Shown here in pieces: positions 1 through 64,000 of a DNA stretch of 64,000 bases. A program made the translations under genes and the position numbers. The stretch covers positions 9,910 through 73,909 of the forward strand of contig NZ_JAQWGB010000106.1 in the NCBI RefSeq assembly GCF_029238425.1. Reading direction: 5' to 3'. The stretch comes from Flavicella sp. (lineage in GTDB: Bacteria; Bacteroidota; Bacteroidia; Flavobacteriales; Flavobacteriaceae). The notes below the pieces were generated by a model. The model ran no database searches. It was not told the DNA's origin and saw nothing but the letters and a program-made list of their open reading frames with translations. Position 1 is the stretch's first letter. Every line of letters begins with the position of its first letter.

Positions 1-1031
1 TTTTTACGGGTATGCTCATTGGAGATAAATTCAAATATTTTTGTTTGATAATGTCTTTTCTCCAGAATCAATGCACGAATGGTATCCGTTACCATTTCAA
101 ATTGACGTTCTTTAAAAATACCATATTTCAAAATCGGATCTTCTTGTTCTTTCCCTTTCAGGGATTGACGCACTTGTTTATGACAACAAGGAGCACAAAC
201 AATAAGTCCTGCCTTTGCAATAATTCCTTTTGTTATAGCGTCATCTGTTGCGGTATCGCAAGCATGCAATGCTATCAATATGTCGATTTTTTGATTTTCG
301 TATTCTTGAATCGGTTTACATTCAAATTTCAAGTTTTCAAATTCACATTTTTCGGCAACATCATTACAGTAATCTACTAGTTCCTTGCGCAATTCTATCC
401 CTGTAACTGTGACATTCATTTTCCTTTGAACCACCAAATAATCATATAAGGCAAAAGTCAAGTAACCCTTTCCAGATCCCATATCCACAATCTGCACCTG
501 CTTCGGTAGCTTTGCATTGGAAATCAATCCTTCCATGATTTCTAAATACTTGTTGATTTGACGAAATTTATCCGCCATTTTTGGAATCACGTTATTATCA
601 GAGTCGGTAACCCCTAAATAACGTAGATAAGCCCCCATTTCAGCTCGTTTCTCTTTAGGTTTATCGTGAGTTACAGGTGGTTTATTTGTGAAACTTGGAG
701 CACCTTTTTTGAAAGACACCACTTTCTTTTTCGAAACAAAAACCTGTAAATCTTCTTTTAAAGTAAAAACTACAGCAGTTCTGAACGTGGTTAACAAAAA
801 ATTCTGCAACTCTTCAGTTCCCTCAGTAATTCCAAAGTTCTTTACTTGATCATTCGTTTTATAATGATAGGTAAAAGACATTTTCAACTCCTCTTTAATC
901 AATACCAATCGAACATAGATATTTCTCAATCCATCATTTTTTCGTAACGGTTTGCTTAGAGTAATTTTAACAAAATCATCTGCGGCGATACTTGTTTGTA
1001 TTACTTCTGAAAATGTATTGAATTCACTCAT
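1..1031 (-). CDS. SAM-dependent methyltransferase (Methyltransf_32-like); 3' end lies outside the window
   Basis: Absent from the ORF track because it runs off the window edge. My minus-strand translation from the ATG at 1031-1029 reads MSEFNTFSEV...VDMGSGKGYLTFALYDY (GxGxG SAM loop)...LHACDTATDDAI...CAPCCHKQ and stays open to base 1. The listed + ORF 12..380 is its antisense shadow. Confidence 0.75.
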   Translation of the reverse strand, partial: MSEFNTFSEVIQTSIAADDFVKITLSKPLRKNDGLRNIYVRLVLIKEELKMSFTYHYKTNDQVKNFGITEGTEELQNFLLTTFRTAVVFTLKEDLQVFVSKKKVVSFKKGAPSFTNKPPVTHDKPKEKRAEMGAYLRYLGVTDSDNNVIPKMADKFRQINKYLEIMEGLISNAKLPKQVQIVDMGSGKGYLTFALYDYLVVQRKMNVTVTGIELRKELVDYCNDVAEKCEFENLKFECKPIQEYENQKIDILIALHACDTATDDAITKGIIAKAGLIVCAPCCHKQVRQSLKGKEQEDPILKYGIFKERQFEMVTDTIRALILEKRHYQTKIFEFISNEHTRK

Positions 1032-1073
1032 GACTATGTTTTTTTATACTTATTTAATAGGTTCTCGATACAA

Positions 1074-1400
1074 AATTCTTTCAGAATTCCACTCGAACTG
1101 ACAGTTCTTTCGCATTTGTTAATTCTAGTGACTTTCTACGAAGTTTAAAATTTTATCGAGAATATCATCTAAAAATTCCTGATATTTAATTCTTTCAGAA
1201 TTCCACTCGAACTAACAACTCTTTCACAATTGTCAATTCTAGTGACTTTCTACGAAGTTTATAATTCTATCAAGAATATCATCTAAAAATTCCTGACATT
1301 TAATTCTTTCAGAGTTTCTATTGAACTGACAACTCTTTCGCAATTGTCAATTCGAGTGATTTTACACGAAGTTTAAAATTGTATCGAGAATCTATTTATC
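1074..1400. repeat. Imperfect tandem repeat, 3 copies of a 114-bp unit (third copy diverged and shortened)
   Basis: Units start with AATTCTTTCAGA at 1074, 1188 and 1302, an exact 114-bp period. Units 1 and 2 differ at only a few positions. No ORF is present. It lies between the valS stop and the methyltransferase start. Confidence 0.9.
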
Positions 1401-1403
1401 AAA

Positions 1404-1432
1404 CGTCTTCCAAAATATTATTCGGAAAGACG
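1404..1432 (-). terminator. Possible weak terminator hairpin downstream of valS
   Basis: On the minus strand CGTCTTTC ... GGAAGACG forms about 8 bp (one G-U pair) followed by TTTG. The T-run is short. Confidence 0.3.
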
Positions 1433-1444
1433 GTTAATAGGTTT

Positions 1445-4072
1445 CTACAATGCAGACAAACTAGCTTTTAGAGTCTCAATTTTAGCCAAGGCATCTGCTT
1501 CCTTATTTCTTTCTAAGGTTATTACTTTTTCAGGTGCGTTATTTACAAAACGCTCATTACTTAATTTCTTTTGTACAGATTTTAAGAAACCTTCTGTGTA
1601 TTTCAATTCTTCAGTAATTTTGGCAATCTCCTCCTCCACATTGATAGCTCCAGAAATGGGAATAAAATATTCATTTGATTTTATTCTAAAACTCAAAGCT
1701 CCTTCTACCGCAACATCAACTTTATTTAATTTTGATGTGTTTCCAAGTTTTTCAATTACTGAATCAAAAGTAGCACTTGAATTTTCATTATCTAAAACAG
1801 ATAATTCAATCGCATCCTTGAAACTAATATTTTTATCTTTTCTGATTTTTCTAATCCCAGAAATTACTTCAGAGGCAAATTCAAAATCGGTGATAATTTT
1901 TTCATCAAATGAAACTAATTCAGGATAAGTAGCTATAATCAAGGCTTCTTCAGTAGTTCTCTCAGCTAAATGTTGCCATATTTCTTCTGTCAAGAAAGGC
2001 ATATAAGGATGTAATACTTTTAAATTATCCTCCAAACAAGAAATTGCAGCTTTATACGTTGCACTATCAATTGGTTGTTGGTATCCTGGTTTGATCATTT
2101 CTAAGAACCAAGAAGAAAAATCATCATAAATTAATTTATAAATCGTCATCAACGCTTCAGAGATTCTATACTCCTCAAAGGACTTTTCAATACTTACCAG
2201 TGCTTTTTGAAACTTTGCTGTATACCATTCAATTGCTATTTTTGAAGATTCAGGCTGTGCAACTGAATCAGAAACTTCCCAACCATCAATCAAACGGAAA
2301 GCATTCCATATTTTACTCGAAAAATTACGTCCTTGTTCACATAATTCTTCGTCAAACAATAAATCGTTTCCCGCTGCAGCACTCAACAATAAACCTGTAC
2401 GAACACCATCAGCACCATATTTTTTCATCAACTCAATAGGATCTGGTGAGTTTCCTAAAGATTTAGACATTTTTCTTCTTTGTTTGTCTCTTACAATTCC
2501 TGTAAAATAAACATTGCTAAACGGCTTTGCCTCTGCAAACTCATAACCAGCGAAAATCATACGTGCAACCCAAAAGAAAATAATATCTGGTCCAGTTACT
2601 AAATCATTCGTTGGATAATAATATTTAAATTCTTCATTATCTGGATTTTTGATACCATCAAATAATGAAATTGGCCATAACCAAGAAGAGAACCAAGTAT
2701 CTAAAGCATCTGGATCTTGTTTGATCTGATCTAAAGTTAATTCTATATTTCCGGTTACATCTTGAGCTTTTAGCAATGCCTCCTCTTTAGATTCAGCAAC
2801 CACATAGTCTTCCAAACCTTCTCCATAGAAATAAGCTGGAATCTGATGTCCCCACCATAATTGACGAGAAATATTCCAATCTCTAATATTTTCTAACCAG
2901 TATTTATAGGTACTATTATAATGTTTTGGATAAAATTTGATATCCTCATCTTTTAAAACTGCATCCAATGCTGGTTTCACAATTTCTTCCATTTTAAGGA
3001 ACCATTGCACCGATATTTTTGGTTCAATAACCGCTTTTGTTCTTTCAGAAACTCCAACTTTATTGATATGCTTTTCTGTCTTAACCAAAGCACCAATATT
3101 CTGCAATTCTTCGGCTATTTCTTTTCTTACAACAAAACGATCTTTTCCTTCATAATGCAATCCTAAAGAATTTAAAGAACCATCATCATTTAGAATATCA
3201 ATAACTTCTAAATTATGTTTCTCTCCAATTGCTTTATCATTTTGATCATGAGCAGGGGTAATTTTCAAACAACCTGTTCCAAATTCTAAATCAACATATT
3301 CATCTTCAATAATTGGAATCACTCTATTCGCAATAGGAACAATTACTTTTTTTCCTTTCAAATGAGTAAAACGTTCATCCGTAGGATTGATACAAACAGC
3401 AGTATCTCCCAATAATGTTTCCGGTCTCGTTGTAGCAACAGTAACCGTTTCTTCAGAGCCTTCAATCTTATAGTTGATATAATATAAGTTCCCTTGTTTT
3501 TCAACAAACTCAACCTCTTCATCCGACAAAGTAGTCTTTGCTTCAGGATCCCAATTTACCATTCTGTAACCGCGGTAAATCAAGCCTTTTGCATACAAAT
3601 CAACAAAAACCTTACTAACCGCTCCGCTCAAATCATCATCCATGGTAAAAGCAGTACGCTCCCAATCACATGATGCTCCAAGCTTTTTTAATTGCTCTAA
3701 GATGATTCCACCATGTTTGTCAGTCCATTCCCAAGCATGCTTTAAAAACTCATCTCTTGTTAAGTCCTCTTTATTGATTCCTTCTTCTTTCAATTTGGCC
3801 ACTACTTTTGCCTCAGTTGCAATAGAGGCATGATCCGTTCCTGGTACCCAACAAGCATTAAAACCTTTCAACCTGGCACGACGAATCAATACATCCTGAA
3901 TAGTATTATTCAACATATGTCCCATATGCAATACACCCGTTACGTTAGGTGGAGGAATGACAATAGTGTAAGCTTCCTTTTCGTTCGGAGTTGAATGAAA
4001 ATATCCATTCTCCATCCAATAGCTATACCATTTATCTTCTACTTTTTCTGGATTGTATTTATTTGGGATCAT
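1445..4072 (-). CDS. valS: Valine--tRNA ligase
   Basis: 875 aa. Class I HIGH motif (LHMGHMLN), KMSKS motif (RKMSKSLGN) and a C-terminal coiled-coil typical of ValRS. ATG at 4072. Confidence 0.98.
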   Translation of the reverse strand: MIPNKYNPEKVEDKWYSYWMENGYFHSTPNEKEAYTIVIPPPNVTGVLHMGHMLNNTIQDVLIRRARLKGFNACWVPGTDHASIATEAKVVAKLKEEGINKEDLTRDEFLKHAWEWTDKHGGIILEQLKKLGASCDWERTAFTMDDDLSGAVSKVFVDLYAKGLIYRGYRMVNWDPEAKTTLSDEEVEFVEKQGNLYYINYKIEGSEETVTVATTRPETLLGDTAVCINPTDERFTHLKGKKVIVPIANRVIPIIEDEYVDLEFGTGCLKITPAHDQNDKAIGEKHNLEVIDILNDDGSLNSLGLHYEGKDRFVVRKEIAEELQNIGALVKTEKHINKVGVSERTKAVIEPKISVQWFLKMEEIVKPALDAVLKDEDIKFYPKHYNSTYKYWLENIRDWNISRQLWWGHQIPAYFYGEGLEDYVVAESKEEALLKAQDVTGNIELTLDQIKQDPDALDTWFSSWLWPISLFDGIKNPDNEEFKYYYPTNDLVTGPDIIFFWVARMIFAGYEFAEAKPFSNVYFTGIVRDKQRRKMSKSLGNSPDPIELMKKYGADGVRTGLLLSAAAGNDLLFDEELCEQGRNFSSKIWNAFRLIDGWEVSDSVAQPESSKIAIEWYTAKFQKALVSIEKSFEEYRISEALMTIYKLIYDDFSSWFLEMIKPGYQQPIDSATYKAAISCLEDNLKVLHPYMPFLTEEIWQHLAERTTEEALIIATYPELVSFDEKIITDFEFASEVISGIRKIRKDKNISFKDAIELSVLDNENSSATFDSVIEKLGNTSKLNKVDVAVEGALSFRIKSNEYFIPISGAINVEEEIAKITEELKYTEGFLKSVQKKLSNERFVNNAPEKVITLERNKEADALAKIETLKASLSAL

Positions 4073-4136
4073 TTGAAATGAGTTGAAATTATTTTTCTGT
4101 TTATTCTAAAAGTCAAATGGACTTTTTAAGTGATGG

Positions 4137-4144
4137 CAAAAGTA
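4137..4144 (-). promoter_or_regulatory. Candidate Bacteroidota -7 box (TACTTTTG on the minus strand) for valS
   Basis: Plus-strand CAAAAGTA is the reverse complement of TAnnTTTG and lies about 65 nt upstream of the valS ATG. No well-spaced -33 TTG was seen. Confidence 0.3.
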
Positions 4145-4184
4145 CAATTATCTCTTTTAACTAAAAAGTTAACAAACCTATATT

Positions 4185-4213
4185 TTGTAGGCTCATAAAT
4201 ATGTTTATTTTTG
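4185..4213 (+). promoter_or_regulatory. Candidate Bacteroidota sigma-A promoter (TTG-N18-TATTTTTG)
   Basis: -33 TTG at 4185-4187 and -7 TATTTTTG at 4206-4213, 20 nt upstream of the ATG at 4233. Confidence 0.45.
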
Positions 4214-4232
4214 TTTTGTAAAACTAATAATT

Positions 4233-4679
4233 ATGAAAAATATATTAATGGCTATTGCCTTGTTTGCAGGGACTATCGCTATCAATGCACAGGATACCGA
4301 AGCAGTAAAAGATTCACTTAATTCACCTGTCGCACAACCGGTTGAAGATTTTGATGCCAATGCTGCTGTATTTCAGTTTGAAGAAGAAGTAATTAACTAT
4401 GGTGTTATTGAAAAAGACGCTGATGGTAATAGAGTTTTTAAATTCACAAATACGGGAGGTAGTCCACTTATCATTGCAAATGCAAAAGGAAGTTGTGGAT
4501 GCACCGTTCCTACCTATGATAAGGAACCTATTATGCCTGGTGAATCTGGTGAGATTAGAGTAAAATATGCTACAAACAGAGTGGGACGTTTTTCTAAAAC
4601 AGTAACATTAACTTCAAATGCATCAGAACCTAAAAAAGTTCTTAGAATTAAGGGAGAGGTTTTATCTCCAAAAAAGTAA
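4233..4679 (+). CDS. DUF1573 domain-containing secreted protein
   Basis: 148 aa. Signal peptide MKNILMAIALFAGTIAINAQ and the characteristic GSCGCTVP motif of DUF1573 (PapD/ASH-like fold). Confidence 0.8.
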   Translation: MKNILMAIALFAGTIAINAQDTEAVKDSLNSPVAQPVEDFDANAAVFQFEEEVINYGVIEKDADGNRVFKFTNTGGSPLIIANAKGSCGCTVPTYDKEPIMPGESGEIRVKYATNRVGRFSKTVTLTSNASEPKKVLRIKGEVLSPKK

Positions 4680-4697
4680 CCTTATTCATATAAATAT

Positions 4698-4731
4698 AAA
4701 AAGCCTTTCATTTTTTGAAAGGCTTTTTTTA
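4698..4731. terminator. Bidirectional rho-independent terminator
   Basis: AAGCCTTTC / GAAAGGCTT stem flanked by an A-run and a T-run, between convergent genes. Confidence 0.7.
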
Positions 4732-4734
4732 TTC

Positions 4735-5910
4735 CTATGGTCTATAGGTTTTAGTTTCCTCAAAAATAGCTTCTAAAATTTTCTGATCTTTATCCTCAAA
4801 AGTCTTTTTCTTTAATGCACGCATTTTTTTCGCATCATTTAAGGCTTTATCTATTTTGTATTCTACAAGAGATTCTTTTCCTCCCCAACTAAAAGAAGGA
4901 ATAAACTTGTCTGGAAAACCAGAACCAAAAACATTACTAGAAACACCAATGACAGTTCCTGTATTGATCATAGTATTGATTCCTAATTTTGAATAATCAC
5001 CTAAAAACAACCCGCAAAATTTGAGTCCACTGCTCATAAAACCATCTTCAGCATAATCCCAAACACTCACTTCACTATGATTATTTTTCATATTTGAAAC
5101 ATTGGTATCCGCTCCAAAGTTACACCACTCTCCTACCACAGAATTCCCCAAGTAACCATCGTGTCCTTTATTTGAATTCCCAAAGAAAACCACATTTTTT
5201 ATTTCTCCACCGACTGTACAATTAGGACCGATTGTGGTACCACTATAAATTTTCGCTCCCATTTTTACAACAGCCTTCTCTCCTATTGCAATGGGGCCTC
5301 TTAACAGGGAACCTTCCATTACAACGGCATCTTCTCCAATATAAACGGGGCCTTCTGTTGCATTTATCACTACACATTCCACAGCCACACCGGCTTCAAG
5401 AAACACATTTTCTGCTGGACCAATGATGGTATTGGTATCAGATAAATCAACCGATGATCTATTTTTGGTCAACAATTGAAAATCATCATTAATAGCTTGG
5501 TAATTATGAGAAAAAATGTCTGATTTAGTTTCTATTTTAAAAAGCTCTTCTTTAAACTCAATAACTTCATAGGATTCAAAATCAACTTCTTCTTGATTTT
5601 TAGAAGCGAAAAAAGCAATCATGTCGTCATTTCGCATTAACATTTGATTCTCTGCTATGAAACTAATTTCGGTAGCTAATTCCTTCGTTGGCATTACAGA
5701 AGCATCAATATATACATTTTCATCAAACTCAACCATTGGATATTTAGCTTCTAAATATTCTTCGGTTAAATACGTTAGAGTACAACCCAATAATTTTTCC
5801 CATTTTTCTTTAATTGTCATCACCCCTACTCTAATTTCAGACACTGGTTTTGTAAAAGTAAATGGCAATAGACTGTTCCTAGTAGGTCCGTCAAATAAAA
5901 TATAATTCAT
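4735..5910 (-). CDS. GlmU-like putative sugar nucleotidyltransferase/acyltransferase (left-handed beta-helix)
   Basis: N-terminus MNYILFDG...LLPFTFTKPVSEIRVG is nucleotidyltransferase-like. The C-terminal half carries hexapeptide repeats (IGEDAVV, IGEKAVV, IGPNCTVGGEI). The ATG at 5910 is preferred over the TTG at 5916. Confidence 0.75.
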   Translation of the reverse strand: MNYILFDGPTRNSLLPFTFTKPVSEIRVGVMTIKEKWEKLLGCTLTYLTEEYLEAKYPMVEFDENVYIDASVMPTKELATEISFIAENQMLMRNDDMIAFFASKNQEEVDFESYEVIEFKEELFKIETKSDIFSHNYQAINDDFQLLTKNRSSVDLSDTNTIIGPAENVFLEAGVAVECVVINATEGPVYIGEDAVVMEGSLLRGPIAIGEKAVVKMGAKIYSGTTIGPNCTVGGEIKNVVFFGNSNKGHDGYLGNSVVGEWCNFGADTNVSNMKNNHSEVSVWDYAEDGFMSSGLKFCGLFLGDYSKLGINTMINTGTVIGVSSNVFGSGFPDKFIPSFSWGGKESLVEYKIDKALNDAKKMRALKKKTFEDKDQKILEAIFEETKTYRP

Positions 5911-6066
5911 GGTCAACTTCTTTTAAACAAAGGTATCAAAATGACTACAATTTAGTTTCACAAACACACCAGATTTTACCAACTCATTTAAAATCATTAC
6001 TTTTAAAATATCATTTTATGTAAGATGATCCATTTCAATCGACCAAAAGACAAACTAAACTTATTT

Positions 6067-6981
6067 ATGAAAAAAATTACACCCCTTGCATTTCTATCAG
6101 TACTATTGATGATTAGTGCTTGTTCCTCTTCTGATTCTGGAGAAATTGCAACAAAGAGTTTTACAACTGAGTTATCTGAAACCACTTTGAGTTTTGGAAA
6201 TGTTGAAGTAACAAATACTGCTGAGGAAACATTTACTGTCACTAACACAGGTACCGAAGAAATCTCTATCTCGAATATTACGACACCCGAAGGTTTTAGC
6301 GTGACTCCTTCCTCAGGAAGTATTGCTGCTGGGAACTCACAAACGTTTACAGTAGCGTTTACGCCAACTACAATTTCAGTTTTTAGCGGTAATATGTCAA
6401 TCACTTCAAATTCAACAAGTACGGCATCTATCATCAGCGTAACAGGAACAGGAATAGCTTCTACAAGTGCAAAAACTTACGAAAATACAATTGCCCCTAT
6501 TATGGCTCAAAGTTGTTCCACAACTGGTTGTCATTCTGGCGCTAATCCGGCAGGTCAAGTGGCACTTACCAACTTTACAGAAGTAAAAAACGGATTTACT
6601 ATTGATGATTCTTGGGGAGAAATACAATCAGGAAGAATGCCCAAACCAGGTGTACCGTCATTAACACAAGAAGACAAAGATAATTTACAGCTTTGGATAA
6701 ACGCTGGGTACCCTTCAGGTGAATTGGTAACCGTTAGTTATATTTCTAATATAGCTCCATTAGTAAATCAAAGTTGTGCTACAACCAATTGTCACGGTGG
6801 AACAAGATCACCATCACTTACTAATTATTCAGAAGTTAAAACAGCTTTCGAAGCTACCGGAACCAATAGTTCTATAGGTAGGATTGAAAGAGGTAATATG
6901 CCGAAAAATAGCTCAAAACTGGAACAAGCCAATATTGATCTTTTAAATACTTGGATTGCAACAGGCTTTATACAACAGTAA
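6067..6981 (+). CDS. Lipoprotein: Ig-like (choice-of-anchor D / HYDIN-type) domain plus two cytochrome-c-like CX4CH modules
   Basis: Lipobox in MKKITPLAFLSVLLMISAC|SS, with the ATG at 6067 preferred over 6025. The middle is a beta-rich TFTVTNTG..SQTFTVAFTP domain. The C-terminus holds two homologous ~80-aa modules, each with IAP(I/L)..QSC.TT.CH and G.MPK...L....L..WI..G. Confidence 0.65.
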   Translation: MKKITPLAFLSVLLMISACSSSDSGEIATKSFTTELSETTLSFGNVEVTNTAEETFTVTNTGTEEISISNITTPEGFSVTPSSGSIAAGNSQTFTVAFTPTTISVFSGNMSITSNSTSTASIISVTGTGIASTSAKTYENTIAPIMAQSCSTTGCHSGANPAGQVALTNFTEVKNGFTIDDSWGEIQSGRMPKPGVPSLTQEDKDNLQLWINAGYPSGELVTVSYISNIAPLVNQSCATTNCHGGTRSPSLTNYSEVKTAFEATGTNSSIGRIERGNMPKNSSKLEQANIDLLNTWIATGFIQQ

Positions 6982-7030
6982 TAATAGTAGAACTTTAATA
7001 AAACGCTTCGAAAGGCTCGGAGTCAGAATC

Positions 7031-7062
7031 AAAAAAGGCTTTCCGATTGGAAAGCCTTTTTT
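7031..7062. terminator. Bidirectional rho-independent terminator
   Basis: AAGGCTTTCC-GATT-GGAAAGCCTT perfect 10-bp stem flanked by an A-run and a T-run, between convergent genes. Confidence 0.75.
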
Positions 7063-7084
7063 AATTATCAAAAGCGATTCGCTT

Positions 7085-9940
7085 TTATTTATTTAAGTAC
7101 ATTTTTCTTCTTGAGTATAACTCATGGAATGTATCATCTTTAAGATCATCAATAAATAAAATTGCTTCTCCAGTAGATTTCATTTCAGGTCCTAATTTCT
7201 TGTCAACATTAGGGAACTTATTGAAAGAGAATACTGGTTGCTTAATAGCATAACCTTCCAATTGAGGATTGAAGTTAAAGTCTGTAACTTTATTCACTCC
7301 TAACATCACTTTAGTAGCATAGTTTACATATGGTTCTCCATAAGCCTTCGCTATAAATGGTACCGTACGAGATGCTCTTGGATTTGCTTCAATAATATAA
7401 ACTGTATCGTCTTTTACAGCGAACTGAATATTCATCAATCCAACCGTTTTTAATGCTACGGCAATTTTCTTAGTATGCTCTTTTATTTGATCCATTACAA
7501 ACTCCCCTAGATTAAACGGAGGTAATGTAGCGTTTGAATCTCCAGAGTGCACTCCACAAGGCTCTATATGCTCCATAATCCCGATAATGTAAACATTACC
7601 ATCTGCATCACAAATTGCATCCGCTTCCGCTTCAATAGCGCCTTCTAAGTAATGGTCTAATAAAAGATTATTTCCAGGAATAGAACGTAATAAACTAACT
7701 ACATGCTCTTCTAGTTCTTCTTTGTTGATTACAATTTTCATTCCTTGACCTCCTAAAACATAAGAAGGACGAACCAAAATTGGGAAATCTAACTGATCAG
7801 CAATTTCTAAAGCCTCATCAGCATTTGTCGCCATTCCAAATTTAGGGAAAGGAATATCTAAAGAAGTTAACATCTCAGAGAAACGTCCTCTATCTTCTGC
7901 TAAATCCAATGCTTCAAAAGAAGTACCCATAATTTTAATACCATAAGCTTCTAGTTTTTCAGCTAATTTTAAGGCAGTCTGACCTCCTAATTGAACAATT
8001 ACACCTTCTGGCTTTTCATGACGAATGATGTCATAAATATGCTCCCAGAATACAGGCTCAAAGTATAGCTTATCAGCCGTATCAAAATCTGTAGAAACTG
8101 TTTCCGGATTACAGTTGATCATGATAGCTTCATAACCTGCTTCTTGAGCAGCTAAAACACCATGCACACAACAGTAATCGAACTCAATTCCTTGTCCAAT
8201 TCTATTCGGTCCAGATCCTAAAACAACAACTTTTTTCTTATCTGTAACAACAGATTCGTTTGCAGAGAATGTATTACCATCTGCAGTAGTCATCGTGCTT
8301 TCAAAAGTAGAATAGTAATAAGGTGTGTTTGCAGCAAATTCTGCAGCACAAGTATCTACCAATTTATAAACACGGTTCACATTTAACTCCTCACGCTTAT
8401 TATAAACTTCAGATTCTAGACATCCAAGCATGTGTGCTATTTGTCTGTCTCCGTATCCTTTTTGCTTAGCTTCTAACAACAAGTCTTTAGATAACGTATC
8501 TAATTTGAAAGATGAAATTTCTTTTTCTAAAGTAAATAATTCTTCATATTGCTTTAAATACCACATATCAATTTTAGTGATATCGTAAATTTTCTTTAAA
8601 GAAATACCTGCTTTAATAGCATCATAGATAGTAAATACTCTATCCCATGAGGCGTTTGTTAATTTAGAAATAATCGTATCGTAGTGAGTTTCTTCTTTAC
8701 CATCTGCTCCTAAACCGTTACGTTTGATCTCTAATGACTGAGTTGCTTTATGCAATGCTTCTTGGAAAGAACGTCCAATTCCCATCACTTCACCAACTGC
8801 TTTCATTTGCAATCCTAAAGTTCTATCACATCCTTCAAACTTATCAAAGTTAAAACGAGGAATTTTCACGATCACATAGTCCAATGTTGGCTCAAACAAG
8901 GCAGAAGTATTTCCTGTTACTTGATTATTCAATTCATCTAAATTATACCCTAAAGCTAATTTAGTAGCAATCTTAGCAATTGGATAACCCGTAGCCTTCG
9001 ATGCCAATGCAGACGAACGCGAAACACGAGGGTTAATTTCAATTGCAATAATATCTTCTTTTTCATCTGGAGAAACTGCAAACTGTACGTTACACCCTCC
9101 TTCGAAGTCTCCAATAGAACGCATCATATGGATTGCCATATCACGCATCTTTTGGAAAGTAGAATCACTTAATGTCATTGCCGGAGCAACTGTAATAGAA
9201 TCTCCAGTATGAATTCCCATTGGATCCATATTTTCAATAGAACATACAATAACTACGTTGTCATTACCATCACGTAACAACTCTAGTTCGTATTCTTTCC
9301 ATCCCATCATGGCTTTGTCAATCATCACCTCATGAATAGGAGAAATCTCCAAACCATTAGATAATAAATCGTCAAAATCTTTTTCATCATAAACAATTGC
9401 AGCACCAGCTCCACCTAAAGTAAAAGAAGATCTAATACATAAAGGGAAACCGAATTCTTGAGCAATTTCTTTTCCTTTTAAGAAAGAAGTTGCTGTTGCT
9501 TGAGGTGCCATATCAACACCAATTTTCCCCATCAACTCACGGAATTGTTCTCTATCTTCTGTAACATTGATTGCGTCGATATCAACACCAATCATTTTAA
9601 CATTATTATCTTCCCAGATTCCTTTTTCATCAGCCTCAATACATAAATTTAATGCTGTTTGACCTCCCATGGTAGGTAATACAGCATCAATATCAGGGTG
9701 AGCATCTAAAATCTCTCTAATTGACTGTGCAGTCAATGGCTTCAAATAAACATTATCCGCTAATGACGGATCTGTCATAATTGTCGCAGGGTTTGAGTTG
9801 ATCAATGTCACCTCAATACCTTCTTCTTTTAAAGATCGTATAGATTGAGAACCTGAATAATCAAATTCACACGCTTGCCCAATTACAATTGGACCAGAAC
9901 CTATAATTAAAACCGATTTGATGTTTGTGTTTTTTGGCAT
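7085..9940 (-). CDS. carB: Carbamoyl-phosphate synthase large subunit (short form)
   Basis: 951 aa. Two ATP-grasp halves, each opening with (L)IIGSGP..IGQ..EFDY(S/C), with an oligomerisation region between them. Confidence 0.97.
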   Translation of the reverse strand: MPKNTNIKSVLIIGSGPIVIGQACEFDYSGSQSIRSLKEEGIEVTLINSNPATIMTDPSLADNVYLKPLTAQSIREILDAHPDIDAVLPTMGGQTALNLCIEADEKGIWEDNNVKMIGVDIDAINVTEDREQFRELMGKIGVDMAPQATATSFLKGKEIAQEFGFPLCIRSSFTLGGAGAAIVYDEKDFDDLLSNGLEISPIHEVMIDKAMMGWKEYELELLRDGNDNVVIVCSIENMDPMGIHTGDSITVAPAMTLSDSTFQKMRDMAIHMMRSIGDFEGGCNVQFAVSPDEKEDIIAIEINPRVSRSSALASKATGYPIAKIATKLALGYNLDELNNQVTGNTSALFEPTLDYVIVKIPRFNFDKFEGCDRTLGLQMKAVGEVMGIGRSFQEALHKATQSLEIKRNGLGADGKEETHYDTIISKLTNASWDRVFTIYDAIKAGISLKKIYDITKIDMWYLKQYEELFTLEKEISSFKLDTLSKDLLLEAKQKGYGDRQIAHMLGCLESEVYNKREELNVNRVYKLVDTCAAEFAANTPYYYSTFESTMTTADGNTFSANESVVTDKKKVVVLGSGPNRIGQGIEFDYCCVHGVLAAQEAGYEAIMINCNPETVSTDFDTADKLYFEPVFWEHIYDIIRHEKPEGVIVQLGGQTALKLAEKLEAYGIKIMGTSFEALDLAEDRGRFSEMLTSLDIPFPKFGMATNADEALEIADQLDFPILVRPSYVLGGQGMKIVINKEELEEHVVSLLRSIPGNNLLLDHYLEGAIEAEADAICDADGNVYIIGIMEHIEPCGVHSGDSNATLPPFNLGEFVMDQIKEHTKKIAVALKTVGLMNIQFAVKDDTVYIIEANPRASRTVPFIAKAYGEPYVNYATKVMLGVNKVTDFNFNPQLEGYAIKQPVFSFNKFPNVDKKLGPEMKSTGEAILFIDDLKDDTFHELYSRRKMYLNK

Positions 9941-10009
9941 CCTATTAATTTTATAACGAAAAGGTAATCAGCACCTTTAATTATTAACTTACTTCTGATT
10001 CGTTTATTC

Positions 10010-10042
10010 AAAAAAAAGGTGTTACTAATAAATAGTAACACC
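10010..10042 (-). terminator. Rho-independent terminator of rpmH
   Basis: GGTGTTACTA-ATAAA-TAGTAACACC perfect 10-bp stem. On the minus strand it is followed by a T8 run. Confidence 0.75.
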
Positions 10043-10066
10043 TGTTTTATATGAATTAAATATTCA

Positions 10067-10228
10067 TTATTTCTTTGGTCTAGCGGCAGATGAAACAGAT
10101 AATCTTTTTCTTCCTTTAGCTCTTCTTCTAGCTAAAACTTTACGTCCATTAGCTGAAGCCATTCTTTCTCTAAAACCGTGTTTGTTTCTTCTTTTTCTCT
10201 TTGATGGTTGGAATGTTCTTTTCGGCAT
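10067..10228 (-). CDS. rpmH: 50S ribosomal protein L34
   Basis: Below the ORF-track length cut-off. My translation reads [53 protein letters not shown], the canonical L34 sequence. Confidence 0.95.
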
Positions 10229-10299
10229 TACTTATATTTTTAAAATCTTATTTTATTTATACTAGCTTCGGTACAAAAACCATCCACTAAAAGCGTTGG

Positions 10300-10329
10300 C
10301 AAATATACAAAACCTTTTACGTCTAGCAA
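10300..10329 (-). promoter_or_regulatory. Candidate Bacteroidota promoter for rpmH (TTG-N19-TATATTTG)
   Basis: On the minus strand: TTG (10329-10327), 19 nt, then TATATTTG (10307-10300), about 72 nt upstream of the rpmH ATG. Confidence 0.45.
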
Positions 10330-10613
10330 GGTGTTTTACAAAAAAAATAAAAATATTTTTAATCCCTAAATAAAGTCTGTTAAACTAAATAGCTAAACGT
10401 TTAATTTTAACAAACTTACTATAAAAAAGGCTTGTAAAGACTAAATTACAATCATAAAATTTGATACCATAATAAGTCGCATTGATAATCTTTCTCAAAA
10501 GTAAAATGTCATGTTGTCACGTTTCACTGTCTTGTCGTCATAAATTTCCTTTTGGTATTTTTTTTGACTGTGGTTTGTTATTCAAATTAAAATAATAATT
10601 AAAACATATAATT

Positions 10614-12527
10614 ATGGCTAAAGGAAACATTAATGTATCGGTAGAGAATATCTTTCCGTTGATTAAAAAATTCTTGTACTCTGATCACGAAATATTTTTA
10701 CGTGAATTGATTTCAAATGCAACAGATGCAACTTCTAAAATGAAACACCTTATAACTATGGGGGAAGCAGGAAACGAAGAATACGGTTCACCTGTTGTAG
10801 AAGTTATCGCTGATAAAGAAAACAAAACGCTTCGTATTATTGACCAAGGGATTGGTATGAACGAAGAAGAAGTTGAGAAATACATCAACCAGATTGCCTT
10901 TTCTGGTGCTGAGGAATTTATTGACAAATACAAAGATAAAGTAGAAGACTCTGGAATTATTGGTCACTTTGGTTTAGGTTTCTATTCTGCATTTATGGTA
11001 GCTGATAAAGTTGAAATCATTACCAAGTCTTATAAAGATCCTGCTGCTGTAAAATGGTCATGTGATGGATCTCCAAACTACGAGATTGAGCCAGTTGAAA
11101 AAGAAACTAGAGGTTCTGAAATTGTTTTACATATTGCAGAAGATTCTTTAGACTTCTTAGAAGATTCTAAAATTACGGAGCTTTTAAACAAATACAATCG
11201 TTTCAACCAAATTCCAATTAAATTTGGAACTAAGGAAATTAACGATCCTGAGTTTACACCACAGACCACGACTGATGCTGATGGAAAAGAAACTACGGAG
11301 CCACACAAACAAATCACAGTTGATAATATCATCAACAATACAAATCCAGCATGGACAAAAAAACCATCTGATTTAGAAGCTGACGATTACAATACTTTTT
11401 ATAGAGAATTATACCCTTCTCAATTCGAGGAGCCTTTGTTCAATATTCACTTAAATGTAGATTACCCATTCAACTTAACAGGAATTTTATACTTCCCTAA
11501 GTTGAGTCAAAGCATGGATATCCAAAAGGATAAAATTCAATTGTACCAAAACCAAGTATTTATTACTGACAACGTAGAAGGAATTGTTCCTGATTTCTTA
11601 CAGATGTTGAAAGGTGTAATTGACTCTCCAGACATTCCATTAAACGTATCTCGTTCTTATTTGCAAGCTGATGGTGCTGTTAAAAAGATTTCTGGTTATA
11701 TCACTAAAAAAATTGCTGATAAGCTTACTTCTTTATTCAAAAAAGACCGTGCGGATTTCGAGCAAAAATGGAATGATATCAAGGTTATTATTGAATACGG
11801 AATGTTATCTGACGATAAGTTTTATGACAAGGCTAAGAAATTCTCTTTATTTCCAACTGTAGACGATACGTTCTTTACTATTGAGGAACTTCAAGAAAAA
11901 ATTAAAGCAGCTCAAACAGATAAAGATGGAAATACAATTGTGTTGTATGCCGCCAACAAGGAAGCACAACATGGATATATCCAAGAAGCTAAGGAAAAAG
12001 GATACGAAGTATTACTTCTAGACTCTCCTATTGTTTCTCACTTGATTCAAAAAATTGAAGCTAGTAATGAAAAGCTTAAATTTACTCGTGTAGATTCTGA
12101 CCATATCGACAACCTTATCAAAAAGGATGAAGAAAAAATCAGCAAACTTTCTGACGAAGAAAAAGAAGCTTTGAAACCTATTATCGAAGCAAATGTTCCT
12201 AAAGAAAGCTATACGGTTCAACTAGAATCTTTAGATTCTAACGCTAACCCTTTCAGTATTACTGTACCTGAATTCATGAGAAGAATGAAAGAAATGAGTC
12301 AGACTGGTGGTGGCGGAATGTTCGGAATGCAAAATATGCCAGAAATGTACAATTTGGTTGTAAACACGAACAACGATTTAGTAAAAGAAATACTTGATAA
12401 TAAAGACGAAGGTATTCAGAAAGAATTGATTGGTCAGGCTTTTGATTTAGCAAAATTGTCTCAAAACCTATTGCATGGTGAGGAGTTGACAAACTTTATC
12501 AAGCGTAGTTACAAGATGATCAAGTAA
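10614..12527 (+). CDS. htpG: Molecular chaperone HtpG (Hsp90)
   Basis: 637 aa. The N-terminal GHKL ATPase motifs LYSDHEIFLRELISNATDA and GHFGLGFYSAFMVA are diagnostic of Hsp90. Confidence 0.97.
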   Translation: MAKGNINVSVENIFPLIKKFLYSDHEIFLRELISNATDATSKMKHLITMGEAGNEEYGSPVVEVIADKENKTLRIIDQGIGMNEEEVEKYINQIAFSGAEEFIDKYKDKVEDSGIIGHFGLGFYSAFMVADKVEIITKSYKDPAAVKWSCDGSPNYEIEPVEKETRGSEIVLHIAEDSLDFLEDSKITELLNKYNRFNQIPIKFGTKEINDPEFTPQTTTDADGKETTEPHKQITVDNIINNTNPAWTKKPSDLEADDYNTFYRELYPSQFEEPLFNIHLNVDYPFNLTGILYFPKLSQSMDIQKDKIQLYQNQVFITDNVEGIVPDFLQMLKGVIDSPDIPLNVSRSYLQADGAVKKISGYITKKIADKLTSLFKKDRADFEQKWNDIKVIIEYGMLSDDKFYDKAKKFSLFPTVDDTFFTIEELQEKIKAAQTDKDGNTIVLYAANKEAQHGYIQEAKEKGYEVLLLDSPIVSHLIQKIEASNEKLKFTRVDSDHIDNLIKKDEEKISKLSDEEKEALKPIIEANVPKESYTVQLESLDSNANPFSITVPEFMRRMKEMSQTGGGGMFGMQNMPEMYNLVVNTNNDLVKEILDNKDEGIQKELIGQAFDLAKLSQNLLHGEELTNFIKRSYKMIK

Positions 12528-12550
12528 TAGAAAAAGCTCTATATAATTAA

Positions 12551-12582
12551 AAATCGTCGTTATATATAACGGCGATTTTTTT
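12551..12582 (+). terminator. Rho-independent terminator of htpG
   Basis: AATCGTCGTT / AACGGCGATT stem (one G-U pair) followed by a T7 run. Confidence 0.7.
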
Positions 12583-12611
12583 GTTTCAAATAGAACTGTA
12601 AAATGATAACT

Positions 12612-12647
12612 AAAAAAAAGCAACTTCAAAATGAAGTTGCTTTTTTT
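12612..12647. terminator. Bidirectional terminator (serves the ferritin gene on the minus strand)
   Basis: GCAACTTCA / TGAAGTTGC stem flanked by an A8 run and a T7 run. Confidence 0.7.
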
Positions 12648-12670
12648 ATTTTTTAAAAGTATTTCGTGTT

Positions 12671-13183
12671 TTAAACTCCAGCAATACGTTTGTCAATTGC
12701 ATACAAGTTCTCAACATCTTCACCGTGTAAATCGTATATTTTAACGGCATGACGCATTTTTTGTTCTTCCTCTTGTTGCTCATTCACAAACCATTGTAAG
12801 AACAACTCTGAAGCCACATCTTTTTCTTTTCTACAAGTCAAAAATATATTTTGAATCGATTTACTTACTTTAATTTCTTCTTGTAATGCAGTTTTGTACA
12901 AATCTAAAATCGACTCATAGTCATGACTGACTCCTTCAACTGTAGGAGAATATGCCATTCCTCCATTGTCATTTATATATTTGAAAATTTTCAACATGTG
13001 CTCTCTCTCCTCGCTAGACTGAGCATAGAAGAATTTAGCACTATGATCGTAACCATGTTGATCGCACCAAGATGCCATCGCCAAATAAGTTGCAGAAGCC
13101 TTTGCTTCCATTTTTATTTGATCATTTAATAAATCAATTACTTTAATATTTATAGAAAGATTTTCTCGAATTAGATTTTCCAT
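12671..13183 (-). CDS. ftnA: Non-heme ferritin
   Basis: 170 aa from the ATG at 13183 (MENLIRENLS...). Ferroxidase-centre context EAKASATYLAMASW, SSEEREHMLKIF and LQWFVNEQQEEE. The upstream 29-codon extension in the ORF track is rejected because a -7 box lies inside it. Confidence 0.9.
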   Translation of the reverse strand: MENLIRENLSINIKVIDLLNDQIKMEAKASATYLAMASWCDQHGYDHSAKFFYAQSSEEREHMLKIFKYINDNGGMAYSPTVEGVSHDYESILDLYKTALQEEIKVSKSIQNIFLTCRKEKDVASELFLQWFVNEQQEEEQKMRHAVKIYDLHGEDVENLYAIDKRIAGV

Positions 13184-13206
13184 GTTCAAAATTTTTAAGT
13201 TACTCT

Positions 13207-13214
13207 CAAATTTA
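13207..13214 (-). promoter_or_regulatory. Candidate -7 box (TAAATTTG on the minus strand) for the ferritin gene
   Basis: Plus-strand CAAATTTA, 24 nt upstream of the ATG at 13183. Confidence 0.35.
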
Positions 13215-13282
13215 TAAAATTCTAAAGATGATTGAAAGCACAATCCATAGTTTGGATTGATTTTAAACAAAACGTATAAAGT

Positions 13283-13549
13283 CTAGTAAACCAATTCTTT
13301 TTTCGGAGAAAAAATAGAATCCATGATTTTTTTTAACTCCAAAACATCTAATGTATCCAGCAATAAAATTTCTTTTAGATTGCAAACAGAAATTAGCTCT
13401 ACTCCGCTATGTCCCTCATAAAAATGAGATTCTATATTTATAGCATTTATAGTATTTCTTAAAGCCAATAAATTACAAAAAGTCAAGGTTACTTGCTTAT
13501 GGTAAAATTTAAGTAAATATTTGTTCGATGTTGTTGTTAATGTAATCAC
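13283..13549 (-). CDS. Hypothetical protein (GTG start; weak call)
   Basis: 88-aa ORF with no recognisable motif and a GTG start. Kept only because nothing else occupies the 13184-13773 gap. Confidence 0.25.
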   Translation of the reverse strand: MITLTTTSNKYLLKFYHKQVTLTFCNLLALRNTINAINIESHFYEGHSGVELISVCNLKEILLLDTLDVLELKKIMDSIFSPKKELVY

Positions 13550-13735
13550 GATGCGAAAATACTTTTATTTAGATTTAATACAAATAAAAAAGAAGGTTTT
13601 TTTATAGATTTCTCAGAGAAAATTTTAAGAAGGAGAATAAAACAATTGATACTTATCAATATACTGTCATATTTTTCGATCTATAAATTATAATTGTTTC
13701 ATCTGTTCTAACATGCTTTTTTAAAAGCTTCATAG

Positions 13736-13743
13736 TATATTTG
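13736..13743 (+). promoter_or_regulatory. Candidate -7 box TATATTTG
   Basis: Exact TAnnTTTG 31 nt upstream of the ATG at 13774. It overlaps the TTG at 13741 used by the ORF track, which argues for the 13774 start. Confidence 0.35.
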
Positions 13744-13773
13744 CCTTTTGAAAATCATCTAAAAATATTTTTC

Positions 13774-14400
13774 ATGTCAGTACTACCCATGCCTTTTAAA
13801 AAGCTACATGCTACAATCAAAGAATTATTAGAAAACTTAGAGATTTCTGAACCAACTACATTCCAGACTAAAAGTATTCCAGTTATTAAAAGTGGTGCGA
13901 ATGTATTTTGCACGGGACCTGCTGAATTAGGAAAAACTACGACACTAATTCTAACTACCATGCATAAATTGAAATGCGAAGCGGTAGGCACGGCACCTAG
14001 AGCCATCATTCTGGTGGAAAACAGAGAAAAAGCGTTGGCAATTTATGATACTTTGACAGCGTATACTCGTTACAATAGTTTGCGTGTTTATTTGGCTGAT
14101 GAGAAGATTCATATAGATTTACTAAAATCAGAAATATTTGAAGGCGTCGATATTCTTATTGCAACCCCACAATCTTTAAATAAATTGCTATTATCCAACG
14201 GAGTAAGTACTTCTTCTTTGATGTTGTTTAGTATTGATGATGCTGATTTTCTTTCACAAAGAGCTGCTTTTTCTACTTTATTGTCCATAACACCAAGTAT
14301 TACAAAATGCCAATTTGTATTATACGCTCAAAAAATGACACCAAAACTTCAGTCGTTAGATTCCTATTTTATGGAATATGCAAAGATTGTTTCGGTTTAA
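13774..14400 (+). CDS. Stand-alone degenerate DEAD-box RecA1-like domain protein
   Basis: 208 aa. The Q-motif region is kept (TTFQTKSIP). Other motifs are altered: I GPAELGKT (vs AxTGSGKT), Ia ENREKA (vs PTRELA), Ib TPQS (vs TPGR), II DDAD (vs DEAD), III YAQ (vs SAT). No RecA2 domain follows. Confidence 0.7.
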   Translation: MSVLPMPFKKLHATIKELLENLEISEPTTFQTKSIPVIKSGANVFCTGPAELGKTTTLILTTMHKLKCEAVGTAPRAIILVENREKALAIYDTLTAYTRYNSLRVYLADEKIHIDLLKSEIFEGVDILIATPQSLNKLLLSNGVSTSSLMLFSIDDADFLSQRAAFSTLLSITPSITKCQFVLYAQKMTPKLQSLDSYFMEYAKIVSV

Positions 14401-14442
14401 ATACAACTAAAAAGTCCCATCTAAAAAATGGGACTTTATATA

Positions 14443-15897
14443 TTAAAACATTCCAGGGATTCCTCTCAATTGTCCCACGAGTGCTAAAGAGATCACACAC
14501 ACTAAGAACATGACACCAGGAATAATTAATTTTTCCTTCATCGATAAATTCTTAGCCCGCTCCTTATCTCCTATCAACCCTAAATTATCTAACAGCATAG
14601 TCAAAGCCCAACCAAAAACTGGATTTACAAAGGCACAAGCAAAAATACAAGTACCTGCACTTAAGGAACTTTTTTGTGTTTTAATCATTTGCATTCCCGC
14701 TTCGAGTAGTGGCAAGAATACTCCTACGATAAGTGCAATTCTCAGGACAGGTTCCCACATAGCCAAATCCATAGGGTATCCTAAAATGGCAAATGCAATA
14801 CATAAGATAGCCGTTAAAACAGCTCCTCCAGGAATCGGTCGTTTCGCAATTGCTGCTGGAATCATATAAGTTCCCCATGAGGAAGCGATATTTCCTCCTC
14901 CTAAAATAGAACCAATTATTTGACGGATGGAAGCAACTGTCATCGTATCATCAACATCCATTAATACTTTTTTTGCTTTTTTAGGGTAGTTTATTTCCTG
15001 AAACACTCGGTGACCTAAAAAATCCGGAGACCACATTGCAACCGCTAAAATTGCAAAAGGAACTACCGCTATATAATGCTCAAAGTTAGGCCACCCCAGT
15101 TTCCAACCGGTAGTTTCTCCCCACCAATAAAATGGACTAAAATGTGGAAGTCCAGGTTTGGTAGTAAAAGCAAAATCGGCTCCCATTAAAAAAGCAATCA
15201 ATCCTGCCAATGCAGAACATAATGGAATTGCCAACCACCTTTTGTTTACTCGAGCCAAATAGGCGTATATAAAAATTGTGACACCAATAATCACAAAGGA
15301 AAGTGCAATAATTTCAGTATCTGCAGACCAAAGTTCTAACTTTTTTATTTGACTGATCAGTCCAACGGCACCAAGATATATGAGCAAGCCTCCACGTACT
15401 CCCACACTTGTTAGGTTCATTAATTTGGACCCTCCTTTGGTTATACTTAATAATATTCCAAACACACCAATCAAAATCCCTAAGGCTAAAGGATGTCCTC
15501 CTGCAAGTGCAATGATTGGAATAAGAGGAATCATAGGGCCATGTGTTCCTGCAAGATTTGCTGTAGGGTTTAATATAGCCGAAAACAAAATAACAAATAT
15601 CCCTCCAGCGATTAATAATTCGTATCTGACATTTTCTGCAATAAATTCAGGAGTTAAGCCAAACTGGATAGCAAATGCAGCAACCATGGCTGTCACCATT
15701 ACCACCTTTCCAATAGTCGCTGCAAGTGCGGGTACCAAATCTTCAATTTCTATATGAAAATCACGAAATGGCAAGTGAACCTTCCATCTCTTAAAGTTCA
15801 TGATTTCTAATTCATGCTCTAAATACTCTTGACGTGTTTTAAATTCTTTTGATTTCTTGCGCTGTTTCTTATAGCTATTCTCTGATTTCATTTTCAT
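14443..15897 (-). CDS. Polytopic integral membrane protein, putative permease of unassigned family
   Basis: 484 aa. Basic N-terminal tail (KKQRKKSKEFKTRQ) followed by about 11-12 hydrophobic segments rich in G/A/P. The family was not recognised by eye. Confidence 0.6.
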   Translation of the reverse strand: MKMKSENSYKKQRKKSKEFKTRQEYLEHELEIMNFKRWKVHLPFRDFHIEIEDLVPALAATIGKVVMVTAMVAAFAIQFGLTPEFIAENVRYELLIAGGIFVILFSAILNPTANLAGTHGPMIPLIPIIALAGGHPLALGILIGVFGILLSITKGGSKLMNLTSVGVRGGLLIYLGAVGLISQIKKLELWSADTEIIALSFVIIGVTIFIYAYLARVNKRWLAIPLCSALAGLIAFLMGADFAFTTKPGLPHFSPFYWWGETTGWKLGWPNFEHYIAVVPFAILAVAMWSPDFLGHRVFQEINYPKKAKKVLMDVDDTMTVASIRQIIGSILGGGNIASSWGTYMIPAAIAKRPIPGGAVLTAILCIAFAILGYPMDLAMWEPVLRIALIVGVFLPLLEAGMQMIKTQKSSLSAGTCIFACAFVNPVFGWALTMLLDNLGLIGDKERAKNLSMKEKLIIPGVMFLVCVISLALVGQLRGIPGMF

Positions 15898-15957
15898 AAA
15901 TTATGATATTGGCTTATGCTTATTTTAAGCTATTTGTTTAGGGCCTAAATATAAATT

Positions 15958-15990
15958 CTAAAAAACACTTGATTTATGATAAAAATCAAG
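15958..15990 (-). terminator. Rho-independent terminator at the end of the ebo operon
   Basis: CTTGATTT / AAATCAAG 8-bp stem. On the minus strand it is followed by GTGTTTTTT. Confidence 0.55.
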
Positions 15991-16105
15991 CCTCTTTAAA
16001 AATGAAAATTGTTGCAATTCAATATAATTAAAAATAGAAGCGTTTAACTTCAAAATAAGATACAAAGAAAAGTATAGCTTTTAATACTAAAATCGGATGG
16101 TAATT

Positions 16106-17476
16106 CTACGCGTCAAAAACACTAGAAAGAATAACATCTTTAACAGCCACAGCTTCAATATTGTCACTATGATTGTTTTCTGAAATAATGACAGGCATTT
16201 CATTAAAAGGTACATCTACCCTACCATGAGATCCTTGAATCATTTCTCCTTTCAAAGGAATAAAATCGAACAACACTCTAAATCCCATTTTTTTTAGCAA
16301 CAACTTTGCCACAACTTGAAGTTTGATAGCGGTTTTATCAGTATCCAAAAACATTTCTACCGGATCATAACCAGGTTTGTCATGAATCGCTACAGTTCTT
16401 GCAAAATCTGGTGCATTTTTATCGTCCAACCAATAGTAGTAGGTAAACCAAGCATTTGCTTTAGCCACAACCATAAATGCTCCTGATCGATCTTTATGCC
16501 ACAAACCTCTAGAGACTTGTTCCTTTTTATCCAATATTTCTTCAACGCCTTCCGTTTGCTTTAATATTGCCAATACCTCCTGCTCTACTTCAGGTTTACA
16601 ATAAATATGTGCTACTTGATGGTCTGCTACTGCAAACGCATTACTAGTACCCGCATCCAACAATTCTTTATGGTTCTCAGTGCGCACCGCTAAAAGACCA
16701 GATTTTCTGAAAATCCTATTCAAATGAATAGGTGTATCTACTGGAGATATTCCGTATTCTGAAACAACTATTGGGGTTACATTTTTAGCTTCGTAAAAGG
16801 AAATAAGATCTTTTAATACATCATCAATTTCTAAAATATCCTTTTTTACCTGTGGTGAATCCGCCGTATATTTTTGGAAACAGTAATCTAAATGAGGTAA
16901 ATAAATCAATTGCAAAGTCGGATTACACGTGTCATGCACATATTTAGAAGCATCCGCAATCCACTGACTAGATTTTATTGTTGTTCTAGGTCCCCAAAAA
17001 TCAAACAAAGGAAAAACCCCAAATTTGTCTTGTAACTCGTCTCTAAGGTTTGAAGGATGACTATAACAATCTGGCTTTTTTAGCCCGTTAGCTCTATATT
17101 GAGGTCTAGGGGTAACAGAATAGTCAACACTAGAGTACATATTATACCACCAGAACATATTGGCACAAGTAAAATCTTCGTTTTTGATTTTTGCCTCATC
17201 CCAAATATTTGGACTCTCAACCAATTTATTGGATTGTTTCCAAAATTGCACTTCTGATTGCTCTTTATGATACCAACCATTTCCGACAATCCCATGTTCC
17301 GAAGGAGTTTTACCAGTCAAATAAGTCGTTTGCATGGTGCAGGTAACAGCTGGAAGAACAGGAGTAATTGTAGAGACCTTCTTGTTTCTTTTACTCCATT
17401 GTGAGATGAATAAACTTTGGTCCTCTAATATTTTTGTAGTCAATCCAACTACATTAATTACCACTGTTTGCTTCAT
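16106..17476 (-). CDS. eboF: EboF-type alkaline phosphatase / nucleotide pyrophosphatase superfamily protein
   Basis: 456 aa from the ATG at 17476 (MKQTVVINVVGLT..). AP-superfamily features: an N-terminal metal-site threonine context (PAVTCTMQTTYLTG) and LPHLDY. It holds the last position of the ebo order. Confidence 0.8.
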   Translation of the reverse strand: MKQTVVINVVGLTTKILEDQSLFISQWSKRNKKVSTITPVLPAVTCTMQTTYLTGKTPSEHGIVGNGWYHKEQSEVQFWKQSNKLVESPNIWDEAKIKNEDFTCANMFWWYNMYSSVDYSVTPRPQYRANGLKKPDCYSHPSNLRDELQDKFGVFPLFDFWGPRTTIKSSQWIADASKYVHDTCNPTLQLIYLPHLDYCFQKYTADSPQVKKDILEIDDVLKDLISFYEAKNVTPIVVSEYGISPVDTPIHLNRIFRKSGLLAVRTENHKELLDAGTSNAFAVADHQVAHIYCKPEVEQEVLAILKQTEGVEEILDKKEQVSRGLWHKDRSGAFMVVAKANAWFTYYYWLDDKNAPDFARTVAIHDKPGYDPVEMFLDTDKTAIKLQVVAKLLLKKMGFRVLFDFIPLKGEMIQGSHGRVDVPFNEMPVIISENNHSDNIEAVAVKDVILSSVFDA

Positions 17477-17481
17477 TCTTT

Positions 17482-18687
17482 TTAATTTATTTGATTCAAA
17501 ACCCATTCCATTTCCCTAGAGACTGCCGTCGTAATATCTGTTTGCATTTGATCAGGTAACACGTCCCAAGTATACGTTTCTATTTCTAAATGATTCGTAA
17601 AGGCATTGTCCTTCCATAATTTTAAAACTTCAATTAAATCATCTTGAGTAGATTGTAGTTTTTGATAATCTGCAAGAAATATTGGTACATGATAATGTGT
17701 TCTTAATTCCCGAAAAGTAGCACTTTCCATTGCTTCAATGGCAACATCTAAATCGGGAAATTTCCTAAATTCTCCATTTTTAGTTTTTATAATTGCCTGA
17801 TGAAGATAATTTGGTTCATGAAAGGCCAGCAGATGATCTTGCAATTCATTAAGAGCGTAATTCCCATCAATATGACATTTTAAAGCTGAACTCAGTTGTA
17901 ACTTCCCTATTTTTATTTTATGGGTATTCATCAACGAAATAACCTCCGAAGGCTTTTCAAATGCAACAGCAGAATGGCAAATATCAAAACACAACTGAAC
18001 ATGCTCTCTGATCGCTAGTTCAGCTTCTGCCCTAGTACATTCTTTTAAAGTTTGTAATTCTGAAATTCCCTTTCCGATAAGAAATTCATTGTAAAATGCT
18101 ACGAACTCATTTGAATTTTCAATGATCCCATCAGGTTCTGGCTCTATATCTAAATGGAGTGTTTTTCCTGTTTTGGATTTTATGTCCATTAAATGAAAAA
18201 CTACATCTATAATTGCCGAACAAGCTTGCGTTTTTGCTTTCACTAATTCCGATGGGTTATGGTGCCAAAACTTATAAGAAATCGGTGATGTTGAAATCCC
18301 GCCAGTCATTGATTCTGGTAATAATTCACCTAAAATATCAAACAATTGCTTTGTATAATTTTTCCTTGAAATATTTGTCCAATCCGGTGCATGAACTTGA
18401 TCTTTTATCACTTCCCCATGAAAACTACCAAAAGGAAACCCGTTCATAGTATATACATACAGCTGATGTTCTTTTAACCAGGTTTTAAAATTGCGCAAAG
18501 TTTCTTTTTTACTCAATTCCTCAGCAGCAATATTTGACAAACGCAGGCCTATACCGAAAGGAGCATCGGGTGAAATCCTACTTTTAACTTCTAGAATATA
18601 AATCTCCAAGTTTTTAAAAATCTCGCTCCAAGATTCACCTGCATGAATATTTGTACAATAACTTAAATGGCCTGTTCCAATCTTCAT
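17482..18687 (-). CDS. eboE: EboE-type xylose-isomerase-like TIM-barrel protein (metabolite traffic protein EboE)
   Basis: 401 aa. N-terminus MKIGTGHLSYCTNIHAGESW. Its start forms an ATGA overlap with the eboD stop (18684-18687). Confidence 0.8.
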   Translation of the reverse strand: MKIGTGHLSYCTNIHAGESWSEIFKNLEIYILEVKSRISPDAPFGIGLRLSNIAAEELSKKETLRNFKTWLKEHQLYVYTMNGFPFGSFHGEVIKDQVHAPDWTNISRKNYTKQLFDILGELLPESMTGGISTSPISYKFWHHNPSELVKAKTQACSAIIDVVFHLMDIKSKTGKTLHLDIEPEPDGIIENSNEFVAFYNEFLIGKGISELQTLKECTRAEAELAIREHVQLCFDICHSAVAFEKPSEVISLMNTHKIKIGKLQLSSALKCHIDGNYALNELQDHLLAFHEPNYLHQAIIKTKNGEFRKFPDLDVAIEAMESATFRELRTHYHVPIFLADYQKLQSTQDDLIEVLKLWKDNAFTNHLEIETYTWDVLPDQMQTDITTAVSREMEWVLNQIN

Positions 18688-19868
18688 ACGGCATGTAAAT
18701 TTATGACAAAGGTTTTTATAAAGGCAACAGATTCATTTAATTTTTCTTCCTCCATCTCATGAATTTCCCCCCCTTTCCCTATCGATTTTAATAGCATTAT
18801 GGTCAGTTCACCTCCCAAATGCTCTCTAAATTCTTCTAGACCACTTATTAATTCTGGATTTATCGCATTTTTATCCTCAGGATCGAATAATAACTCATGA
18901 TCCAATTGAAAATTCAATTGTTGAAAACATGTTATTATACGTAACATTTCTTCTTTCGTCAAAAATCCTTTAAAGTAAGAATAAGAACTATCTAATACTA
19001 TACCTACTGCAACTGCCTCACCATGTGTGAGTTTGTAATTGGTTAAATACTCCAATTTATGTGCCGCCCAATGCCCAAAATCCAAAGGCCTTGAAGAGCC
19101 TTGTTCAAAAGGATCCCCTGCAGTTCCTATATGCTCTGTGTGCAATTCAGCACATCGGAATATCAAATGCTCAATGGTTTTAGAATCCCTGTTATTTAAA
19201 AGGGTACTATTATTTTCTATCCATTCAAAGAAAGATACATCTTTTATCAAAGCAACTTTTATGGCCTCGGAGATACCAGAACGAAAATCACGATCCGATA
19301 AACTATCTAAAAAGTAGCTGTCATTGATTACAGCAAACGGAGGTTGAAAGGTTCCTAAAAAATTCTTTTTTTCAAAATAATTGAAGGAATTTTTCACCCC
19401 AACACCTGAGTCATTTTGAGAAAGTACCGTGGTCGGAATTCGAATCAATCGAACACCTCTATGAGCAATTGCACTTGCAAAGCCAACCATATCAAGTACA
19501 GCACCACCTCCGACTGAGATAATAAAGGAATGTCTGTCGATTTTCTGAGTATTTAATAATTCTAAGACACTTTCTACAGAGTTCCAATTATTTTTAACCT
19601 TTTCACCACCATCCACGATAAGAGGAGTTCCCATTAAAGTGATATTTTTATGATAGGTTTGAAAATAGGTTTCAATCTTATCTATTAGCTGACGTTGATG
19701 CGCATACAACCCTTGATCCAAAACCACCACAGCTTTTGCCGTTCTTATAGAAGGTACACTTGTCAATACTTCTTTTAAAAATGTATTCTCAGCTCTAAAT
19801 ACATCTTCAGTAAAAGAGATGTTATAATTGAATTGAACTTGAAAGTTTTGTTGTATTACTTTATTCAT
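18684..19868 (-). CDS. eboD: EboD-type 3-dehydroquinate-synthase-like sugar-phosphate cyclase
   Basis: 394 aa. DHQS-fold motifs: GGGAVLDMVGFASA (NAD site), IPTTVLSQNDSGVGVK, and metal ligands in the HTEH and HG.AVA contexts. Confidence 0.85.
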   Translation of the reverse strand: MNKVIQQNFQVQFNYNISFTEDVFRAENTFLKEVLTSVPSIRTAKAVVVLDQGLYAHQRQLIDKIETYFQTYHKNITLMGTPLIVDGGEKVKNNWNSVESVLELLNTQKIDRHSFIISVGGGAVLDMVGFASAIAHRGVRLIRIPTTVLSQNDSGVGVKNSFNYFEKKNFLGTFQPPFAVINDSYFLDSLSDRDFRSGISEAIKVALIKDVSFFEWIENNSTLLNNRDSKTIEHLIFRCAELHTEHIGTAGDPFEQGSSRPLDFGHWAAHKLEYLTNYKLTHGEAVAVGIVLDSSYSYFKGFLTKEEMLRIITCFQQLNFQLDHELLFDPEDKNAINPELISGLEEFREHLGGELTIMLLKSIGKGGEIHEMEEEKLNESVAFIKTFVINLHAV

Positions 19869-19913
19869 AAATTAAACCTAAATAATCTTCTACTTATTTT
19901 CTTTCTACTTCTA

Positions 19914-20801
19914 TTAGGTGACTGCATAACGTTTGGCCACAAAAATTGACAGTGGTAACAAACACAATAAAAGCAATCCATAAACTCCATTTGAAAAGCC
20001 TGCTACATAAATAGCATTTAATGGGATTAAGGATAATACCCCTGTTTTTACAGCATTCTTAATTTTTTCTGGAATATTATTTTTTATCGCTCTTATTTTT
20101 GCATTCAAGTTAATTCCATACCAGAATATTAAAAATGGACTTGATGTAAGAATATCCAAATATCCTTTTAGCATCAAAACAATAAAAAAACCAACTACAG
20201 AAGTATCCAGTAATATAGCTTTAAAAATTGAGTTTTTATTGTGACCATGTGCTTCTTTTTGCCCTACAAGAGTAATAGCAGCAACAAACACCAAAGGAAC
20301 AAAACCAATAAACCACATAGACGAAACAACAGAAGGAACTATACTCATCCCTAATAATAAATTTGCCGATCTACATAACCCCATATTTATAGGCCCTAAA
20401 ACAGTATTATGTTTCGAGAACTTATCATATGACATGGCTAAAGCTGCTGTTGTAGTCGCTAGCATTCCGCTAAAAACAGAGACCAAAAACCCACAACTGA
20501 TTCCTGTTAAAAACAATAGGCTTCCAAAATAAATCGCTTCTTGTTTTGAAATTTTTCCTAATGGAAGCACTCGCTCAGGTCTATTTTTCTTGTCGTCCTC
20601 AATATCAAAAATATCATTAAAAACAATTCCACCCCCATACAAACCTATTGTTGCGAGTATAAGAAGAAAACTGTTCCTCAATAATTCTTCATCAAAAGAA
20701 TTTATTAAAACTCCAGAAATCGCTAAACCTGCAACAATATCTGATATCGCTGTTATGATATTGGCTGGACGAGCCATTTTGATAAAACTACCTAACCTCA
20801 T
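19914..20801 (-). CDS. eboC: EboC-type UbiA-family prenyltransferase
   Basis: 295 aa from the ATG at 20801 (MRLGSFIKMARPANI..). First Asp-rich motif NDIFDIEDD, about 8 TM helices. The start lies 1 nt after the eboB stop (TAAcATG). Confidence 0.85.
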   Translation of the reverse strand: MRLGSFIKMARPANIITAISDIVAGLAISGVLINSFDEELLRNSFLLILATIGLYGGGIVFNDIFDIEDDKKNRPERVLPLGKISKQEAIYFGSLLFLTGISCGFLVSVFSGMLATTTAALAMSYDKFSKHNTVLGPINMGLCRSANLLLGMSIVPSVVSSMWFIGFVPLVFVAAITLVGQKEAHGHNKNSIFKAILLDTSVVGFFIVLMLKGYLDILTSSPFLIFWYGINLNAKIRAIKNNIPEKIKNAVKTGVLSLIPLNAIYVAGFSNGVYGLLLLCLLPLSIFVAKRYAVT

Positions 20802-20802
20802 G

Positions 20803-21708
20803 TTAGTTTTTGATAATATTTGAATACGTTTTTTTGACAAATTCTTGTCCACGTAAAACCGAATTTCCATTCAAAAGTTCCTGCTCTTCAATCTTCATTT
20901 CTGTCAACCAATCTGATTCGTTAAATTGACCGCTCTGTCCGTAAACATCCAATGCATTTTTATAACAAGTTAGGTGCATGTCTTCTTGAGAAACACCTCT
21001 TTCTATCATAAGTGCAGCGGTTTTTGGAACAGCTAATGGGTCACTTACCCCCCAATCTGCCGAACTGTCAACGATAATTCTTTCTGAACCATATTGTTTT
21101 ACAACTTCTACCATTCTTTCATTTCCCATTTTGGTATTTGGGTAAATGGTGAAAGCAGCCCAATATCCTCTGTCTAAAACATCTTTTACTGTTTCTTCAT
21201 TATTGTGATCAATTACAACCATGTTTGGAGCTACACCATGTTCTTTAATGACATCCATACTTCTTATGGTTCCATTTTTCTTGTCTCTATGAGGTGTGTG
21301 AACCATTATCGGTAAATTTAGCTCTTTAGCCAATTCTATTTGCTGTCTAAAGTATTTATCCTCAGCCGCTGTTTGATCGTCATATCCAATTTCACCAATA
21401 GCTACAACTCCCTCTTTGGCTGCATACAATGGTAATAGGTCCATAACTTCCTCTGCCAAAGCTTCATTATTAGCTTCTTTAGAATTCAGTCCAATGGTAC
21501 AATAATGCTTGATACCAAATTGAGAAGCCCTAAAACGTTCCCAATTGACCAAGCTATTAAAATAATCTTGAAAAGAACCAACTGAAGTTCTTGGTTGTCC
21601 CATCCAAAAAGCGGGTTCAATAATCGCAACAATTCCTGCTGCTCGCATCGCTTCGTAATCGTCAGTTGTACGAGAAACCATGTGTATATGTGGATCAATA
21701 AAATGCAT
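20803..21708 (-). CDS. eboB: EboB-type TatD-family metal-dependent hydrolase
   Basis: 301 aa. The HxH motif at the N-terminus (IDPHIHM), IGEIGYD and MVHTPH are typical of the TatD/amidohydrolase fold. Confidence 0.85.
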   Translation of the reverse strand: MHFIDPHIHMVSRTTDDYEAMRAAGIVAIIEPAFWMGQPRTSVGSFQDYFNSLVNWERFRASQFGIKHYCTIGLNSKEANNEALAEEVMDLLPLYAAKEGVVAIGEIGYDDQTAAEDKYFRQQIELAKELNLPIMVHTPHRDKKNGTIRSMDVIKEHGVAPNMVVIDHNNEETVKDVLDRGYWAAFTIYPNTKMGNERMVEVVKQYGSERIIVDSSADWGVSDPLAVPKTAALMIERGVSQEDMHLTCYKNALDVYGQSGQFNESDWLTEMKIEEQELLNGNSVLRGQEFVKKTYSNIIKN

Positions 21709-21725
21709 TGTTAAGTGTTTAAGTA

Positions 21726-22553
21726 TTAAATGTTATAGTATTCTTTTCCTACAGATTCCCAAAACCCTGTATCTGTATTAGTCTGTGTATTATTTAGTTC
21801 CAGTACTTTTGTAGCAACTTTCTTCTCTATGGCATTTTCTGAAGTACAAGCTTTGCTAACTGTTTTTTCTAAATCTTGGTTGATGTTACCCAGCATTAAC
21901 TGCCAAAGTTCTGGAGTGAAATTTCTTCCGGCAGCCCAACGTTCATGAACATAATCATTGGCAACCAAGGCTAATTTTTCATTATTTCTTTCTTGAAGTT
22001 TATAAATTGGATACAATGGGCGATAATTAAAAATACCTTTTAAGACCAATTGATTCCAACTATTTTCAGACAAATATGTCGCTGGGAACGGATTGTAGTG
22101 TGCAATCGCATCATAAATGGTAATTACATTGCTACGAATACCTTCTTCAATAAACGAAATGAAGTCTTCTGAATTTTCTAAAAAATATAGACTTTTATAC
22201 AAATCTTCTTGCTCCTTATCACTTGCTGTGTTTTCAAGAAATTGCAAGGTTTTTTTATTTGTTTTCGGATCCAAGTGCAGCATCAATAAAGCCCTTGTGA
22301 GAGAATGTGTATTCCATCCTTTCGCATGGAATGAAGGATAGATATCTTCCAGAACTGCTAATTCGTTCTCTGAATAAGAAATATCATTTCTAGAAATAAA
22401 ACGATACACCAAACTATAGGCTAACAAAAACTTTTTACCTGTAGCATCTTCATCAATTTTATTAAAATTTGAAGCTAGCCACTCAAATTCTTTATCCGTT
22501 AAATGATGCTTTAATAGCTTTTCTAAAAAAAATACTGTTGAGATTTCCGACAT
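21726..22553 (-). CDS. eboA: EboA-like protein (function unknown)
   Basis: 275 aa, helical, no catalytic motif. Assigned from its position as the first gene ahead of the TatD/UbiA/DHQS-like/TIM/AP series. Confidence 0.7.
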   Translation of the reverse strand: MSEISTVFFLEKLLKHHLTDKEFEWLASNFNKIDEDATGKKFLLAYSLVYRFISRNDISYSENELAVLEDIYPSFHAKGWNTHSLTRALLMLHLDPKTNKKTLQFLENTASDKEQEDLYKSLYFLENSEDFISFIEEGIRSNVITIYDAIAHYNPFPATYLSENSWNQLVLKGIFNYRPLYPIYKLQERNNEKLALVANDYVHERWAAGRNFTPELWQLMLGNINQDLEKTVSKACTSENAIEKKVATKVLELNNTQTNTDTGFWESVGKEYYNI

Positions 22554-22775
22554 ATTCCTTTCCCTTCTTGGAGGTTCTATTCTAATTTATTGTATCTGAT
22601 ATTATGAACAACCACCACTTAAGTCCTTAAAATTACTTTGATATAATTAAATAATCAAATGGTTTCCATAAAAAATGCAGAACTAATTCTATCTTTTATT
22701 TAATCCGTTATTTTTTAAGGAAATATCAGTGCTTAATCGTTTAAGCAAAATCGATCCTAAATAGTAAAATCAATT

Positions 22776-22810
22776 AAAAATCCGACAGTTTATGTACTAT
22801 CGGATTTTTT
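22776..22810. terminator. Hairpin terminator separating the ferritin-like operon from the ebo operon
   Basis: AAATCCGACAGT / ACTATCGGATTT stem (one mismatch) flanked by an A5 run and a T6 run. Confidence 0.55.
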
Positions 22811-22866
22811 CTATTTTACTTACTAAAAACAGTAGTAACAAATATCATGCTAAAAAACTAAACAGT

Positions 22867-24030
22867 TTATTCCTGTGCTACTTCTAATGAAAACTTCTCA
22901 CTTTCGCTCAAGTCTTGTGAAACCACATATTCATAACTCGGACCTGCCACAAAACCAGGATTATTTGGATCTGGTAAAGCCATAAGTTTCAATGCATATA
23001 ATCTCAATGCATACATAGATCCCATGGCGTTGCTCAATTTATCTGGCTGACCATTAAAGGTTTCATGCAAACTATTCAATAAATTGGTATAGTTATAGTT
23101 GAACAATTTACTATTTAGATAAGCTAAAGAGTTTACGGAATAATCACTCATTTTTGGGTTTTCCGTCATATTTGGAACCTCATTTGCATAAAACGGTATT
23201 TCATCACCTCCATAAGAATACCCTACTTCAGATGAACTGTCTTTGATCAATTCTTTACCCGCATAGATTTCACCGAATCTATAATAATGCGCTGGTTCAT
23301 TTGCGGTATCCCCATCAATATCCGCTTCCACAAAAGGATCTGTCGTACTTCCTTCCCCTTGATCTACAATTATTTCTATCGCTCTTTTTGCGGTTTCTAA
23401 ATCCGTAATAGCAAATAATTCTGATTCAGGAAACCAATTAGGATTCACAACTTGCTTGCTCATAGCTCCACAAAATATAGTTTCACCTTTTAGCTTTGCA
23501 ACAATTTCATAAATTTCTAAAAGCAGTGTAATATATTCATAATATTCACCTATTGTTAAATTGTCTTTTGCTTCTAATTCTGAAACTCTCTGCTCTAACT
23601 GAGATTTCAAATCTGAATTTGCCAATAATTTGTTAGACGATATTTTGATATCAATCGGATGCTCAGGTTCCTCTATCACCATAAAAACATCTTTAACCAA
23701 GGATTTAGAAAATTTTGCAATAGGTACCGTTAAACCAGATTCAACTCCACCAGGTAAAGGTCCAGGATATGTAGGAACAAATCCTTTTTCATTCAAAACA
23801 GGGGAACCATCTATGGCATTCAATAAGTTACAAGCAATGGTCAAATGAAGCATTTCTTCAATCACAACGGAATGAATCAAACCTGCTATTTTAGTGTTCT
23901 TTGTATTTGCCAATGAAAACATTGCTGTCAAATACGGAGGAATTGTTGCATGCTCTAATTCAATCGCAGTCTGTATAGAATCTTTAAGTTTTTTAAGAGA
24001 ATCTATCTTTTTATTTTTAAGTAAAATCAT
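22867..24030 (-). CDS. Ferritin-like domain protein (VioB/RebD-related ferritin-like family), putative di-metal enzyme
   Basis: 387 aa. AIELEHATIPPYL and VIEEMLHLTIACNLLNA give two ExxH helices. No signal peptide and no TM segment. Confidence 0.65.
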   Translation of the reverse strand: MILLKNKKIDSLKKLKDSIQTAIELEHATIPPYLTAMFSLANTKNTKIAGLIHSVVIEEMLHLTIACNLLNAIDGSPVLNEKGFVPTYPGPLPGGVESGLTVPIAKFSKSLVKDVFMVIEEPEHPIDIKISSNKLLANSDLKSQLEQRVSELEAKDNLTIGEYYEYITLLLEIYEIVAKLKGETIFCGAMSKQVVNPNWFPESELFAITDLETAKRAIEIIVDQGEGSTTDPFVEADIDGDTANEPAHYYRFGEIYAGKELIKDSSSEVGYSYGGDEIPFYANEVPNMTENPKMSDYSVNSLAYLNSKLFNYNYTNLLNSLHETFNGQPDKLSNAMGSMYALRLYALKLMALPDPNNPGFVAGPSYEYVVSQDLSESEKFSLEVAQE

Positions 24031-24048
24031 AATATTATAAGGTTGTTT

Positions 24049-25836
24049 CTATTTTGCAGCTACTGCTTCATTCATTTGTTTGTCGTTGATGATACCCTCT
24101 AAATAATTAAGAATCATTTGTTGTTTATCTCTTGATAAATCTCTGGTAACGGGCATGTAATTTGGGTCTGATACTTCTTTACCAAAAACAAATTTTAGTA
24201 TTTCGGCATGTTTATCCACTACTTCTTGATTGGATAGTTTAAACACTCCTCGTGACATTATCGGATATAAGTTCGAATACTGCTGCATCGTTGGCTGTAA
24301 ATCGGACCACTTAGGGTTTTCAATCACATCCTTCGCTACTTTGTCAAAAACCATAATACTTATAAAATTTATTGGATTGCAATCCACAAAAAACGATCCC
24401 TCTAAACTATAATTCAAAGCATACAACTGACCGTCAATAAATTCTCTTGGATTTCCCGGGTCAGCAGCATTTAATTCCATGTATGCCACTCCATTCTCAT
24501 CTGTTTTCACAGCTGGAGTAAATATCAAGGCACTCAAAGGAACTCCTAATGTAGGATTGTCTGCTCCTTGTAATAAATTCGCAGTATCATAATTTACCAC
24601 GATCGATTTATTTGCCAATGGCTTTCCAAATTCAGTAGCATAAAACTTTACATGGGCAGTATCTTCTGGGTTCATACGAAATACATAGGTATCAGCAACC
24701 ACATAATTTTTTCTTTCCTCTAACATTGGAGTTGCAGATTGTTTAAGACCTAAACTATTTGTTTGACTTGTAGAGTAATCAAGGATCACCAATGGATTCT
24801 TTTGAACCAGTTCTAAATTTTCTTTGGATAAATCAAAAGTGCAAATCCCCGAATCCTTTTCGTACCAACCTGGTTCATTATAATTAACAGCTCCTAAATA
24901 AACATAATTCGGATTTTCCTTTGTACCAGTATTTATAGCCAAAGTCATGTTTGCGTTTTCGATGATCCCTACTTGTGCTGTTGCAATCGTTTCTGGCTTT
25001 CCTTCCGTATCGATGATATCAATAGGTGCTTGAGGTGCAATTCCAAATTGTAAAGAATTTGAGAAATTTAAAACGACTTGACTTAATTTTTCATCTACAA
25101 TAGCCATTGCATAATTAACTGAAGATACGCTAGGAAACAACTGTCTACCTTGAATGTGATGCACAGGCTCCTCATCAAATACAGGTCCGATAGTCCCCAC
25201 CATCCTACCTAAAGTAAATTCAGGAGAAGTATGATCTCCATTGTATCTATCAACGGTAAACTGTATAGATAAACTATCTTTGCTGGTTTGCATCAATTCT
25301 TTCAGATACCTAGAACCAACGTTTTCTATATCCCACTCTAAATTTTTTATTTGTGATTGATAGGTGGCTGCTGCAGCAGAATCGGCTTTTTTATCTAAAG
25401 ACCTATTGAACCAGATATTAGTAAATGCTGCTACTTCATAATCACCTTTCACATAAGTTGAATCTCCTTTTCCAATTCGAACAATAAGTCCCCAAATTTC
25501 AGAAACCATTTGTTGTTGAGAATCTAAATCTACCATCTTTCCCGCTACTCTAGAGTCGGTATCCATAATATTCATACCAATAATGGGGTCTTTTTTGGGA
25601 TCTTTTGTACTTGTACCATCCAAATACGTAACACTTTGAATTTTTAGGTCTATCAAACGAAAATTTCCAGTTCCGGTAGGATTCCACCAACCATTGGCAT
25701 TTTTACCATCTTGAAAATCTTGATAGCTTGATTGGAAGGTTGCATTATTAAAATGATTGGGATCATTGTTTACTGTAGATACATCTGACTGAAACCTTCC
25801 GGAAAAGGTAAGTCTAGGGGTTTGTAAATAAGACAT
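24049..25836 (-). CDS. Large conserved-looking hypothetical protein with no recognisable domain
   Basis: 595 aa from the ATG at 25836 (MSYLQTPRLTFSGRFQSDVSTVNND..). Uninterrupted coding-like composition. It ends 18 nt upstream of the ferritin-like gene. Confidence 0.75.
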   Translation of the reverse strand: MSYLQTPRLTFSGRFQSDVSTVNNDPNHFNNATFQSSYQDFQDGKNANGWWNPTGTGNFRLIDLKIQSVTYLDGTSTKDPKKDPIIGMNIMDTDSRVAGKMVDLDSQQQMVSEIWGLIVRIGKGDSTYVKGDYEVAAFTNIWFNRSLDKKADSAAAATYQSQIKNLEWDIENVGSRYLKELMQTSKDSLSIQFTVDRYNGDHTSPEFTLGRMVGTIGPVFDEEPVHHIQGRQLFPSVSSVNYAMAIVDEKLSQVVLNFSNSLQFGIAPQAPIDIIDTEGKPETIATAQVGIIENANMTLAINTGTKENPNYVYLGAVNYNEPGWYEKDSGICTFDLSKENLELVQKNPLVILDYSTSQTNSLGLKQSATPMLEERKNYVVADTYVFRMNPEDTAHVKFYATEFGKPLANKSIVVNYDTANLLQGADNPTLGVPLSALIFTPAVKTDENGVAYMELNAADPGNPREFIDGQLYALNYSLEGSFFVDCNPINFISIMVFDKVAKDVIENPKWSDLQPTMQQYSNLYPIMSRGVFKLSNQEVVDKHAEILKFVFGKEVSDPNYMPVTRDLSRDKQQMILNYLEGIINDKQMNEAVAAK

Positions 25837-26062
25837 TTTATATTTTTTAGGTTGAAATTTATTTAGATTTAATGCGACCGAAAACAGATCGACCAAAACT
25901 CAATTCAATATTAAATAATTAGAGAAATGTTTAGTTTATAAATTCCATAAGTACCAAAAAAACAGGCATAAGTGTCCTGAATAACTTTATCGAAAAAGAA
26001 TACGATTTCCAATTATTTAGTCAGCAATTCAAGGAACGGCCTACATTATTCAAAAGGATTGT

Positions 26063-26070
26063 TATATTTG
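26063..26070 (+). promoter_or_regulatory. Candidate -7 box TATATTTG
   Basis: Exact TAnnTTTG 32 nt upstream of the ATG at 26102. Confidence 0.3.
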
Positions 26071-26101
26071 TTTAAAGTGATGAACTTGATAACATTTTAA
26101 A

Positions 26102-27931
26102 ATGATAGAACTTTCCGGAATTATTATATTAGGAATTTTAGCACAATGGTCGGCATGGAAATTTAAAATTCCTGCTATTTTACCTTTGATTTTAATAGGG
26201 TTACTTGTCGGACCTGTTGCCTCAGAGTGGCTTAGTTCTGATGGAACTAAATGGATTGAACCTGTTTGGAATGGTGAAAAAGGATTGTTCCCTGGAGAAA
26301 GTCTTTATTACTTTGTCTCCTTGGCCATTAGTTTGATTCTATTTGAAGGTGGATTGACACTGAAATTAAATGAAATTAAAAACGTTGGACCTGTCATCAC
26401 TAAATTGATAACCATTGGTTCCGCTGTAACGTTTTGGGGAGCTGGGTTTGCTGTTCATTTTATTTTCGACTTATCTTGGCAGGTATCCTTTCTATTCTCA
26501 GCTTTGATTATTGTAACCGGACCTACAGTAATCACTCCTATTTTAAGAAATATACCCTTAAAAAAAGATATCTCTGCTGTATTGAAATGGGAAGGGATAT
26601 TGATAGATCCTATTGGGGCTTTAGTTGCCGTATTAGTGTTTGAATTTATCAATGTAGGTACAGGAACCACTTATACAAAAACAGCCTTTGTTGAATTCGG
26701 AAAAATTGTATTATTCGGTTCTACTTTTGGTTTTACATTTGCGCATGCCTTAGGCTATGCCATTCGAAGAAAACTCATTCCTCATTATTTATTGAACGTA
26801 TTTGTGCTTGCCTCTGTTTTGGGGATATTTGTGTTATCTGATACCTTTTCTCACGAATCAGGATTGTTATCAGTGGTAGTGATGGGAATGGTGTTAGGAA
26901 ACTCTAATCTTCCACATTTGAATGAAATACTAGATTTTAAAGAATCCATCAGTGTTTTATTGATTTCTATTTTATTTATTTTATTAGCTGCAAATGTAAA
27001 TTGGAGCGATTTGATGCTGATTTACAACTGGAAAACATTGGCTATCTTTTTAATTGTTGTTTTTGTAATAAGGCCCTTAGGAGTCTTTTTATCATCAATC
27101 AACTCTACTTTAAAATTCAATGAAAAACTATTTATCAGTTGGGTAGGACCACGTGGTATTGTAGCTGCTGGTATCGCTTCTCTTTTTGGTTTAAAATTGG
27201 TAAAAAATAATGTTGAGGGAGCGGAATACATAACACCTTTAGTATTTGTTATTGTTTTGGGTACGGTTCTTTTTAACGCAACCACAGCAAGATTGTTTGC
27301 GAAAATCTCTAAAGTGTTTTTACAAAACTCCAATGGGATTTTAATTATTGGAGCTTCTAAATTCTCTAGGTTAATTGCTGAATACCTTAATGAAAACGAC
27401 CAACAAGTTGTTTTGATGGATTCTAATATAGCGAATATTGAAAAGGCAAAAAAGATGGGACTGGATGCTTCTTTAGTCGATATCTACTCTGATGAATTGA
27501 TTGATAATATTGAACTTAGTAATATTGGTTTTTTAATTGCTTTGACAGGAAATGCAGAAATCAATAAATATGCAATACAACGTTTTAAAAAGCAATTTGG
27601 AGAAAATGGAGTTTTTAGAATACGTACACATGATGAAATCATTGAAAACCCAAGGAATTCTAACTTGATGTATCATAAAAACGATTATGTTTCTGTAATG
27701 GAAGTAGCCAATCAATTTCCGACAGTACAAGAGGTTCCTTTTACTACGAAAGAGGAATATATTGGTTTGATTCGCCTGACTGAAAAAGATGCGGATATGA
27801 TACCTTTATTTGTAAAATACCCAGACGGTCATTTAGATATTATAACTTATGTGAATAAAACTCGTTTAGAGAATATAAAACCCGGAACTAGCTTTGTTTA
27901 TCTAGGGAAAGAGATTGAAAATAATTCATAA
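26102..27931 (+). CDS. Cation:proton antiporter (CPA1/NhaP-like) with a C-terminal TrkA-N/RCK-like domain
   Basis: 609 aa. About 12 TM segments with Na+/H+ exchanger-type sequences (LFEGGLTL, ATDPV-like VTGPTVITPIL). The soluble C-terminal region includes ILIIGASKFSRLIAEYL (Rossmann-like). Confidence 0.85.
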   Translation: MIELSGIIILGILAQWSAWKFKIPAILPLILIGLLVGPVASEWLSSDGTKWIEPVWNGEKGLFPGESLYYFVSLAISLILFEGGLTLKLNEIKNVGPVITKLITIGSAVTFWGAGFAVHFIFDLSWQVSFLFSALIIVTGPTVITPILRNIPLKKDISAVLKWEGILIDPIGALVAVLVFEFINVGTGTTYTKTAFVEFGKIVLFGSTFGFTFAHALGYAIRRKLIPHYLLNVFVLASVLGIFVLSDTFSHESGLLSVVVMGMVLGNSNLPHLNEILDFKESISVLLISILFILLAANVNWSDLMLIYNWKTLAIFLIVVFVIRPLGVFLSSINSTLKFNEKLFISWVGPRGIVAAGIASLFGLKLVKNNVEGAEYITPLVFVIVLGTVLFNATTARLFAKISKVFLQNSNGILIIGASKFSRLIAEYLNENDQQVVLMDSNIANIEKAKKMGLDASLVDIYSDELIDNIELSNIGFLIALTGNAEINKYAIQRFKKQFGENGVFRIRTHDEIIENPRNSNLMYHKNDYVSVMEVANQFPTVQEVPFTTKEEYIGLIRLTEKDADMIPLFVKYPDGHLDIITYVNKTRLENIKPGTSFVYLGKEIENNS

Positions 27932-27962
27932 AAAAAGCCACCATGAAAATGGTGGCTTTTTT
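27931..27962. terminator. Bidirectional rho-independent terminator
   Basis: AGCCACCAT / ATGGTGGCT stem flanked by an A-run and a T-run, between convergent genes. Confidence 0.75.
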
Positions 27963-27981
27963 GTAAACTAAAATATTCTTG

Positions 27982-30939
27982 TTATATTTTTATAACCTTT
28001 TTGTAGGCAGTATAAGAATCAGCACTTATTTTTAAAATATACATACCTGTAGCCAATTGAGAAGCATCAACTCTCGGTAAACGTGAGTCAACTTGAATCT
28101 TTTTAATTAAACGCCCTGATGCAGATAACACTTCTACTTCCATTTGTTGGATCCTCTCTGCGATGGTGAAATAGAAATACCCATTTGATGGATTTGGGTA
28201 TACCTGTAATTTTCTACTAAACTCTTCATTGACACTCAACTCACCTTCAGAACCAATATTCCCCGATACACCGTTCACTATCTCGTTGTATTTCCATAAA
28301 TTATATTCTGTATCTTCAGAGAACAACCAATTACTACTATCATTAATACTAGCTCTTAGTTCTGCTGCAGTACCAGATAAAGCCCCTGTGTACACTCCAT
28401 AATTATGCTTCTCTCCTACTTGGTTTGCATTTAATCCATTTGTTAAAGCGGTAGGCAATTCACAATACGAATTTCCACCTCCTAAGCCCCAACCAGAACC
28501 AGTATGCAATCCTGTTATCCATAAACTAGCAGAAGCATCAGTTGGCAATGCAAAAGGGTCTGCTTGAAAAAATAGTATTCCATCTCCATTTGTGGATAAG
28601 TCAAAATCACCATCACTGCTTTCAGCTGCTTTTCCTGTATGATCATGAGAAGTGGTACCAACTACTTCCTGGGAATCCATATTGACCCGTTTTACCAATC
28701 CATCAGAATCCAATATAAAGTGATCCCCAACAGCTAAAGCTTCTCCCGCAGACCAAGTCCAAATATCATCTACACTATAGTCACCAGTAAATTGACTAGA
28801 ACCATTGCTCCATGTTCTATTAGATATCGAAATTTTAGTTGTAGCACTTATATCTTTTAATAAAACAAATCCTATTTTTCCAGAACCAGCTTTCCAACCT
28901 GTAAGAGCAATATCTCCAGCTGTTAAGGTTGTAGGGTTTATAACATCGTAAATAGTAATTTGTGCAGGAGTTTCGTTTACAGTTCCCGTTGAAATTCCGG
29001 TTAAAGTCAAGATTACTGTTTCACTAGTCTCATCAATACCGTCTTCAATTGCATTGATACTGATCTCACTCGAATTGGTAGCTTCTAAAATTGTGATTGT
29101 ACCCGAAATTGTAGAATAATCAACTCCATTAGTAGCTTCTCCTGAAATTGAATAACTGATATCAATATCTTCTGTTGCCAAAACATCCTCAGGCAAACTC
29201 ACTTTAAAGATTCCGTTAGTTCCACCCTCAATTGCATCACTTGTACCACTAATCGAAACAATACTTAGTTCGCCTTCCAATTTTAACAATGGGCTTTCAA
29301 AAAGTCTATCATACCCCGGTAATGTTCCATCTTTCCATAAAGGACCATGAACATGGGTATCCCCTTCACCATCGGCATCACTGTCATAATGAGCATTGTC
29401 ATACCAAGCAGGCTTAACATCTTTGAAATCCTTAACCAAAGTAATTGCTTTGTCTAATATGTCTTGAACAATTTCTTCACCACCTGACTGACTTCTTATA
29501 TTGGTGCTTTCTCCTGGATCTGTAGAAATGTCATACAAGTTCCATTGTCCACCATTGGCTGTTTTTACAATTTTATAATTTTCATAAGCAAAAGCTCCGT
29601 TATGAAAGCCATTTTGTGGTCTCATTACCAAAAGTCCTTCGTCAGGCCTGGCATCATCTCCATCAATCATAGCATCCATAAAATCAACCCCATCAATAAT
29701 TTTACCTGCAGGAACAGATTCTCCTGCTAAACCAATTAAGGTTGGATAAATATCTAATGAGCTTATTTGATGATCATAAGTTGCTGGTGAAATCTTATCT
29801 GGCCAAGAAACAAACATAGGAACTTTGTGACCGCCATCTCTAACACTACCTTTTCCCGCATCTAAAGGATAATTAACTGCTCCTTTACTATGTGTATAAC
29901 CTCCGTTGTCACTTAAAAAAATAATAACGGTGTTATTGAATTTTGTCATGTCTTTTTTAAGTTCTGTAACCAATCTTCCAATATTTGTATCCATATTGGA
30001 AACCATAGTCGCATAAGTAATTCTAGCATCGACAAACTTATCAATCAATTCTTGCTTCTCTGCGGGGTCATCTACCTTCTCTACTGGTGTTGACTCTGTA
30101 ATATAAGTACTATTACTTATCAAGCTTTCAAAATTAGGATTGTCTAATTTAAACCGAGCTTCTTCTGCTGCAGGTACTTGCAATGGTGTGTGCGGTGCAT
30201 TATAGGACAGGTACATAAAATAAGGATCAGAAGAATTTGAAATGCTTTGGATATAAGTAATCACATCATCCGTTATTACATCAGTTAAATAATCCTCCTC
30301 ATTGGTGTTGCTGAACTCATTTCTATCTACATATGCTCTATTTCTCCACACCGGATCTTGATATTCATTCGTAACTGGGTTATCACCATCAAGACGATTG
30401 TAAAAGGCATCTTCATAAATAGATTCAAAATAGTTTTTACCACCACCTAAAAAACCAAAAAAGTAGTCGAAACCACGATCCAAAGGTTGATACGATCCTT
30501 CTGTAAAACCTAAATGCCATTTTCCAAAGGCCGCAGTATTATAGTCAGAATCTTGCAATACTGTAGTAAAATAAGTTTCGTTTACCGGAATCCCTAGCGG
30601 GGTTGTAATATCATTTGGTAAATTATATTGTGCTCCTATTCTATGAGGAAGCATACCTGTAAGCAATGCCGCTCTACTTGGCCCACAAAAAGGATGTGCC
30701 ACATGTGCATTTTTACAGACGATACCGCTATTTGCAAGTTTATCTATCTCAGGTGTTGGAATTACACCTCTATCAATTGGAAAATCATCTTCTCTATTGA
30801 AACCAACATCACCGTACCCCAAATCGTCTGCTAAAATAACGATGACATTGGGTCTAGATCCATTGGTACTTTGTGCTAATACAAAATGAGATGCACTTAG
30901 CATAATTAAAGAAAGTAGTAGTTGTTGTAGTTTAGTCAT
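27982..30939 (-). CDS. Secreted multidomain sulfatase with Calx-beta domain and T9SS C-terminal sorting domain
   Basis: 985 aa. Signal peptide, sulfatase signature CGPSRAALLTG (formylglycine C-x-P-x-R) and DDLGYGD. A Calx-beta-like segment (DISYSISGEATNGVDYS..ETVILTL). C-terminal VYPNPSNGYFYF...GMYILKI is a Por secretion tail. Confidence 0.85.
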   Translation of the reverse strand: MTKLQQLLLSLIMLSASHFVLAQSTNGSRPNVIVILADDLGYGDVGFNREDDFPIDRGVIPTPEIDKLANSGIVCKNAHVAHPFCGPSRAALLTGMLPHRIGAQYNLPNDITTPLGIPVNETYFTTVLQDSDYNTAAFGKWHLGFTEGSYQPLDRGFDYFFGFLGGGKNYFESIYEDAFYNRLDGDNPVTNEYQDPVWRNRAYVDRNEFSNTNEEDYLTDVITDDVITYIQSISNSSDPYFMYLSYNAPHTPLQVPAAEEARFKLDNPNFESLISNSTYITESTPVEKVDDPAEKQELIDKFVDARITYATMVSNMDTNIGRLVTELKKDMTKFNNTVIIFLSDNGGYTHSKGAVNYPLDAGKGSVRDGGHKVPMFVSWPDKISPATYDHQISSLDIYPTLIGLAGESVPAGKIIDGVDFMDAMIDGDDARPDEGLLVMRPQNGFHNGAFAYENYKIVKTANGGQWNLYDISTDPGESTNIRSQSGGEEIVQDILDKAITLVKDFKDVKPAWYDNAHYDSDADGEGDTHVHGPLWKDGTLPGYDRLFESPLLKLEGELSIVSISGTSDAIEGGTNGIFKVSLPEDVLATEDIDISYSISGEATNGVDYSTISGTITILEATNSSEISINAIEDGIDETSETVILTLTGISTGTVNETPAQITIYDVINPTTLTAGDIALTGWKAGSGKIGFVLLKDISATTKISISNRTWSNGSSQFTGDYSVDDIWTWSAGEALAVGDHFILDSDGLVKRVNMDSQEVVGTTSHDHTGKAAESSDGDFDLSTNGDGILFFQADPFALPTDASASLWITGLHTGSGWGLGGGNSYCELPTALTNGLNANQVGEKHNYGVYTGALSGTAAELRASINDSSNWLFSEDTEYNLWKYNEIVNGVSGNIGSEGELSVNEEFSRKLQVYPNPSNGYFYFTIAERIQQMEVEVLSASGRLIKKIQVDSRLPRVDASQLATGMYILKISADSYTAYKKVIKI

Positions 30940-31126
30940 ATCTATAATTTCTATATCTGCAATTCATTTTGAACTGCATAACACAAAATTATAGAGGTAT
31001 TTCAAAGCAAAACACAACTATTTTGCCCTACACTGACACTAGATATTCCGAATATAAATACTAAACATCTGTTAATCTATCGTAAGAATATTATTACCAA
31101 CACCAGTAAATGGTTGTATATGACGA

Positions 31127-32140
31127 TTAATATTCTATCACTGTTTTACCAATAGATTTTCCTGATTCTTGAAGTTGATGGGATTTCTTTACATTTTCTA
31201 CAGAAAAACCCTTGAGTACAGTAGTTGCAGTTGATTTTAAAATTCCTTCGTCCAATAATTTTGAAACATGATTTAAAATATCACTTTGTCTTTCCATATC
31301 TCTGGTAGAAAACATAGACCGAGTGTACATAAATTCCCAAGAAAATGAAACACTCTTAGATTTTAAAATATCTAGGTTTAATGGGACACTGCTCCCTGTA
31401 ATAGAAACTATATGACCTTGAGGTTTGATAATATCTCCAATAGTTTCCCAATATCCTTCTAAATCCACAAAATCTAATATATAATCTACTTCATCATGAT
31501 CAATGGCTTTTAACTCTTCCTTTAAATTTCTATGATTGACAACATAATCCGCACCTAATTCATGACACCAATCAATGGACTCTTTTCTTGATGCAGTAGC
31601 AATCACTACCAAACCAGTAAGCTGTTTTGCAAGTTGAATAGCGATTGAGCCGACTCCACCGGCACCCGCTAAAATTAGTATGGATTTTCCTTTGTCTTTA
31701 TCAGCATCTACCTTAATTCTATCAAAAATAGATTCATACGCTGTTAAAGTGGTTAAAGGCATTGCGGCAGCTGCTGCGTTAGAAATATTTTTTGGTTTAT
31801 GCCCAACAATGCGTTCATCTACCAATTGATATTCGGTATTACTTCCAGTTCTCGTAAGATCACCTGCGTAAAAAACAGCATCACCTACCTTGAAATTAGT
31901 AACCTTCTCACCAATCTCTACTATTTTCCCAACAGCATCCCAACCGATAACTTTAGGGATTTCTAATACAGAACCCTTTGCTGCATTTTGTCTGATTTTA
32001 AAATCTACGGGGTTCACTGAAGTTGCTTCAATTTTTACAAGCAAATCTCGTCCGAATGGTTTTCCTTTTTCCATCTCAAACTCAATAAAACTTTCTTGCT
32101 CTAATATATCTAATGACTTTTTAAACCCTATTGCTTTCAT
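31127..32140 (-). CDS. Zinc-binding alcohol dehydrogenase family (MDR/quinone oxidoreductase-like) protein
   Basis: 337 aa. GroES-like N-domain and the Rossmann motif LILAGAGGVGSIAIQLAK. Confidence 0.85.
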   Translation of the reverse strand: MKAIGFKKSLDILEQESFIEFEMEKGKPFGRDLLVKIEATSVNPVDFKIRQNAAKGSVLEIPKVIGWDAVGKIVEIGEKVTNFKVGDAVFYAGDLTRTGSNTEYQLVDERIVGHKPKNISNAAAAAMPLTTLTAYESIFDRIKVDADKDKGKSILILAGAGGVGSIAIQLAKQLTGLVVIATASRKESIDWCHELGADYVVNHRNLKEELKAIDHDEVDYILDFVDLEGYWETIGDIIKPQGHIVSITGSSVPLNLDILKSKSVSFSWEFMYTRSMFSTRDMERQSDILNHVSKLLDEGILKSTATTVLKGFSVENVKKSHQLQESGKSIGKTVIEY

Positions 32141-32144
32141 CAGT

Positions 32145-32954
32145 TTAACCTTTAAGTATACTTTCTGTTACTTCTATCAATTCATTTATTTTTTCTAAAT
32201 CATAAGCATCAGCATGCGCAGGAGCGAAATAACCTTTTTCCTCTCCTTTATCATTATCAAAATATTTACCAGAATCATGATCGTATTTTTCATTCAATGC
32301 CAAATCCACAAGAATATTACTTCCTTTCTCGGCTGGTGCCCATGTTTGACCATAACCTTCTTGAGCCATTCTTGTATCTAATAGAGAGCCCGGATTTACT
32401 GCTATGACAACTGTATCTTCTAATTCTTTCGCTAATTTAAAAGTCCACATGGTAAGGGCTAATTTGCTTTGAGCATAAGCCTCATTATCTGTAATTAGTG
32501 CTTTCCCTGCCAATTGTACCAAAGAAACCGTTGCTTGTGCTGCAGAACTCAAATTGATAATTCTCGATTCTTTATCATTCAATACATCTAAAAGCTCGTT
32601 TGTCAACATATAAGGTGCCAAGTAATTTACCACAAAACGTACATCTAGCCCATCATCATTTCTATCTACACTTGATTTAAACACTCCTGCATTATTGATT
32701 AGGACATCTATTTTACTCACAGAAGATTTAATTTCCTCAATCATTTGTCTTACAGCAGTCAAATCTGCAAAATTTGCCAAGAATCCCTGGATGTTTTTAT
32801 TACCTGTCGATTCTTTTATTTCTGCAATAGTATCTTCTAATTTTTCTTTATTCCTCCCATGAATACTTACGGAATGACCTTGTTTTGCAAGCTCTACAGC
32901 GGTTAATTTTCCTATTCCTGCCGTTCCTCCGGTGATAAGTATATGCTTTTTCAT
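32145..32954 (-). CDS. SDR family oxidoreductase
   Basis: 269 aa. Carries TGGTAGIG, NNAG and YAQSK catalytic motifs. Confidence 0.9.
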   Translation of the reverse strand: MKKHILITGGTAGIGKLTAVELAKQGHSVSIHGRNKEKLEDTIAEIKESTGNKNIQGFLANFADLTAVRQMIEEIKSSVSKIDVLINNAGVFKSSVDRNDDGLDVRFVVNYLAPYMLTNELLDVLNDKESRIINLSSAAQATVSLVQLAGKALITDNEAYAQSKLALTMWTFKLAKELEDTVVIAVNPGSLLDTRMAQEGYGQTWAPAEKGSNILVDLALNEKYDHDSGKYFDNDKGEEKGYFAPAHADAYDLEKINELIEVTESILKG

Positions 32955-33333
32955 ATTTATAAATTTTCTAATTTTAAATCAGGAAAAAGGTACTACTTTT
33001 TCGGATAATTCAAACACAGTATGTATAAAATTTCTTTAATTAAATCTCAGGTTTGATGTAAGGTGATAAACACATTTTTTTTACTTGAATCAGATAAACT
33101 ATCAAATAAAAACTACGCTATTCTCTGAAAGATATACTTATGGAAAAATGTCAATATTAACTTATAATCTTCAATAATAATTCATTTATCGTTTAACAAA
33201 AACAACCATGATCTTCCCAAATTATGAAAGTGCATATTTTAAAAAATAAGTATCTCCAAAAAACTTAAAATTGACATAGAAATAAGTTACTTTTTTTCTT
33301 TGAAGAGTTTTCAGAAAAAGTACCTTTGCCGCC

Positions 33334-34233
33334 ATGTGGATGTATTTAGGCCTACTGTCGGCTTTATTTTTAGGATTACATAATTTATGTAAAAAACATG
33401 CGGTTCAAGGGAATGAAGTTTTTCCTGTTTTGCTAGGAACTATTTCTTCAGGATTTTTATTAATTCTACCATTTTTTATCGGTTCAAAATATTTTCCTGA
33501 GCAAACAAAAAACCTTGGTTTTTATATCAATGATATTCCATGGAGTACTCATGGATTTATTTTTATAAAATCAATGATTATGGCAAGTAGTTGGGTGTTG
33601 GCTTATCAAGCTTTGAAGCACTTACCCATCACTATCGTTACCCCCATTCGATCTGCAGGACCATTTTTTACGTTTATCGGTGCCATATTTATTTATCAAG
33701 AAAAACCCAATGGATATCAATGGATTGGGTTTTTTCTTATCATTTTTTCAGTTTTTCTTTATTCAAGAATTGGAAAAAAGGAAGGAATTGTTTTCAAAAA
33801 AAACAAATGGATTTTCGCCATTATTGGGGCTACCTTTTTAGGAGCATCAAGTGGATTATATGATAAATTTCTGATACAATATCAAGGGCTAAATCCACAA
33901 ACATTACAATTTTGGTTTTGTTGGTATACGGTTTTAATTTTACTAGTGATCCTTTGCTTTAATTGGTTTCCATATAAAGAAAAACGAAAAGCATTTACTT
34001 TCCGATGGTCCATCCCAGCGGTAGGTATCTTATTGCAAACAGCAGACTACTTTTATTTCAAAGCACTTCAAGATCCAGAAGCTTTGATTATGCTACTTTC
34101 AGCTATCAAAAGAAGTCAAATTCTAATTGCAGTGGTTGCTGGAGGATTGATTTTCAAGGAAAAAAACAAAAGAAAAAAATTGATTCCGCTCGTTGGGATT
34201 CTTATCGGAGTTGCTTTAATATTGTATTCTTAA
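33334..34233 (+). CDS. EamA/DMT-family transporter
   Basis: 299 aa, about 10 TM segments in two halves, typical of the drug/metabolite transporter fold. Confidence 0.7.
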   Translation: MWMYLGLLSALFLGLHNLCKKHAVQGNEVFPVLLGTISSGFLLILPFFIGSKYFPEQTKNLGFYINDIPWSTHGFIFIKSMIMASSWVLAYQALKHLPITIVTPIRSAGPFFTFIGAIFIYQEKPNGYQWIGFFLIIFSVFLYSRIGKKEGIVFKKNKWIFAIIGATFLGASSGLYDKFLIQYQGLNPQTLQFWFCWYTVLILLVILCFNWFPYKEKRKAFTFRWSIPAVGILLQTADYFYFKALQDPEALIMLLSAIKRSQILIAVVAGGLIFKEKNKRKKLIPLVGILIGVALILYS

Positions 34234-35867
34234 TATTTCTTTACAATAAGATTTTCAAAATGTTCCGTTGCAATGTCATGATCGACATTTCCCAAGACAC
34301 CTTCAATTTTCCCTCTAGGAGTTCGCTGCCAAATCAGCCATTTTTTATTTTTCCATGCCAAAGGAATTTTCGGTTCCTCAACACCATATTCTGCAATCCA
34401 CAAATGGTACTCAGAAAAATCTGATCCCAATAAATAATCGTTTGCAAAAACATTATTGGTATAAATAATAGGTTTTACTCCCATTTTCTGATGAACATAT
34501 CTCAGCCAAATATGAATTTCTTTTTGCAATTCTTTTTTATGTACAGTCCCGATAATACCACCTCCCTCTAAATCTAAAACTGGTGGAATGTCTCCTTTTC
34601 CAACATTTCCTACCGTTTTGCAAAAATGAATTGCCTGTTCTTTTCCTGAGTCATTTGATTGATAAAAATGATATGCACCTTTAGACAAAGAAACATTCCC
34701 CATATTTTTCCAATTCTCATGAAACCTAGGGTCCACATAGTCTTTTCCTTGTGTTGCCTTGCTATAGGCAAAACTGATATTCGCTTCTTTGATCTCTTCC
34801 CAATTAATTTCTTGTTGAAAATGAGACACATCAATGCCTAAGTGATGTTTTTGTTTTGCATGATTCTGATTTCCAATCATTGATTTTTTATCTATTGGCG
34901 GTACTGATTTCTTTTGTTTTTCTGTGTTCTGTCCTGTCATTACAGAAACACCAATTAAAAAGACAAAAATTGTTTCAACAACAACCAACTTTTGAAAAAC
35001 ATAGGTTTGATCCTTACCGGAGGCTTCGGTACTATATTTTAACAATCTATGAATACCATAAAAAAATGCAAAAGGCAATAAAAGAAACTGAAAGACTATT
35101 GAAGATAATAGATTCAATGTTTGAATGATTATTGTTTTGGAAGCAGATTTTAGTATTATCAAAAACTCAGAAACACCTTCTTCAATATGTTCAGCAGCTA
35201 AATGAAAATCGTCTTCAGTAGCATCACCAACTCGAGTGAAAAAATTTAATTTTGTTTTTCCTGATTTCTCTGCTTTAGCAAGTTGTTTTTCATCTCTTAT
35301 TTTTTCAAAATGCTCATAGCTCAATTCTTTCTCTTTATATTTATCATGTAAATCTGACAAATTTTTATGCAAAGAATCAGCTTGCTCAAACTGCATTTCT
35401 TTGGATATATATTTTACCCCAGAGACAAATGCGGGTAATCCTGGATTCAAAACAAATAGAAACAATAGTATCTTGGTGGCTATCGTTCTGTAATTGATAA
35501 AAAATGTACCAATAAAAGCAAGAACCGATAAAATTTTTACAAGAGAGGAACCCGATAGTTTAATCAATACCAATTGGACTGACAATAACAGATCTGACCA
35601 CGACAAGTATTTAATTGAGCTGGCTAACAAATCTGTAATATTTTCTGAAGCTCCTGCGATAAGAATCAACTTACTTGAGCCAGCTGCCTCAGAAACGGAC
35701 TTTAAATCAATCAGCACACCCAACGATAGGGTTCCATTATCAATAAGTTTTTCTAAATAGGAAATAAGCGTATTGTGAAAAGGTGTTGCAATTGCCATCC
35801 CTAATAAAATTAGAGCACAGCCATAAAACCAACTATTGGCTTTTAGTTGAAAGAGAATCTTTTTCAT
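34230..35867 (-). CDS. Membrane-anchored GH25 muramidase (polytopic N-terminal domain plus C-terminal lysozyme)
   Basis: 545 aa from the ATG at 35867. The C-terminal ~200 aa have GH25 motifs (GIDVSHFQQEINW, AYSKATQG, PVLDLE). The N-terminal ~330 aa hold several hydrophobic helices and a charged coiled region (KYKEKELSYEHFEKIRDEKQLAKAEK). Confidence 0.75.
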   Translation of the reverse strand: MKKILFQLKANSWFYGCALILLGMAIATPFHNTLISYLEKLIDNGTLSLGVLIDLKSVSEAAGSSKLILIAGASENITDLLASSIKYLSWSDLLLSVQLVLIKLSGSSLVKILSVLAFIGTFFINYRTIATKILLFLFVLNPGLPAFVSGVKYISKEMQFEQADSLHKNLSDLHDKYKEKELSYEHFEKIRDEKQLAKAEKSGKTKLNFFTRVGDATEDDFHLAAEHIEEGVSEFLIILKSASKTIIIQTLNLLSSIVFQFLLLPFAFFYGIHRLLKYSTEASGKDQTYVFQKLVVVETIFVFLIGVSVMTGQNTEKQKKSVPPIDKKSMIGNQNHAKQKHHLGIDVSHFQQEINWEEIKEANISFAYSKATQGKDYVDPRFHENWKNMGNVSLSKGAYHFYQSNDSGKEQAIHFCKTVGNVGKGDIPPVLDLEGGGIIGTVHKKELQKEIHIWLRYVHQKMGVKPIIYTNNVFANDYLLGSDFSEYHLWIAEYGVEEPKIPLAWKNKKWLIWQRTPRGKIEGVLGNVDHDIATEHFENLIVKKY

Positions 35868-35943
35868 ATCATTTTTTTGCGACGTAAAATACAAAAAAAT
35901 GTTATTTGAAACTGATTCATTTCTCTCTCAATAATAAATAATG

Positions 35944-35957
35944 AATGAATGTTCATT
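35944..35957. promoter_or_regulatory. Palindrome AATGAA-TG-TTCATT, candidate TetR operator
   Basis: Perfect 6+6 inverted repeat inside a longer imperfect palindrome (35931-35962). It sits in the divergent intergenic region between the GH25 gene and the TetR gene. Confidence 0.35.
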
Positions 35958-35983
35958 TTATTTTGTACATTTGCATGGTTACA

Positions 35984-36562
35984 ATGAAACAAGAAGAAAA
36001 AAGTAAAATAAAAAGAGATGCCATTATTAAGGCAACTTTAGCACTGGTTAACAGTAATGGTTTCCATGCGACGCCTATGTCTAAGCTAGCTAAATTAGCT
36101 GGTGTTTCACCCGGAACCATTTATTTGTATTTCGAAAACAAACAGGATTTAGTGAACAAAGTTTACTTAGAAGTAAAAGAAAAATTTACGAAATATTCAT
36201 TTGTCAACTATCAACCTGAATTAGAGGTTGAAGAAAATTTTAAGGATATGTGGTATCGAATTGCCGCCTACAAATTAAAAGAAATAGACGAAGCTTTATT
36301 TTTGGCTCAATGTGACAACACTCCTGTTGTAGATGAAAACATAAGACAAGAAGGAATTGTGCATTTAACACCATTGATTGAAGTGATGCACAAAGGAAAG
36401 AATGAAGGAATTATTAAAGATATATCAGACTATTTGCTTTATGCTTATACCATCACTCCTATTTCTTTTTTAATTGTAATGCAAAACCGTGAGGCTTATA
36501 ACTTAGACCCTAAAAGCATTGATGAGGCATATGAGTCGGCTTGGGATAGTATCCGAAAATAA
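35984..36562 (+). CDS. TetR/AcrR family transcriptional regulator
   Basis: 192 aa from the ATG at 35984. HTH segment FHATPMSKLAKLAGVSPGTIYLYFENKQDL. Confidence 0.88.
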   Translation: MKQEEKSKIKRDAIIKATLALVNSNGFHATPMSKLAKLAGVSPGTIYLYFENKQDLVNKVYLEVKEKFTKYSFVNYQPELEVEENFKDMWYRIAAYKLKEIDEALFLAQCDNTPVVDENIRQEGIVHLTPLIEVMHKGKNEGIIKDISDYLLYAYTITPISFLIVMQNREAYNLDPKSIDEAYESAWDSIRK

Positions 36563-36572
36563 AAATAAACGT

Positions 36573-37205
36573 ATGGAATTATTAGATAAACTAAACTGGA
36601 GATACGCTACAAAAGCCATGAATGGCAAAAAAGTAGCCCAGGATAAAATTGATAGAATTATTGAAGCTGCTCGTTTGGCTCCAACTTCTAGTGGTTTACA
36701 ACCTTTTGAAATTATTGTCATTACCAATCAAGAGTTAAAGGAAAAAATACGTCCAGTATCATGGAACCAATCGGTGATTAGTGATTGTTCTCATTTATTC
36801 ATTTTTGCAGCTTGGGATACCTATACTGCTGATAGAATCAATAAGATGTTTGATTTAACAAATGAAGTTAGAGGTTTTGAAAATCAAGGTTGGGAAGATT
36901 ATCGTCAAATGTTATTAAACTCCTACCCTCAAAGAGATCCAGAAATTAACTTTAACCATGCCGCTAAGCAGGCGTATATTGCATTTTCACAAGCAATTAT
37001 AGCTGCTGCATTTGAAGAAGTGGATGCAACTCCACTAGAAGGGTTTGACCCATCTGCCGTGGATGAAATTTTAGGATTAAAAGAAAAAGGATTGCGCAGC
37101 GCCGTGATGTTACCCATTGGATACAGAGAAGAAGAGAATGATTGGTTGTCTTCACTTGTAAAAGTTAGAAAAAGCACGGATGACTTAGTCACCTTAATAG
37201 AATAA
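36573..37205 (+). CDS. Nitroreductase-family NAD(P)H oxidoreductase
   Basis: 210 aa from the ATG at 36573 (MELLDKLNWRYATKAM...RLAPTSSGLQPFE), a typical nitroreductase N-terminus. It lies 10 nt after the TetR stop. Confidence 0.85.
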   Translation: MELLDKLNWRYATKAMNGKKVAQDKIDRIIEAARLAPTSSGLQPFEIIVITNQELKEKIRPVSWNQSVISDCSHLFIFAAWDTYTADRINKMFDLTNEVRGFENQGWEDYRQMLLNSYPQRDPEINFNHAAKQAYIAFSQAIIAAAFEEVDATPLEGFDPSAVDEILGLKEKGLRSAVMLPIGYREEENDWLSSLVKVRKSTDDLVTLIE

Positions 37206-37233
37206 AAAGTTAGATTACCCCTGATCTGAATTT

Positions 37234-37275
37234 AGCCCGCAGCATTTTTTTTAAATGTCGTGGGCTTTTTTTTTG
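37234..37275 (+). terminator. Possible terminator
   Basis: AGCCCGC ... GTGGGCT stem with a long loop, followed by a T9 run. Confidence 0.4.
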
Positions 37276-37378
37276 CCTCAAATCTAATATTTAACCATAA
37301 GAGTTAGTGTTTCACATTTTTGTTGCACTTCAAACATTACTATTTATATAGTTTTGGAATAAATTAATATGGATATCT

Positions 37379-38542
37379 ATGAAACTACGCACAAAATTTA
37401 TAATAGCATTTTACCTGCTATTGGGAGTCACAATAAACGCTACAGCCAAAACCATCAAATTATCAAAACAAAAAGGAAATTCAGTTGAGAAATTAAAGGC
37501 TGCGTACAATAATGCGAACGCCGGAGACATTATTCTTATCGACATGAATGTTACCTTCAATGATTCCGAAAAGCATTTTACCATAAAAAAATCCGGACTT
37601 ACTTTCAAAGGAGCCAAAAACAACAAAGGTGTAAAATATCAATTATCGAGAGTTTCTAAAAAAGGAAATATCATTGTATTGACTGTTGGCCATACAAAAT
37701 TTGAAAACTTACGTTTTTCAACTGCTGTCAATTTACTTCGAGTAGAAGCCAAGAAACAAACTTTAACTAATATTACTATCGACAATTGCGAATTTCTAAA
37801 TTCTAGATATACTGGGGCCGACTTTAGAGGTGATTTTACTGATATTAGGGTTACCAACTGTTTGTTTGATGATTGCAAATTTGGACTGCAAACCATGGAT
37901 TCCGAAATATTAAAGAATTTTATTGTAAAAAAATCAGTTTTTAAAAGAGGTGATCATCAAATAAGTATTGACAATGCTTTTGCTGATACCAATAAAATAG
38001 AACATGAAAATATTCTAATAGATGATTGTGAATTTTATGTTGCGGCACGATTTAATATTGCTTTAGCAAACACCAGAAATACTATAATTAGTAATAATAA
38101 AAGAATGGATGGTGGATTACAAGGCTATTCACAAGCGATACACATTGAACATGACACAAGAGATGTGTTGATTAAAAACAATACTATGAAAAATGATATT
38201 GGAAATGCGATTATCATATTTTCAACAGGTTATACAGGACATGGTAATGGGCGAAAAATTCCAAATGAAGAAAAAATAGATTTCGGTTCTTCTAATATCA
38301 CCTTAGATGGAAATACCATTACAAGCTCAAAAAAGGCTGCTATTATGATTGGATATGGACGTGGTTATTTGAAAATTCTTGGAAACAATAGTATCAATTC
38401 AGAAGATAAAATCATCAAGGCTTATGAAACAAAAAAAACGATGGAATTTCATATTGATGATGATGTGCTCATGAACGGAAAAAAATACAGTACCCTAAAA
38501 AACTCAAAAGAAATTGAGACTTACTTTTTCATAAAAAGTTAA
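37379..38542 (+). CDS. Secreted right-handed parallel beta-helix repeat protein (possible polysaccharide lyase/epimerase)
   Basis: 387 aa. Signal peptide. Repeated ~22-25-aa turns of the I.I.NC.F / I.I..N type (ITIDNCEFLNS, IRVTNCLFDDC, ILIDDCEFYV, VLIKNNTM). Confidence 0.5.
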   Translation: MKLRTKFIIAFYLLLGVTINATAKTIKLSKQKGNSVEKLKAAYNNANAGDIILIDMNVTFNDSEKHFTIKKSGLTFKGAKNNKGVKYQLSRVSKKGNIIVLTVGHTKFENLRFSTAVNLLRVEAKKQTLTNITIDNCEFLNSRYTGADFRGDFTDIRVTNCLFDDCKFGLQTMDSEILKNFIVKKSVFKRGDHQISIDNAFADTNKIEHENILIDDCEFYVAARFNIALANTRNTIISNNKRMDGGLQGYSQAIHIEHDTRDVLIKNNTMKNDIGNAIIIFSTGYTGHGNGRKIPNEEKIDFGSSNITLDGNTITSSKKAAIMIGYGRGYLKILGNNSINSEDKIIKAYETKKTMEFHIDDDVLMNGKKYSTLKNSKEIETYFFIKS

Positions 38543-38556
38543 TCGTACTTTATGAA

Positions 38557-38593
38557 AATATTGATGTAATTCATTTTGTATTACATCAATATT
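38557..38593. terminator. 14-bp perfect inverted repeat, bidirectional terminator candidate
   Basis: AATATTGATGTAAT (38557-38570) pairs with ATTACATCAATATT (38580-38593). The right arm overlaps the last codons and the stop of the bestrophin gene. Confidence 0.55.
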
Positions 38594-39615
38594 CCTTTTT
38601 TTGCCTCTATGGCCTCAGGTAAATTCTTCTCCCCTAACATTTCTCTTAAATCTATTTCAATGGTTCTACATAATGACAACATAGGAATATCATTAGCCAT
38701 TCCTTGAAAAGGGCTTTCTGAATAATCACCAATCACCTCCATCATTAAATAGACCCAACCAATTAATGCCGTTACTGGTATATAGGCCCACATCGCCATT
38801 TTTCCTATTCTCATTAATTCAGGCACCATACTAAACGGAAGTAGCCCTATAAAGATCCAAACAAAAACTCTACTCATGTTTGCATATTGTCTTGGTAAGG
38901 GGAATTTTTTAATTCTTTCATTTTTCCCTTGTAAAGTGTAAAAATCTTTAAGCAAACGAGTTAAATTCATATGTCTAAAATCATCAATCAAATTTGCTTT
39001 TCTTAAAGCTTTCAGGTCTCTAGATTGCTCATTAATTATTTGAGTTGCAGTATTTTGATTGTGTATCAATCGCTCATATTCATCCTTAGGTAAAAAACAT
39101 TTGAGTTGTGCCTTCGAAACTTCATCATCTACCATGCCCACACCATATTTACTTACATAACGCTTGGCAGCAAAACCAACCATTCCCTTCTGACTAATAT
39201 GCTCCCAAGGAGTTGGCACTAATAATTGACTTCTATGTGCATACATCCAACCTAAATGTCTATATATCAAACGTTCTTTGATTGTTTCTATCTCTTTTTT
39301 ATCTACTTCTTTCTCTGTGAACTGATTGCTGATAAATCCATCTACCATCATTCCCCAAGATCGACTATCATTTACAATTCCACCCCAAATTTTTCTTGCC
39401 TCCCACATACGATCGTATGCTTGGTTATTTTTAAAACCTACATAAAATGCTACAGCGGTACCAATTACAGAAACAGGAAGCCATGGTATTTCAAATTTTA
39501 TAATCTTTGCCTCATACAAAAATGTCACACCACCGGTAAACAATAACAGCCAAATGATATGGCCTCCTGACCATTTTAAAAGATTTACAAGACTAATGTT
39601 TTTTGTGATTATCAT
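38581..39615 (-). CDS. Bestrophin-family (UPF0187/YneE) anion channel
   Basis: 344 aa. The signature FKNNQAYDRMWEARKIWGGIVNDSR matches the bestrophin motif (F.N..AYDR.WE.RK.WG..VN.SR). Confidence 0.8.
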   Translation of the reverse strand: MIITKNISLVNLLKWSGGHIIWLLLFTGGVTFLYEAKIIKFEIPWLPVSVIGTAVAFYVGFKNNQAYDRMWEARKIWGGIVNDSRSWGMMVDGFISNQFTEKEVDKKEIETIKERLIYRHLGWMYAHRSQLLVPTPWEHISQKGMVGFAAKRYVSKYGVGMVDDEVSKAQLKCFLPKDEYERLIHNQNTATQIINEQSRDLKALRKANLIDDFRHMNLTRLLKDFYTLQGKNERIKKFPLPRQYANMSRVFVWIFIGLLPFSMVPELMRIGKMAMWAYIPVTALIGWVYLMMEVIGDYSESPFQGMANDIPMLSLCRTIEIDLREMLGEKNLPEAIEAKKGILM

Positions 39616-39670
39616 AAAATACGAATTAGGTTTTTCTTTTTGTTCATATCAAACATACTAAAAGAAATAA

Positions 39671-40888
39671 TTAATGATGATGCTCTGCTTCACTTTTTTT
39701 CAGCTCAGACATTAAATAGTAGGCACCAGATTTCGCTACAGCGATTGTATCATTCTGAATTTTCTTAAATATAAATGAAATATAACCATGTACATTTTCT
39801 TTTTGCAAAACTTCCAACGGTTCAAATTCAACACCTTTTTCAGTTTCTTTTGAAACAGAGAATACAAAGAGTCTATCGCCATCTCTAAAAAATGCTTCTA
39901 AGGGCAATGCTTGTTCTTTTTTCTCGTTAAAAATAATCCGTGCGTTCACATACATTCCCAATATTAAATTATCAAAATGGCCGTCAATTTCGGCATGAAC
40001 GTGCATTGCTTTCGTTCCTTCCTCAATAGATTTACCAACAGAAATAATATGACCTTCAAATTCTTTATTTCCTACAGACTTAATCAAAAATTTCACCTTT
40101 TGACCATTTTTCACTTTTGAAATATCTTTTTCAAAAACCATCAAATCTGCATGAATGTGATCAGTATTCACTATCTCAAACAATTCTTTTTGAGGTTGTA
40201 CAAATTGCCCTGTTTTGACTCCTACTTTTTCTATAAATCCATCAATCGTACTTTTTAAAGGAGCTTTTGTATATATCTCCCCTTTGTTTATATAACTGGC
40301 GTTTAATCCTAACAGTAGTAATTGACCTTCCAAACCTTTCACTAAGCCTTTGGCGCTATTATAATTTGCTTTTGCTTGCTGATAATCTCTACCTGAACCT
40401 ACTTTTGCATTATAAAGCTTTTCCTGTCTCAAAAAATCTTGTTCTAAAAAATTTAGCTGATTGTACATCTTTAAATAATCTGTTTGAAGTTGAATCAAAT
40501 CAGGATGCGAAATATATGCCAAGACATCTCCTTTTTTCACTTGCTGTCCTTCAATAACCTCAATACTCACAATATTAGCACCAATGCTCGTAGTTATGAC
40601 AGCCTCATTTTGTGGAGGTACACTTATTTTTCCATTTACTTTGATAAAACCATTCATGTTACGAACCGGAATTTCACCTGTGTCTATATCAAGAATTTTT
40701 AATTGTTCTTTCGTCAAAAATAAAGGCTCATCATGATGCTCTTCCTCCTCATCGTCATGCTTTTCATTTGAGTTTTTATGTGATTCTGATTTGGAATTTG
40801 ACTTTCCACCTCCTTTTTCTTTGTTAGAATTTGATTCTTTGCATGCTCCTAGAAAAACACAAAGTAATAGTATATAGATATGTTTCAT
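39671..40888 (-). CDS. Efflux RND periplasmic adaptor (CzcB/CusB-like), His-rich
   Basis: 405 aa. Lipobox LGAC, then a His/Asp/Glu-rich stretch (HKNSNEKHDDEEEEHHDE), a biotinyl-lipoyl-like hairpin and beta-barrel regions, and a C-terminal EAEHHH. Confidence 0.85.
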   Translation of the reverse strand: MKHIYILLLCVFLGACKESNSNKEKGGGKSNSKSESHKNSNEKHDDEEEEHHDEPLFLTKEQLKILDIDTGEIPVRNMNGFIKVNGKISVPPQNEAVITTSIGANIVSIEVIEGQQVKKGDVLAYISHPDLIQLQTDYLKMYNQLNFLEQDFLRQEKLYNAKVGSGRDYQQAKANYNSAKGLVKGLEGQLLLLGLNASYINKGEIYTKAPLKSTIDGFIEKVGVKTGQFVQPQKELFEIVNTDHIHADLMVFEKDISKVKNGQKVKFLIKSVGNKEFEGHIISVGKSIEEGTKAMHVHAEIDGHFDNLILGMYVNARIIFNEKKEQALPLEAFFRDGDRLFVFSVSKETEKGVEFEPLEVLQKENVHGYISFIFKKIQNDTIAVAKSGAYYLMSELKKSEAEHHH

Positions 40889-40889
40889 T

Positions 40890-43800
40890 TTATTCGTTTT
40901 TAGTTTCTAAAAAATAAGATACATTTATTTTACTTTCAGAATATTGTTGGAAAATCGTCCATGAGTTAATCTCTAGCTCAATAGCATTTTTTATGGTTTG
41001 TATAAAAGCAATATAACTCATACTTCCTTCCTGATAAGCCAAAGTTGCACCATCTCTTTGCTGGACAGCCAAGGGTAAGGCATGACTTTTATGATACTCC
41101 CAATTTTCTTTTAATCGCATATAGTTTGCCATCGCAATTTTAAAACTGTTGGCTAGTTTCAGTTGTTTTATTTTATTGTTTTGTTCAATTATCTCAACGT
41201 TCAACTTTGATGCTTTGGATTCCCCTTTGGCTTTAGAAAAAATTAATGGTAGTTGAATACCAACTTGATAACTATTAAAACCATTTTCATTACCAATTTT
41301 CTGAAAACCATATTGTGCTGACACCGTTGGCAAATATTTTGAACTATAAACCTTGGATTCAGCTTTTGCTACAGACAACTCGCTTTCCCATAAAGAAATC
41401 AAAGGATGACTTTCAATATTAATTTCCACAAGATCTAAAGGTTCCTCCATCAATTCTATGGAAACATCTGCAATATCGAAATACTGATCTGCAAATAACC
41501 ATTGGTTTAACTCTTGTACAGCTATCTTATAAGCCATATGATATTGTTCTTTCTGAAGCTTTATCAACTCCCCTTGATTTATAGTTGTTTGAAATTCTAA
41601 ATTGGAAATGGCTTTCGTTTCATAACGCAGCTCTAACGCCTTTTTCAATCCCGAATACACCGTGTCTATCTCTTTATATGATTCGTATATTTTCTTAGTT
41701 GTAAATGCCTTGATCCAAGCATATTCAACCCTTTGTTTTAACTGTATAGTGTTTAAGGATTTATTGGTTTCAGCTAGTTTTATATTTTCATTTGCTAATT
41801 TGTTTTTAGAAGCAATTGAAAATAAAGCAATGTTAGATTGCCCTAGCCCCAAAGTCGTATATGTTCCATTACCATCATCACCAATTTCATCTCCCATGGT
41901 AAAAATTTTTGTGTTACCAAAATCCCATGCAGTAGATTTTATAGCTCGCTCTTTTTCAATCTCTAAATCTGCAACTATTAATTCTGGATAATTCTGTTGT
42001 GCCAATTCAATCGCCTGATTCAAATCAATCTTCTGATTCTGTGAAGAGCCTAATGAAGGGAACAGCATAAAACCAATAAATAAAATTGTGACCGCAAGAT
42101 TCGATCTCTTAATGCTTCTTTGTTGATTGAAATTTTCAACCGCTTTATACAAAATCGGGATGATAAATAACGTCAACAATGTGGAAGTCAACAAACCTCC
42201 AATCACAACAGTTGCCAATGGGCGCTGTACTTCAGCACCGGCGGTAGTAGACAATGCCATTGGTAAAAAACCTAACATATCTGTCAATGCAGTTAATAAA
42301 ATAGGTCTAATACGTCTTTTTGTTCCTTCTTTAATTCTCTCATTTAAATCTGTCACACCTTCTTCTTTAAGCTCATTAAAACCACTAACCAACACCAAAC
42401 CATTTAAGACGGCAACTCCAAAAAGAACAATAAAACCAATACCAGCAGAAATACTAAAAGACATGCCTCTCATATATAATGATAAAACTCCACCAATAGT
42501 AGCCAACGGAATCGCCATATATATCATCATGGTTTGTTTAAAAGATTTCAAGGCGAAGAATATCAAAACAAAAATTAATATAAGGGCAATGGGAACAACG
42601 GTCTTTAATTTTTTTGTGGCTCTTTCTAAATTCTCAAAAGCGCCACCGTAACGAATATAATATCCCGCTGGTAGTTTTATGTTTTGTTCTATCTTTAATT
42701 GAATCTCCTCCACCAAGGTTTTGATATCTCTTCCTCTTACATTAATACCAACATAAATTCTTCTATTTGTATTATCTCTACTTATCTGCATAGGGCCAGG
42801 TTTGAAACTAATTTCAGCAAGTTCTTTTAATGGAATCTGACTACCGTTCGGCAAACTCACAAAAAGATTTTCAACATCATATAACTCTTGTCGCAACTCT
42901 TTTTTTAATCGTACTACTAAATCAAATCGTTTCTCTCCTTCAAATACAACTCCTGCCACACCACCTGCAAAGGCAGTCTCAACCAGTCGGTTCATATCAT
43001 TGATTGCCAATCCATATTGGGCAATTTTTCTTCTGTTATATTCAATCGTTATTTGCGGTTGACCCGATGTAGCTTCTACCTTTAAATCTGCTACCCCGTC
43101 AATATCGGAGACCAAAACACCTATTTCATTAGCTTTCTTTGATAATACATTTAAATTTTCTCCATATAATTTAATGGCAATATCTTCACGCACACCTGTT
43201 ATCAATTCATTGAAACGCATTTCAATAGGTTGACTAAATTCATAATTGATTCCTGGGATTCTTTCCAACATCTCTTTTATTTTATCAATCAATTCTGGTT
43301 TAGAAGAGGCTGAAGTCCATTCTTGCACAGGCTTCAGTATTAAAAACACATCGGCCAAATCCATAGGCATTGGATCTGTAGGAACATCAGCAACCCCTAT
43401 CCTACTGATTACATCAATAACTTCTGGGAATTTTTGTTTTATCAGTTTTTCTACCTTCGTTGTTGCTTTTACGGTTTCAGATAAAGCACTACCTGGTTTT
43501 AGGATGACATGAAAGGCAATATCTCCTTCGTCTAACTTTGGGATAAATTCTCCGCCTAAATTTGAAAAAATATAGATACTCGCGGTCAACATTAAAATAG
43601 CGATACCTACTATTATTTTGGAATATCCCATGATTTGAATTAACGCTCTTCCATAAATACGTTCTACCCAATGAACCGCACGATATCCATAGCTTCTTTT
43701 ATGCTTAACTTTCGGTGCTGTTAGAAATAATGAAGTAACCATTGGCACATAGGTCAGACATAAAATCATGGCACCAATCATAGCAAACATAAAAGTAAAA

Positions 43801-45233
43801 GCCATTGGTTTAAACATTTTTCCTTCGACTCCTTCAAGAGATAGTATGGGCAGAAACACAATTAAAATAATAAATTGACCAAAAAAGGCAGTGTTCATCA
43901 TTTTAGAGGAAGCTTTGTAGGTGATTACGTCCTTATCCTTTTGCGTCAATACTTTCTTTGATGTAATATGTTTGTAGATATAAAAAACAGTGCTCTCAAC
44001 AATAATAACAGAGCCATCCACAATAATACCAAAATCTATAGCTCCTAAGCTCATTAGGTTCGCCCAAACATCAAAAACATACATCAGGATAAAAGCAAAA
44101 AGTAAGGCCAATGGAATTGTTGAAGCCACAATAATACCACCTCTCCAATTACCTAGGAAAAACACCAAGATGAATAATACAATTAATGCACCTTCAAAAA
44201 GATTATTCTGAACTGTTTTTGTCGTATTTTCAATTAATTTTGACCTATCCAAGAATGGTTTGATTCTCACTCCTTCTGGCAAGGATTTTTGAATCAGAGC
44301 TACTCTTTCATTCACAGCGTTAATAACTGAATTGGTATTCGCTCCTTTTAACATCATGATCATTCCTCCGACAGCCTCACCTTCACCATTTTTAGTAACA
44401 GCACCATACCTAATTGCGCTACCAAACGAAACTACTCCAATATCTTTAATTAATATTGGTAGATCATTTTTATTCCTTACCACAATATTTTTAATATCAT
44501 CAATACTTTTGGCCAAACCCTCACCTCTAATAAAATTCGCTTGATGATCTTTTTCAATATAGGCCCCTCCTGTATTTTGATTGTTACGTTCAAGAGCAGT
44601 ATATACTTGTTTTATAGTCAATCCTAAAGCATTCAACTCCTCAGGATCAATCGCAACTTCATATTGTTTAATATGACCACCAAATGAATTCACTTCCACA
44701 ACGCCAGGAACCATTGCCATTTGTCTTTTGATGATCCAATCTTGAATTTCTCTTAGCTTCTGTGGTGAATATTTATCTTTATACCCCTCCTCTATATCTA
44801 AGGTATATTGATAAATTTCTCCTAAACCCGTGGAAATAGGTCCCATAAAAGGTTTACCAAATCCTTCAGGTATTTTTGCATTTATTTCTCCAAGTTTCTC
44901 AGAAACTAATTGTCTTGGCAAATAGGTGTCCAAACCATCATCAAAAACAATGGTAACCACTGACAGTCCAAATCTTGAAATGGATCTAATTTCTGTTACT
45001 CCGGGCAAGTTTGCCAACGCTATCTCTACAGGGTATGTAACAAACTGTTCAATTTCTTCCGTTCCTAAATTAGGAGCTTGTGTAATAATTTGAACTTGAT
45101 TGTTTGTGATATCAGGTACTGCATCAACGGGTATTTTACTGGCGCTAAATACACCAGCTATTATTAATCCAATGGTTAACAAACCAACAACTAACTTGTT
45201 ATGGATTGAAAACTGTATGATTTTATTGATCAT
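40890..45233 (-). CDS. czcA: CusA/CzcA-family heavy-metal RND transporter fused to a TolC-like outer-membrane factor
   Basis: 1447 aa in a single ORF. Residues 1 to ~1035 are a full 12-TM HME-RND pump. Next comes KRSNLAVTILFIGFMLFPSLGSSQ, which looks like a signal peptide. The last ~380 aa are OMF-like alpha-helical/beta-barrel repeats. Confidence 0.9.
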   Translation of the reverse strand: MINKIIQFSIHNKLVVGLLTIGLIIAGVFSASKIPVDAVPDITNNQVQIITQAPNLGTEEIEQFVTYPVEIALANLPGVTEIRSISRFGLSVVTIVFDDGLDTYLPRQLVSEKLGEINAKIPEGFGKPFMGPISTGLGEIYQYTLDIEEGYKDKYSPQKLREIQDWIIKRQMAMVPGVVEVNSFGGHIKQYEVAIDPEELNALGLTIKQVYTALERNNQNTGGAYIEKDHQANFIRGEGLAKSIDDIKNIVVRNKNDLPILIKDIGVVSFGSAIRYGAVTKNGEGEAVGGMIMMLKGANTNSVINAVNERVALIQKSLPEGVRIKPFLDRSKLIENTTKTVQNNLFEGALIVLFILVFFLGNWRGGIIVASTIPLALLFAFILMYVFDVWANLMSLGAIDFGIIVDGSVIIVESTVFYIYKHITSKKVLTQKDKDVITYKASSKMMNTAFFGQFIILIVFLPILSLEGVEGKMFKPMAFTFMFAMIGAMILCLTYVPMVTSLFLTAPKVKHKRSYGYRAVHWVERIYGRALIQIMGYSKIIVGIAILMLTASIYIFSNLGGEFIPKLDEGDIAFHVILKPGSALSETVKATTKVEKLIKQKFPEVIDVISRIGVADVPTDPMPMDLADVFLILKPVQEWTSASSKPELIDKIKEMLERIPGINYEFSQPIEMRFNELITGVREDIAIKLYGENLNVLSKKANEIGVLVSDIDGVADLKVEATSGQPQITIEYNRRKIAQYGLAINDMNRLVETAFAGGVAGVVFEGEKRFDLVVRLKKELRQELYDVENLFVSLPNGSQIPLKELAEISFKPGPMQISRDNTNRRIYVGINVRGRDIKTLVEEIQLKIEQNIKLPAGYYIRYGGAFENLERATKKLKTVVPIALILIFVLIFFALKSFKQTMMIYMAIPLATIGGVLSLYMRGMSFSISAGIGFIVLFGVAVLNGLVLVSGFNELKEEGVTDLNERIKEGTKRRIRPILLTALTDMLGFLPMALSTTAGAEVQRPLATVVIGGLLTSTLLTLFIIPILYKAVENFNQQRSIKRSNLAVTILFIGFMLFPSLGSSQNQKIDLNQAIELAQQNYPELIVADLEIEKERAIKSTAWDFGNTKIFTMGDEIGDDGNGTYTTLGLGQSNIALFSIASKNKLANENIKLAETNKSLNTIQLKQRVEYAWIKAFTTKKIYESYKEIDTVYSGLKKALELRYETKAISNLEFQTTINQGELIKLQKEQYHMAYKIAVQELNQWLFADQYFDIADVSIELMEEPLDLVEINIESHPLISLWESELSVAKAESKVYSSKYLPTVSAQYGFQKIGNENGFNSYQVGIQLPLIFSKAKGESKASKLNVEIIEQNNKIKQLKLANSFKIAMANYMRLKENWEYHKSHALPLAVQQRDGATLAYQEGSMSYIAFIQTIKNAIELEINSWTIFQQYSESKINVSYFLETKNE

Positions 45234-45307
45234 TTAATAGTTGTTTAAGTTAAAAAAATGTCATTTTCTGACACAAAAGGATATAGTTATCCCATAAAAA
45301 CTTTAAC

Positions 45308-45631
45308 TTAAATTATGGGTGGTTGATATAAGGAATGTAACACTTCTTGAACAGTTTCTGTAGACGGTTTAGAAATTTCTCTCTGTGTAAATGAATTTAA
45401 TGTCAATTCAAAGGTATTCAACTCAACAGTGTTGATTACCATTTGACAGCACTGACAAGAACAAAAAGGTGAACACAGGTCCTCTTCAGAATGCGAATGT
45501 GAATCTTGATGCTCATTTGAAACTTTCTCCAATTCTACATCTTGCTTTTCACAAGATAACATAGCATCGTTACATGTAATAAAAGACAAGGAAAAAATAT
45601 AAAAAGAAAGTAAGAAAATTAAGCTTTTCAT
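45308..45631 (-). CDS. Small secreted or membrane-anchored Cys/His-rich protein, leader gene of the czc operon
   Basis: 107 aa. N-terminal hydrophobic segment, then HQDSHSHSEEDLCSPFCSCQCCQ. It lies 74 nt upstream of czcA on the same strand. Confidence 0.6.
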   Translation of the reverse strand: MKSLIFLLSFYIFSLSFITCNDAMLSCEKQDVELEKVSNEHQDSHSHSEEDLCSPFCSCQCCQMVINTVELNTFELTLNSFTQREISKPSTETVQEVLHSLYQPPII

Positions 45632-45821
45632 GATTACAAAAATATAAATAAAATTGATTCAAACTACACTATCTTTACAGATAAAAATTGAACAACCTAC
45701 ATTGAAATTGGTAAATAAATATAGGCTTTTTATTAATTTTAAATCGACACATATAGATTTTGTTTATGGATGTATTAAATATTTTTAACAGTAATTAGCT
45801 TTTTTTCGATAGTATTACTAT

Positions 45822-45829
45822 TATATTTG
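45822..45829 (+). promoter_or_regulatory. Candidate -7 box TATATTTG for the ABC/HlyD/TolC operon
   Basis: Exact TAnnTTTG 29 nt upstream of the ATG at 45858. Confidence 0.3.
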
Positions 45830-45857
45830 CAGTTAAATGTAATTTTTACAACTCATT

Positions 45858-47507
45858 ATGAATAACTTAACTCCTTGGCAACGATTCATAGGTTTATTAA
45901 AACTAGAAAAGAAGGAAATCTTTCAAATTTTCTATTACGCAATTTTTTCAGGAATCGTTTCTTTGTCTCTTCCTCTTGGAATTCAAGCAATTATAAACTT
46001 AATTCAAGGTGCGCAAATATCTACTTCTTGGGTTGTTTTAGTAGTTTTAGTTACCATTGGTGTTTTGTTCAACGGTGGACTTCAATTGATGCAATTAAGA
46101 ATTATTGAAACCATTCAACAAAGAGTGTTTACAAGGGCGGCTTTCGAATTGAGTTATCGTTTTCCTAAAATAAAAATGCATGAGTTGAGAAATTATTATC
46201 CACCAGAACTTGCCAACAGATTTTTTGATACTTTAACGATTCAAAAAAGCCTTTCTAAAATATTAATTGACGTACCCACAGCATTATTGCAAATTATTTT
46301 TGCTTTGATGTTACTTTCATTCTATCATCCCTTCTTTATCCTATTCGGTTTCTTGTTAATGGTCTTGGTTTATATCGTTTTTAAATATACGGCTAAAAGA
46401 GGATTAGAAACTAGTTTAGAAGAATCAAAAAACAAGTATAAAGTAGCCCATTGGATTCAAGAAATTGCCAGAACTATAGTAAGTTTTAAACTCTCGGGAG
46501 ATTCTAACATAGCCTTAGACAAGAATGATGAATTGGTAGTAAAATATTTGAAATCACGTGAAAAACATTTTAAAGTACTCGTGATTCAATATTCTCAGAT
46601 GATAGGTTTTAAAATGCTTATTACGGCTAGTTTATTAATTATTGGTGGAGCCTTGGTACTGAATCAAGAGATGAATATTGGTCAATTCGTTGCAGCAGAA
46701 ATTATTATTCTTTTGGTGATTGCTTCTGTAGAAAAATTAATACTAGGATTGGAATCTTTTTATGATGTGCTAACGTCCATTGAAAAGTTAGGTCAAGTAG
46801 TAGACAAGGAACTAGAGGCACAAGTTGGAGAAAAACCTACTTTCAAAGAAGAATTCAATATTGAACTAGAGCATGTGACCTATGATGTTCCAAACCGAAA
46901 GAAATCTATTTTAAAAGACATTAATTTAAATATTCCATTCAAAAAAAGAGTTTTAATAAAAGGTGAAAGTGGTTCAGGAAAATCGAGTCTATTACGAGTT
47001 ATCACGGCGGTTATTGAACCTACTGAAGGTAATATGTATATCAATAATGTCTCTGCTCAAAGTTTAAACTTAAATCATTATCGTTCACAATTAGGATTGT
47101 CTTTATCTGAAGAAACTCCTTTTGAAGGAAGTTTGAAAGACAATATTACTTTCGGAATCAAAGAAGTGTCTGATGAAACAGTTTTTAAGATCATTAAATA
47201 TGTTGGACTTACACAGTATGTAAAAGAACTTCCGAATGGAATTCAAACTATACTGCAGCCAGATGGGAAACAGATTTCGTATACGATTGCTAAAAAGATA
47301 GTTTTAGCAAGAGCGATTGCTAAAAAGCCAAAAGTTTTGATTTTGGAAGATCCTTTGGATAGATTCAATAAGGAAGAAACAAAGTCAATTGTAGAATATT
47401 TGTCAAACCCATCGCAACCTTGGACATTGATTGTTGTGAGTAGCAATCCATTATGGGAGCAATACACCGATGAAGTCATCAATTTAGACGAGGGTAAATT
47501 AAAATAA
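45858..47507 (+). CDS. ABC transporter permease/ATPase (type I secretion / bacteriocin-exporter-like, no C39 peptidase domain)
   Basis: 549 aa. A 6-TM ABC membrane domain, then Walker A GESGSGKSS, an LSLSE-type variant in the signature region, and Walker B VLILEDP. Confidence 0.85.
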   Translation: MNNLTPWQRFIGLLKLEKKEIFQIFYYAIFSGIVSLSLPLGIQAIINLIQGAQISTSWVVLVVLVTIGVLFNGGLQLMQLRIIETIQQRVFTRAAFELSYRFPKIKMHELRNYYPPELANRFFDTLTIQKSLSKILIDVPTALLQIIFALMLLSFYHPFFILFGFLLMVLVYIVFKYTAKRGLETSLEESKNKYKVAHWIQEIARTIVSFKLSGDSNIALDKNDELVVKYLKSREKHFKVLVIQYSQMIGFKMLITASLLIIGGALVLNQEMNIGQFVAAEIIILLVIASVEKLILGLESFYDVLTSIEKLGQVVDKELEAQVGEKPTFKEEFNIELEHVTYDVPNRKKSILKDINLNIPFKKRVLIKGESGSGKSSLLRVITAVIEPTEGNMYINNVSAQSLNLNHYRSQLGLSLSEETPFEGSLKDNITFGIKEVSDETVFKIIKYVGLTQYVKELPNGIQTILQPDGKQISYTIAKKIVLARAIAKKPKVLILEDPLDRFNKEETKSIVEYLSNPSQPWTLIVVSSNPLWEQYTDEVINLDEGKLK

Positions 47508-47516
47508 GAATTAAAT

Positions 47517-48872
47517 ATGCTGAATATATCAAACACAAAAGGACGAAGTAACATAGATTTGTTGTCCTATAAATCAGGACAATTTGCATATTATAAAAAG
47601 CATTATAAACACTTCAATAGGTTTTTAATGGTTTTTGCTTTGATTGGGATAATTACTTTGTTCATGCCATGGACTCAAAATATTAAAAGTAACGGTATTG
47701 TAACTACCCTACGACCTAATCAACGTCCACAAACGATACAATCTCAAATACCAGGAAGAGTTGAAGAATGGTTTGTTCAAGAAGGTGATTATGTTGAAAA
47801 AGGTGATACTATTTTAAGAATATCTGAAATTAAAATTGATTATTTCGATGATAGATTGATAGAAAGAACCAATGATCAGATAACAGCAAAAAGTTCTTCC
47901 GTTGATGCCTATAAATCGAAGATTGAAGCTTTAAACAGACAGATTGTAGCTTTACAGCAAGAACAAAAGCTGAAAATGAAACAAGCGAAAAATAAACTTT
48001 TACAATCGTATTTAAAGGCAAAAAGTGATAGTATTGATTTTGAAGCAGCAAAAATAAATGCAGAAATCTCAAAACGTCAGTATGATCGTACGGTTGTACT
48101 TGCCGAGGATGGCCTAAAAGCTATCAGGGATGTGGAAGAAAAAAATCTTAAGCTACAAGAATCAAATGCAAAATTGATAGCACAAGAGAATAAACTATTG
48201 ACTAGTTTGAATAACATCATCAATGCACAGGTGGATGTTTCTCAAATTGAAAACACTTATGTAGATAAAATCTCTAAGGCGCAGAGTGCTTTATATACGG
48301 CGAAATCAAGTCATTATGACACCCAAGTACAAGTATCTAAACTTGAAAATAGTTATACTAATTATCAAAAAAGAAATGATCTTCTTTTTATAACCAGTCC
48401 ACAAAATGGATACATCAACAAAGCCATCATTGGTGGTATTGGTGAAACCTTTAAAGAAGGTCAAGAACTTTTAGGAATTATGCCTGCATCTTATGAATTG
48501 GCTGTAGAAACTTTTGTAAAACCAAATGACTTACCTCTATTACATGTAGGCGAAAAAGTAAGAGTTCAATTTGAAGGGTGGCCAGCTATTGTATTTAGTG
48601 GATGGCCAAATCAATCTTATGGAACTTATGGTGCAAGAGTTGTTGCCATTCAAAATTTCATTAGTCCAAATGGTAAGTATCGTGTTTTGTTAGCACCAGA
48701 TTCTGATGATCATACTTGGCCAGATGCGATAAGAATTGGATCTGGAGCAAGAACCTTTGCTTTGTTAGAAGATGTCCCTATTTGGTATGAATTATGGAGA
48801 CAAATTAATAGCTTCCCTCCTAACTATTATCAACCAACTCAAATGGAAGGAAAAGAAAAATCTGAAAAATAA
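47517..48872 (+). CDS. HlyD-family membrane fusion protein
   Basis: 451 aa. Single N-terminal TM, lipoyl-like motif (GDYVEKGDTILRI), and a long coiled-coil region. Confidence 0.85.
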   Translation: MLNISNTKGRSNIDLLSYKSGQFAYYKKHYKHFNRFLMVFALIGIITLFMPWTQNIKSNGIVTTLRPNQRPQTIQSQIPGRVEEWFVQEGDYVEKGDTILRISEIKIDYFDDRLIERTNDQITAKSSSVDAYKSKIEALNRQIVALQQEQKLKMKQAKNKLLQSYLKAKSDSIDFEAAKINAEISKRQYDRTVVLAEDGLKAIRDVEEKNLKLQESNAKLIAQENKLLTSLNNIINAQVDVSQIENTYVDKISKAQSALYTAKSSHYDTQVQVSKLENSYTNYQKRNDLLFITSPQNGYINKAIIGGIGETFKEGQELLGIMPASYELAVETFVKPNDLPLLHVGEKVRVQFEGWPAIVFSGWPNQSYGTYGARVVAIQNFISPNGKYRVLLAPDSDDHTWPDAIRIGSGARTFALLEDVPIWYELWRQINSFPPNYYQPTQMEGKEKSEK

Positions 48873-48874
48873 GT

Positions 48875-50359
48875 ATGAAAAATTTTATTTTATTTTTTCT
48901 TGTTGGATTTGGAATTATGAAGGCGCAAACAGCAACTGATTCTACTGAGGTAAACGCTCCATTAGAAACCAACAGTATTGATTCTTTGGTTGTTCCAAAA
49001 GAGTTGAATTACACCGCGCCGTTAGGCACATTTGATGATTTTATCAGTTTGTCTGAATTTTTGAGTTATGTTAAAACATTTCACCCAATTGTAAAACAAG
49101 CTAATTTGATTGTTACTGAAAGTGATATCAAACGTTTAAAGTCAAGAGGTGCTTTTGACCCTAAACTAGAAATTGATTACGCTACAAAACAGTTTAAAAG
49201 TAAAGAATATTATGATAAACTGAATGCTACTTTCAAAATACCTGTATGGTATGGTGTTGGGGTAAAAGCGAATTACGAAAATAACGACGGTGAATATCTA
49301 AACCCTGAAAGTACCACTCCTAAGGATGGACTTTATGGACTAGGTGTTACGGCATCCATTGGAGGAAATATGCTTATGAACCAGAGAATGGCAGATGTTA
49401 AGCAGGCTAAAAATTATCAGAAACAAGCTTTAGAAGAACAGAAAATACTTGTAAATAATATTTTATACGACGCTGCAAACACCTATTTTGATTGGTTACG
49501 TTTTTACAATGAAAGAAAAATTCATGAATCGTTTTTGACAAATGCGGAATCGCGTTTTGTTGCCATAAAGAAAAGTTTTTATTCGGGAGAAATGGCTGCT
49601 GTTGATACTTTGGAAGCAAACATTGCCATTGGAAATAGAAAATTAAATTTAGAAAAGGCAAATATCAAATACATCAAAGCTACTTTAGATTTGTCGAATT
49701 TTCTATGGCTTGAGAACAATGTACCTGTAGAATTAAATTCTACTATAATACCAGATACGCTAACTATTGAAAATGTTGACACGGCATTAAACACCTCTAA
49801 GATTGAAACGGAACAATTTGATATTACCGAACATCCCAAATTAAAGGCATTGGGGTTTAAAACTGAGAATTTAGAGATTGAAAGAAAACTAAAATTCAAT
49901 AAATTATTACCAACCATTGAAGGAGAGTATAATTTCCTCTCGGGTTCGTTAGGAAATGATAATGCGTTTGGTCTTGACAATTACAAGGCTGGAATTAAAG
50001 TAAGTGTTCCTATTTTTATCAGAAAAGAACGATCTGATTTAAAGTTATCTAAGCTAAAAATTGAAGCTTTGAATTATGAAAGGTCAACACAACAACTTTC
50101 TATCGCTAATAAAGTGAATGGTTTGTTACAAGAATTGAATTCCTTTGAAAGTCAAATCGACTTTTCGAAAATTTTGGTAAGAGATTATGGTGCTTTGTCA
50201 AAAGCAGAACAAAGAAAGTTCAATTTGGGTGAAAGCTCTATTTTCTATGTGAATATCAGGGAATCAAAACAAATAGAAGCTGAATTAAAATACACCCAAC
50301 TCATAAACAACTATTTGAAAACAAAAGCTAAATTATATAACAGCTTGGTTGTTTTTTAA
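48875..50359 (+). CDS. TolC-family outer-membrane protein
   Basis: 494 aa. Signal peptide and two OEP-type repeats. It starts 2 nt after the HlyD gene's stop codon. Confidence 0.85.
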   Translation: MKNFILFFLVGFGIMKAQTATDSTEVNAPLETNSIDSLVVPKELNYTAPLGTFDDFISLSEFLSYVKTFHPIVKQANLIVTESDIKRLKSRGAFDPKLEIDYATKQFKSKEYYDKLNATFKIPVWYGVGVKANYENNDGEYLNPESTTPKDGLYGLGVTASIGGNMLMNQRMADVKQAKNYQKQALEEQKILVNNILYDAANTYFDWLRFYNERKIHESFLTNAESRFVAIKKSFYSGEMAAVDTLEANIAIGNRKLNLEKANIKYIKATLDLSNFLWLENNVPVELNSTIIPDTLTIENVDTALNTSKIETEQFDITEHPKLKALGFKTENLEIERKLKFNKLLPTIEGEYNFLSGSLGNDNAFGLDNYKAGIKVSVPIFIRKERSDLKLSKLKIEALNYERSTQQLSIANKVNGLLQELNSFESQIDFSKILVRDYGALSKAEQRKFNLGESSIFYVNIRESKQIEAELKYTQLINNYLKTKAKLYNSLVVF

Positions 50360-50362
50360 TTT

Positions 50363-52099
50363 TTAAGAAACTGAGACACTGTGATCACTATGTGCATTAA
50401 AGTCTTTTGAAAGAATAGTATCCACCATTATCCAATTGGCATTGGCATTACCAGGTTGTAAATTCAATTCAATATATCCTCTATTTGAACTATTAAAATA
50501 GGACAATTGATCCACCAATGCTTTAATGCCAGACTGAAAATTTTGTCTTTGATCAGGATCTTCTATGATATATTCAAAACCCGGAGAGGTAACGGAGGAA
50601 GTTGCAAACTCGTTTACAATTGAATTGCCCTCTTCTTTCAATATTTCATTGTGCCAAGCATTATGTGAGTCCCCTGCTAAAACGATTGTTTTTTTCGTTT
50701 CCAACAAAGTCAATATTTCCTCCCTTTCTACGGGATATCCATCCCAAGAATCAAGATTATAAGAAAATACATTTGTCACTCTAAATTTTTCTTGTGTTGT
50801 CACAGTTGGATCCAGAGCTTGCATTCTTAATTTTATTTGTACCAATTCGAACATTAGAATCTCCAATCGGTTCAAACTTTCTTCTGAAATAGTACCACTT
50901 GTCGTCTTCTCTATGTTCAATACATGTAACTCTGTTATCAATTCTAACGGAAAATAAATTTTTCCCATGACCACTTGTTGGCCAACAATCAACCATTCTT
51001 CTGATGTATTTGATATTTCAGATTTGAGCCAATCCTTTTGAGTTTCTCCCAAAATTGTCCGAGTAGGTTCCAGCCAATCTTGCCGAAACAAAAGCTCATT
51101 TAAATTACCATCTACATTGTAATATTCATTGATCTTTAATTGTTTATCGCGACCTGCTAATCTTGTATCTAAAACAACTAATTTTGCCAAATTGCCAAAT
51201 TTAAAACTTCTATAACCAACTGCTTTATCGTTTGTGGTAAACGGTAAGAATTCACTATATGCCTGTAAGGCTGCGTTTTTCCTTTCTTCAAAGCTTCCTT
51301 CAGTTTCTTGATGAGCACTAGCTCCTTCCTTATAACTATCATTCGCAATTTCATGGTCATCCCAAATGCATATAAAAGGCTTTTTTTGATGTAACAATTT
51401 CAAATCATCATCGGATCTATACTGTCTATAACGAGTCCTATAGTCCTCCAGTTTTAACAATTCATTACTGGGAAGATGGCTTCGCCCTAAGGAAATAATT
51501 TCTTCAGCTTGAGACAAACCATTGGCCCTGTTTTCATAAATATAATCCCCAAGATGCAAAACAATATCTACATCTGAATTCGCAATTTCCTTATAAACAT
51601 TAAAATACCCTACTTCATAATGTGAACATGAAGTAACACTCAACTTTAAATTATTTAAATTGCTTTCTGAAAAAGTTCTTGTTTCTCCAACGTCAGAAAC
51701 CGACCGAGAGATGATGTCAATAAATCTGTAATAATATATTTTATTTTCATCCAAATCCTGTACTTCTACAGAAACTGTGTAATCCACTTCTGAGGAAGTT
51801 GAAACTCTTCCATAACGTACAATATCATTAAAACTAGCATCTGTAGCAATTTGCCACTCTAATTTGCCTTCTATTATATGTGTCTCAATATAACACCAGA
51901 TAATTATTTTTGTTGCAGTGGGATCAAAACTAGCAATTCCCAAAGGGAACATATCGTTTTCATTATTTAAGAATGAATTAATAGCTTGTTCCTCTTGAAA
52001 ATCATCTTCACAACTAATAATATTCGTAGCAATTAATAAACCTCCAGTACCGAGGATACTCTTTTTTATAAAGCTTCTTCTGTCCTTCTTTATTGCCAT
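50363..52099 (-). CDS. phoD: PhoD-family alkaline phosphatase (Tat-exported lipoprotein)
   Basis: 578 aa. Twin-arginine signal DRRSFIKKSILGTGG..IISC and metallophosphatase motifs (LHLGDYIYE, WDDHE). Confidence 0.9.
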   Translation of the reverse strand: MAIKKDRRSFIKKSILGTGGLLIATNIISCEDDFQEEQAINSFLNNENDMFPLGIASFDPTATKIIIWCYIETHIIEGKLEWQIATDASFNDIVRYGRVSTSSEVDYTVSVEVQDLDENKIYYYRFIDIISRSVSDVGETRTFSESNLNNLKLSVTSCSHYEVGYFNVYKEIANSDVDIVLHLGDYIYENRANGLSQAEEIISLGRSHLPSNELLKLEDYRTRYRQYRSDDDLKLLHQKKPFICIWDDHEIANDSYKEGASAHQETEGSFEERKNAALQAYSEFLPFTTNDKAVGYRSFKFGNLAKLVVLDTRLAGRDKQLKINEYYNVDGNLNELLFRQDWLEPTRTILGETQKDWLKSEISNTSEEWLIVGQQVVMGKIYFPLELITELHVLNIEKTTSGTISEESLNRLEILMFELVQIKLRMQALDPTVTTQEKFRVTNVFSYNLDSWDGYPVEREEILTLLETKKTIVLAGDSHNAWHNEILKEEGNSIVNEFATSSVTSPGFEYIIEDPDQRQNFQSGIKALVDQLSYFNSSNRGYIELNLQPGNANANWIMVDTILSKDFNAHSDHSVSVS

Positions 52100-52136
52100 A
52101 ATAAATTAATTAATAATTATAAAGAAGAAGGGGCTA

Positions 52137-52901
52137 TTAAGAGTTCAACCAAGCTTTTATTTCACTAGCCTTTAATTTGCTTACAATAATTCTCTCCTCC
52201 GTTTTTGGATGTACATCAACAATTAATTTTCCATTGAAATGGAATTTTAATTTATCAATGCTTTGTTTATTTAAAATATATTGCCTGTTTACTCTAGTAA
52301 AATTAGTGGGATCTAACTCCTCTTCTATCGTTTCAAGTTTTTTGTTTAAAGTATATTCTTGCTTTTCAAAAGTAACGGCTTTCACAATTCCCATATCAAT
52401 AAAAAAGTAAGCAATATCAGCAACTTTTATAGGGATTAATTCATCGCGTTTTTGGATCAAATAACTTAATTTATAGTTGTTATTTGTAGAGGCTTGAAGT
52501 AAAGACATTACACCTTTTAGTTGGTCTTCGATCGCTACGCTATTCGCAGATGCTTTTTCATATTTCTGTAAAGCGCCTTCCATATCTTCTTCAGAGACTG
52601 GCTTTAATAAATAATCTAAACTATTTACTTTAAAGGCTTGGATGGCATATTGGTCATAAGCGGTTGTAAAAATTATTGGAATCTCAATTTTTACTTTCTC
52701 AAAAATTTCAAAAGAAATCCCATCAGCTAAATGAATATCCATAAAAACCAATACAGCTTCCGTTGGATTTGAGAAATAATCAATGGCATCAGCTACAGAA
52801 TCTATAACATTTAAGACTTCAATTTCTGAGTTGATAGATTTTAAGATATAAGTTAGGTTATCACTTGCTGCGATTTCATCTTCAACTATTACAACTTTCA
52901 T
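52137..52901 (-). CDS. LytR/AlgR (LytTR) family response regulator
   Basis: 254 aa. Receiver domain (MKVVIVEDE...MDIHL) plus a C-terminal LytTR DNA-binding domain. Confidence 0.9.
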   Translation of the reverse strand: MKVVIVEDEIAASDNLTYILKSINSEIEVLNVIDSVADAIDYFSNPTEAVLVFMDIHLADGISFEIFEKVKIEIPIIFTTAYDQYAIQAFKVNSLDYLLKPVSEEDMEGALQKYEKASANSVAIEDQLKGVMSLLQASTNNNYKLSYLIQKRDELIPIKVADIAYFFIDMGIVKAVTFEKQEYTLNKKLETIEEELDPTNFTRVNRQYILNKQSIDKLKFHFNGKLIVDVHPKTEERIIVSKLKASEIKAWLNS

Positions 52902-52906
52902 TTTTT

Positions 52907-53935
52907 TTATTTTAAAGGCATTTTGACTCTAAAGATATTGTTTTCATTTGATATTTTTATGCTTTTTTCCTTCAATAGCATATATCTTTTGTTAATATTA
53001 ACTAATCCCTGCCCGGTACTATCTACAAATGTACTTCTCGGTTGTATTTTATTCTCTACAATTAGAAAGTCATCATCATGAAATATTTTTACATGTAAAG
53101 GATTTCTATTAGATATTTCATTATGCTTCACAGCATTTTCAACTAATAATTGCAAAGCTAACACTGGAATTTGATACGACATAATTTCTTCATCCACCAA
53201 AACCTCAATAGAAAATTTATCTCTATATCTTGTTTTAATTAGAAATACATAACTATCAATAAACTTCAACTCCTCTCTTAACTCCACCAAATCTCTATTT
53301 CCACTTTGTAATATATATCGATACATATAAGAAAGTTGATTTACAAAATTCGTGGCTTCTTTATTTTCTCTAATTAAAGAATTTAAAGAATTTAGAGAAT
53401 TGAATAAAAAGTGAGGATTTATTTGATTTTTAAGTGCAGAAAGTTCATTTTGAAGATTCTGTTTAGCTAGTCGTTCTTTTTCTTGGATATCAGCCTCTCT
53501 ACGAGCCTTGTATATTAGATTTTTTGCCAAAGCAATAAGTCCTAACATCAAAATTACAAGAATAAAAATCAATAATTTTTCATCTCTCACATACAATTCA
53601 TGACCTGTGAAATCATCATAAAGATCAAAATAAAAAGAGGAACAAACGTATAGAATTAATCCATTTATTAAAATTGACGAGGTAATAAATAAATATTGAC
53701 CGAATTTTTTAAAATAAGTATCTAAGTTTGTGTTGTAAAGTAAAACCACATAAGAAAACCCAAACAAAAAGAACATTCTAAACACCACATCAATTGTTGA
53801 GGGAGGCGTTATATAAGAGTCTTTGGTGTATTTTAAGAAACCTATCAACTCTAACAACCTCGGTGAGTTTTGTAGTAAGCTCACCAAAAATGATATCAAT
53901 AATATCTCTCTCTGTTTTACCGCTTTAGTTTCCAA
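52907..53935 (-). CDS. LytS-type sensor histidine kinase (His_kinase/HATPase)
   Basis: 342 aa. An N-terminal TM sensor region, the H-box NPHFLFNSLNSL and the N-box LVENAVKHN. The start used by the track is TTG, so the exact start is uncertain. Confidence 0.85.
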   Translation of the reverse strand: METKAVKQREILLISFLVSLLQNSPRLLELIGFLKYTKDSYITPPSTIDVVFRMFFLFGFSYVVLLYNTNLDTYFKKFGQYLFITSSILINGLILYVCSSFYFDLYDDFTGHELYVRDEKLLIFILVILMLGLIALAKNLIYKARREADIQEKERLAKQNLQNELSALKNQINPHFLFNSLNSLNSLIRENKEATNFVNQLSYMYRYILQSGNRDLVELREELKFIDSYVFLIKTRYRDKFSIEVLVDEEIMSYQIPVLALQLLVENAVKHNEISNRNPLHVKIFHDDDFLIVENKIQPRSTFVDSTGQGLVNINKRYMLLKEKSIKISNENNIFRVKMPLK

Positions 53936-53974
53936 TAAAATATAATTAAATTAAAGTTAGAGGTTAGATTGTAA

Positions 53975-54076
53975 TCAAATTACTTTCACCAATATTGCTA
54001 AAATTACAAATACGAAATTAATTAGAACTACTGTTTTAATCAATTCTTTTCTAGTTACATCTTGAGCTATTTTCAT
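53975..54076 (-). CDS. Possible 33-aa small membrane protein upstream of the histidine kinase (speculative)
   Basis: My translation: MKIAQDVTRKELIKTVVLINFVFVILAILVKVI*. It has an ATG start and one predicted TM helix. Its stop codon ends 39 nt upstream of the kinase start. Confidence 0.2.
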   Translation of the reverse strand: MKIAQDVTRKELIKTVVLINFVFVILAILVKVI

Positions 54077-54189
54077 AATATATCCTTTTAGTTTTAGACT
54101 CTAAAAGTATATCAGAAACGTTCTTTAATGTTTATTATTACACTCAAGTGTAAAAAAACTTAAGTGAACCGTCAAATATCTTCAATGAA

Positions 54190-55206
54190 TTACTTGTCGT
54201 ATGTTGTAGAAACAACTTGTCCTTGTCTAAGTATAACAATACTTACCTTTTCGCCATCCTTCGTATTGATCAATCTTTCTTGAACCAACTCTAAAGAAGA
54301 ATGATCTAATATTTTTACTCCTGCAATTTCTAAAATAATATCTCCTCCTAGCAATAATTCTTGTCCTGCAATCACAACTGGTACAAATCCTCCCATTAAA
54401 CCAAGTTTCCCTGCTTTTCCTTGCGTAGAAACTTTGGTGATCAAAATCCCACCTTGTTGCGGTAAATTCAATAAAGCCGCAAGCTCTGGTGACAATACCA
54501 TCGACTCAAATCCTGACCAGTTTTCTCTGTTCGCAAGTATCTTGTTTGCTACATTCGAGGTAACGGCAAAACCAATCCCATCAAAACCACCTGAAACAGT
54601 ATATATTCGACTTGCAATTCCTACAATTTCACCTTTCATATTAAACATTGGCCCACCAGAATTTCCTGGGTTAATAGAGGCATCTGTTTGAAAGAAATCT
54701 ACCTTTTCAAACCTATTACTTAAATTTTCAGGAGAATATTTTCCGCTTATAATTCCTTTTGATAAGGATTGTTTGAATCCATGAGGAGCTCCAATAATAA
54801 AAACATTGTCACCTATTTGAACTTTATCGGAATCCCCTATTTTAGCAATATTTTTCTCTTTCAATTGAAAAGAATCTTTTACTTTAATCAGGGCTACATC
54901 TGCATTGGTATCAGAAGAAATAACTTCTGCTTCATATACATCTCCATCTGTAAATTCAACCGTGATTTTTTCAGAAGCCTGAATTACGTGAGCAGCGGTC
55001 CAAATCAATCCCTCCTCAGCAATCAATACACCAGATCCTAACGACTCTTCTTTTCTAACCTGTTGACTAAAAAGTACATCAGAATAGTCATAACTCTCTA
55101 TATTTATATAAACGACAGAACTGCTGACCTTTTTATATAATTTTGATAAATCTTGAGCTGAAATATTTAAGGAAACAAGAGCAAGTAAAAAAACAATTTT
55201 TTTCAT
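54190..55206 (-). CDS. S1C (HtrA/DegP-like) trypsin-fold serine protease with PDZ domain
   Basis: 338 aa. Signal peptide and catalytic contexts TAAHV, DVALIK and GNSGGPMF, followed by a C-terminal PDZ-like region. Confidence 0.88.
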   Translation of the reverse strand: MKKIVFLLALVSLNISAQDLSKLYKKVSSSVVYINIESYDYSDVLFSQQVRKEESLGSGVLIAEEGLIWTAAHVIQASEKITVEFTDGDVYEAEVISSDTNADVALIKVKDSFQLKEKNIAKIGDSDKVQIGDNVFIIGAPHGFKQSLSKGIISGKYSPENLSNRFEKVDFFQTDASINPGNSGGPMFNMKGEIVGIASRIYTVSGGFDGIGFAVTSNVANKILANRENWSGFESMVLSPELAALLNLPQQGGILITKVSTQGKAGKLGLMGGFVPVVIAGQELLLGGDIILEIAGVKILDHSSLELVQERLINTKDGEKVSIVILRQGQVVSTTYDK

Positions 55207-55314
55207 AATAATATCAATATGAGGATTTAGGTTAATTAAAATAAGTGGATGTTCCTCTTTTGCTAAAGTAATTAAAATTTGAAATTTTAATCACTTTTTC
55301 TTTAAGTAATAAAC

Positions 55315-55353
55315 ATAAAAAAAGGCTGTTAAATCAAATGATTAACAGCCTTT
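55315..55353 (-). terminator. Rho-independent terminator
   Basis: AAAGGCTGTTAA / TTAACAGCCTTT 12-bp stem. On the minus strand it is followed by a T-run. Confidence 0.75.
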
Positions 55354-55372
55354 CATAAATTATTTTAAACTT

Positions 55373-56059
55373 CTATTTCTTAAATAATTGCTTCACAACC
55401 GCTTTAGCGAAATCATCGGAAGTAGTTACCAAACTTTTAGGGTTATCAACCAATGAAGTTACCACGGCTAATAATTGTTCAGACTCAGGCAAAGACAAGT
55501 CATATAATAAAGTTTCTACCACAAATTCTTTCTCTGTAGAGGTGATTGCTGTAGAGCTTCCTCCACCAACATATCCCATATTCATATTGTGATAGTATCC
55601 AGTTCTATAACGTCCTGAATAATAACCATAACCACCGTAACCACCATATCCATAATAAGGATAAGCTGAAGGGTCTTCTGTTACATTAGTAACAACTGAT
55701 TCTTTGACAGATTTTACAGTTGTAACAATGGCAATATCAACTCCCATTTCATTCAATTTTTCACGAATTTGATTTACCTCCTCTGGTGTATGTTTCTCAT
55801 CTGGGGCTGCATCTGGGAAATTCACATAACTTGGAAGTACCTCAAATTCTGGTCCTTTCGCTTTGAATTGAGCCGCCATATCTTTTTCAAAACGCTGTCT
55901 AGCAACATTATCTTTTGATTTGAATACGATAATTACTTTTCCACCATCAATATTTTGAATTCTAGAATCCTTCCAAGCATCAGACACTTTAACTGTTGAA
56001 CAACTTACCATTGAAACAAGAACCAAAAGGATACTTGAGATTTTTACTATTGTTTTCAT
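55373..56059 (-). CDS. Lipoprotein with Gly/Tyr-rich low-complexity insert (function unknown)
   Basis: 228 aa from the ATG at 56059. Lipobox LVSMVSC. Internal stretch YPYYGYGGYGGYGYYSGRYRTGYYHN. Confidence 0.6.
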   Translation of the reverse strand: MKTIVKISSILLVLVSMVSCSTVKVSDAWKDSRIQNIDGGKVIIVFKSKDNVARQRFEKDMAAQFKAKGPEFEVLPSYVNFPDAAPDEKHTPEEVNQIREKLNEMGVDIAIVTTVKSVKESVVTNVTEDPSAYPYYGYGGYGGYGYYSGRYRTGYYHNMNMGYVGGGSSTAITSTEKEFVVETLLYDLSLPESEQLLAVVTSLVDNPKSLVTTSDDFAKAVVKQLFKK

Positions 56060-56189
56060 AAATTTTATTTTAATACGGTTTATAAAATGAGTTACCATCT
56101 TATTAATAGTGCACAATATATGCAATTTGGTTGAGATAAGACAAGCTACTCCTTCCTTATTTTAACATCATAAATCGGGCCAAATTTTT

Positions 56190-56882
56190 TCACTCCTTTT
56201 CTAATTTATTTTTTGATTGATTTAATTGGTTGATATACTTCCCTACCACAATTGCTGTGATAATAACATTATACATTTGGCCTATAAGCCCTATCAAAAC
56301 ACTCACTTTTTGAGCCAAAGTGGAAGCAGGAGTAATATCCCCATATCCTATAGAAAGTAATGTGATATAACTAAAATACATAAACTCATCATTGAAGGTA
56401 TCCCTGGAAAATGCTCCCTTAAAGGAAGCATGGAATGATCCTGGAACTGCTAACTCTATAGTCATACATAAAAAATACCCAATCAAACCAATGGATACAT
56501 ATCCACTAATCAACCCAAAAATAACATGTGATGATATTTTTTTAGCATCCCAAACTTGTTGCACAATTTCATAGGTTACAAACAAGTAAAACAGAAAATT
56601 AATAGCCATTCTAAGAAACACTATTTCCTCCTCATATTCATTGGTTAGTAATCTATACACCAATAAAAATCCACTAATCCCAATCAGTATTAAAAAAACA
56701 ATGAATTTTAGTCGCTTTTTAGACATCATAATCAAACCCGCAAAGATATTTATGAAAAACATTGCTGGCAACAACCACAGATCGAAAAAAGAATTCGAAA
56801 CTAAAATAGATCCGAACAGAATAAAAAATTGACTTAGAAAAAATATTTCAAATCTATAAGGATGCAGTTTTGAAAAATTCAT
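56190..56882 (-). CDS. Potassium channel family protein (pore-only, no cytoplasmic gating domain)
   Basis: 230 aa. About 6 TM segments. Selectivity filter TLLSIGYGDITP. Confidence 0.8.
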   Translation of the reverse strand: MNFSKLHPYRFEIFFLSQFFILFGSILVSNSFFDLWLLPAMFFINIFAGLIMMSKKRLKFIVFLILIGISGFLLVYRLLTNEYEEEIVFLRMAINFLFYLFVTYEIVQQVWDAKKISSHVIFGLISGYVSIGLIGYFLCMTIELAVPGSFHASFKGAFSRDTFNDEFMYFSYITLLSIGYGDITPASTLAQKVSVLIGLIGQMYNVIITAIVVGKYINQLNQSKNKLEKE

Positions 56883-56888
56883 AGCAGA

Positions 56889-58181
56889 TTAATTATTTAA
56901 AGCATTCAATTTCGCTTTTTGTAAAATTACAAATCCTGTAATAAAAAACAAGGTCATGCACAACATACTAATTCGCATGCTACCCGTTATTTGATCTATC
57001 AAACCATAACTAAAAGTTCCAATAACGATTCCCAGTTTTTCTGTTATATCATAAAAACTAAAAAAAGAAGCATGGTTGCTAGTATCTTTTGGGATTAGTT
57101 TTGAGTATGTTGATCTTGAAATGGATTGTATTCCCCCCATAACAAATCCTAAAAACATGGCCATGACATAAAATGGAATTTTAGAATTCAGAAAATAACC
57201 CGCAACACAAATAATCCCCCAAATAATTAAAGCCGTACTTATTGAAGTTCCATTTCCTTTTTTTCTTGACAACCAGGCAAAGAAATAACTCCCCCCTATG
57301 GCCACAATTTGAATGATTAATACTACTAAAATCATTTCGTCCGATTCCATTCCTATTACTTTATTCGCAAACAACGGAGCTAATAACATCACGGTTTGAA
57401 CTCCCATGCTAAAAATAAAAAAGGATACCAAATAGAAATTCATGCTAGGCATGGTTTTTACTTTTTTCAGCACTTGAAGAATTTGTTCTTTTCCTTTCCC
57501 TAAAATTTCTTTGGATATTGAATTGGTAGTCTCTTTGTCTTTTAAATAATAAAACGCTATTTGGGCAAACCCAAGCCACCAAACTCCGACCAAAATAAAC
57601 CCGAAACGAGTTGCTAATAACCCCGACTCAAAACCAAAAGACTCATAACTCTGAAACAAAACCAAATTCACTATCAACAAAATGACAGATCCTATATATC
57701 CGAGTGAAAACCCTTTTGCACTCACGGAATCCATTTTATCGACTGTGGCAACTTCTGGCAAAAAGCTGTTATAGAACACCAACGATCCCGCAAAACCTAC
57801 GCTACCTAAAACAGCACATAAGATTCCATACTCTACATTTTCTCCAGTAAAGAAATACAACCCCATACAGGCAAAAGATCCCAAATAGGTGAAAAATTTC
57901 ATGAAACGCTTCTTTTTACCAGAGTAATCTGCTATTCCAGAAAGTATCGGTGAAATAAATACAATTATTAAAAATGAAAACGAAATGGCATAGGAATACA
58001 AAACCGAATTTGAAATATTCATTCCAAAAAACAACAGTTCTTCTCCTTTAAAAAAATCTTCTGTAGTCCCTAAAAAGTACACTGGAAAGATTGCGGTAGT
58101 AATAATTAGGTTATACACTGAATTTGCCCAGTCAAAAGAAGCCCAAGCATTTATTAGTTTTTTATCGTTTTTTTGCAGCAT
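56889..58181 (-). CDS. MFS transporter (UMF1/Atg22-like)
   Basis: 430 aa, 12 TM segments. The N-terminus WASFDWANSVY is typical of the UMF1 family. Confidence 0.8.
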   Translation of the reverse strand: MLQKNDKKLINAWASFDWANSVYNLIITTAIFPVYFLGTTEDFFKGEELLFFGMNISNSVLYSYAISFSFLIIVFISPILSGIADYSGKKKRFMKFFTYLGSFACMGLYFFTGENVEYGILCAVLGSVGFAGSLVFYNSFLPEVATVDKMDSVSAKGFSLGYIGSVILLIVNLVLFQSYESFGFESGLLATRFGFILVGVWWLGFAQIAFYYLKDKETTNSISKEILGKGKEQILQVLKKVKTMPSMNFYLVSFFIFSMGVQTVMLLAPLFANKVIGMESDEMILVVLIIQIVAIGGSYFFAWLSRKKGNGTSISTALIIWGIICVAGYFLNSKIPFYVMAMFLGFVMGGIQSISRSTYSKLIPKDTSNHASFFSFYDITEKLGIVIGTFSYGLIDQITGSMRISMLCMTLFFITGFVILQKAKLNALNN

Positions 58182-58246
58182 CTTTTTTTAAATGAAGTTT
58201 TTGTAAATATAAACAACTCAACACAAGTTACTAAGCGGACCCATTT

Positions 58247-58888
58247 TTAATTCTTTTTTTCCAACATCGGAACGAATTTACACTCCCCTAACTCTTCTTT
58301 TTCAAAAGATTTCACTCCTGTTCTTTTATATAAATGCATAATTTGTGTGGTATCTCCCACAGGAATTACCAAAAGGCCACCAATTTTCAATTGAGCCAAT
58401 AAAGCCTTAGGAACAAAGGGTGCTCCAGCGGTAACGATTATTTTATCAAAAGGAGCATACTCCGGTAAACCTTTATAACCATCACCGAAAGACATATACT
58501 TAGGACGGTACCCCAATTTAGGTAAAAACATTTTGGTCTTCTTAAAAAGCTCATTCTGACGTTCAATGGTATATACTTCAGCTTTTAGTTCTAACAACAT
58601 TGCGGTTTGATAACCCGACCCTGTACCTATCTCCAAAACTTTATGACCTGGTTGAATCTCTAACAACTGAGATTGAAAAGCAACCGTGTAAGGTTGTGAA
58701 ATAGTTTGATCCGCTAGAATCGGAAACGCTTTATCTTGATAAGCAAAACTCTCAAAACTAGAATCCAAAAACAAGTGCCGTGGAATTTTAGTTATTGCCT
58801 CTAGTACGTTCTTTGCATATATGCCTTTTTCTTGCACAACTTTAGCTAATTGATTTCTAAGTCCTTGATGTTTGAGAGTATCCTTCAC
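58247..58888 (-). CDS. pcm: Protein-L-isoaspartate O-methyltransferase
   Basis: 213 aa. TISQPY motif, SAM motif VLEIGTGSGYQTA, and GGLLVIPVG. The start appears to be GTG. Confidence 0.92.
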   Translation of the reverse strand: MKDTLKHQGLRNQLAKVVQEKGIYAKNVLEAITKIPRHLFLDSSFESFAYQDKAFPILADQTISQPYTVAFQSQLLEIQPGHKVLEIGTGSGYQTAMLLELKAEVYTIERQNELFKKTKMFLPKLGYRPKYMSFGDGYKGLPEYAPFDKIIVTAGAPFVPKALLAQLKIGGLLVIPVGDTTQIMHLYKRTGVKSFEKEELGECKFVPMLEKKN

Positions 58889-59061
58889 GAAATGTTTTTA
58901 TTTAGGGGCTTAAAATTAGTAATTAATCCCTAAAGATTTTTATTTTTGTTTAAAATTACTCAAAGAATTCATTGAGCAATCATAGAAATTTAAATCGAAG
59001 ATTGTGGACTATTGATATCCAAGATATAAGCTAGCCACAGTTGAAAAAAGACGTATATAAT

Positions 59062-60021
59062 ATGCTAAAAGCAGGAGTGTTAGGTGCAGGTCATCTAGGA
59101 AAAATTCATTTAAGGTTATTACAGCAATCTGAAAAATACGAATTGGTTGGTTTTTATGATCCTATTAAAGAAAATGCTTCAGCAGTAGCGAAAGAATTTG
59201 GATATAAGGCTTTTGATACCATAGAAGATTTATTGGTTGAAGTTGATGTAGTTGATATTGTAACTCCTACATTGTCCCATTTTGATTGTGCTAAGCAAGC
59301 GCTTAAAAGCGGAAAACATATTTTTATTGAAAAACCTATCACTAAAACATACGAAGAAGCCGAGGAATTAAGGTCTCTAGCTAAAGAAAATAAAGTACGT
59401 GGACAAGTGGGACATGTGGAACGTTTTAACCCTGCCTTCACGGCAGTAAAAGATGCTATTCAGAATCCTATGTTTATTGAAACACATCGTTTGGCGGAAT
59501 TCAACCCTCGTGGTACGGATGTTCCTGTAGTGTTGGATTTGATGATACACGATATTGACATCATTTTAAGTGTCGTAAAATCAAAAGTAAAAACTATCAA
59601 TGCAAGTGGAATTTCTGTTATTTCACAGACTCCAGATATTGCAAATGCAAGAATTGAATTTGAAAATGGATGTGTTGCTAATTTAACGGCAAGTAGAATT
59701 TCCTTGAAAAACATGAGGAAATCTAGATTTTTTCAAAAAGACGCTTACATTTCAGTTGATTTCCTTGATAAGAAAAGTGAACTGGTTAAAATGAATGATG
59801 CACCAGAGAATCCAGATGAATTTGCGATGATTTTACAGAATGCTGAAGGGGTTAAAAAACAAATATATTTTGAAAACCCAACGGTAGAAGCAAACAATGC
59901 TATTTTAGATGAATTAGAATCTTTTGCAAATGCGATTGCCACAGATACCACACCAGTTGTGTCTTTAGGACAAGGAGCGGAAGCTTTGCAAGTTGCTTTA
60001 CAAATTATCGACTGTTTCTAA
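59062..60021 (+). CDS. Gfo/Idh/MocA family oxidoreductase
   Basis: 319 aa from the ATG at 59062. The Rossmann N-terminus GVLGAGHLGKIH and the EKP motif (IFIEKPIT). Confidence 0.85.
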   Translation: MLKAGVLGAGHLGKIHLRLLQQSEKYELVGFYDPIKENASAVAKEFGYKAFDTIEDLLVEVDVVDIVTPTLSHFDCAKQALKSGKHIFIEKPITKTYEEAEELRSLAKENKVRGQVGHVERFNPAFTAVKDAIQNPMFIETHRLAEFNPRGTDVPVVLDLMIHDIDIILSVVKSKVKTINASGISVISQTPDIANARIEFENGCVANLTASRISLKNMRKSRFFQKDAYISVDFLDKKSELVKMNDAPENPDEFAMILQNAEGVKKQIYFENPTVEANNAILDELESFANAIATDTTPVVSLGQGAEALQVALQIIDCF

Positions 60022-60463
60022 AACTATTTATTTGAAAGAAAATAATTCCATACAAGAATTAAGAAAAACAAAGTCTATCATTCTATTTGATGGACTGTGT
60101 AATTTTTGTGATCATTCGGTTCAATTTGTGATTAAAAGAGACCCAGATGATGAATTCTTATATGCCACCTTACAATCTAAATCTGGTAAGGAATTTTTAA
60201 AAAATCAAGATTCAGAAATTCAGAACATTGATAGTATTTTATTGGTGACGAATGAAAAGATTTATACAAAATCTTCTGCTGCCTTAAAAATTGCTTCAAA
60301 GTTGAGTGCCCATTGGTATTTATCAGGTATATTTTTTATTCTACCAAAACCTTTAAGAGATTCAGTTTATGATTTTATTGCTAAACGTAGGTATCAATGG
60401 TTTGGGAAATATGACAGTTGTAAGATTCCTACTTCTGAGCAAAGATCAAAATTCTTAGTTTGA
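59993..60463 (+). CDS. DCC-family thiol-disulfide oxidoreductase (DUF393)
   Basis: ILFDGLCNFCDHSVQFV carries the DxxCxxC motif. The start is uncertain: a TTG at 59993 overlaps the upstream gene, and an in-frame TTG at 60032 is an alternative. Confidence 0.75.
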   Translation: MLYKLSTVSKTIYLKENNSIQELRKTKSIILFDGLCNFCDHSVQFVIKRDPDDEFLYATLQSKSGKEFLKNQDSEIQNIDSILLVTNEKIYTKSSAALKIASKLSAHWYLSGIFFILPKPLRDSVYDFIAKRRYQWFGKYDSCKIPTSEQRSKFLV

Positions 60464-61789
60464 TTTAGAACCTGGGTAATTATCATCCCAATTTTTCACA
60501 ATTGGTTTCCCTAATTTCCCTTCAGATTTAGCAATCAACATCGCTACACAGGCATCACCTGTTACATTTACTGTAGTTCTAAGCATATCTAACGGTCGGT
60601 CCACAGCAAAAATAAGGGCCAAACCAATTGGTAACATATCTTTTGGGAATCCGATAGCATCTAACACTATAACAAGCATTACCATTCCTGCACCAGGGAC
60701 TGCCGCAGAACCAATTGAAGCCAACAATGCCGTAACAATTATTATCAATTGATTGGTAAACCCCAATCCTTCTGGCCAAAGAACTTGCATGATAAAAACA
60801 GCAGCAACAGCTTGGTACAAACTCGTTCCGTCCATATTAATCGTGGCACCCACGGGCAATACAAAGCTAGAAACCTCTTTATCAACCCCAATATGTTCCT
60901 CTACTCTTTCCATCGTTACGGGTAAAGTAGCAGCACTAGAACTTGTTGAAAAAGCTAACAATTGCGCTGGGGAGATTTGTTTTAAAAACCAAATAGGTGA
61001 TTTTTTTGTGTACACAGAAATAAAAAAAAGGTACAAACAAATCATTAATACCAAACCAAATACAACTACACCCGCATATTTCATCAATGCAATCAAAATA
61101 TTTACATCATTGGTACTTACTATAACGGTGGTTAGCAAAGACAATACTGCTACAGGAGCCAACAACATAATTAAGTCCACCATTTTAAGCACAACAGAAT
61201 TTAAAGAATCGAAAAACTTTTTCAAAGGTTTTGCTTCTTTTTCCGGAATAAGCAACATACTAATACCAATACAAATGGTAAAAAAGATGACTTGCAGCAT
61301 CATTTTGTTATTGCTCATTGCCTTGATAGCATTATCAGGAACCATGTCTACCACAAATTGAAGAGGTCCTTGATTTTGTTGATTTTCCGCTTCTGATATT
61401 CGTTCTTGAATCTTAGAACTAGAAGCATAGGTGTTCTTTAGATGAACAATAGTGCTTTGAGATATACCATCACCAGGCTTGAATAAATTAACCGAAGACA
61501 AACCAATACTAATAGCAAAAACTGTAGTGACAATGTATACCACAATTGTCTTGACCCCCATCGATTTAAATTTTGAAATATCTTTTAAATCTGAAATACC
61601 TTTTATAAGTGATGCCACTATCAAAGGCACCGCAATTAGTTTAAGCATTCTTACAAAAATCCTACCAATAGGATCTACCCAATCTTTAGCAAATTGTGGA
61701 CCTGCATCAAATTGCAGAAGAACAAATCCTAGAAAAATTCCTAAAACCATTCCAATAACAATTTTCCAATGCAACGCTAATTTCTTCAT
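60455..61789 (-). CDS. Dicarboxylate/amino acid:cation symporter (DAACS, GltP-like)
   Basis: 444 aa. Conserved DAACS segments (ATINMDGT, AVDRPLDMLRTTVNVTGD). Confidence 0.9.
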   Translation of the reverse strand: MKKLALHWKIVIGMVLGIFLGFVLLQFDAGPQFAKDWVDPIGRIFVRMLKLIAVPLIVASLIKGISDLKDISKFKSMGVKTIVVYIVTTVFAISIGLSSVNLFKPGDGISQSTIVHLKNTYASSSKIQERISEAENQQNQGPLQFVVDMVPDNAIKAMSNNKMMLQVIFFTICIGISMLLIPEKEAKPLKKFFDSLNSVVLKMVDLIMLLAPVAVLSLLTTVIVSTNDVNILIALMKYAGVVVFGLVLMICLYLFFISVYTKKSPIWFLKQISPAQLLAFSTSSSAATLPVTMERVEEHIGVDKEVSSFVLPVGATINMDGTSLYQAVAAVFIMQVLWPEGLGFTNQLIIIVTALLASIGSAAVPGAGMVMLVIVLDAIGFPKDMLPIGLALIFAVDRPLDMLRTTVNVTGDACVAMLIAKSEGKLGKPIVKNWDDNYPGSKSN

Positions 61790-61870
61790 AATGATAATCT
61801 CTTGAGGATTGCGGTAAGGTACTATTTATATTATACTAGATAAAGAGAAATTTAATGAAAATGAAAACCA

Positions 61871-62410
61871 TTAACTTAGTTCGGAAAAACGACCTTTTAC
61901 ACCATGAAAAAAGCGTTTTATAGTTTTCATATCTTGCTCAGCATCTGCTGTTAAGAAATATGGCTCATCAATCAATACTTGTTTGTTTTTAAAGTCAAGT
62001 GCTACTTTAACAACTGGTACATTTGCTTTTTTTGCAACATAATAATAACCCGTTTTCCAATTTTGAACTTTTTTGCGTGTTCCTTCAGGTGATATTCCTA
62101 ATTTGAAATTTTCATTTCTTTTGAACATATCCACCAACAAATCCACTGTATTATTGCTATGGGTTCTATCGATAGGAAATCCACCTAACCTGCGAAAAAA
62201 AAAACCTTGTGGATTCTTAAAAAGAATCTTTTTGCCAATAAAATTAATTTTAGCTTTTTTAATGGATCGAATTAATATACCCAATGGAAAATCCATCCAG
62301 CTAGTATGAGGAGCGGCAATAACTACATACTGCTTAATCTCACGAGGAAAATCTCCAATTATCTTCCATCTCAAAACAGTAAATAAAACGAACTTAGATA
62401 TTCTGTGCAT
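61871..62410 (-). CDS. PlsC-like 1-acyl-sn-glycerol-3-phosphate acyltransferase family protein
   Basis: 179 aa from the ATG at 62410. The HxxxxD-region variant APHTSWMD and the PEGTR motif. Confidence 0.8.
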   Translation of the reverse strand: MHRISKFVLFTVLRWKIIGDFPREIKQYVVIAAPHTSWMDFPLGILIRSIKKAKINFIGKKILFKNPQGFFFRRLGGFPIDRTHSNNTVDLLVDMFKRNENFKLGISPEGTRKKVQNWKTGYYYVAKKANVPVVKVALDFKNKQVLIDEPYFLTADAEQDMKTIKRFFHGVKGRFSELS

Positions 62411-62495
62411 AATATAAAGGTACAAAACATAACTTCAATGCAGCAAAACTTAATAAATTGTAAACAATTGTATATAAAACGTTTATTATTTAAAT

Positions 62496-63905
62496 CTACT
62501 GCCCCTTTAATTGTATAACAGTACTAATAGTTTTAATAAGAATTTTAAAATCCATGAAAAGTCCTCTAGATTTGATATAATATAAATCGTAACGTAATTT
62601 TATTTCTTGTTCCTTTGTGGTATTTGCATATGGATACATTACTTGAGCCCAACCTGTTAAACCAGGTCGTATAACATGTCGTATGGCATAAAAAGGAAGT
62701 TCATCTTTCAAACTCAATACAAATTCTGGTCTTTCCGGCCTTGGTCCAATCAAACTCATTTCCCCTATAAGTATATTCCAAAACTGTGGAATTTCATCAA
62801 TTCTAGTTTTTCTGATAAATTTTCCAAATGAAGTAATACGTCTATCATTCTTTTCTGCCCAAATTGCTTTATTTGTTTCAGCATTCACAATCATCGATCG
62901 AAATTTATAAATGTTAAAATGTTCTCCGTTTAAACCAACACGAACTTGTTTGTAAAATAAGGGACCTCTGCTTCCAAACAAATTCCCTATAAAAACAAAA
63001 GGAACATAAAACAACAAACTTAATAATCCTACAAGCGAAACTATAATATCAAAAACACGCATGAACAATAAATAAAACGTGTTTTCATGATTTTTACTAA
63101 ATGATATATATTTATAAAACTCTTTATTTAAATTTTCTTTTGCAACACTTTCAGTAATTTCTTCGTATAAGTTACCAATACTTTTAATATTGATACCATG
63201 TTCAAATAAATAGACCAATTGCTGATTTATTTTTGAATTCGGCTTGATACCTAAAGAAGAAGTGGAAACCACGATTTCATCAACAGAGTGTTCTTCCATC
63301 ACTTTTAGCAAATCTGCTTTGTCTAATTGTTGATATTTATAATTTTCTAGGGAAGTAATCTTTTCATCAGAAATATAGTTAACAACATTTATCTGAAAAT
63401 TTTTCTTTTCAATAATCTGTAAAATGTTTTCAACTTTATTAGAGCTTCCAATGATTAAAATGTTTTTTAAAAACTTTGGGCTATAAATAAAAGTACTATA
63501 AATAAGTCTCCAATACGTTAGAGGTATTACTATTCCTAAAAACAGATACAATATTTCTATCCTGTTTTTAGGTAATGATGGTGTTATGATAGGCGTAAAA
63601 ACATAAAATATAATTGTAGCAAAACAAGTAATTAAAATACTTTGAAAAACCAGATATCTACTTGCAGATACTTTTAAATTATATAACTCAAATATGTTTC
63701 CAAAAAGTATAAAATACAAAACAAAAGTAACAAGCCATTTTACAGACATTTCATTTGTTAAGGTGATGTAATTCACGTTTAAAAACGAAGATATTGCATA
63801 TATACCTAGTACAACAGACAGAATATCAAAAAACCTAAGAAGGATTTTTCTTTCTGAGATATTCAAATAATTTGATTTAGCTTGTGTATTCGGAGCTTTT
63901 ACCAT
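62496..63905 (-). CDS. Polyprenyl-phosphate glycosyl-1-phosphate transferase (WbaP/exopolysaccharide priming enzyme type)
   Basis: 469 aa. N-terminal TM helices, a central Rossmann-like region and a C-terminal bacterial sugar transferase domain (SLIGPRPERP, GLTGWAQV). Confidence 0.9.
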   Translation of the reverse strand: MVKAPNTQAKSNYLNISERKILLRFFDILSVVLGIYAISSFLNVNYITLTNEMSVKWLVTFVLYFILFGNIFELYNLKVSASRYLVFQSILITCFATIIFYVFTPIITPSLPKNRIEILYLFLGIVIPLTYWRLIYSTFIYSPKFLKNILIIGSSNKVENILQIIEKKNFQINVVNYISDEKITSLENYKYQQLDKADLLKVMEEHSVDEIVVSTSSLGIKPNSKINQQLVYLFEHGINIKSIGNLYEEITESVAKENLNKEFYKYISFSKNHENTFYLLFMRVFDIIVSLVGLLSLLFYVPFVFIGNLFGSRGPLFYKQVRVGLNGEHFNIYKFRSMIVNAETNKAIWAEKNDRRITSFGKFIRKTRIDEIPQFWNILIGEMSLIGPRPERPEFVLSLKDELPFYAIRHVIRPGLTGWAQVMYPYANTTKEQEIKLRYDLYYIKSRGLFMDFKILIKTISTVIQLKGQ

Positions 63906-64000
63906 GATGTTTCAAAGTTATGTAAATCTTTTATCAGAATTGTCACTCGAAGCGTAAAATAATTTTCAAAACAAATCTTGATACAAACCACTCAAATACT

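Follow-up and report, generated by a model that had tools for sequence, protein, structure and literature searches.

A complete ebo operon and its upstream gene pair in a Flavicella-like marine Flavobacteriaceae metagenome scaffold

Described ebo clusters and their products

The eboABCDEF cluster is known from Bacteroidota (Maribacter, Zobellia, and Algoriphagus), cyanobacteria, and the plastids of eustigmatophytes (Yurchenko 2016, PMC5133447; 10.64898/2026.05.21.724671). The EDB ("edible") cluster of Pseudomonas fluorescens NZI7 combines ebo genes with extra genes (Burlinson 2013 and Zhou 2022, as cited in PMC12904256 and PMC6282210), and Klicki et al. described signal peptides on some of the extra EDB ORFs. 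Earlier genetics in Nostoc suggested a role for ebo in scytonemin monomer export (PMC6282210), and expression of the Pseudomonas EDB cluster yielded indole derivatives (PMC12904256); the initial annotation of the locus studied here cited the Nostoc export work and the Pseudomonas locus correctly.

At the level of single enzymes, EboC orthologues farnesylate hydroxyquinoline-2-carboxylates (PMC9235831), and the EboD product is treated in PMC12904256. A preprint of May 2026 (10.64898/2026.05.21.724671) links ebo to the formation of thallusin, a seaweed morphogen, and saccharoquinoline from a cyclitol and L-aspartate. Its authors found a correlation with ebo when they compared 27 producers with 8 non-producers, followed labelled aspartate, and assayed EboC; thallusin was lost in deletions of eboB, C, E, and F, and the thallusin-making Bacteroidota in that work carry eboABCDEF. 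The present locus had been presented as an orphan pathway whose product was unknown, a view made outdated by EboC farnesylation (PMC9235831) and the thallusin link (10.64898/2026.05.21.724671). Because ebo is already tied to thallusin, the locus is a further example of a system described before.

The ebo operon of the window

The window, that is, the whole 64,000-nucleotide stretch of DNA analyzed, carries a genuine eboABCDEF operon on a metagenome scaffold of a Flavicella-like marine member of the Flavobacteriaceae. The ORF listing and a direct reading of the strand both place six same-direction genes at 22553-16106 on the minus strand:

eboA, 21726..22553, minus strand: 275 aa, EboA-domain protein
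eboB, 20803..21708, minus strand: 301 aa, TatD-fold metal-dependent hydrolase
eboC, 19914..20801, minus strand: 295 aa, membrane UbiA-type prenyltransferase
eboD, 18684..19868, minus strand: 394 aa, PRK06203 class
eboE, 17482..18687, minus strand: 401 aa, xylose-isomerase-like TIM barrel
eboF, 16106..17476, minus strand: 456 aa, alkaline-phosphatase/NPP superfamily

The longest ORF for eboC begins at 20870, and a single nucleotide separates the start at 20801 from the eboB stop codon; eboF has an alternative ATG at 17506. Gene calls on the source scaffold agree with the ebo gene lengths, including the 456-aa eboF product. The three tight junctions annotated initially proved exact when the minus strand was read directly: TAAcATG between eboB and eboC (20805-20799), an ATGA overlap of the eboD stop with the eboE start (18687-18684), and a 5-nt gap between eboE and eboF (17481-17477). 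Between eboA and eboB lie 17 nt, and between eboC and eboD 45 nt.

Profile scores were set against curated cut-offs, and each of the six genes exceeded that of a matching family profile. The first gene, which might have failed the EboA profiles, matched NF035938 (EboA_domain) at 127 bits (cut-off 50), and the source scaffold's record of this gene lists PF28008 (EboA). It is nevertheless divergent, scoring 180 bits on NF035937 (EboA_family), under that cut-off of 320, with 27 to 40% identity across 68 comparator loci; a sequence search for a PDB relative of EboA found none. EboB (PF01026 TatD_DNase, 75 bits, cut-off 27) is the best-conserved Ebo protein, at 65 to 81% identity across 71 loci, compared with 34 to 59% for EboC to EboF. 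EboE reached 476 bits on NF035939 (TIM_EboE, cut-off 250), and a search with it gave 7987 homologues at E<=1e-20, of which the nearest with names carry the EboE annotation. EboF (PF01663 Phosphodiest, 202 bits, cut-off 23; 49 to 58% identity across 77 loci) lacks the VOC domain that the EboF of the closest relative, locus L169, carries as a C-terminal fusion.

EboC scored 337 bits on NF035940 (prenyl_rel_EboC, cut-off 250). In an alignment that took in the Maribacter, Algoriphagus, Nostoc, and Mycetohabitans orthologues, the NDxxDxxxD motif (N62, D63, D66, D70), R144, and Y55 were invariant; the probable counterparts of the last two are R145 and Tyr-56 in UbiA-297 (PMC9235831). EboD shares the N- and C-terminal DHQ_synthase domains with AroB and the sugar-phosphate cyclases DOIS, EEVS, and DDGS, and matched PDB DHQS structures at 81 to 143 bits, the best at only 143. 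Its scores speak against a true AroB: TIGR01357, the aroB equivalog, gave 224 bits, under the cut-off of 305, and PRK06203 gave 556 bits (cut-off 333). The EboDs of the Maribacter, Nostoc, and Mycetohabitans ebo clusters gave the same pattern and group in the same class, and EboD orthologues further differ from AroB in their reported substrate, mannose-6-phosphate.

Six family-specific matches in canonical order exclude chance, and the earlier identification of a complete, co-directional eboA-F operon is borne out by ORF listing, strand reading, and profiles alike. The ABCDEF order recurs in 55 of 80 comparator loci drawn from GTDB species representatives. Compared with the known clusters, the window operon has the same six families, order, single strand, and tight junctions, whereas the host lineage is new, the nearest EboE in a named genome being 64% identical. 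The Maribacter sp. locus (L073) has the same gene order as the window operon, with identities of 74% for EboB, 42% for EboC, 51% for EboD, 45% for EboE, and 55% for EboF.

A conserved gene pair directly upstream

With the ebo operon itself already known, the sole new lead from this locus is a conserved two-gene neighbour. This module, directly upstream at 25836-22867, had gone unmentioned in the initial annotation.

Accessory gene 1, 24049..25836, minus strand: 595 aa, mostly beta-strand, without a Pfam family
Accessory gene 2, 22867..24030, minus strand: 387 aa, PF12902 ferritin-like, putative di-metal four-helix bundle
Terminator-like hairpin, 22776..22809, minus strand: between the ferritin-like gene and eboA

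The 595-aa protein has many residues that are invariant among its 644 homologues, none of which is named; its AlphaFold model (pLDDT 82) gave no meaningful match to PDB structures. The 387-aa protein matched PF12902 at 229 bits, its invariant residues include E26, H27, E58, E59, H62, E120, E226, H248, E254, and H322, and its model (pLDDT 83.5) had a single significant structural match, the ferritin-like 3hl1. Structure and sequence searches with the pair returned no match that assigns a chemistry. The two genes travel together: in almost every one of 80 metagenome loci, the PF12902 gene comes immediately after the gene for the 595-aa protein.

Both proteins show weak collinear similarity to the VioB/StaD/RebD imine-dimer synthases (TIGR04492). 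The C-terminus of the 595-aa protein (516-589) aligns with VioB model positions 515-589 (E=9e-7) and the ferritin-like part with approximately 658-895; Chromobacterium P0240, a natural fusion of the 595-aa family with a PF12902 domain, has the same order of parts. In sequence, the pair thus resembles a split, very distant VioB-type protein, with the 595-aa product as its N-terminal and the 387-aa product as its C-terminal part. Unlike VioB it is divided into two polypeptides, reaches only 16 to 27 bits where the cut-off is 1250, and has neither a tryptophan oxidase gene nor any other vio, sta, or reb gene nearby. It is plausible that the pair is a putative oxidative tailoring module.

Beside or inside ebo, the pair occurs in varied gene orders in Flavobacterium, Pedobacter, Aureibacter, Nostoc, Gloeothece (on a replicon, as in Mycetohabitans), and Mycetohabitans. 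It adjoins ebo in 4 of 80 unbiased ebo loci, three from Flavobacterium (L001-L003) and one from Nostoc NIES-4103 (L015), where it lies between eboB and eboC, and ebo is next to the pair in 9 of the 80 metagenome loci, which were retrieved with the 595-aa protein. When neighbours were ranked, ebo genes recurred most beside the pair. A VOC-fold domain often accompanies it as well, and members of one VOC-domain family form fusions with EboF in some cases and with the ferritin-like protein in others; this partner is absent from the whole window. On an EboE neighbour-joining tree, pair-linked Bacteroidota ebo clusters formed one clade. No pair was present within 10 kb in about 75 of 80 ebo loci, including the Maribacter locus, which in this respect differs from the window, and among the 15 loci that extended 8 kb or more in each direction, only 2 had ebo within 10 kb of the pair. 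Since most ebo loci lack the pair and most pairs lack ebo at this distance, the pair is neither required for nor dedicated to ebo. Its recurrence beside ebo in varied gene orders suggests an accessory module evolutionarily coupled to the operon.

Nine-gene clusters that can be likened to EDB by gene count were found in Mycetohabitans (L168) and in a metagenome locus (L115); they consist of the six ebo genes, the 595-aa family, PF12902, and a secreted protein of ~320 aa. Relative to EDB, the window differs in gene order and has only two extra genes, neither of them secreted.

The hairpin, with 14 pairs in its stem, 6 nt in its loop, and a T-rich tail behind it, sits within a 313-nt gap between the ferritin-like gene and eboA, compared with gaps of 13 to 34 nt between pair and eboA in Pedobacter gandavensis and the MAG locus L169. 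Because of this hairpin and gap, the pair is probably on its own transcript here, with pair and ebo transcribed separately.

Proposed pathway and competing readings

We consider it likely that ebo is a quinoline meroterpenoid/thallusin-type pathway here, with the upstream pair as an ebo-coupled tailoring module. The window proteins supply family membership, order, and tight junctions, and the pathway chemistry is carried over by analogy from orthologues. By that analogy, a cyclitol and all four carbons and the nitrogen of L-aspartate would give a polyhydroxy-quinoline-2-carboxylate, with EboA, EboB, EboE, and EboF presumably acting jointly in the condensation, dehydration, and dephosphorylation that make the quinoline. 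Membrane-bound EboC would farnesylate the quinoline ring and may also cyclize the prenyl chain, giving a saccharoquinoline-type meroterpenoid that oxidative ring-opening would then turn into thallusin. The pair would most likely perform oxidative tailoring of the electron-rich hydroxyquinoline product. Orthology to the ebo of thallusin-producing genera, an EboD in the PRK06203 class with those of Maribacter and Nostoc, and the conserved EboC catalytic motif favour the thallusin-type reading. Against it stand a preprint not yet peer reviewed, orthologues only 42 to 74% identical and from other organisms, and the reports of scytonemin export (PMC6282210) and EDB indole derivatives (PMC12904256).

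A less probable, though still credible, reading is that the end product of the pair-linked ebo subtype, including the window locus, differs from that of Maribacter-type clusters. The VioB-like pair would then oxidize, couple, or ring-open a hydroxyquinoline meroterpenoid or an amino-acid-derived imine, and candidates for the product are a modified analogue of thallusin, a dimer, and a compound derived from indole. The separate EboE clade is consistent with this, as is the recurrence of the pair, the VOC domain, and the secreted ~320-aa protein with ebo across phyla; VioB-type enzymes dimerize indole-pyruvate imine, going by the TIGR04492 name, and the EDB variant, with three extra genes, gave indole derivatives including dimers in E. 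coli (PMC12904256). The VioB similarity is, however, remote (27 bits), no amino-acid oxidase gene was found in the window, and Algoriphagus machipongonensis PR1, listed among thallusin-producing genera, has the pair away from ebo, which makes the pair compatible with ordinary thallusin production. We find it doubtful that the ebo product is instead a membrane-associated carrier or helper moving other metabolites across the inner membrane, as modelled on the scytonemin-monomer proposal in Nostoc, rather than a secreted signal. NCBI does name EboA and EboE "metabolite traffic protein," and in one locus EboD carries a fused VTT/DedA membrane domain, with VTT genes near the pair in 7 more. But ebo-positive Nostoc has thallusin and its scytonemin phenotype is argued to be indirect (10.64898/2026.05.21.724671), EboC takes free hydroxyquinoline carboxylates with farnesyl diphosphate (10.64898/2026.05.21.724671; PMC9235831), and, as initially annotated, scytonemin-type genes are missing from the set of 40 window ORFs that was scanned.

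A reading modelled on YtkR4 and YtkR5 from the yatakemycin cluster is highly improbable: TatD-like EboB and EboE, with its AP-endonuclease-2/xylose-isomerase fold, would be DNA-repair nucleases that protect the producer from a genotoxic product of its own. YtkR4 and EboB share ~24% identity, and ebo-like clusters containing YtkR5-like proteins have been described, but no reported cyanobacterial ebo cluster has one (10.1101/2024.09.16.613364). EboE scored 16 bits on AP_endonuc_2, under the cut-off of 31, and in Stieleria deletion of eboB or eboE singly abolishes thallusin production.

The ebo operon: layout, gene identities, and surroundings

Six consecutive ORFs on the minus strand between positions 22553 and 16106, recovered in the ORF listing and by direct reading, are collinear in the order A-B-C-D-E-F. 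Their products, of 275, 301, 295, 394, 401, and 456 aa for eboA to eboF, have the same lengths in the gene calls of the source scaffold, a 75,887-bp metagenome scaffold in ENA.

Genes of the ebo operon, with profile scores against model cut-offs, and the gene downstream of eboF
22553-21726, minus strand: eboA; EboA_domain NF035938, 127 bits (cut-off 50)
21708-20803, minus strand: eboB; TatD_DNase PF01026, 75 bits (cut-off 27)
20801-19914, minus strand: eboC; EboC NF035940, 337 bits (cut-off 250)
19868-18684, minus strand: eboD; PRK06203, 556 bits (cut-off 333)
18687-17482, minus strand: eboE; TIM_EboE NF035939, 476 bits (cut-off 250)
17476-16106, minus strand: eboF; Phosphodiest PF01663, 202 bits (cut-off 23)
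14443-15897, minus strand: DUF3360 gene, 484 aa, 208 nt downstream of eboF

By sequence, all features of an ebo operon are present: EboA first, followed by EboB, EboC, a cyclase of the EboD class, and EboE, with EboF last. The complete six-gene operon in canonical order that the initial annotation had proposed is thus borne out by the profile matches and by direct reading. The three tight junctions that it described also proved exact. The eboB stop codon (TAA, 20805-20803) lies one base from the eboC ATG (20801-20799), eboD and eboE overlap as ATGA at 18687-18684, and the eboF ATG at 17476 comes five bases (17481-17477) after the eboE stop. The remaining gaps are 17 nt between eboA and eboB and 45 nt between eboC and eboD. 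The base composition of the locus showed no anomaly (GC 0.34-0.35).

The first gene does match the EboA profile, as the initial annotation expected, and it is also annotated as PF28008 in the database record for the same gene; on the full-length EboA_family model it scored 180 bits, under the cut-off of 320. EboC carries an NDxxDxxxD motif that, together with R144 and Y55, was invariant in an alignment with other EboC proteins; the likely counterparts of these two residues in the characterized UbiA-297 are R145 and Tyr-56 (PMC9235831). A cyclase grouping with true AroB had been named as a result that would speak against an ebo cluster. EboD scored 224 bits on the aroB equivalog TIGR01357, below its 305-bit cut-off, and the EboD proteins of the Maribacter, Nostoc, Mycetohabitans, and related-MAG ebo clusters have the same pattern of PRK06203 and aroB scores, which rules out a true AroB 3-dehydroquinate synthase. 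PDB sequence searches with EboA and with EboE gave no match.

For comparison, 80 ebo loci were collected by scanning one genome per GTDB species with an alignment; this route was taken because a single-protein EboE scan of GTDB genomes found none. The ABCDEF order of the window recurs in 55 of the 80 loci, in keeping with the canonical synteny claimed for it, and a Nostoc-type order with eboD inverted was seen in nine. EboB is the most conserved Ebo protein (median identity 70%; 65-81% in 71 loci). EboF is 49-58% identical to its counterparts in 77 loci; among named genomes, the closest EboE reaches only 64% identity.

Sigma-70-type sites were not enriched (58, versus 51 ± 7.6 in shuffled sequence) and the Bacteroidota -7 motif TAnnTTTG occurs in none of the five intergenic regions of the locus, so that no promoter could be placed. 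We saw no terminator-like site between eboF and the DUF3360 gene, and a clear hairpin follows the latter at 14437-14411. A place for the DUF3360 gene in the ebo system, as an exporter, was rejected: none of the 80 comparator loci has it near ebo, nor does the MAG that is the closest relative. It is probably an unrelated neighbor, although it may be co-transcribed with ebo.

Predicted product of the pathway

Thallusin is a seaweed morphogen that acts at picomolar levels. By itself, the operon places one further marine Flavobacteriaceae lineage, a Flavicella-like MAG, among the predicted producers of thallusin-type signals. The initial annotation rightly called the cluster ebo, but its description as an orphan pathway of unknown product is out of date. 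EboC of Maribacter, Zobellia, and Algoriphagus farnesylates quinoline-2-carboxylates (PMC9235831), and a preprint of May 2026 (10.64898/2026.05.21.724671) reports ebo genes in 27 of 27 thallusin producers and in none of 8 non-producers, with thallusin-producing Bacteroidota carrying exactly eboABCDEF. According to the same preprint, L-aspartate enters the quinoline core intact, EboC farnesylates 6,7,8-trihydroxyquinaldic acid ethyl ester, and single deletions of eboB, C, E, or F abolish thallusin in Stieleria; for the oxidative ring-opening that leads from saccharoquinoline to thallusin, no enzyme was found. Given this work, above all the preprint, a thallusin/saccharoquinoline-type meroterpenoid pathway is, by orthology, the most likely reading of the locus, which is a new instance of a known ebo system whose pathway is no longer uncharacterized.

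A two-gene accessory module upstream of eboA

The interest of the locus lies mainly in two same-strand genes directly upstream of eboA, which the initial annotation overlooked and which we refer to as the pair.

Genes of the pair
24049-25836, minus strand: 595-aa protein with no Pfam family; the ORF as listed mechanically is longer, with a TTG start
22867-24030, minus strand: 387-aa ferritin-like protein (PF12902)

The two genes are 18 nt apart. The 595-aa protein was used to retrieve 80 metagenome loci, and in these the gene for the ferritin-like protein comes after its partner almost without exception; one Chromobacterium protein is a fusion of both families in the same order. In the nearest named relative, a Flavicella sp. 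MAG, the ferritin-like protein is 99% identical.

The pair is repeatedly found with ebo genes. Scanned without bias from the ebo side, it occurred at 4 of the 80 ebo loci: in three Flavobacterium species it directly precedes eboA, and in Nostoc sp. NIES-4103 it separates eboB from eboC. Scanned from the side of the 595-aa protein, 9 of the 80 metagenome loci carried ebo genes within the flanking sequence available; their gene orders varied and their GC contents spanned 42% to 69%. Ebo genes were the most frequent neighbors of the pair. The pair is followed by eboA-F in Aureibacter, Pedobacter gandavensis (13 nt between pair and eboA), and the closest relative MAG (34 nt). On a megaplasmid of Mycetohabitans endofungorum it opens a nine-gene array that continues with EboD, a secreted 347-aa protein, EboE, EboC, EboA, EboB, and EboF, and on a Gloeothece plasmid the pair is accompanied by EboB, EboD, and a secreted protein of the same family as in Mycetohabitans.

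Genes that accompany the pair in comparator loci
L169 (closest relative MAG) 11215-13059: EboF with a VOC domain fused to its C-terminus
L001 (Flavobacterium) ~12704-13093: VOC domain
L002 (Flavobacterium) ~5682-6086: VOC domain
L168 (Mycetohabitans) 14773-15816: secreted protein
L115 (metagenome) 9046-9924: secreted protein
L167 13443-14411: secreted protein
L115 1759-3693: EboD fused to an N-terminal VTT/DedA membrane domain
L082 (Pyrinomonadaceae contig) 10001-17657: two nearby copies of the pair
L168 3498-6559: LodA/GoxA-type amino-acid oxidase and a gene annotated "tryptophan 7-halogenase"

Both partners share a further family, a VOC (glyoxalase-fold) domain of about 130 aa, which is fused to EboF in the relative MAG, directly follows EboF in two loci, and in several others comes after the ferritin-like protein or is part of the same polypeptide; identity between the version fused to EboF and that fused to the ferritin-like protein is 41%. 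In a rough neighbor-joining tree of EboE, built without bootstrap, the Bacteroidota clusters linked to the pair group in one clade, which unites a Pedobacter with flavobacteria. Recurrent synteny, the shared fusion partner, and this clade argue for functional coupling of the pair and ebo.

Outside Bacteroidota, the pair is accompanied in seven loci (L168, L115, L167, L135, L124, L151, and L082) by a conserved secreted family of about 300-350 aa with a signal peptide, 41-63% mutual identity, and no Pfam or NCBIfam match, located inside or directly beside an ebo cluster in three of the seven. Small VTT-domain genes, of the kind fused to EboD in one metagenome locus, occur near the pair in seven others (L082, L090, L112, L125, L134, L142, and L156). 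The second of the two pair copies in the Pyrinomonadaceae contig is reversed, starting with the ferritin-like gene; the contig has a TonB-dependent receptor upstream and no ebo genes close by. In Mycetohabitans, the oxidase and the "tryptophan 7-halogenase," possibly a LodB-like partner of that oxidase, are encoded some 3.5 kb upstream of the nine-gene array, and PF12902 genes have been reported to adjoin fungal lodA-like genes (PMC4417212).

About 75 of the 80 ebo loci, Maribacter included, have no pair within 10 kb, and most pairs have no ebo genes nearby. Algoriphagus machipongonensis PR1, a strain tested in the preprint that lists Algoriphagus among thallusin-producer genera (10.64898/2026.05.21.724671), carries the pair and a VOC gene elsewhere in its genome, beside a TonB-dependent receptor. 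The window itself has no VOC gene, and a remnant of a lost one was rejected, since searches of the 313-nt gap between pair and eboA, the 208-nt gap after eboF, and the whole window returned only noise. The 313-nt gap contains a 14-bp hairpin. The pair is therefore an accessory module and no core ebo component, and any chemistry proposed for it is putative.

One comparison for the pair is with the VioB/StaD/RebD imine-dimer synthases (model TIGR04492), to which the matches are weak but collinear: the C-terminus of the 595-aa protein aligns with VioB 515-589 and the ferritin-like part with approximately 658-895. As judged from sequence, this collinearity gives the pair the layout of a very distant VioB-type protein split in two, yet one that falls outside that family on every count. 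The 595-aa protein scored 27 bits against a cut-off of 1250, over its C-terminal 74 residues only, and the window's ferritin-like protein gave no match to the model. A VioB-type synthase would be expected as one polypeptide of about 1,000 aa encoded beside an L-tryptophan oxidase (VioA/RebO/StaO), whereas the window has two genes, and none of the 40 window ORFs scanned against Pfam contained an amino-acid oxidase domain. AlphaFold models of both proteins were confident (pLDDT 82 for the 595-aa protein and 83.5 for the ferritin-like protein). The single match of the ferritin-like model was 3hl1, whose function is unknown and which comes from structural genomics; the conserved Glu and His residues of the ferritin-like protein would be compatible with a di-metal site. 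For the 595-aa model, the fold search gave nothing beyond generic Ig-like beta-sandwich matches (TM ~0.15), and a PDB sequence search with this protein gave no match.

A second comparison is with the "edible" (EDB) ebo-type cluster of Pseudomonas fluorescens NZI7, which consists of the six ebo genes and three genes of unknown function and which, expressed in E. coli, yields indole derivatives, including dimers (PMC12904256). There are three extra genes in EDB but two in the window, which lacks the secreted ~320-aa family. Because the ring-opening enzyme has not been found and the EDB extras have no known function, the pair is an attractive candidate both for late oxidative thallusin steps and for the extra EDB genes. 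The fuller proposal is that the pair, with VOC in relatives and the secreted protein outside Bacteroidota, is an unrecognized oxidative module of ebo pathways that opens the trihydroxyquinoline ring of saccharoquinoline-type intermediates oxidatively, or oxidizes it in another way, and matches the three extra EDB genes. We consider this whole proposal unlikely; if it were true, the correspondence would account for the indole dimers seen on heterologous EDB expression. The searchable ebo papers and the supplement of the thallusin preprint do not mention ferritin-like or glyoxalase genes with ebo. These two conserved, uncharacterized genes, tied to ebo by a VOC fusion partner in common and by recurrent synteny across no fewer than three named phyla, are a testable lead.

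Other genes in the window

Three further genes were recorded.

13741-14400, plus strand: DEAD-box helicase ORF, 219 aa (208 aa in the source-scaffold call)
40890-45233, minus strand: 1,447-aa ORF with a full AcrB-type RND pump (residues 5-1032) and an OEP domain (1267-1422)
27982-30939, minus strand: 985-aa sulfatase with a Calx-beta domain and a type IX secretion C-terminal sorting domain

The DEAD-box ORF has the N-terminal DEAD domain only, with no Helicase_C part seen, and may be a truncated gene or pseudogene. The 1,447-aa ORF would be a fusion of inner- and outer-membrane components, or a read-through artifact. The sulfatase fits a marine polysaccharide-degrading flavobacterium.

Follow-up and report, generated by a model that had tools for sequence, protein, structure and literature searches.

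A predicted split VioB-type enzyme encoded next to an ebo gene cluster in Flavicella sp.

In a 64-kb stretch of DNA from Flavicella sp. (64,000 nucleotides, referred to here as the window), the products of two adjacent genes appear, from sequence comparison, to be the halves of a single VioB/RebD/StaD-type enzyme, belonging to a deep and uncharacterised paralogous clade. Enzymes of the VioB/RebD type are oxidases that couple tryptophan-derived molecules in the synthesis of violacein and rebeccamycin. To our knowledge, studies of this large enzyme family have been confined to VioB, RebD and StaD, and none of the three has a solved structure. The pair is directly followed, on the same strand, by a complete eboABCDEF cluster. 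Its clade represents a deep and widespread sister clade of VioB, whose gene order and domain fusions tie it to ebo. The reading that we favour, with a probability of about 0.5, is that the pair forms a cytoplasmic two-subunit VioB-type oxidase, responsible for an accessory oxidative tailoring step in an ebo/thallusin-type pathway.

The two-gene pair and its kinship with VioB

The pair and its flanks are organized as follows:

26102-27931, plus strand: Na+/H+ exchanger gene
25837-26101, minus strand: upstream spacer of 265 nt, divergent, common to the pair and the Na+/H+ exchanger gene
24049-25836, minus strand: 595-aa open reading frame (N-terminal module), ATG start
22867-24030, minus strand: 387-aa open reading frame (ferritin-like, PF12902, C-terminal module)
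22776-22809, minus strand: intrinsic-terminator-like hairpin with a T-run (14-bp stem, -17.5 kcal/mol), 57 nt past the stop codon of the 387-aa gene

As originally predicted, both open reading frames were found with a gap of 18 nt between them (24031-24048). A TTG at position 25896 represents a possible longer start for the 595-aa frame; the ATG is nevertheless retained as the right start, because every homologue begins with MSYL. The homologues of both frames number in the hundreds, with E-values down to 0, and both are therefore real genes. The spacer 25837-26101, which had been described as the pair's own upstream region, is shared with the divergent exchanger gene and is presumed to contain the promoter of the pair. 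Upstream of the pair, the Bacteroidota -7 motif TAnnTTTG is found only with one mismatch, for example TAATATTG at position 25913, 69 nt before the ATG, and a scan for sigma-70 promoters gave matches that were not above the shuffled expectation. Downstream, the announced hairpin was recovered; it has the longest stem among 13 terminator-like sites detected over 12 kb (7.2 expected). It is not conserved: in the nearest ebo-linked relatives (loci L001/L002 and L023-L027), eboA follows the ferritin-like gene after only approximately 30-80 nt. An Rfam scan of the region 13.5-26.5 kb gave no matches. A Flavicella sp. MAG contains the same two proteins, identical or 99% identical.

The 595-aa protein matches no family in Pfam, and the original prediction had recognized no nameable domain in it. 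Profile searches place it in the VioB/RebD/StaD family. A weak collinear match was obtained with the VioB model TIGR04492 (residues 516-589 on model positions 515-589), and the comparison by hhalign of the profile of the 595-aa family with that of VioB/RebD/StaD gave 99.75% with an E-value of 2e-27, residues 1-586 being aligned with VioB 1-582 over 534 columns. By this comparison, the whole of the 595-aa protein is homologous to the ~580 residues at the N-terminus of VioB/RebD/StaD. Its N-terminus MSYLQTPRLTFSG, which had been regarded as distinctive, is the signature of the VioB family (consensus of the family MSxLDFPRLHFRG). In the AF2 model (pLDDT 92, pTM 0.90), the fold is an array of beta-sandwiches followed by a C-terminal helical subdomain. 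A fold search with this N-terminal module recovered only generic matches to Ig/macroglobulin-like beta-sandwiches (TM approximately 0.14), and thus gave no functional lead.

The 387-aa protein had been assigned to the ferritin-like family that forms part of VioB/RebD/StaD, and this assignment was borne out. The protein matches PF12902 over the full model (positions 1-220 of 221) with an E-value of 6e-68 and 229.4 bits, for a gathering threshold of 22.3 bits. The protein is a relative of the C-terminal half of these enzymes, and the hhalign comparison of the 387-aa family with the VioB family aligns residues 8-373 with VioB 594-940 (99.4%, E-value 6e-22). The pair and VioB/RebD/StaD therefore display the same two-module architecture, with in common the N-terminal sequence M-S-x-L-x-x-P-R-L-x-F-x-G, the motif YMPxTR(D/E)LS and the core E/ExxH/E/QGEG/H.

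The loci were compared among the best 80 genome loci, and the conservation of residues was calculated on 77 loci. The ferritin-like gene is found directly downstream of the gene of the N-terminal module in about 76 of the 80 loci, in agreement with the expected synteny of the pair; since this order holds in almost all loci, the two genes are considered to work together. Fused homologues of approximately 900 aa are present in about 22 of the 80 loci, the others being split, and a 906-aa fused homologue from Chromobacterium is collinear with both open reading frames. Because of the homology of the 595-aa protein with VioB and of these natural fusions, the pair represents a single known enzyme architecture divided over two polypeptides. 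Members of this clade, split or fused, occur in at least 298 species genomes. The two proteins probably assemble into a complex; the AF2 model of the concatenated proteins has a pTM of 0.66, too low to fix the arrangement of the subunits.

That the pair represents a true VioB orthologue was considered and rejected, the 595-aa protein scoring 27 bits with TIGR04492 against a cutoff of 1250. With the same model, the fused homologue P0120 scores 16 bits and the 387-aa protein has no match. The identity with VioB is only of 18-25%. In one Chromobacterium strain a true VioB coexists with the fused paralogue, which implies that the two differ in function. Unlike VioB/RebD/StaD, the pair is split into two polypeptides, and its genomic context is composed of ebo and VOC genes instead of vioA/vioE or rebO/staO. 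No gene for an amino-acid oxidase of the VioA/RebO/StaO type was found in the block 14.4-27.9 kb, nor among the recurrent neighbours in the 80 loci.

The putative metal site of the ferritin-like subunit

The two ExxH motifs announced for the 387-aa protein, ELEH (E24-H27) and EEMLH (E58-H62), are present. Their loss was looked for in the related loci: E26, E59 and H62 are conserved in 77 of 77 loci, H27 in 72 and E24 in 65. When 14 proteins of the VioB/RebD family are added to the 77 loci, the residues E26, E59, M60, H62, N68, E120, QGE226G and H248 are invariant. The residue H27 is clade-specific, the corresponding position being occupied by Leu in VioB.

The residues E26, E59 and H62 align without gap with E23, E56 and H59 of the bacterioferritin 1nf4, which are di-iron ligands in that protein. 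The 387-aa protein thus resembles the canonical di-iron carboxylate proteins (bacterioferritin, rubrerythrin, di-iron oxygenases) by its helices A and B, where E...ExxH is in the register of the bacterioferritin ligands. It differs from them by its requirement for a partner of approximately 600 aa and by the second half of the site: a second E and ExxH on helices C and D, as in a six-ligand di-metal site, were looked for, and no conserved ExxH is found in the last two helices. The residues E120, E226 and H248 are invariant, but are carried by other elements (inserted segments) than helices C and D. They may complete a di-metal site. Together, E26, E59, H62, E120, E226 and H248, with H27, constitute a putative Glu/His site, predicted from conservation to bind metal.

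The best PDB match of the 387-aa protein is 3hl1 (CC_0557 from Caulobacter, a PF12902 protein of unknown function), with a profile E-value of 2e-20 and a superposition of the model at a TM of 0.74 (normalised to target). In contrast to the 387-aa protein, 3hl1 is a stand-alone protein with Trp at the position of H27, and it brings no functional information. RebD and StaD are haem-dependent enzymes, and we know of no haem-binding motif defined for the VioB/RebD/StaD family. For VioB also, haem dependence, a haem b cofactor and a catalase/oxidase activity have been reported (PMC9705886). No description of a role for the 580-aa N-terminal module or for the conserved Glu/His site was found in the literature searched.

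The ebo cluster and its linkage with the pair

The original prediction had presented the pair as an orphan unit. Beyond the terminator-like hairpin, on the same strand, eboA begins 313 nt after the pair, and the block is composed of:

21726-22553, minus strand: eboA (NCBIfam EboA_domain NF035938, 127 bits; cutoff 50)
20803-21708, minus strand: eboB, TatD-family hydrolase (Pfam TatD_DNase; 79-92% identity to EboB of other Bacteroidota ebo-linked loci)
19914-20870, minus strand: eboC, UbiA-like prenyltransferase (NF035940 prenyl_rel_EboC, 337 bits; equivalog cutoff 250)
18684-19868, minus strand: gene between eboC and eboE (NF004852, 556 bits)
17482-18687, minus strand: eboE, TIM-barrel protein (NF035939 TIM_EboE, 476 bits; equivalog cutoff 250)
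16106-17506, minus strand: eboF, type I phosphodiesterase / nucleotide pyrophosphatase family (Pfam Phosphodiest, E-value 2e-59)
14443-15897, minus strand: DUF3360 membrane protein, last gene of the same-strand block (PF11840, E-value 2e-249)
14411-14437, minus strand: second terminator-like hairpin (12 bp, -14.4 kcal/mol), end of the same-strand block

The true start of eboC is probably an internal Met near position 20800. No homologue of the DUF3360 protein was found in the 80 related loci, and its belonging to the system is uncertain.

A 2026 preprint ties the ebo cluster to the biosynthesis of thallusin and saccharoquinoline (bioRxiv 10.64898/2026.05.21.724671). Thallusin is an algal morphogen active at picomolar concentration, and the ebo gene set makes a farnesylated hydroxyquinoline from a cyclitol and aspartate. 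According to the same preprint, only 3,304 of 124,295 genomes (about 2.7%) contain an ebo cluster, and no known enzyme carries out the oxidation that converts saccharoquinoline to thallusin. The cluster had earlier been linked to the export of a scytonemin precursor (PMC6282210). The nematode-repellent EDB ("edible") cluster of Pseudomonas fluorescens NZI7 is described as comprising six ebo homologues and three further, uncharacterised genes; expressed in a heterologous host, it gives indole derivatives, among them new indole dimers (PMC12904256, PMC9655573). A search with the Photobacterium ferritin-like protein for a Pseudomonas homologue gave no informative cluster names. The pair is outside the six defined ebo genes and no mention of it was found in the ebo literature searched.

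A linkage between the pair and ebo within 10 kb was detected in 25 of the 80 loci, of which 23 contain at least three ebo genes and two are on truncated contigs. These loci are spread over three deep clades of the tree and display eight arrangements (Flavobacteriaceae, Flavobacterium, Pedobacter, Nostocales, Undibacterium, Nitrospirillum/Aliidongia, Photobacterium and Lysobacterales), thereby covering Bacteroidota, Nostocales and several lineages of Pseudomonadota; a metagenome scan with EboE added a single truncated locus. The orphan status is thus contradicted in the window and in other phyla. In Nostocales, the pair is inserted between eboB and eboC, and no scytonemin genes are present within 10 kb of these loci. 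The ebo cluster of N. punctiforme differs by its contiguous eboA, B, C, E and F, with no pair inside. In Photobacterium, ebo and the pair form a tight 10-gene operon, in which exactly three extra conserved genes encode the N-terminal module, the ferritin-like protein and a small VOC protein (glyoxalase/dioxygenase superfamily). The number of genes equals that of the EDB cluster, a likeness by count alone that we consider as a lead.

The VOC protein is a frequent third partner in the relatives of the pair. In Algoriphagus it forms a single polypeptide with the ferritin-like protein. Loci L001 and L002 encode it as a C-terminal domain of EboF, a fusion that gives the third member of the module a physical tie to an Ebo protein. 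The EboF of the window is devoid of this VOC domain, and the whole 64-kb window yielded neither a VOC gene nor traces of a former VOC or VTT gene. The only other recurrent neighbour of the pair is a VTT/DedA membrane protein.

No ebo gene is present within 10 kb in about 55 of the 80 loci, including those of Algoriphagus, Azospirillum, most Acidobacteriota and Chitinophaga. The sister species Flavicella sediminum has an intact pair and the ebo block is missing at the same position; the nucleotide alignment of its spacers with those of the window reveals no recognisable junction. Algoriphagus machipongonensis PR1, which has an ebo cluster and is confirmed to produce thallusin, possesses the genes of the N-terminal module, the ferritin-like protein and the VOC protein, unlinked to ebo. 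Maribacter and Zobellia are the classic thallusin producers. No homologue of the pair from these genera, where it is apparently absent, was found among the best 120 protein matches or the best 80 genome loci, and the pair is therefore probably not needed for thallusin itself.

Proposed function and alternative explanations

Neither N-terminus contains a hydrophobic stretch, as read from the sequence, and a cytoplasmic enzyme modifying small molecules remains the best reading. Since the pair heads the ebo cluster, it is a candidate for the oxidative step that has no known enzyme there. The beta-sandwich subunit (VioB 1-582) and the ferritin-like subunit (VioB 594-940), with its putative metal site, would form one enzyme. 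Its substrate would be an electron-rich intermediate or product of the ebo (saccharoquinoline/thallusin) pathway, oxidized by one or two electrons at the metal centre in an O2- or H2O2-dependent manner, by analogy with VioB-type chemistry. The outcome would be a C-C coupling or an oxidative ring opening, and the VOC protein would also take part in many relatives. This reading is supported by the recurrent linkage with ebo, by the VOC fusions, by the trio present in the thallusin producer A. machipongonensis and by the lack of a known enzyme for the late oxidation. Two observations in the window point against a role in the ebo pathway: the hairpin that separates the pair from eboA, and the absence of VOC. 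Outside the window, the loci devoid of ebo within 10 kb, the F. sediminum locus and the lack of Maribacter or Zobellia homologues among the best matches also weigh against it.

More tentatively, the N-terminal module, the ferritin-like protein and the VOC protein may constitute a hitherto unrecognised oxidative tailoring module of ebo-type meroterpenoid pathways, in which the split VioB-like enzyme would use a non-haem di-metal site either to open the ring of saccharoquinoline oxidatively towards thallusin or for an oxidative coupling that yields a new derivative; the same trio may correspond to the three EDB genes. If so, the substrate range of VioB-type enzymes would extend well beyond bisindoles. 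The pair and VOC offer a testable candidate for the late oxidative step of thallusin or for a variant product, as well as for the three unexplained Pseudomonas EDB genes. The split form would allow separate expression of the modules and could aid the study of structure and mechanism in VioB-type chemistry.

A minority prospect, which we nevertheless take seriously, is that the pair (with VOC where present) acts as a self-contained oxidase on a substrate unrelated to ebo, for example in breaking down or detoxifying a compound of aromatic or imino-acid type, the proximity of ebo resulting from co-regulation or from shared horizontal transfer. The majority of loci devoid of ebo within 10 kb, the F. 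sediminum locus, the hairpin before eboA, the unlinked trio of A. machipongonensis and the restriction of other recurrent neighbours to VOC and the VTT/DedA protein are all consistent with this explanation. It accounts less well for the eight ebo-linked arrangements in three deep clades, with the insertion in Nostocales and the operon of Photobacterium, and for the fusion of VOC with EboF. An enzyme of bisindole type, dimerising an aromatic alpha-imino acid such as the imine of indole-3-pyruvate, would explain the indole products of ebo-type (EDB) clusters. The homology with VioB/RebD over the full length, the common invariant residues, the indole dimers obtained from EDB and the three extra genes of the Photobacterium operon argue for it, and PF12902 genes adjoin fungal lodA-like amino-acid oxidase genes (PMC4417212). 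We consider it improbable, given the low TIGR04492 score and identity, the absence of a VioA/RebO/StaO-type gene in the regions searched and the coexistence of a true VioB with the fused paralogue in Chromobacterium.

The overall interpretation proposed originally was that of an orphan, independently transcribed operon of two genes encoding a ferritin-like protein and a novel partner without domain. Its kinship of the ferritin-like protein with VioB, the conservation of ExxH and the synteny stand, and the upstream spacer, the strong downstream hairpin and the lack of a Pfam family for the 595-aa protein speak in its favour; the domain-less partner and the orphan status are refuted by the VioB N-terminal module, the natural fusions and the adjoining ebo cluster, recurrent elsewhere, so that as a whole it is very unlikely. 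Some homologues are annotated as "rubrerythrin" in databases, the family profile weakly matches helices A-B of bacterioferritin, and the catalase activity reported for VioB (PMC9705886) could also suggest an iron-storage or oxidative-stress protein of ferritin/rubrerythrin type with an accessory subunit. This last possibility is extremely unlikely. Among the ferroxidase ligands, only those of the first half are ferritin-like, the rest of the fold containing long inserts as in 3hl1 and VioB, and an obligatory 600-aa partner, the fusions and a biosynthetic neighbourhood do not fit such a function; on these grounds, an iron-storage ferritin was rejected.

Two adjacent ORFs and the VioB family

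The window has a G+C content of about 33% and its nearest relatives belong to Flavicella: a Flavicella sp. MAG encodes a ferritin-like protein with 99% identity, and the locus shares 78% identity with that of Flavicella sediminum. The pair is composed of two ORFs separated by 18 nt:

24049-25836, minus strand: 595-aa ORF (N module), from ATG
22867-24030, minus strand: 387-aa ORF, PF12902 ferritin-like (Fer)

An alternative TTG start is located 60 nt upstream of the ATG of the 595-aa ORF; the ATG was retained because all homologues begin with MSYL. The 265-nt spacer upstream of the pair is common to a divergent Na+/H+ exchanger gene, and a hairpin with a T-run (14-bp stem, predicted -17.5 kcal/mol) lies 57 nt past the stop of the 387-aa gene. 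Both ORFs, the gap, the spacer and the hairpin are present as originally described. Upstream of the exchanger, a 985-aa secreted protein (27982-30939, minus strand) resembles, by eye, a sulfatase that ends in a sorting-type domain of the kind usual in Bacteroidota.

The 387-aa protein matches the Pfam family PF12902 "Ferritin-like" along the full length (E 6e-68). The 595-aa protein matched no Pfam family and gave with the NCBIfam VioB model one small collinear match (residues 516-589 against model positions 515-589). In a 906-aa Chromobacterium homologue, the 595-aa sequence is directly followed by the ELEH/EEMLH ferritin-like sequence. A C. violaceum VioB sequence served as search query only, all comparisons being made on retrieved database sequences; it recovered proteins annotated as VioB (the C. 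phragmitis protein being 91% identical) and RebD-like chromopyrrolic acid synthases. The profile of the 595-aa family (28 sequences) was aligned with a VioB/RebD/StaD-type profile (14 sequences) with a probability of 99.75% (E 2e-27, 534 columns), residues 1-586 of the query corresponding to VioB 1-582, and the ferritin-like family was aligned with VioB 594-940 (99.4%, E 6e-22). The ORF boundary therefore coincides with the linker between the VioB modules. From these alignments, the two ORFs most probably represent the two modules of a split VioB-type enzyme (probability about 0.95). The original prediction had correctly placed the 387-aa protein in this family, but its partner, described as devoid of any nameable domain, is the remaining half of this enzyme, and the N-terminus regarded as distinctive is a family signature found in VioB as well (consensus MSxLDFPRLHFRG in the VioB family and MSYLNxPRLTFSG in the pair family).

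At 27 bits for a cutoff of 1250 and 18-25% identity to VioB, the pair does not qualify as a VioB orthologue. In Chromobacterium sp. IIBBL 290-4, the 906-aa paralogue (P0120) coexists with a true VioB (P0244). When one genome per species was scanned, 298 genomes were found to encode a protein related to the 595-aa one, and the best 80 loci were fetched. In about 76 of the 80, the ferritin-like gene comes immediately downstream, and about 22 contain a single fused gene of about 900 aa. This kind of enzyme is already known; what is new is the sister clade of VioB/RebD/StaD, which is large and uncharacterised and has both split and fused members. Further copies were observed in Anabaena azotica, where a longer PF12902 paralogue (506 aa, L078 13310-14830) directly follows the ferritin-like gene, in a Chloroflexota locus with two fused copies of about 1070 aa (L074) and in locus L054, where a second ferritin-like copy lies at a distance of 6 kb.

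Putative active site and predicted structure

The residues E26, E59, M60, H62, N68, E120, Q224-G-E226-G and H248 are invariant in 77 related loci and in 14 proteins of the VioB/RebD family, so that the pair and VioB have an invariant Glu/His constellation in common. H27, the histidine of ELEH, is kept in 72 of the 77 loci and is replaced by Leu in VioB and by Trp in the structure 3hl1. The profile of the ferritin-like family gave a weak match to bacterioferritin over helices A and B, and an ungapped alignment to 1nf4 superposes E26/E59/H62 on E23/E56/H59, three of its six di-iron ligands. No second ExxH was found on the last helices of the ferritin-like protein. The four invariant carboxylates and two invariant histidines are consistent with a putative non-canonical di-metal site. 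RebD and StaD are haem b proteins. The same is reported for VioB (PMC9705886).

No VioB-type structure was found in the PDB, as likewise stated in PMC9705886. The AF2 model of the 595-aa protein (pLDDT 92, pTM 0.90) displays a beta-sandwich array followed by a helical C-terminal subdomain, and its Foldseek matches were limited to generic Ig/macroglobulin-like arrays (TM about 0.14). When both proteins were joined head to tail (pLDDT 90, pTM 0.66), each module was well predicted but not their mutual arrangement; the sole structural match of the ferritin-like half was 3hl1 (TM 0.74), an uncharacterised protein from structural genomics.

The ebo genes in the window and in related loci

The original prediction treated the pair as an orphan unit and stopped at the hairpin. 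The genes of an ebo cluster are found directly past it, on the same strand:

21726-22553, minus strand: eboA
20803-21708, minus strand: eboB/TatD
19914-20870, minus strand: eboC/UbiA, above the NCBIfam equivalog cutoff
18684-19868, minus strand: eboD/DHQS-like
17482-18687, minus strand: eboE, above the NCBIfam equivalog cutoff
16106-17506, minus strand: eboF
14443-15897, minus strand: DUF3360 (PF11840) membrane protein, 484 aa, next after eboF
14411-14437, minus strand: second hairpin, ending the block after the DUF3360 gene

The eboC ORF as listed overlaps eboB by 68 nt; since the EboC family model begins only at residue 29, translation probably begins at an internal Met near 20800. The DUF3360 protein has no homologue in any of the 80 related loci and may thus be a lineage-specific transporter added to this cluster. 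EboF (466 aa) is devoid of a C-terminal VOC (glyoxalase/dioxygenase superfamily) domain, and no VOC or VTT homologue was detected in the 64-kb window. The hairpin and the 313-nt spacer between Fer and eboA are peculiar to this genome, the spacing being about 30-80 nt in L001, L002 and L023-L027. In F. sediminum (L007), a DEAD-like gene directly follows the pair; its counterpart in the window (13741-14400) lies beyond DUF3360. The block of eboA-F and DUF3360 (about 8.4 kb; window 14443-22553, L007 12966-13535) thus distinguishes the two Flavicella genomes as an indel; both have an intact pair, F. sediminum without the ebo block at this site. Just past the cluster, a classical bacterial ferritin-like ORF (199 aa, 12671-13270, minus strand) and an HtpG-like chaperone gene (10614-12527, plus strand) were recognized by eye; both are seemingly unrelated.

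After clustering of all neighbour ORFs, only the ebo genes and a VOC protein of about 145 aa (PF00903) recur in more than one fifth of the 80 loci. Within 10 kb, 23 of the 80 loci contain at least three ebo genes, to which two truncated contigs are added; most loci have no ebo gene nearby. The order is N-Fer-eboABCDEF in marine Flavobacteriaceae, N-Fer-VOC-eboA-F in Flavobacterium, N-Fer-eboA-F-VOC in other Flavobacterium and Pedobacter, and eboA-eboB-N-Fer-eboC-eboE-eboF in Nostoc. Undibacterium has a fused N-Fer gene between ebo genes, Nitrospirillum a divergent gene arrangement, and Photobacterium a tight 10-gene operon, (VTT-EboD)-C-A-B-E-F-N-Fer-VOC-x. In the N-module tree, the ebo-linked loci are spread over three deep clades. 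As ebo clusters occur in only about 2.7% of genomes (3,304/124,295; 10.64898/2026.05.21.724671), chance adjacency in 30% of loci is not credible.

The module is also partly fused. In several Algoriphagus species, a single protein of about 500-507 aa joins the ferritin-like (PF12902) and VOC (PF00903) domains (L008, L009, L013; P0186, P0191, P0200, P0207), which gives the module a second Rosetta-stone link. The two nearest ebo-linked relatives have an EboF of 624-629 aa that ends in a VOC/glyoxalase-like domain (L001 18057-19931, L002 18009-19898). In Photobacterium, a VTT/DedA membrane domain is fused in front of EboD (L075 2540-4567; L072 2689-4614). A VTT/DedA membrane protein recurs in 11 of the 80 loci; free VTT-domain proteins adjoin the pair in nine loci other than those of Photobacterium, none with ebo genes nearby. 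The recurrent linkage of the pair to ebo genes and to the VOC protein defines a new ebo-associated module. In the literature searched, we found no earlier description of the split partner, the sister clade or the ebo-VOC module, and the accessible ebo literature does not mention a ferritin-like, VioB-like or glyoxalase gene.

Possible role in the ebo pathway

The ebo operon was first defined in eustigmatophyte plastids and Bacteroidetes (PMC5133447), then tied to scytonemin precursor export in Nostoc punctiforme (PMC6282210) and to thallusin biosynthesis (May 2026 preprint, 10.64898/2026.05.21.724671). According to this preprint, a cyclitol is the product of EboD, L-aspartate is incorporated, 6,7,8-trihydroxyquinaldate is farnesylated by EboC, and deletion of eboB, eboC, eboE or eboF abolishes production. 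Its authors identified no enzyme for the oxidative rearrangement of saccharoquinoline to thallusin and found no intradiol dioxygenase.

A functional link of the pair to the ebo pathway is somewhat favoured by the gene neighbourhoods. Against it stand the majority of loci, in which the pair has no ebo gene close by, the intact pair of F. sediminum at a site devoid of the ebo block, the lack of VOC and VTT homologues in the window, and the hairpin and 313-nt spacer before eboA. In the mechanism that we propose, the two subunits would form a cytoplasmic complex whose ferritin-like subunit would bind a di-metal centre, possibly together with haem as reported for VioB. This centre would activate O2 or H2O2 and oxidise an electron-rich intermediate of the ebo pathway (an enamine, enol or polyphenol), resulting in C-C coupling or ring opening; the VOC protein, where present, would handle the product. 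A role of the pair in the late oxidation for which the preprint names no enzyme, or in an equivalent tailoring reaction, is a speculative and rather unlikely proposal. The confirmed producer Algoriphagus machipongonensis PR1 possesses an ebo cluster (10.64898/2026.05.21.724671) and a trio of N (560 aa), ferritin-like (364 aa) and VOC (144 aa) genes unlinked to it. In N. punctiforme, which is a producer too, eboA,B,C,E,F are contiguous and the pair is not inserted among them, and no Maribacter or Zobellia protein is among the best matches listed; the pair is therefore probably accessory and not needed for thallusin as such. For a question stated as open in thallusin/ebo biochemistry, the module provides a short list of testable genes.

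Another lead, by analogy, is the EDB cluster of Pseudomonas fluorescens. According to a 2026 review, it comprises six ebo homologues and three genes of unknown function, and E. coli expressing it produces tryptophol, indole-3-glyoxylamide and new indole dimers. The gene count is the same as in the Photobacterium ebo operon, and indole dimers are the product type of VioB-type enzymes, which couple tryptophan-derived molecules. Finally, in Nostoc sp. NIES-4103 and at this locus only, a DAO-family FAD oxidoreductase of 370 aa (L032 20172-21284), possibly an imine-forming amino-acid oxidase, is encoded about 3 kb past eboF.
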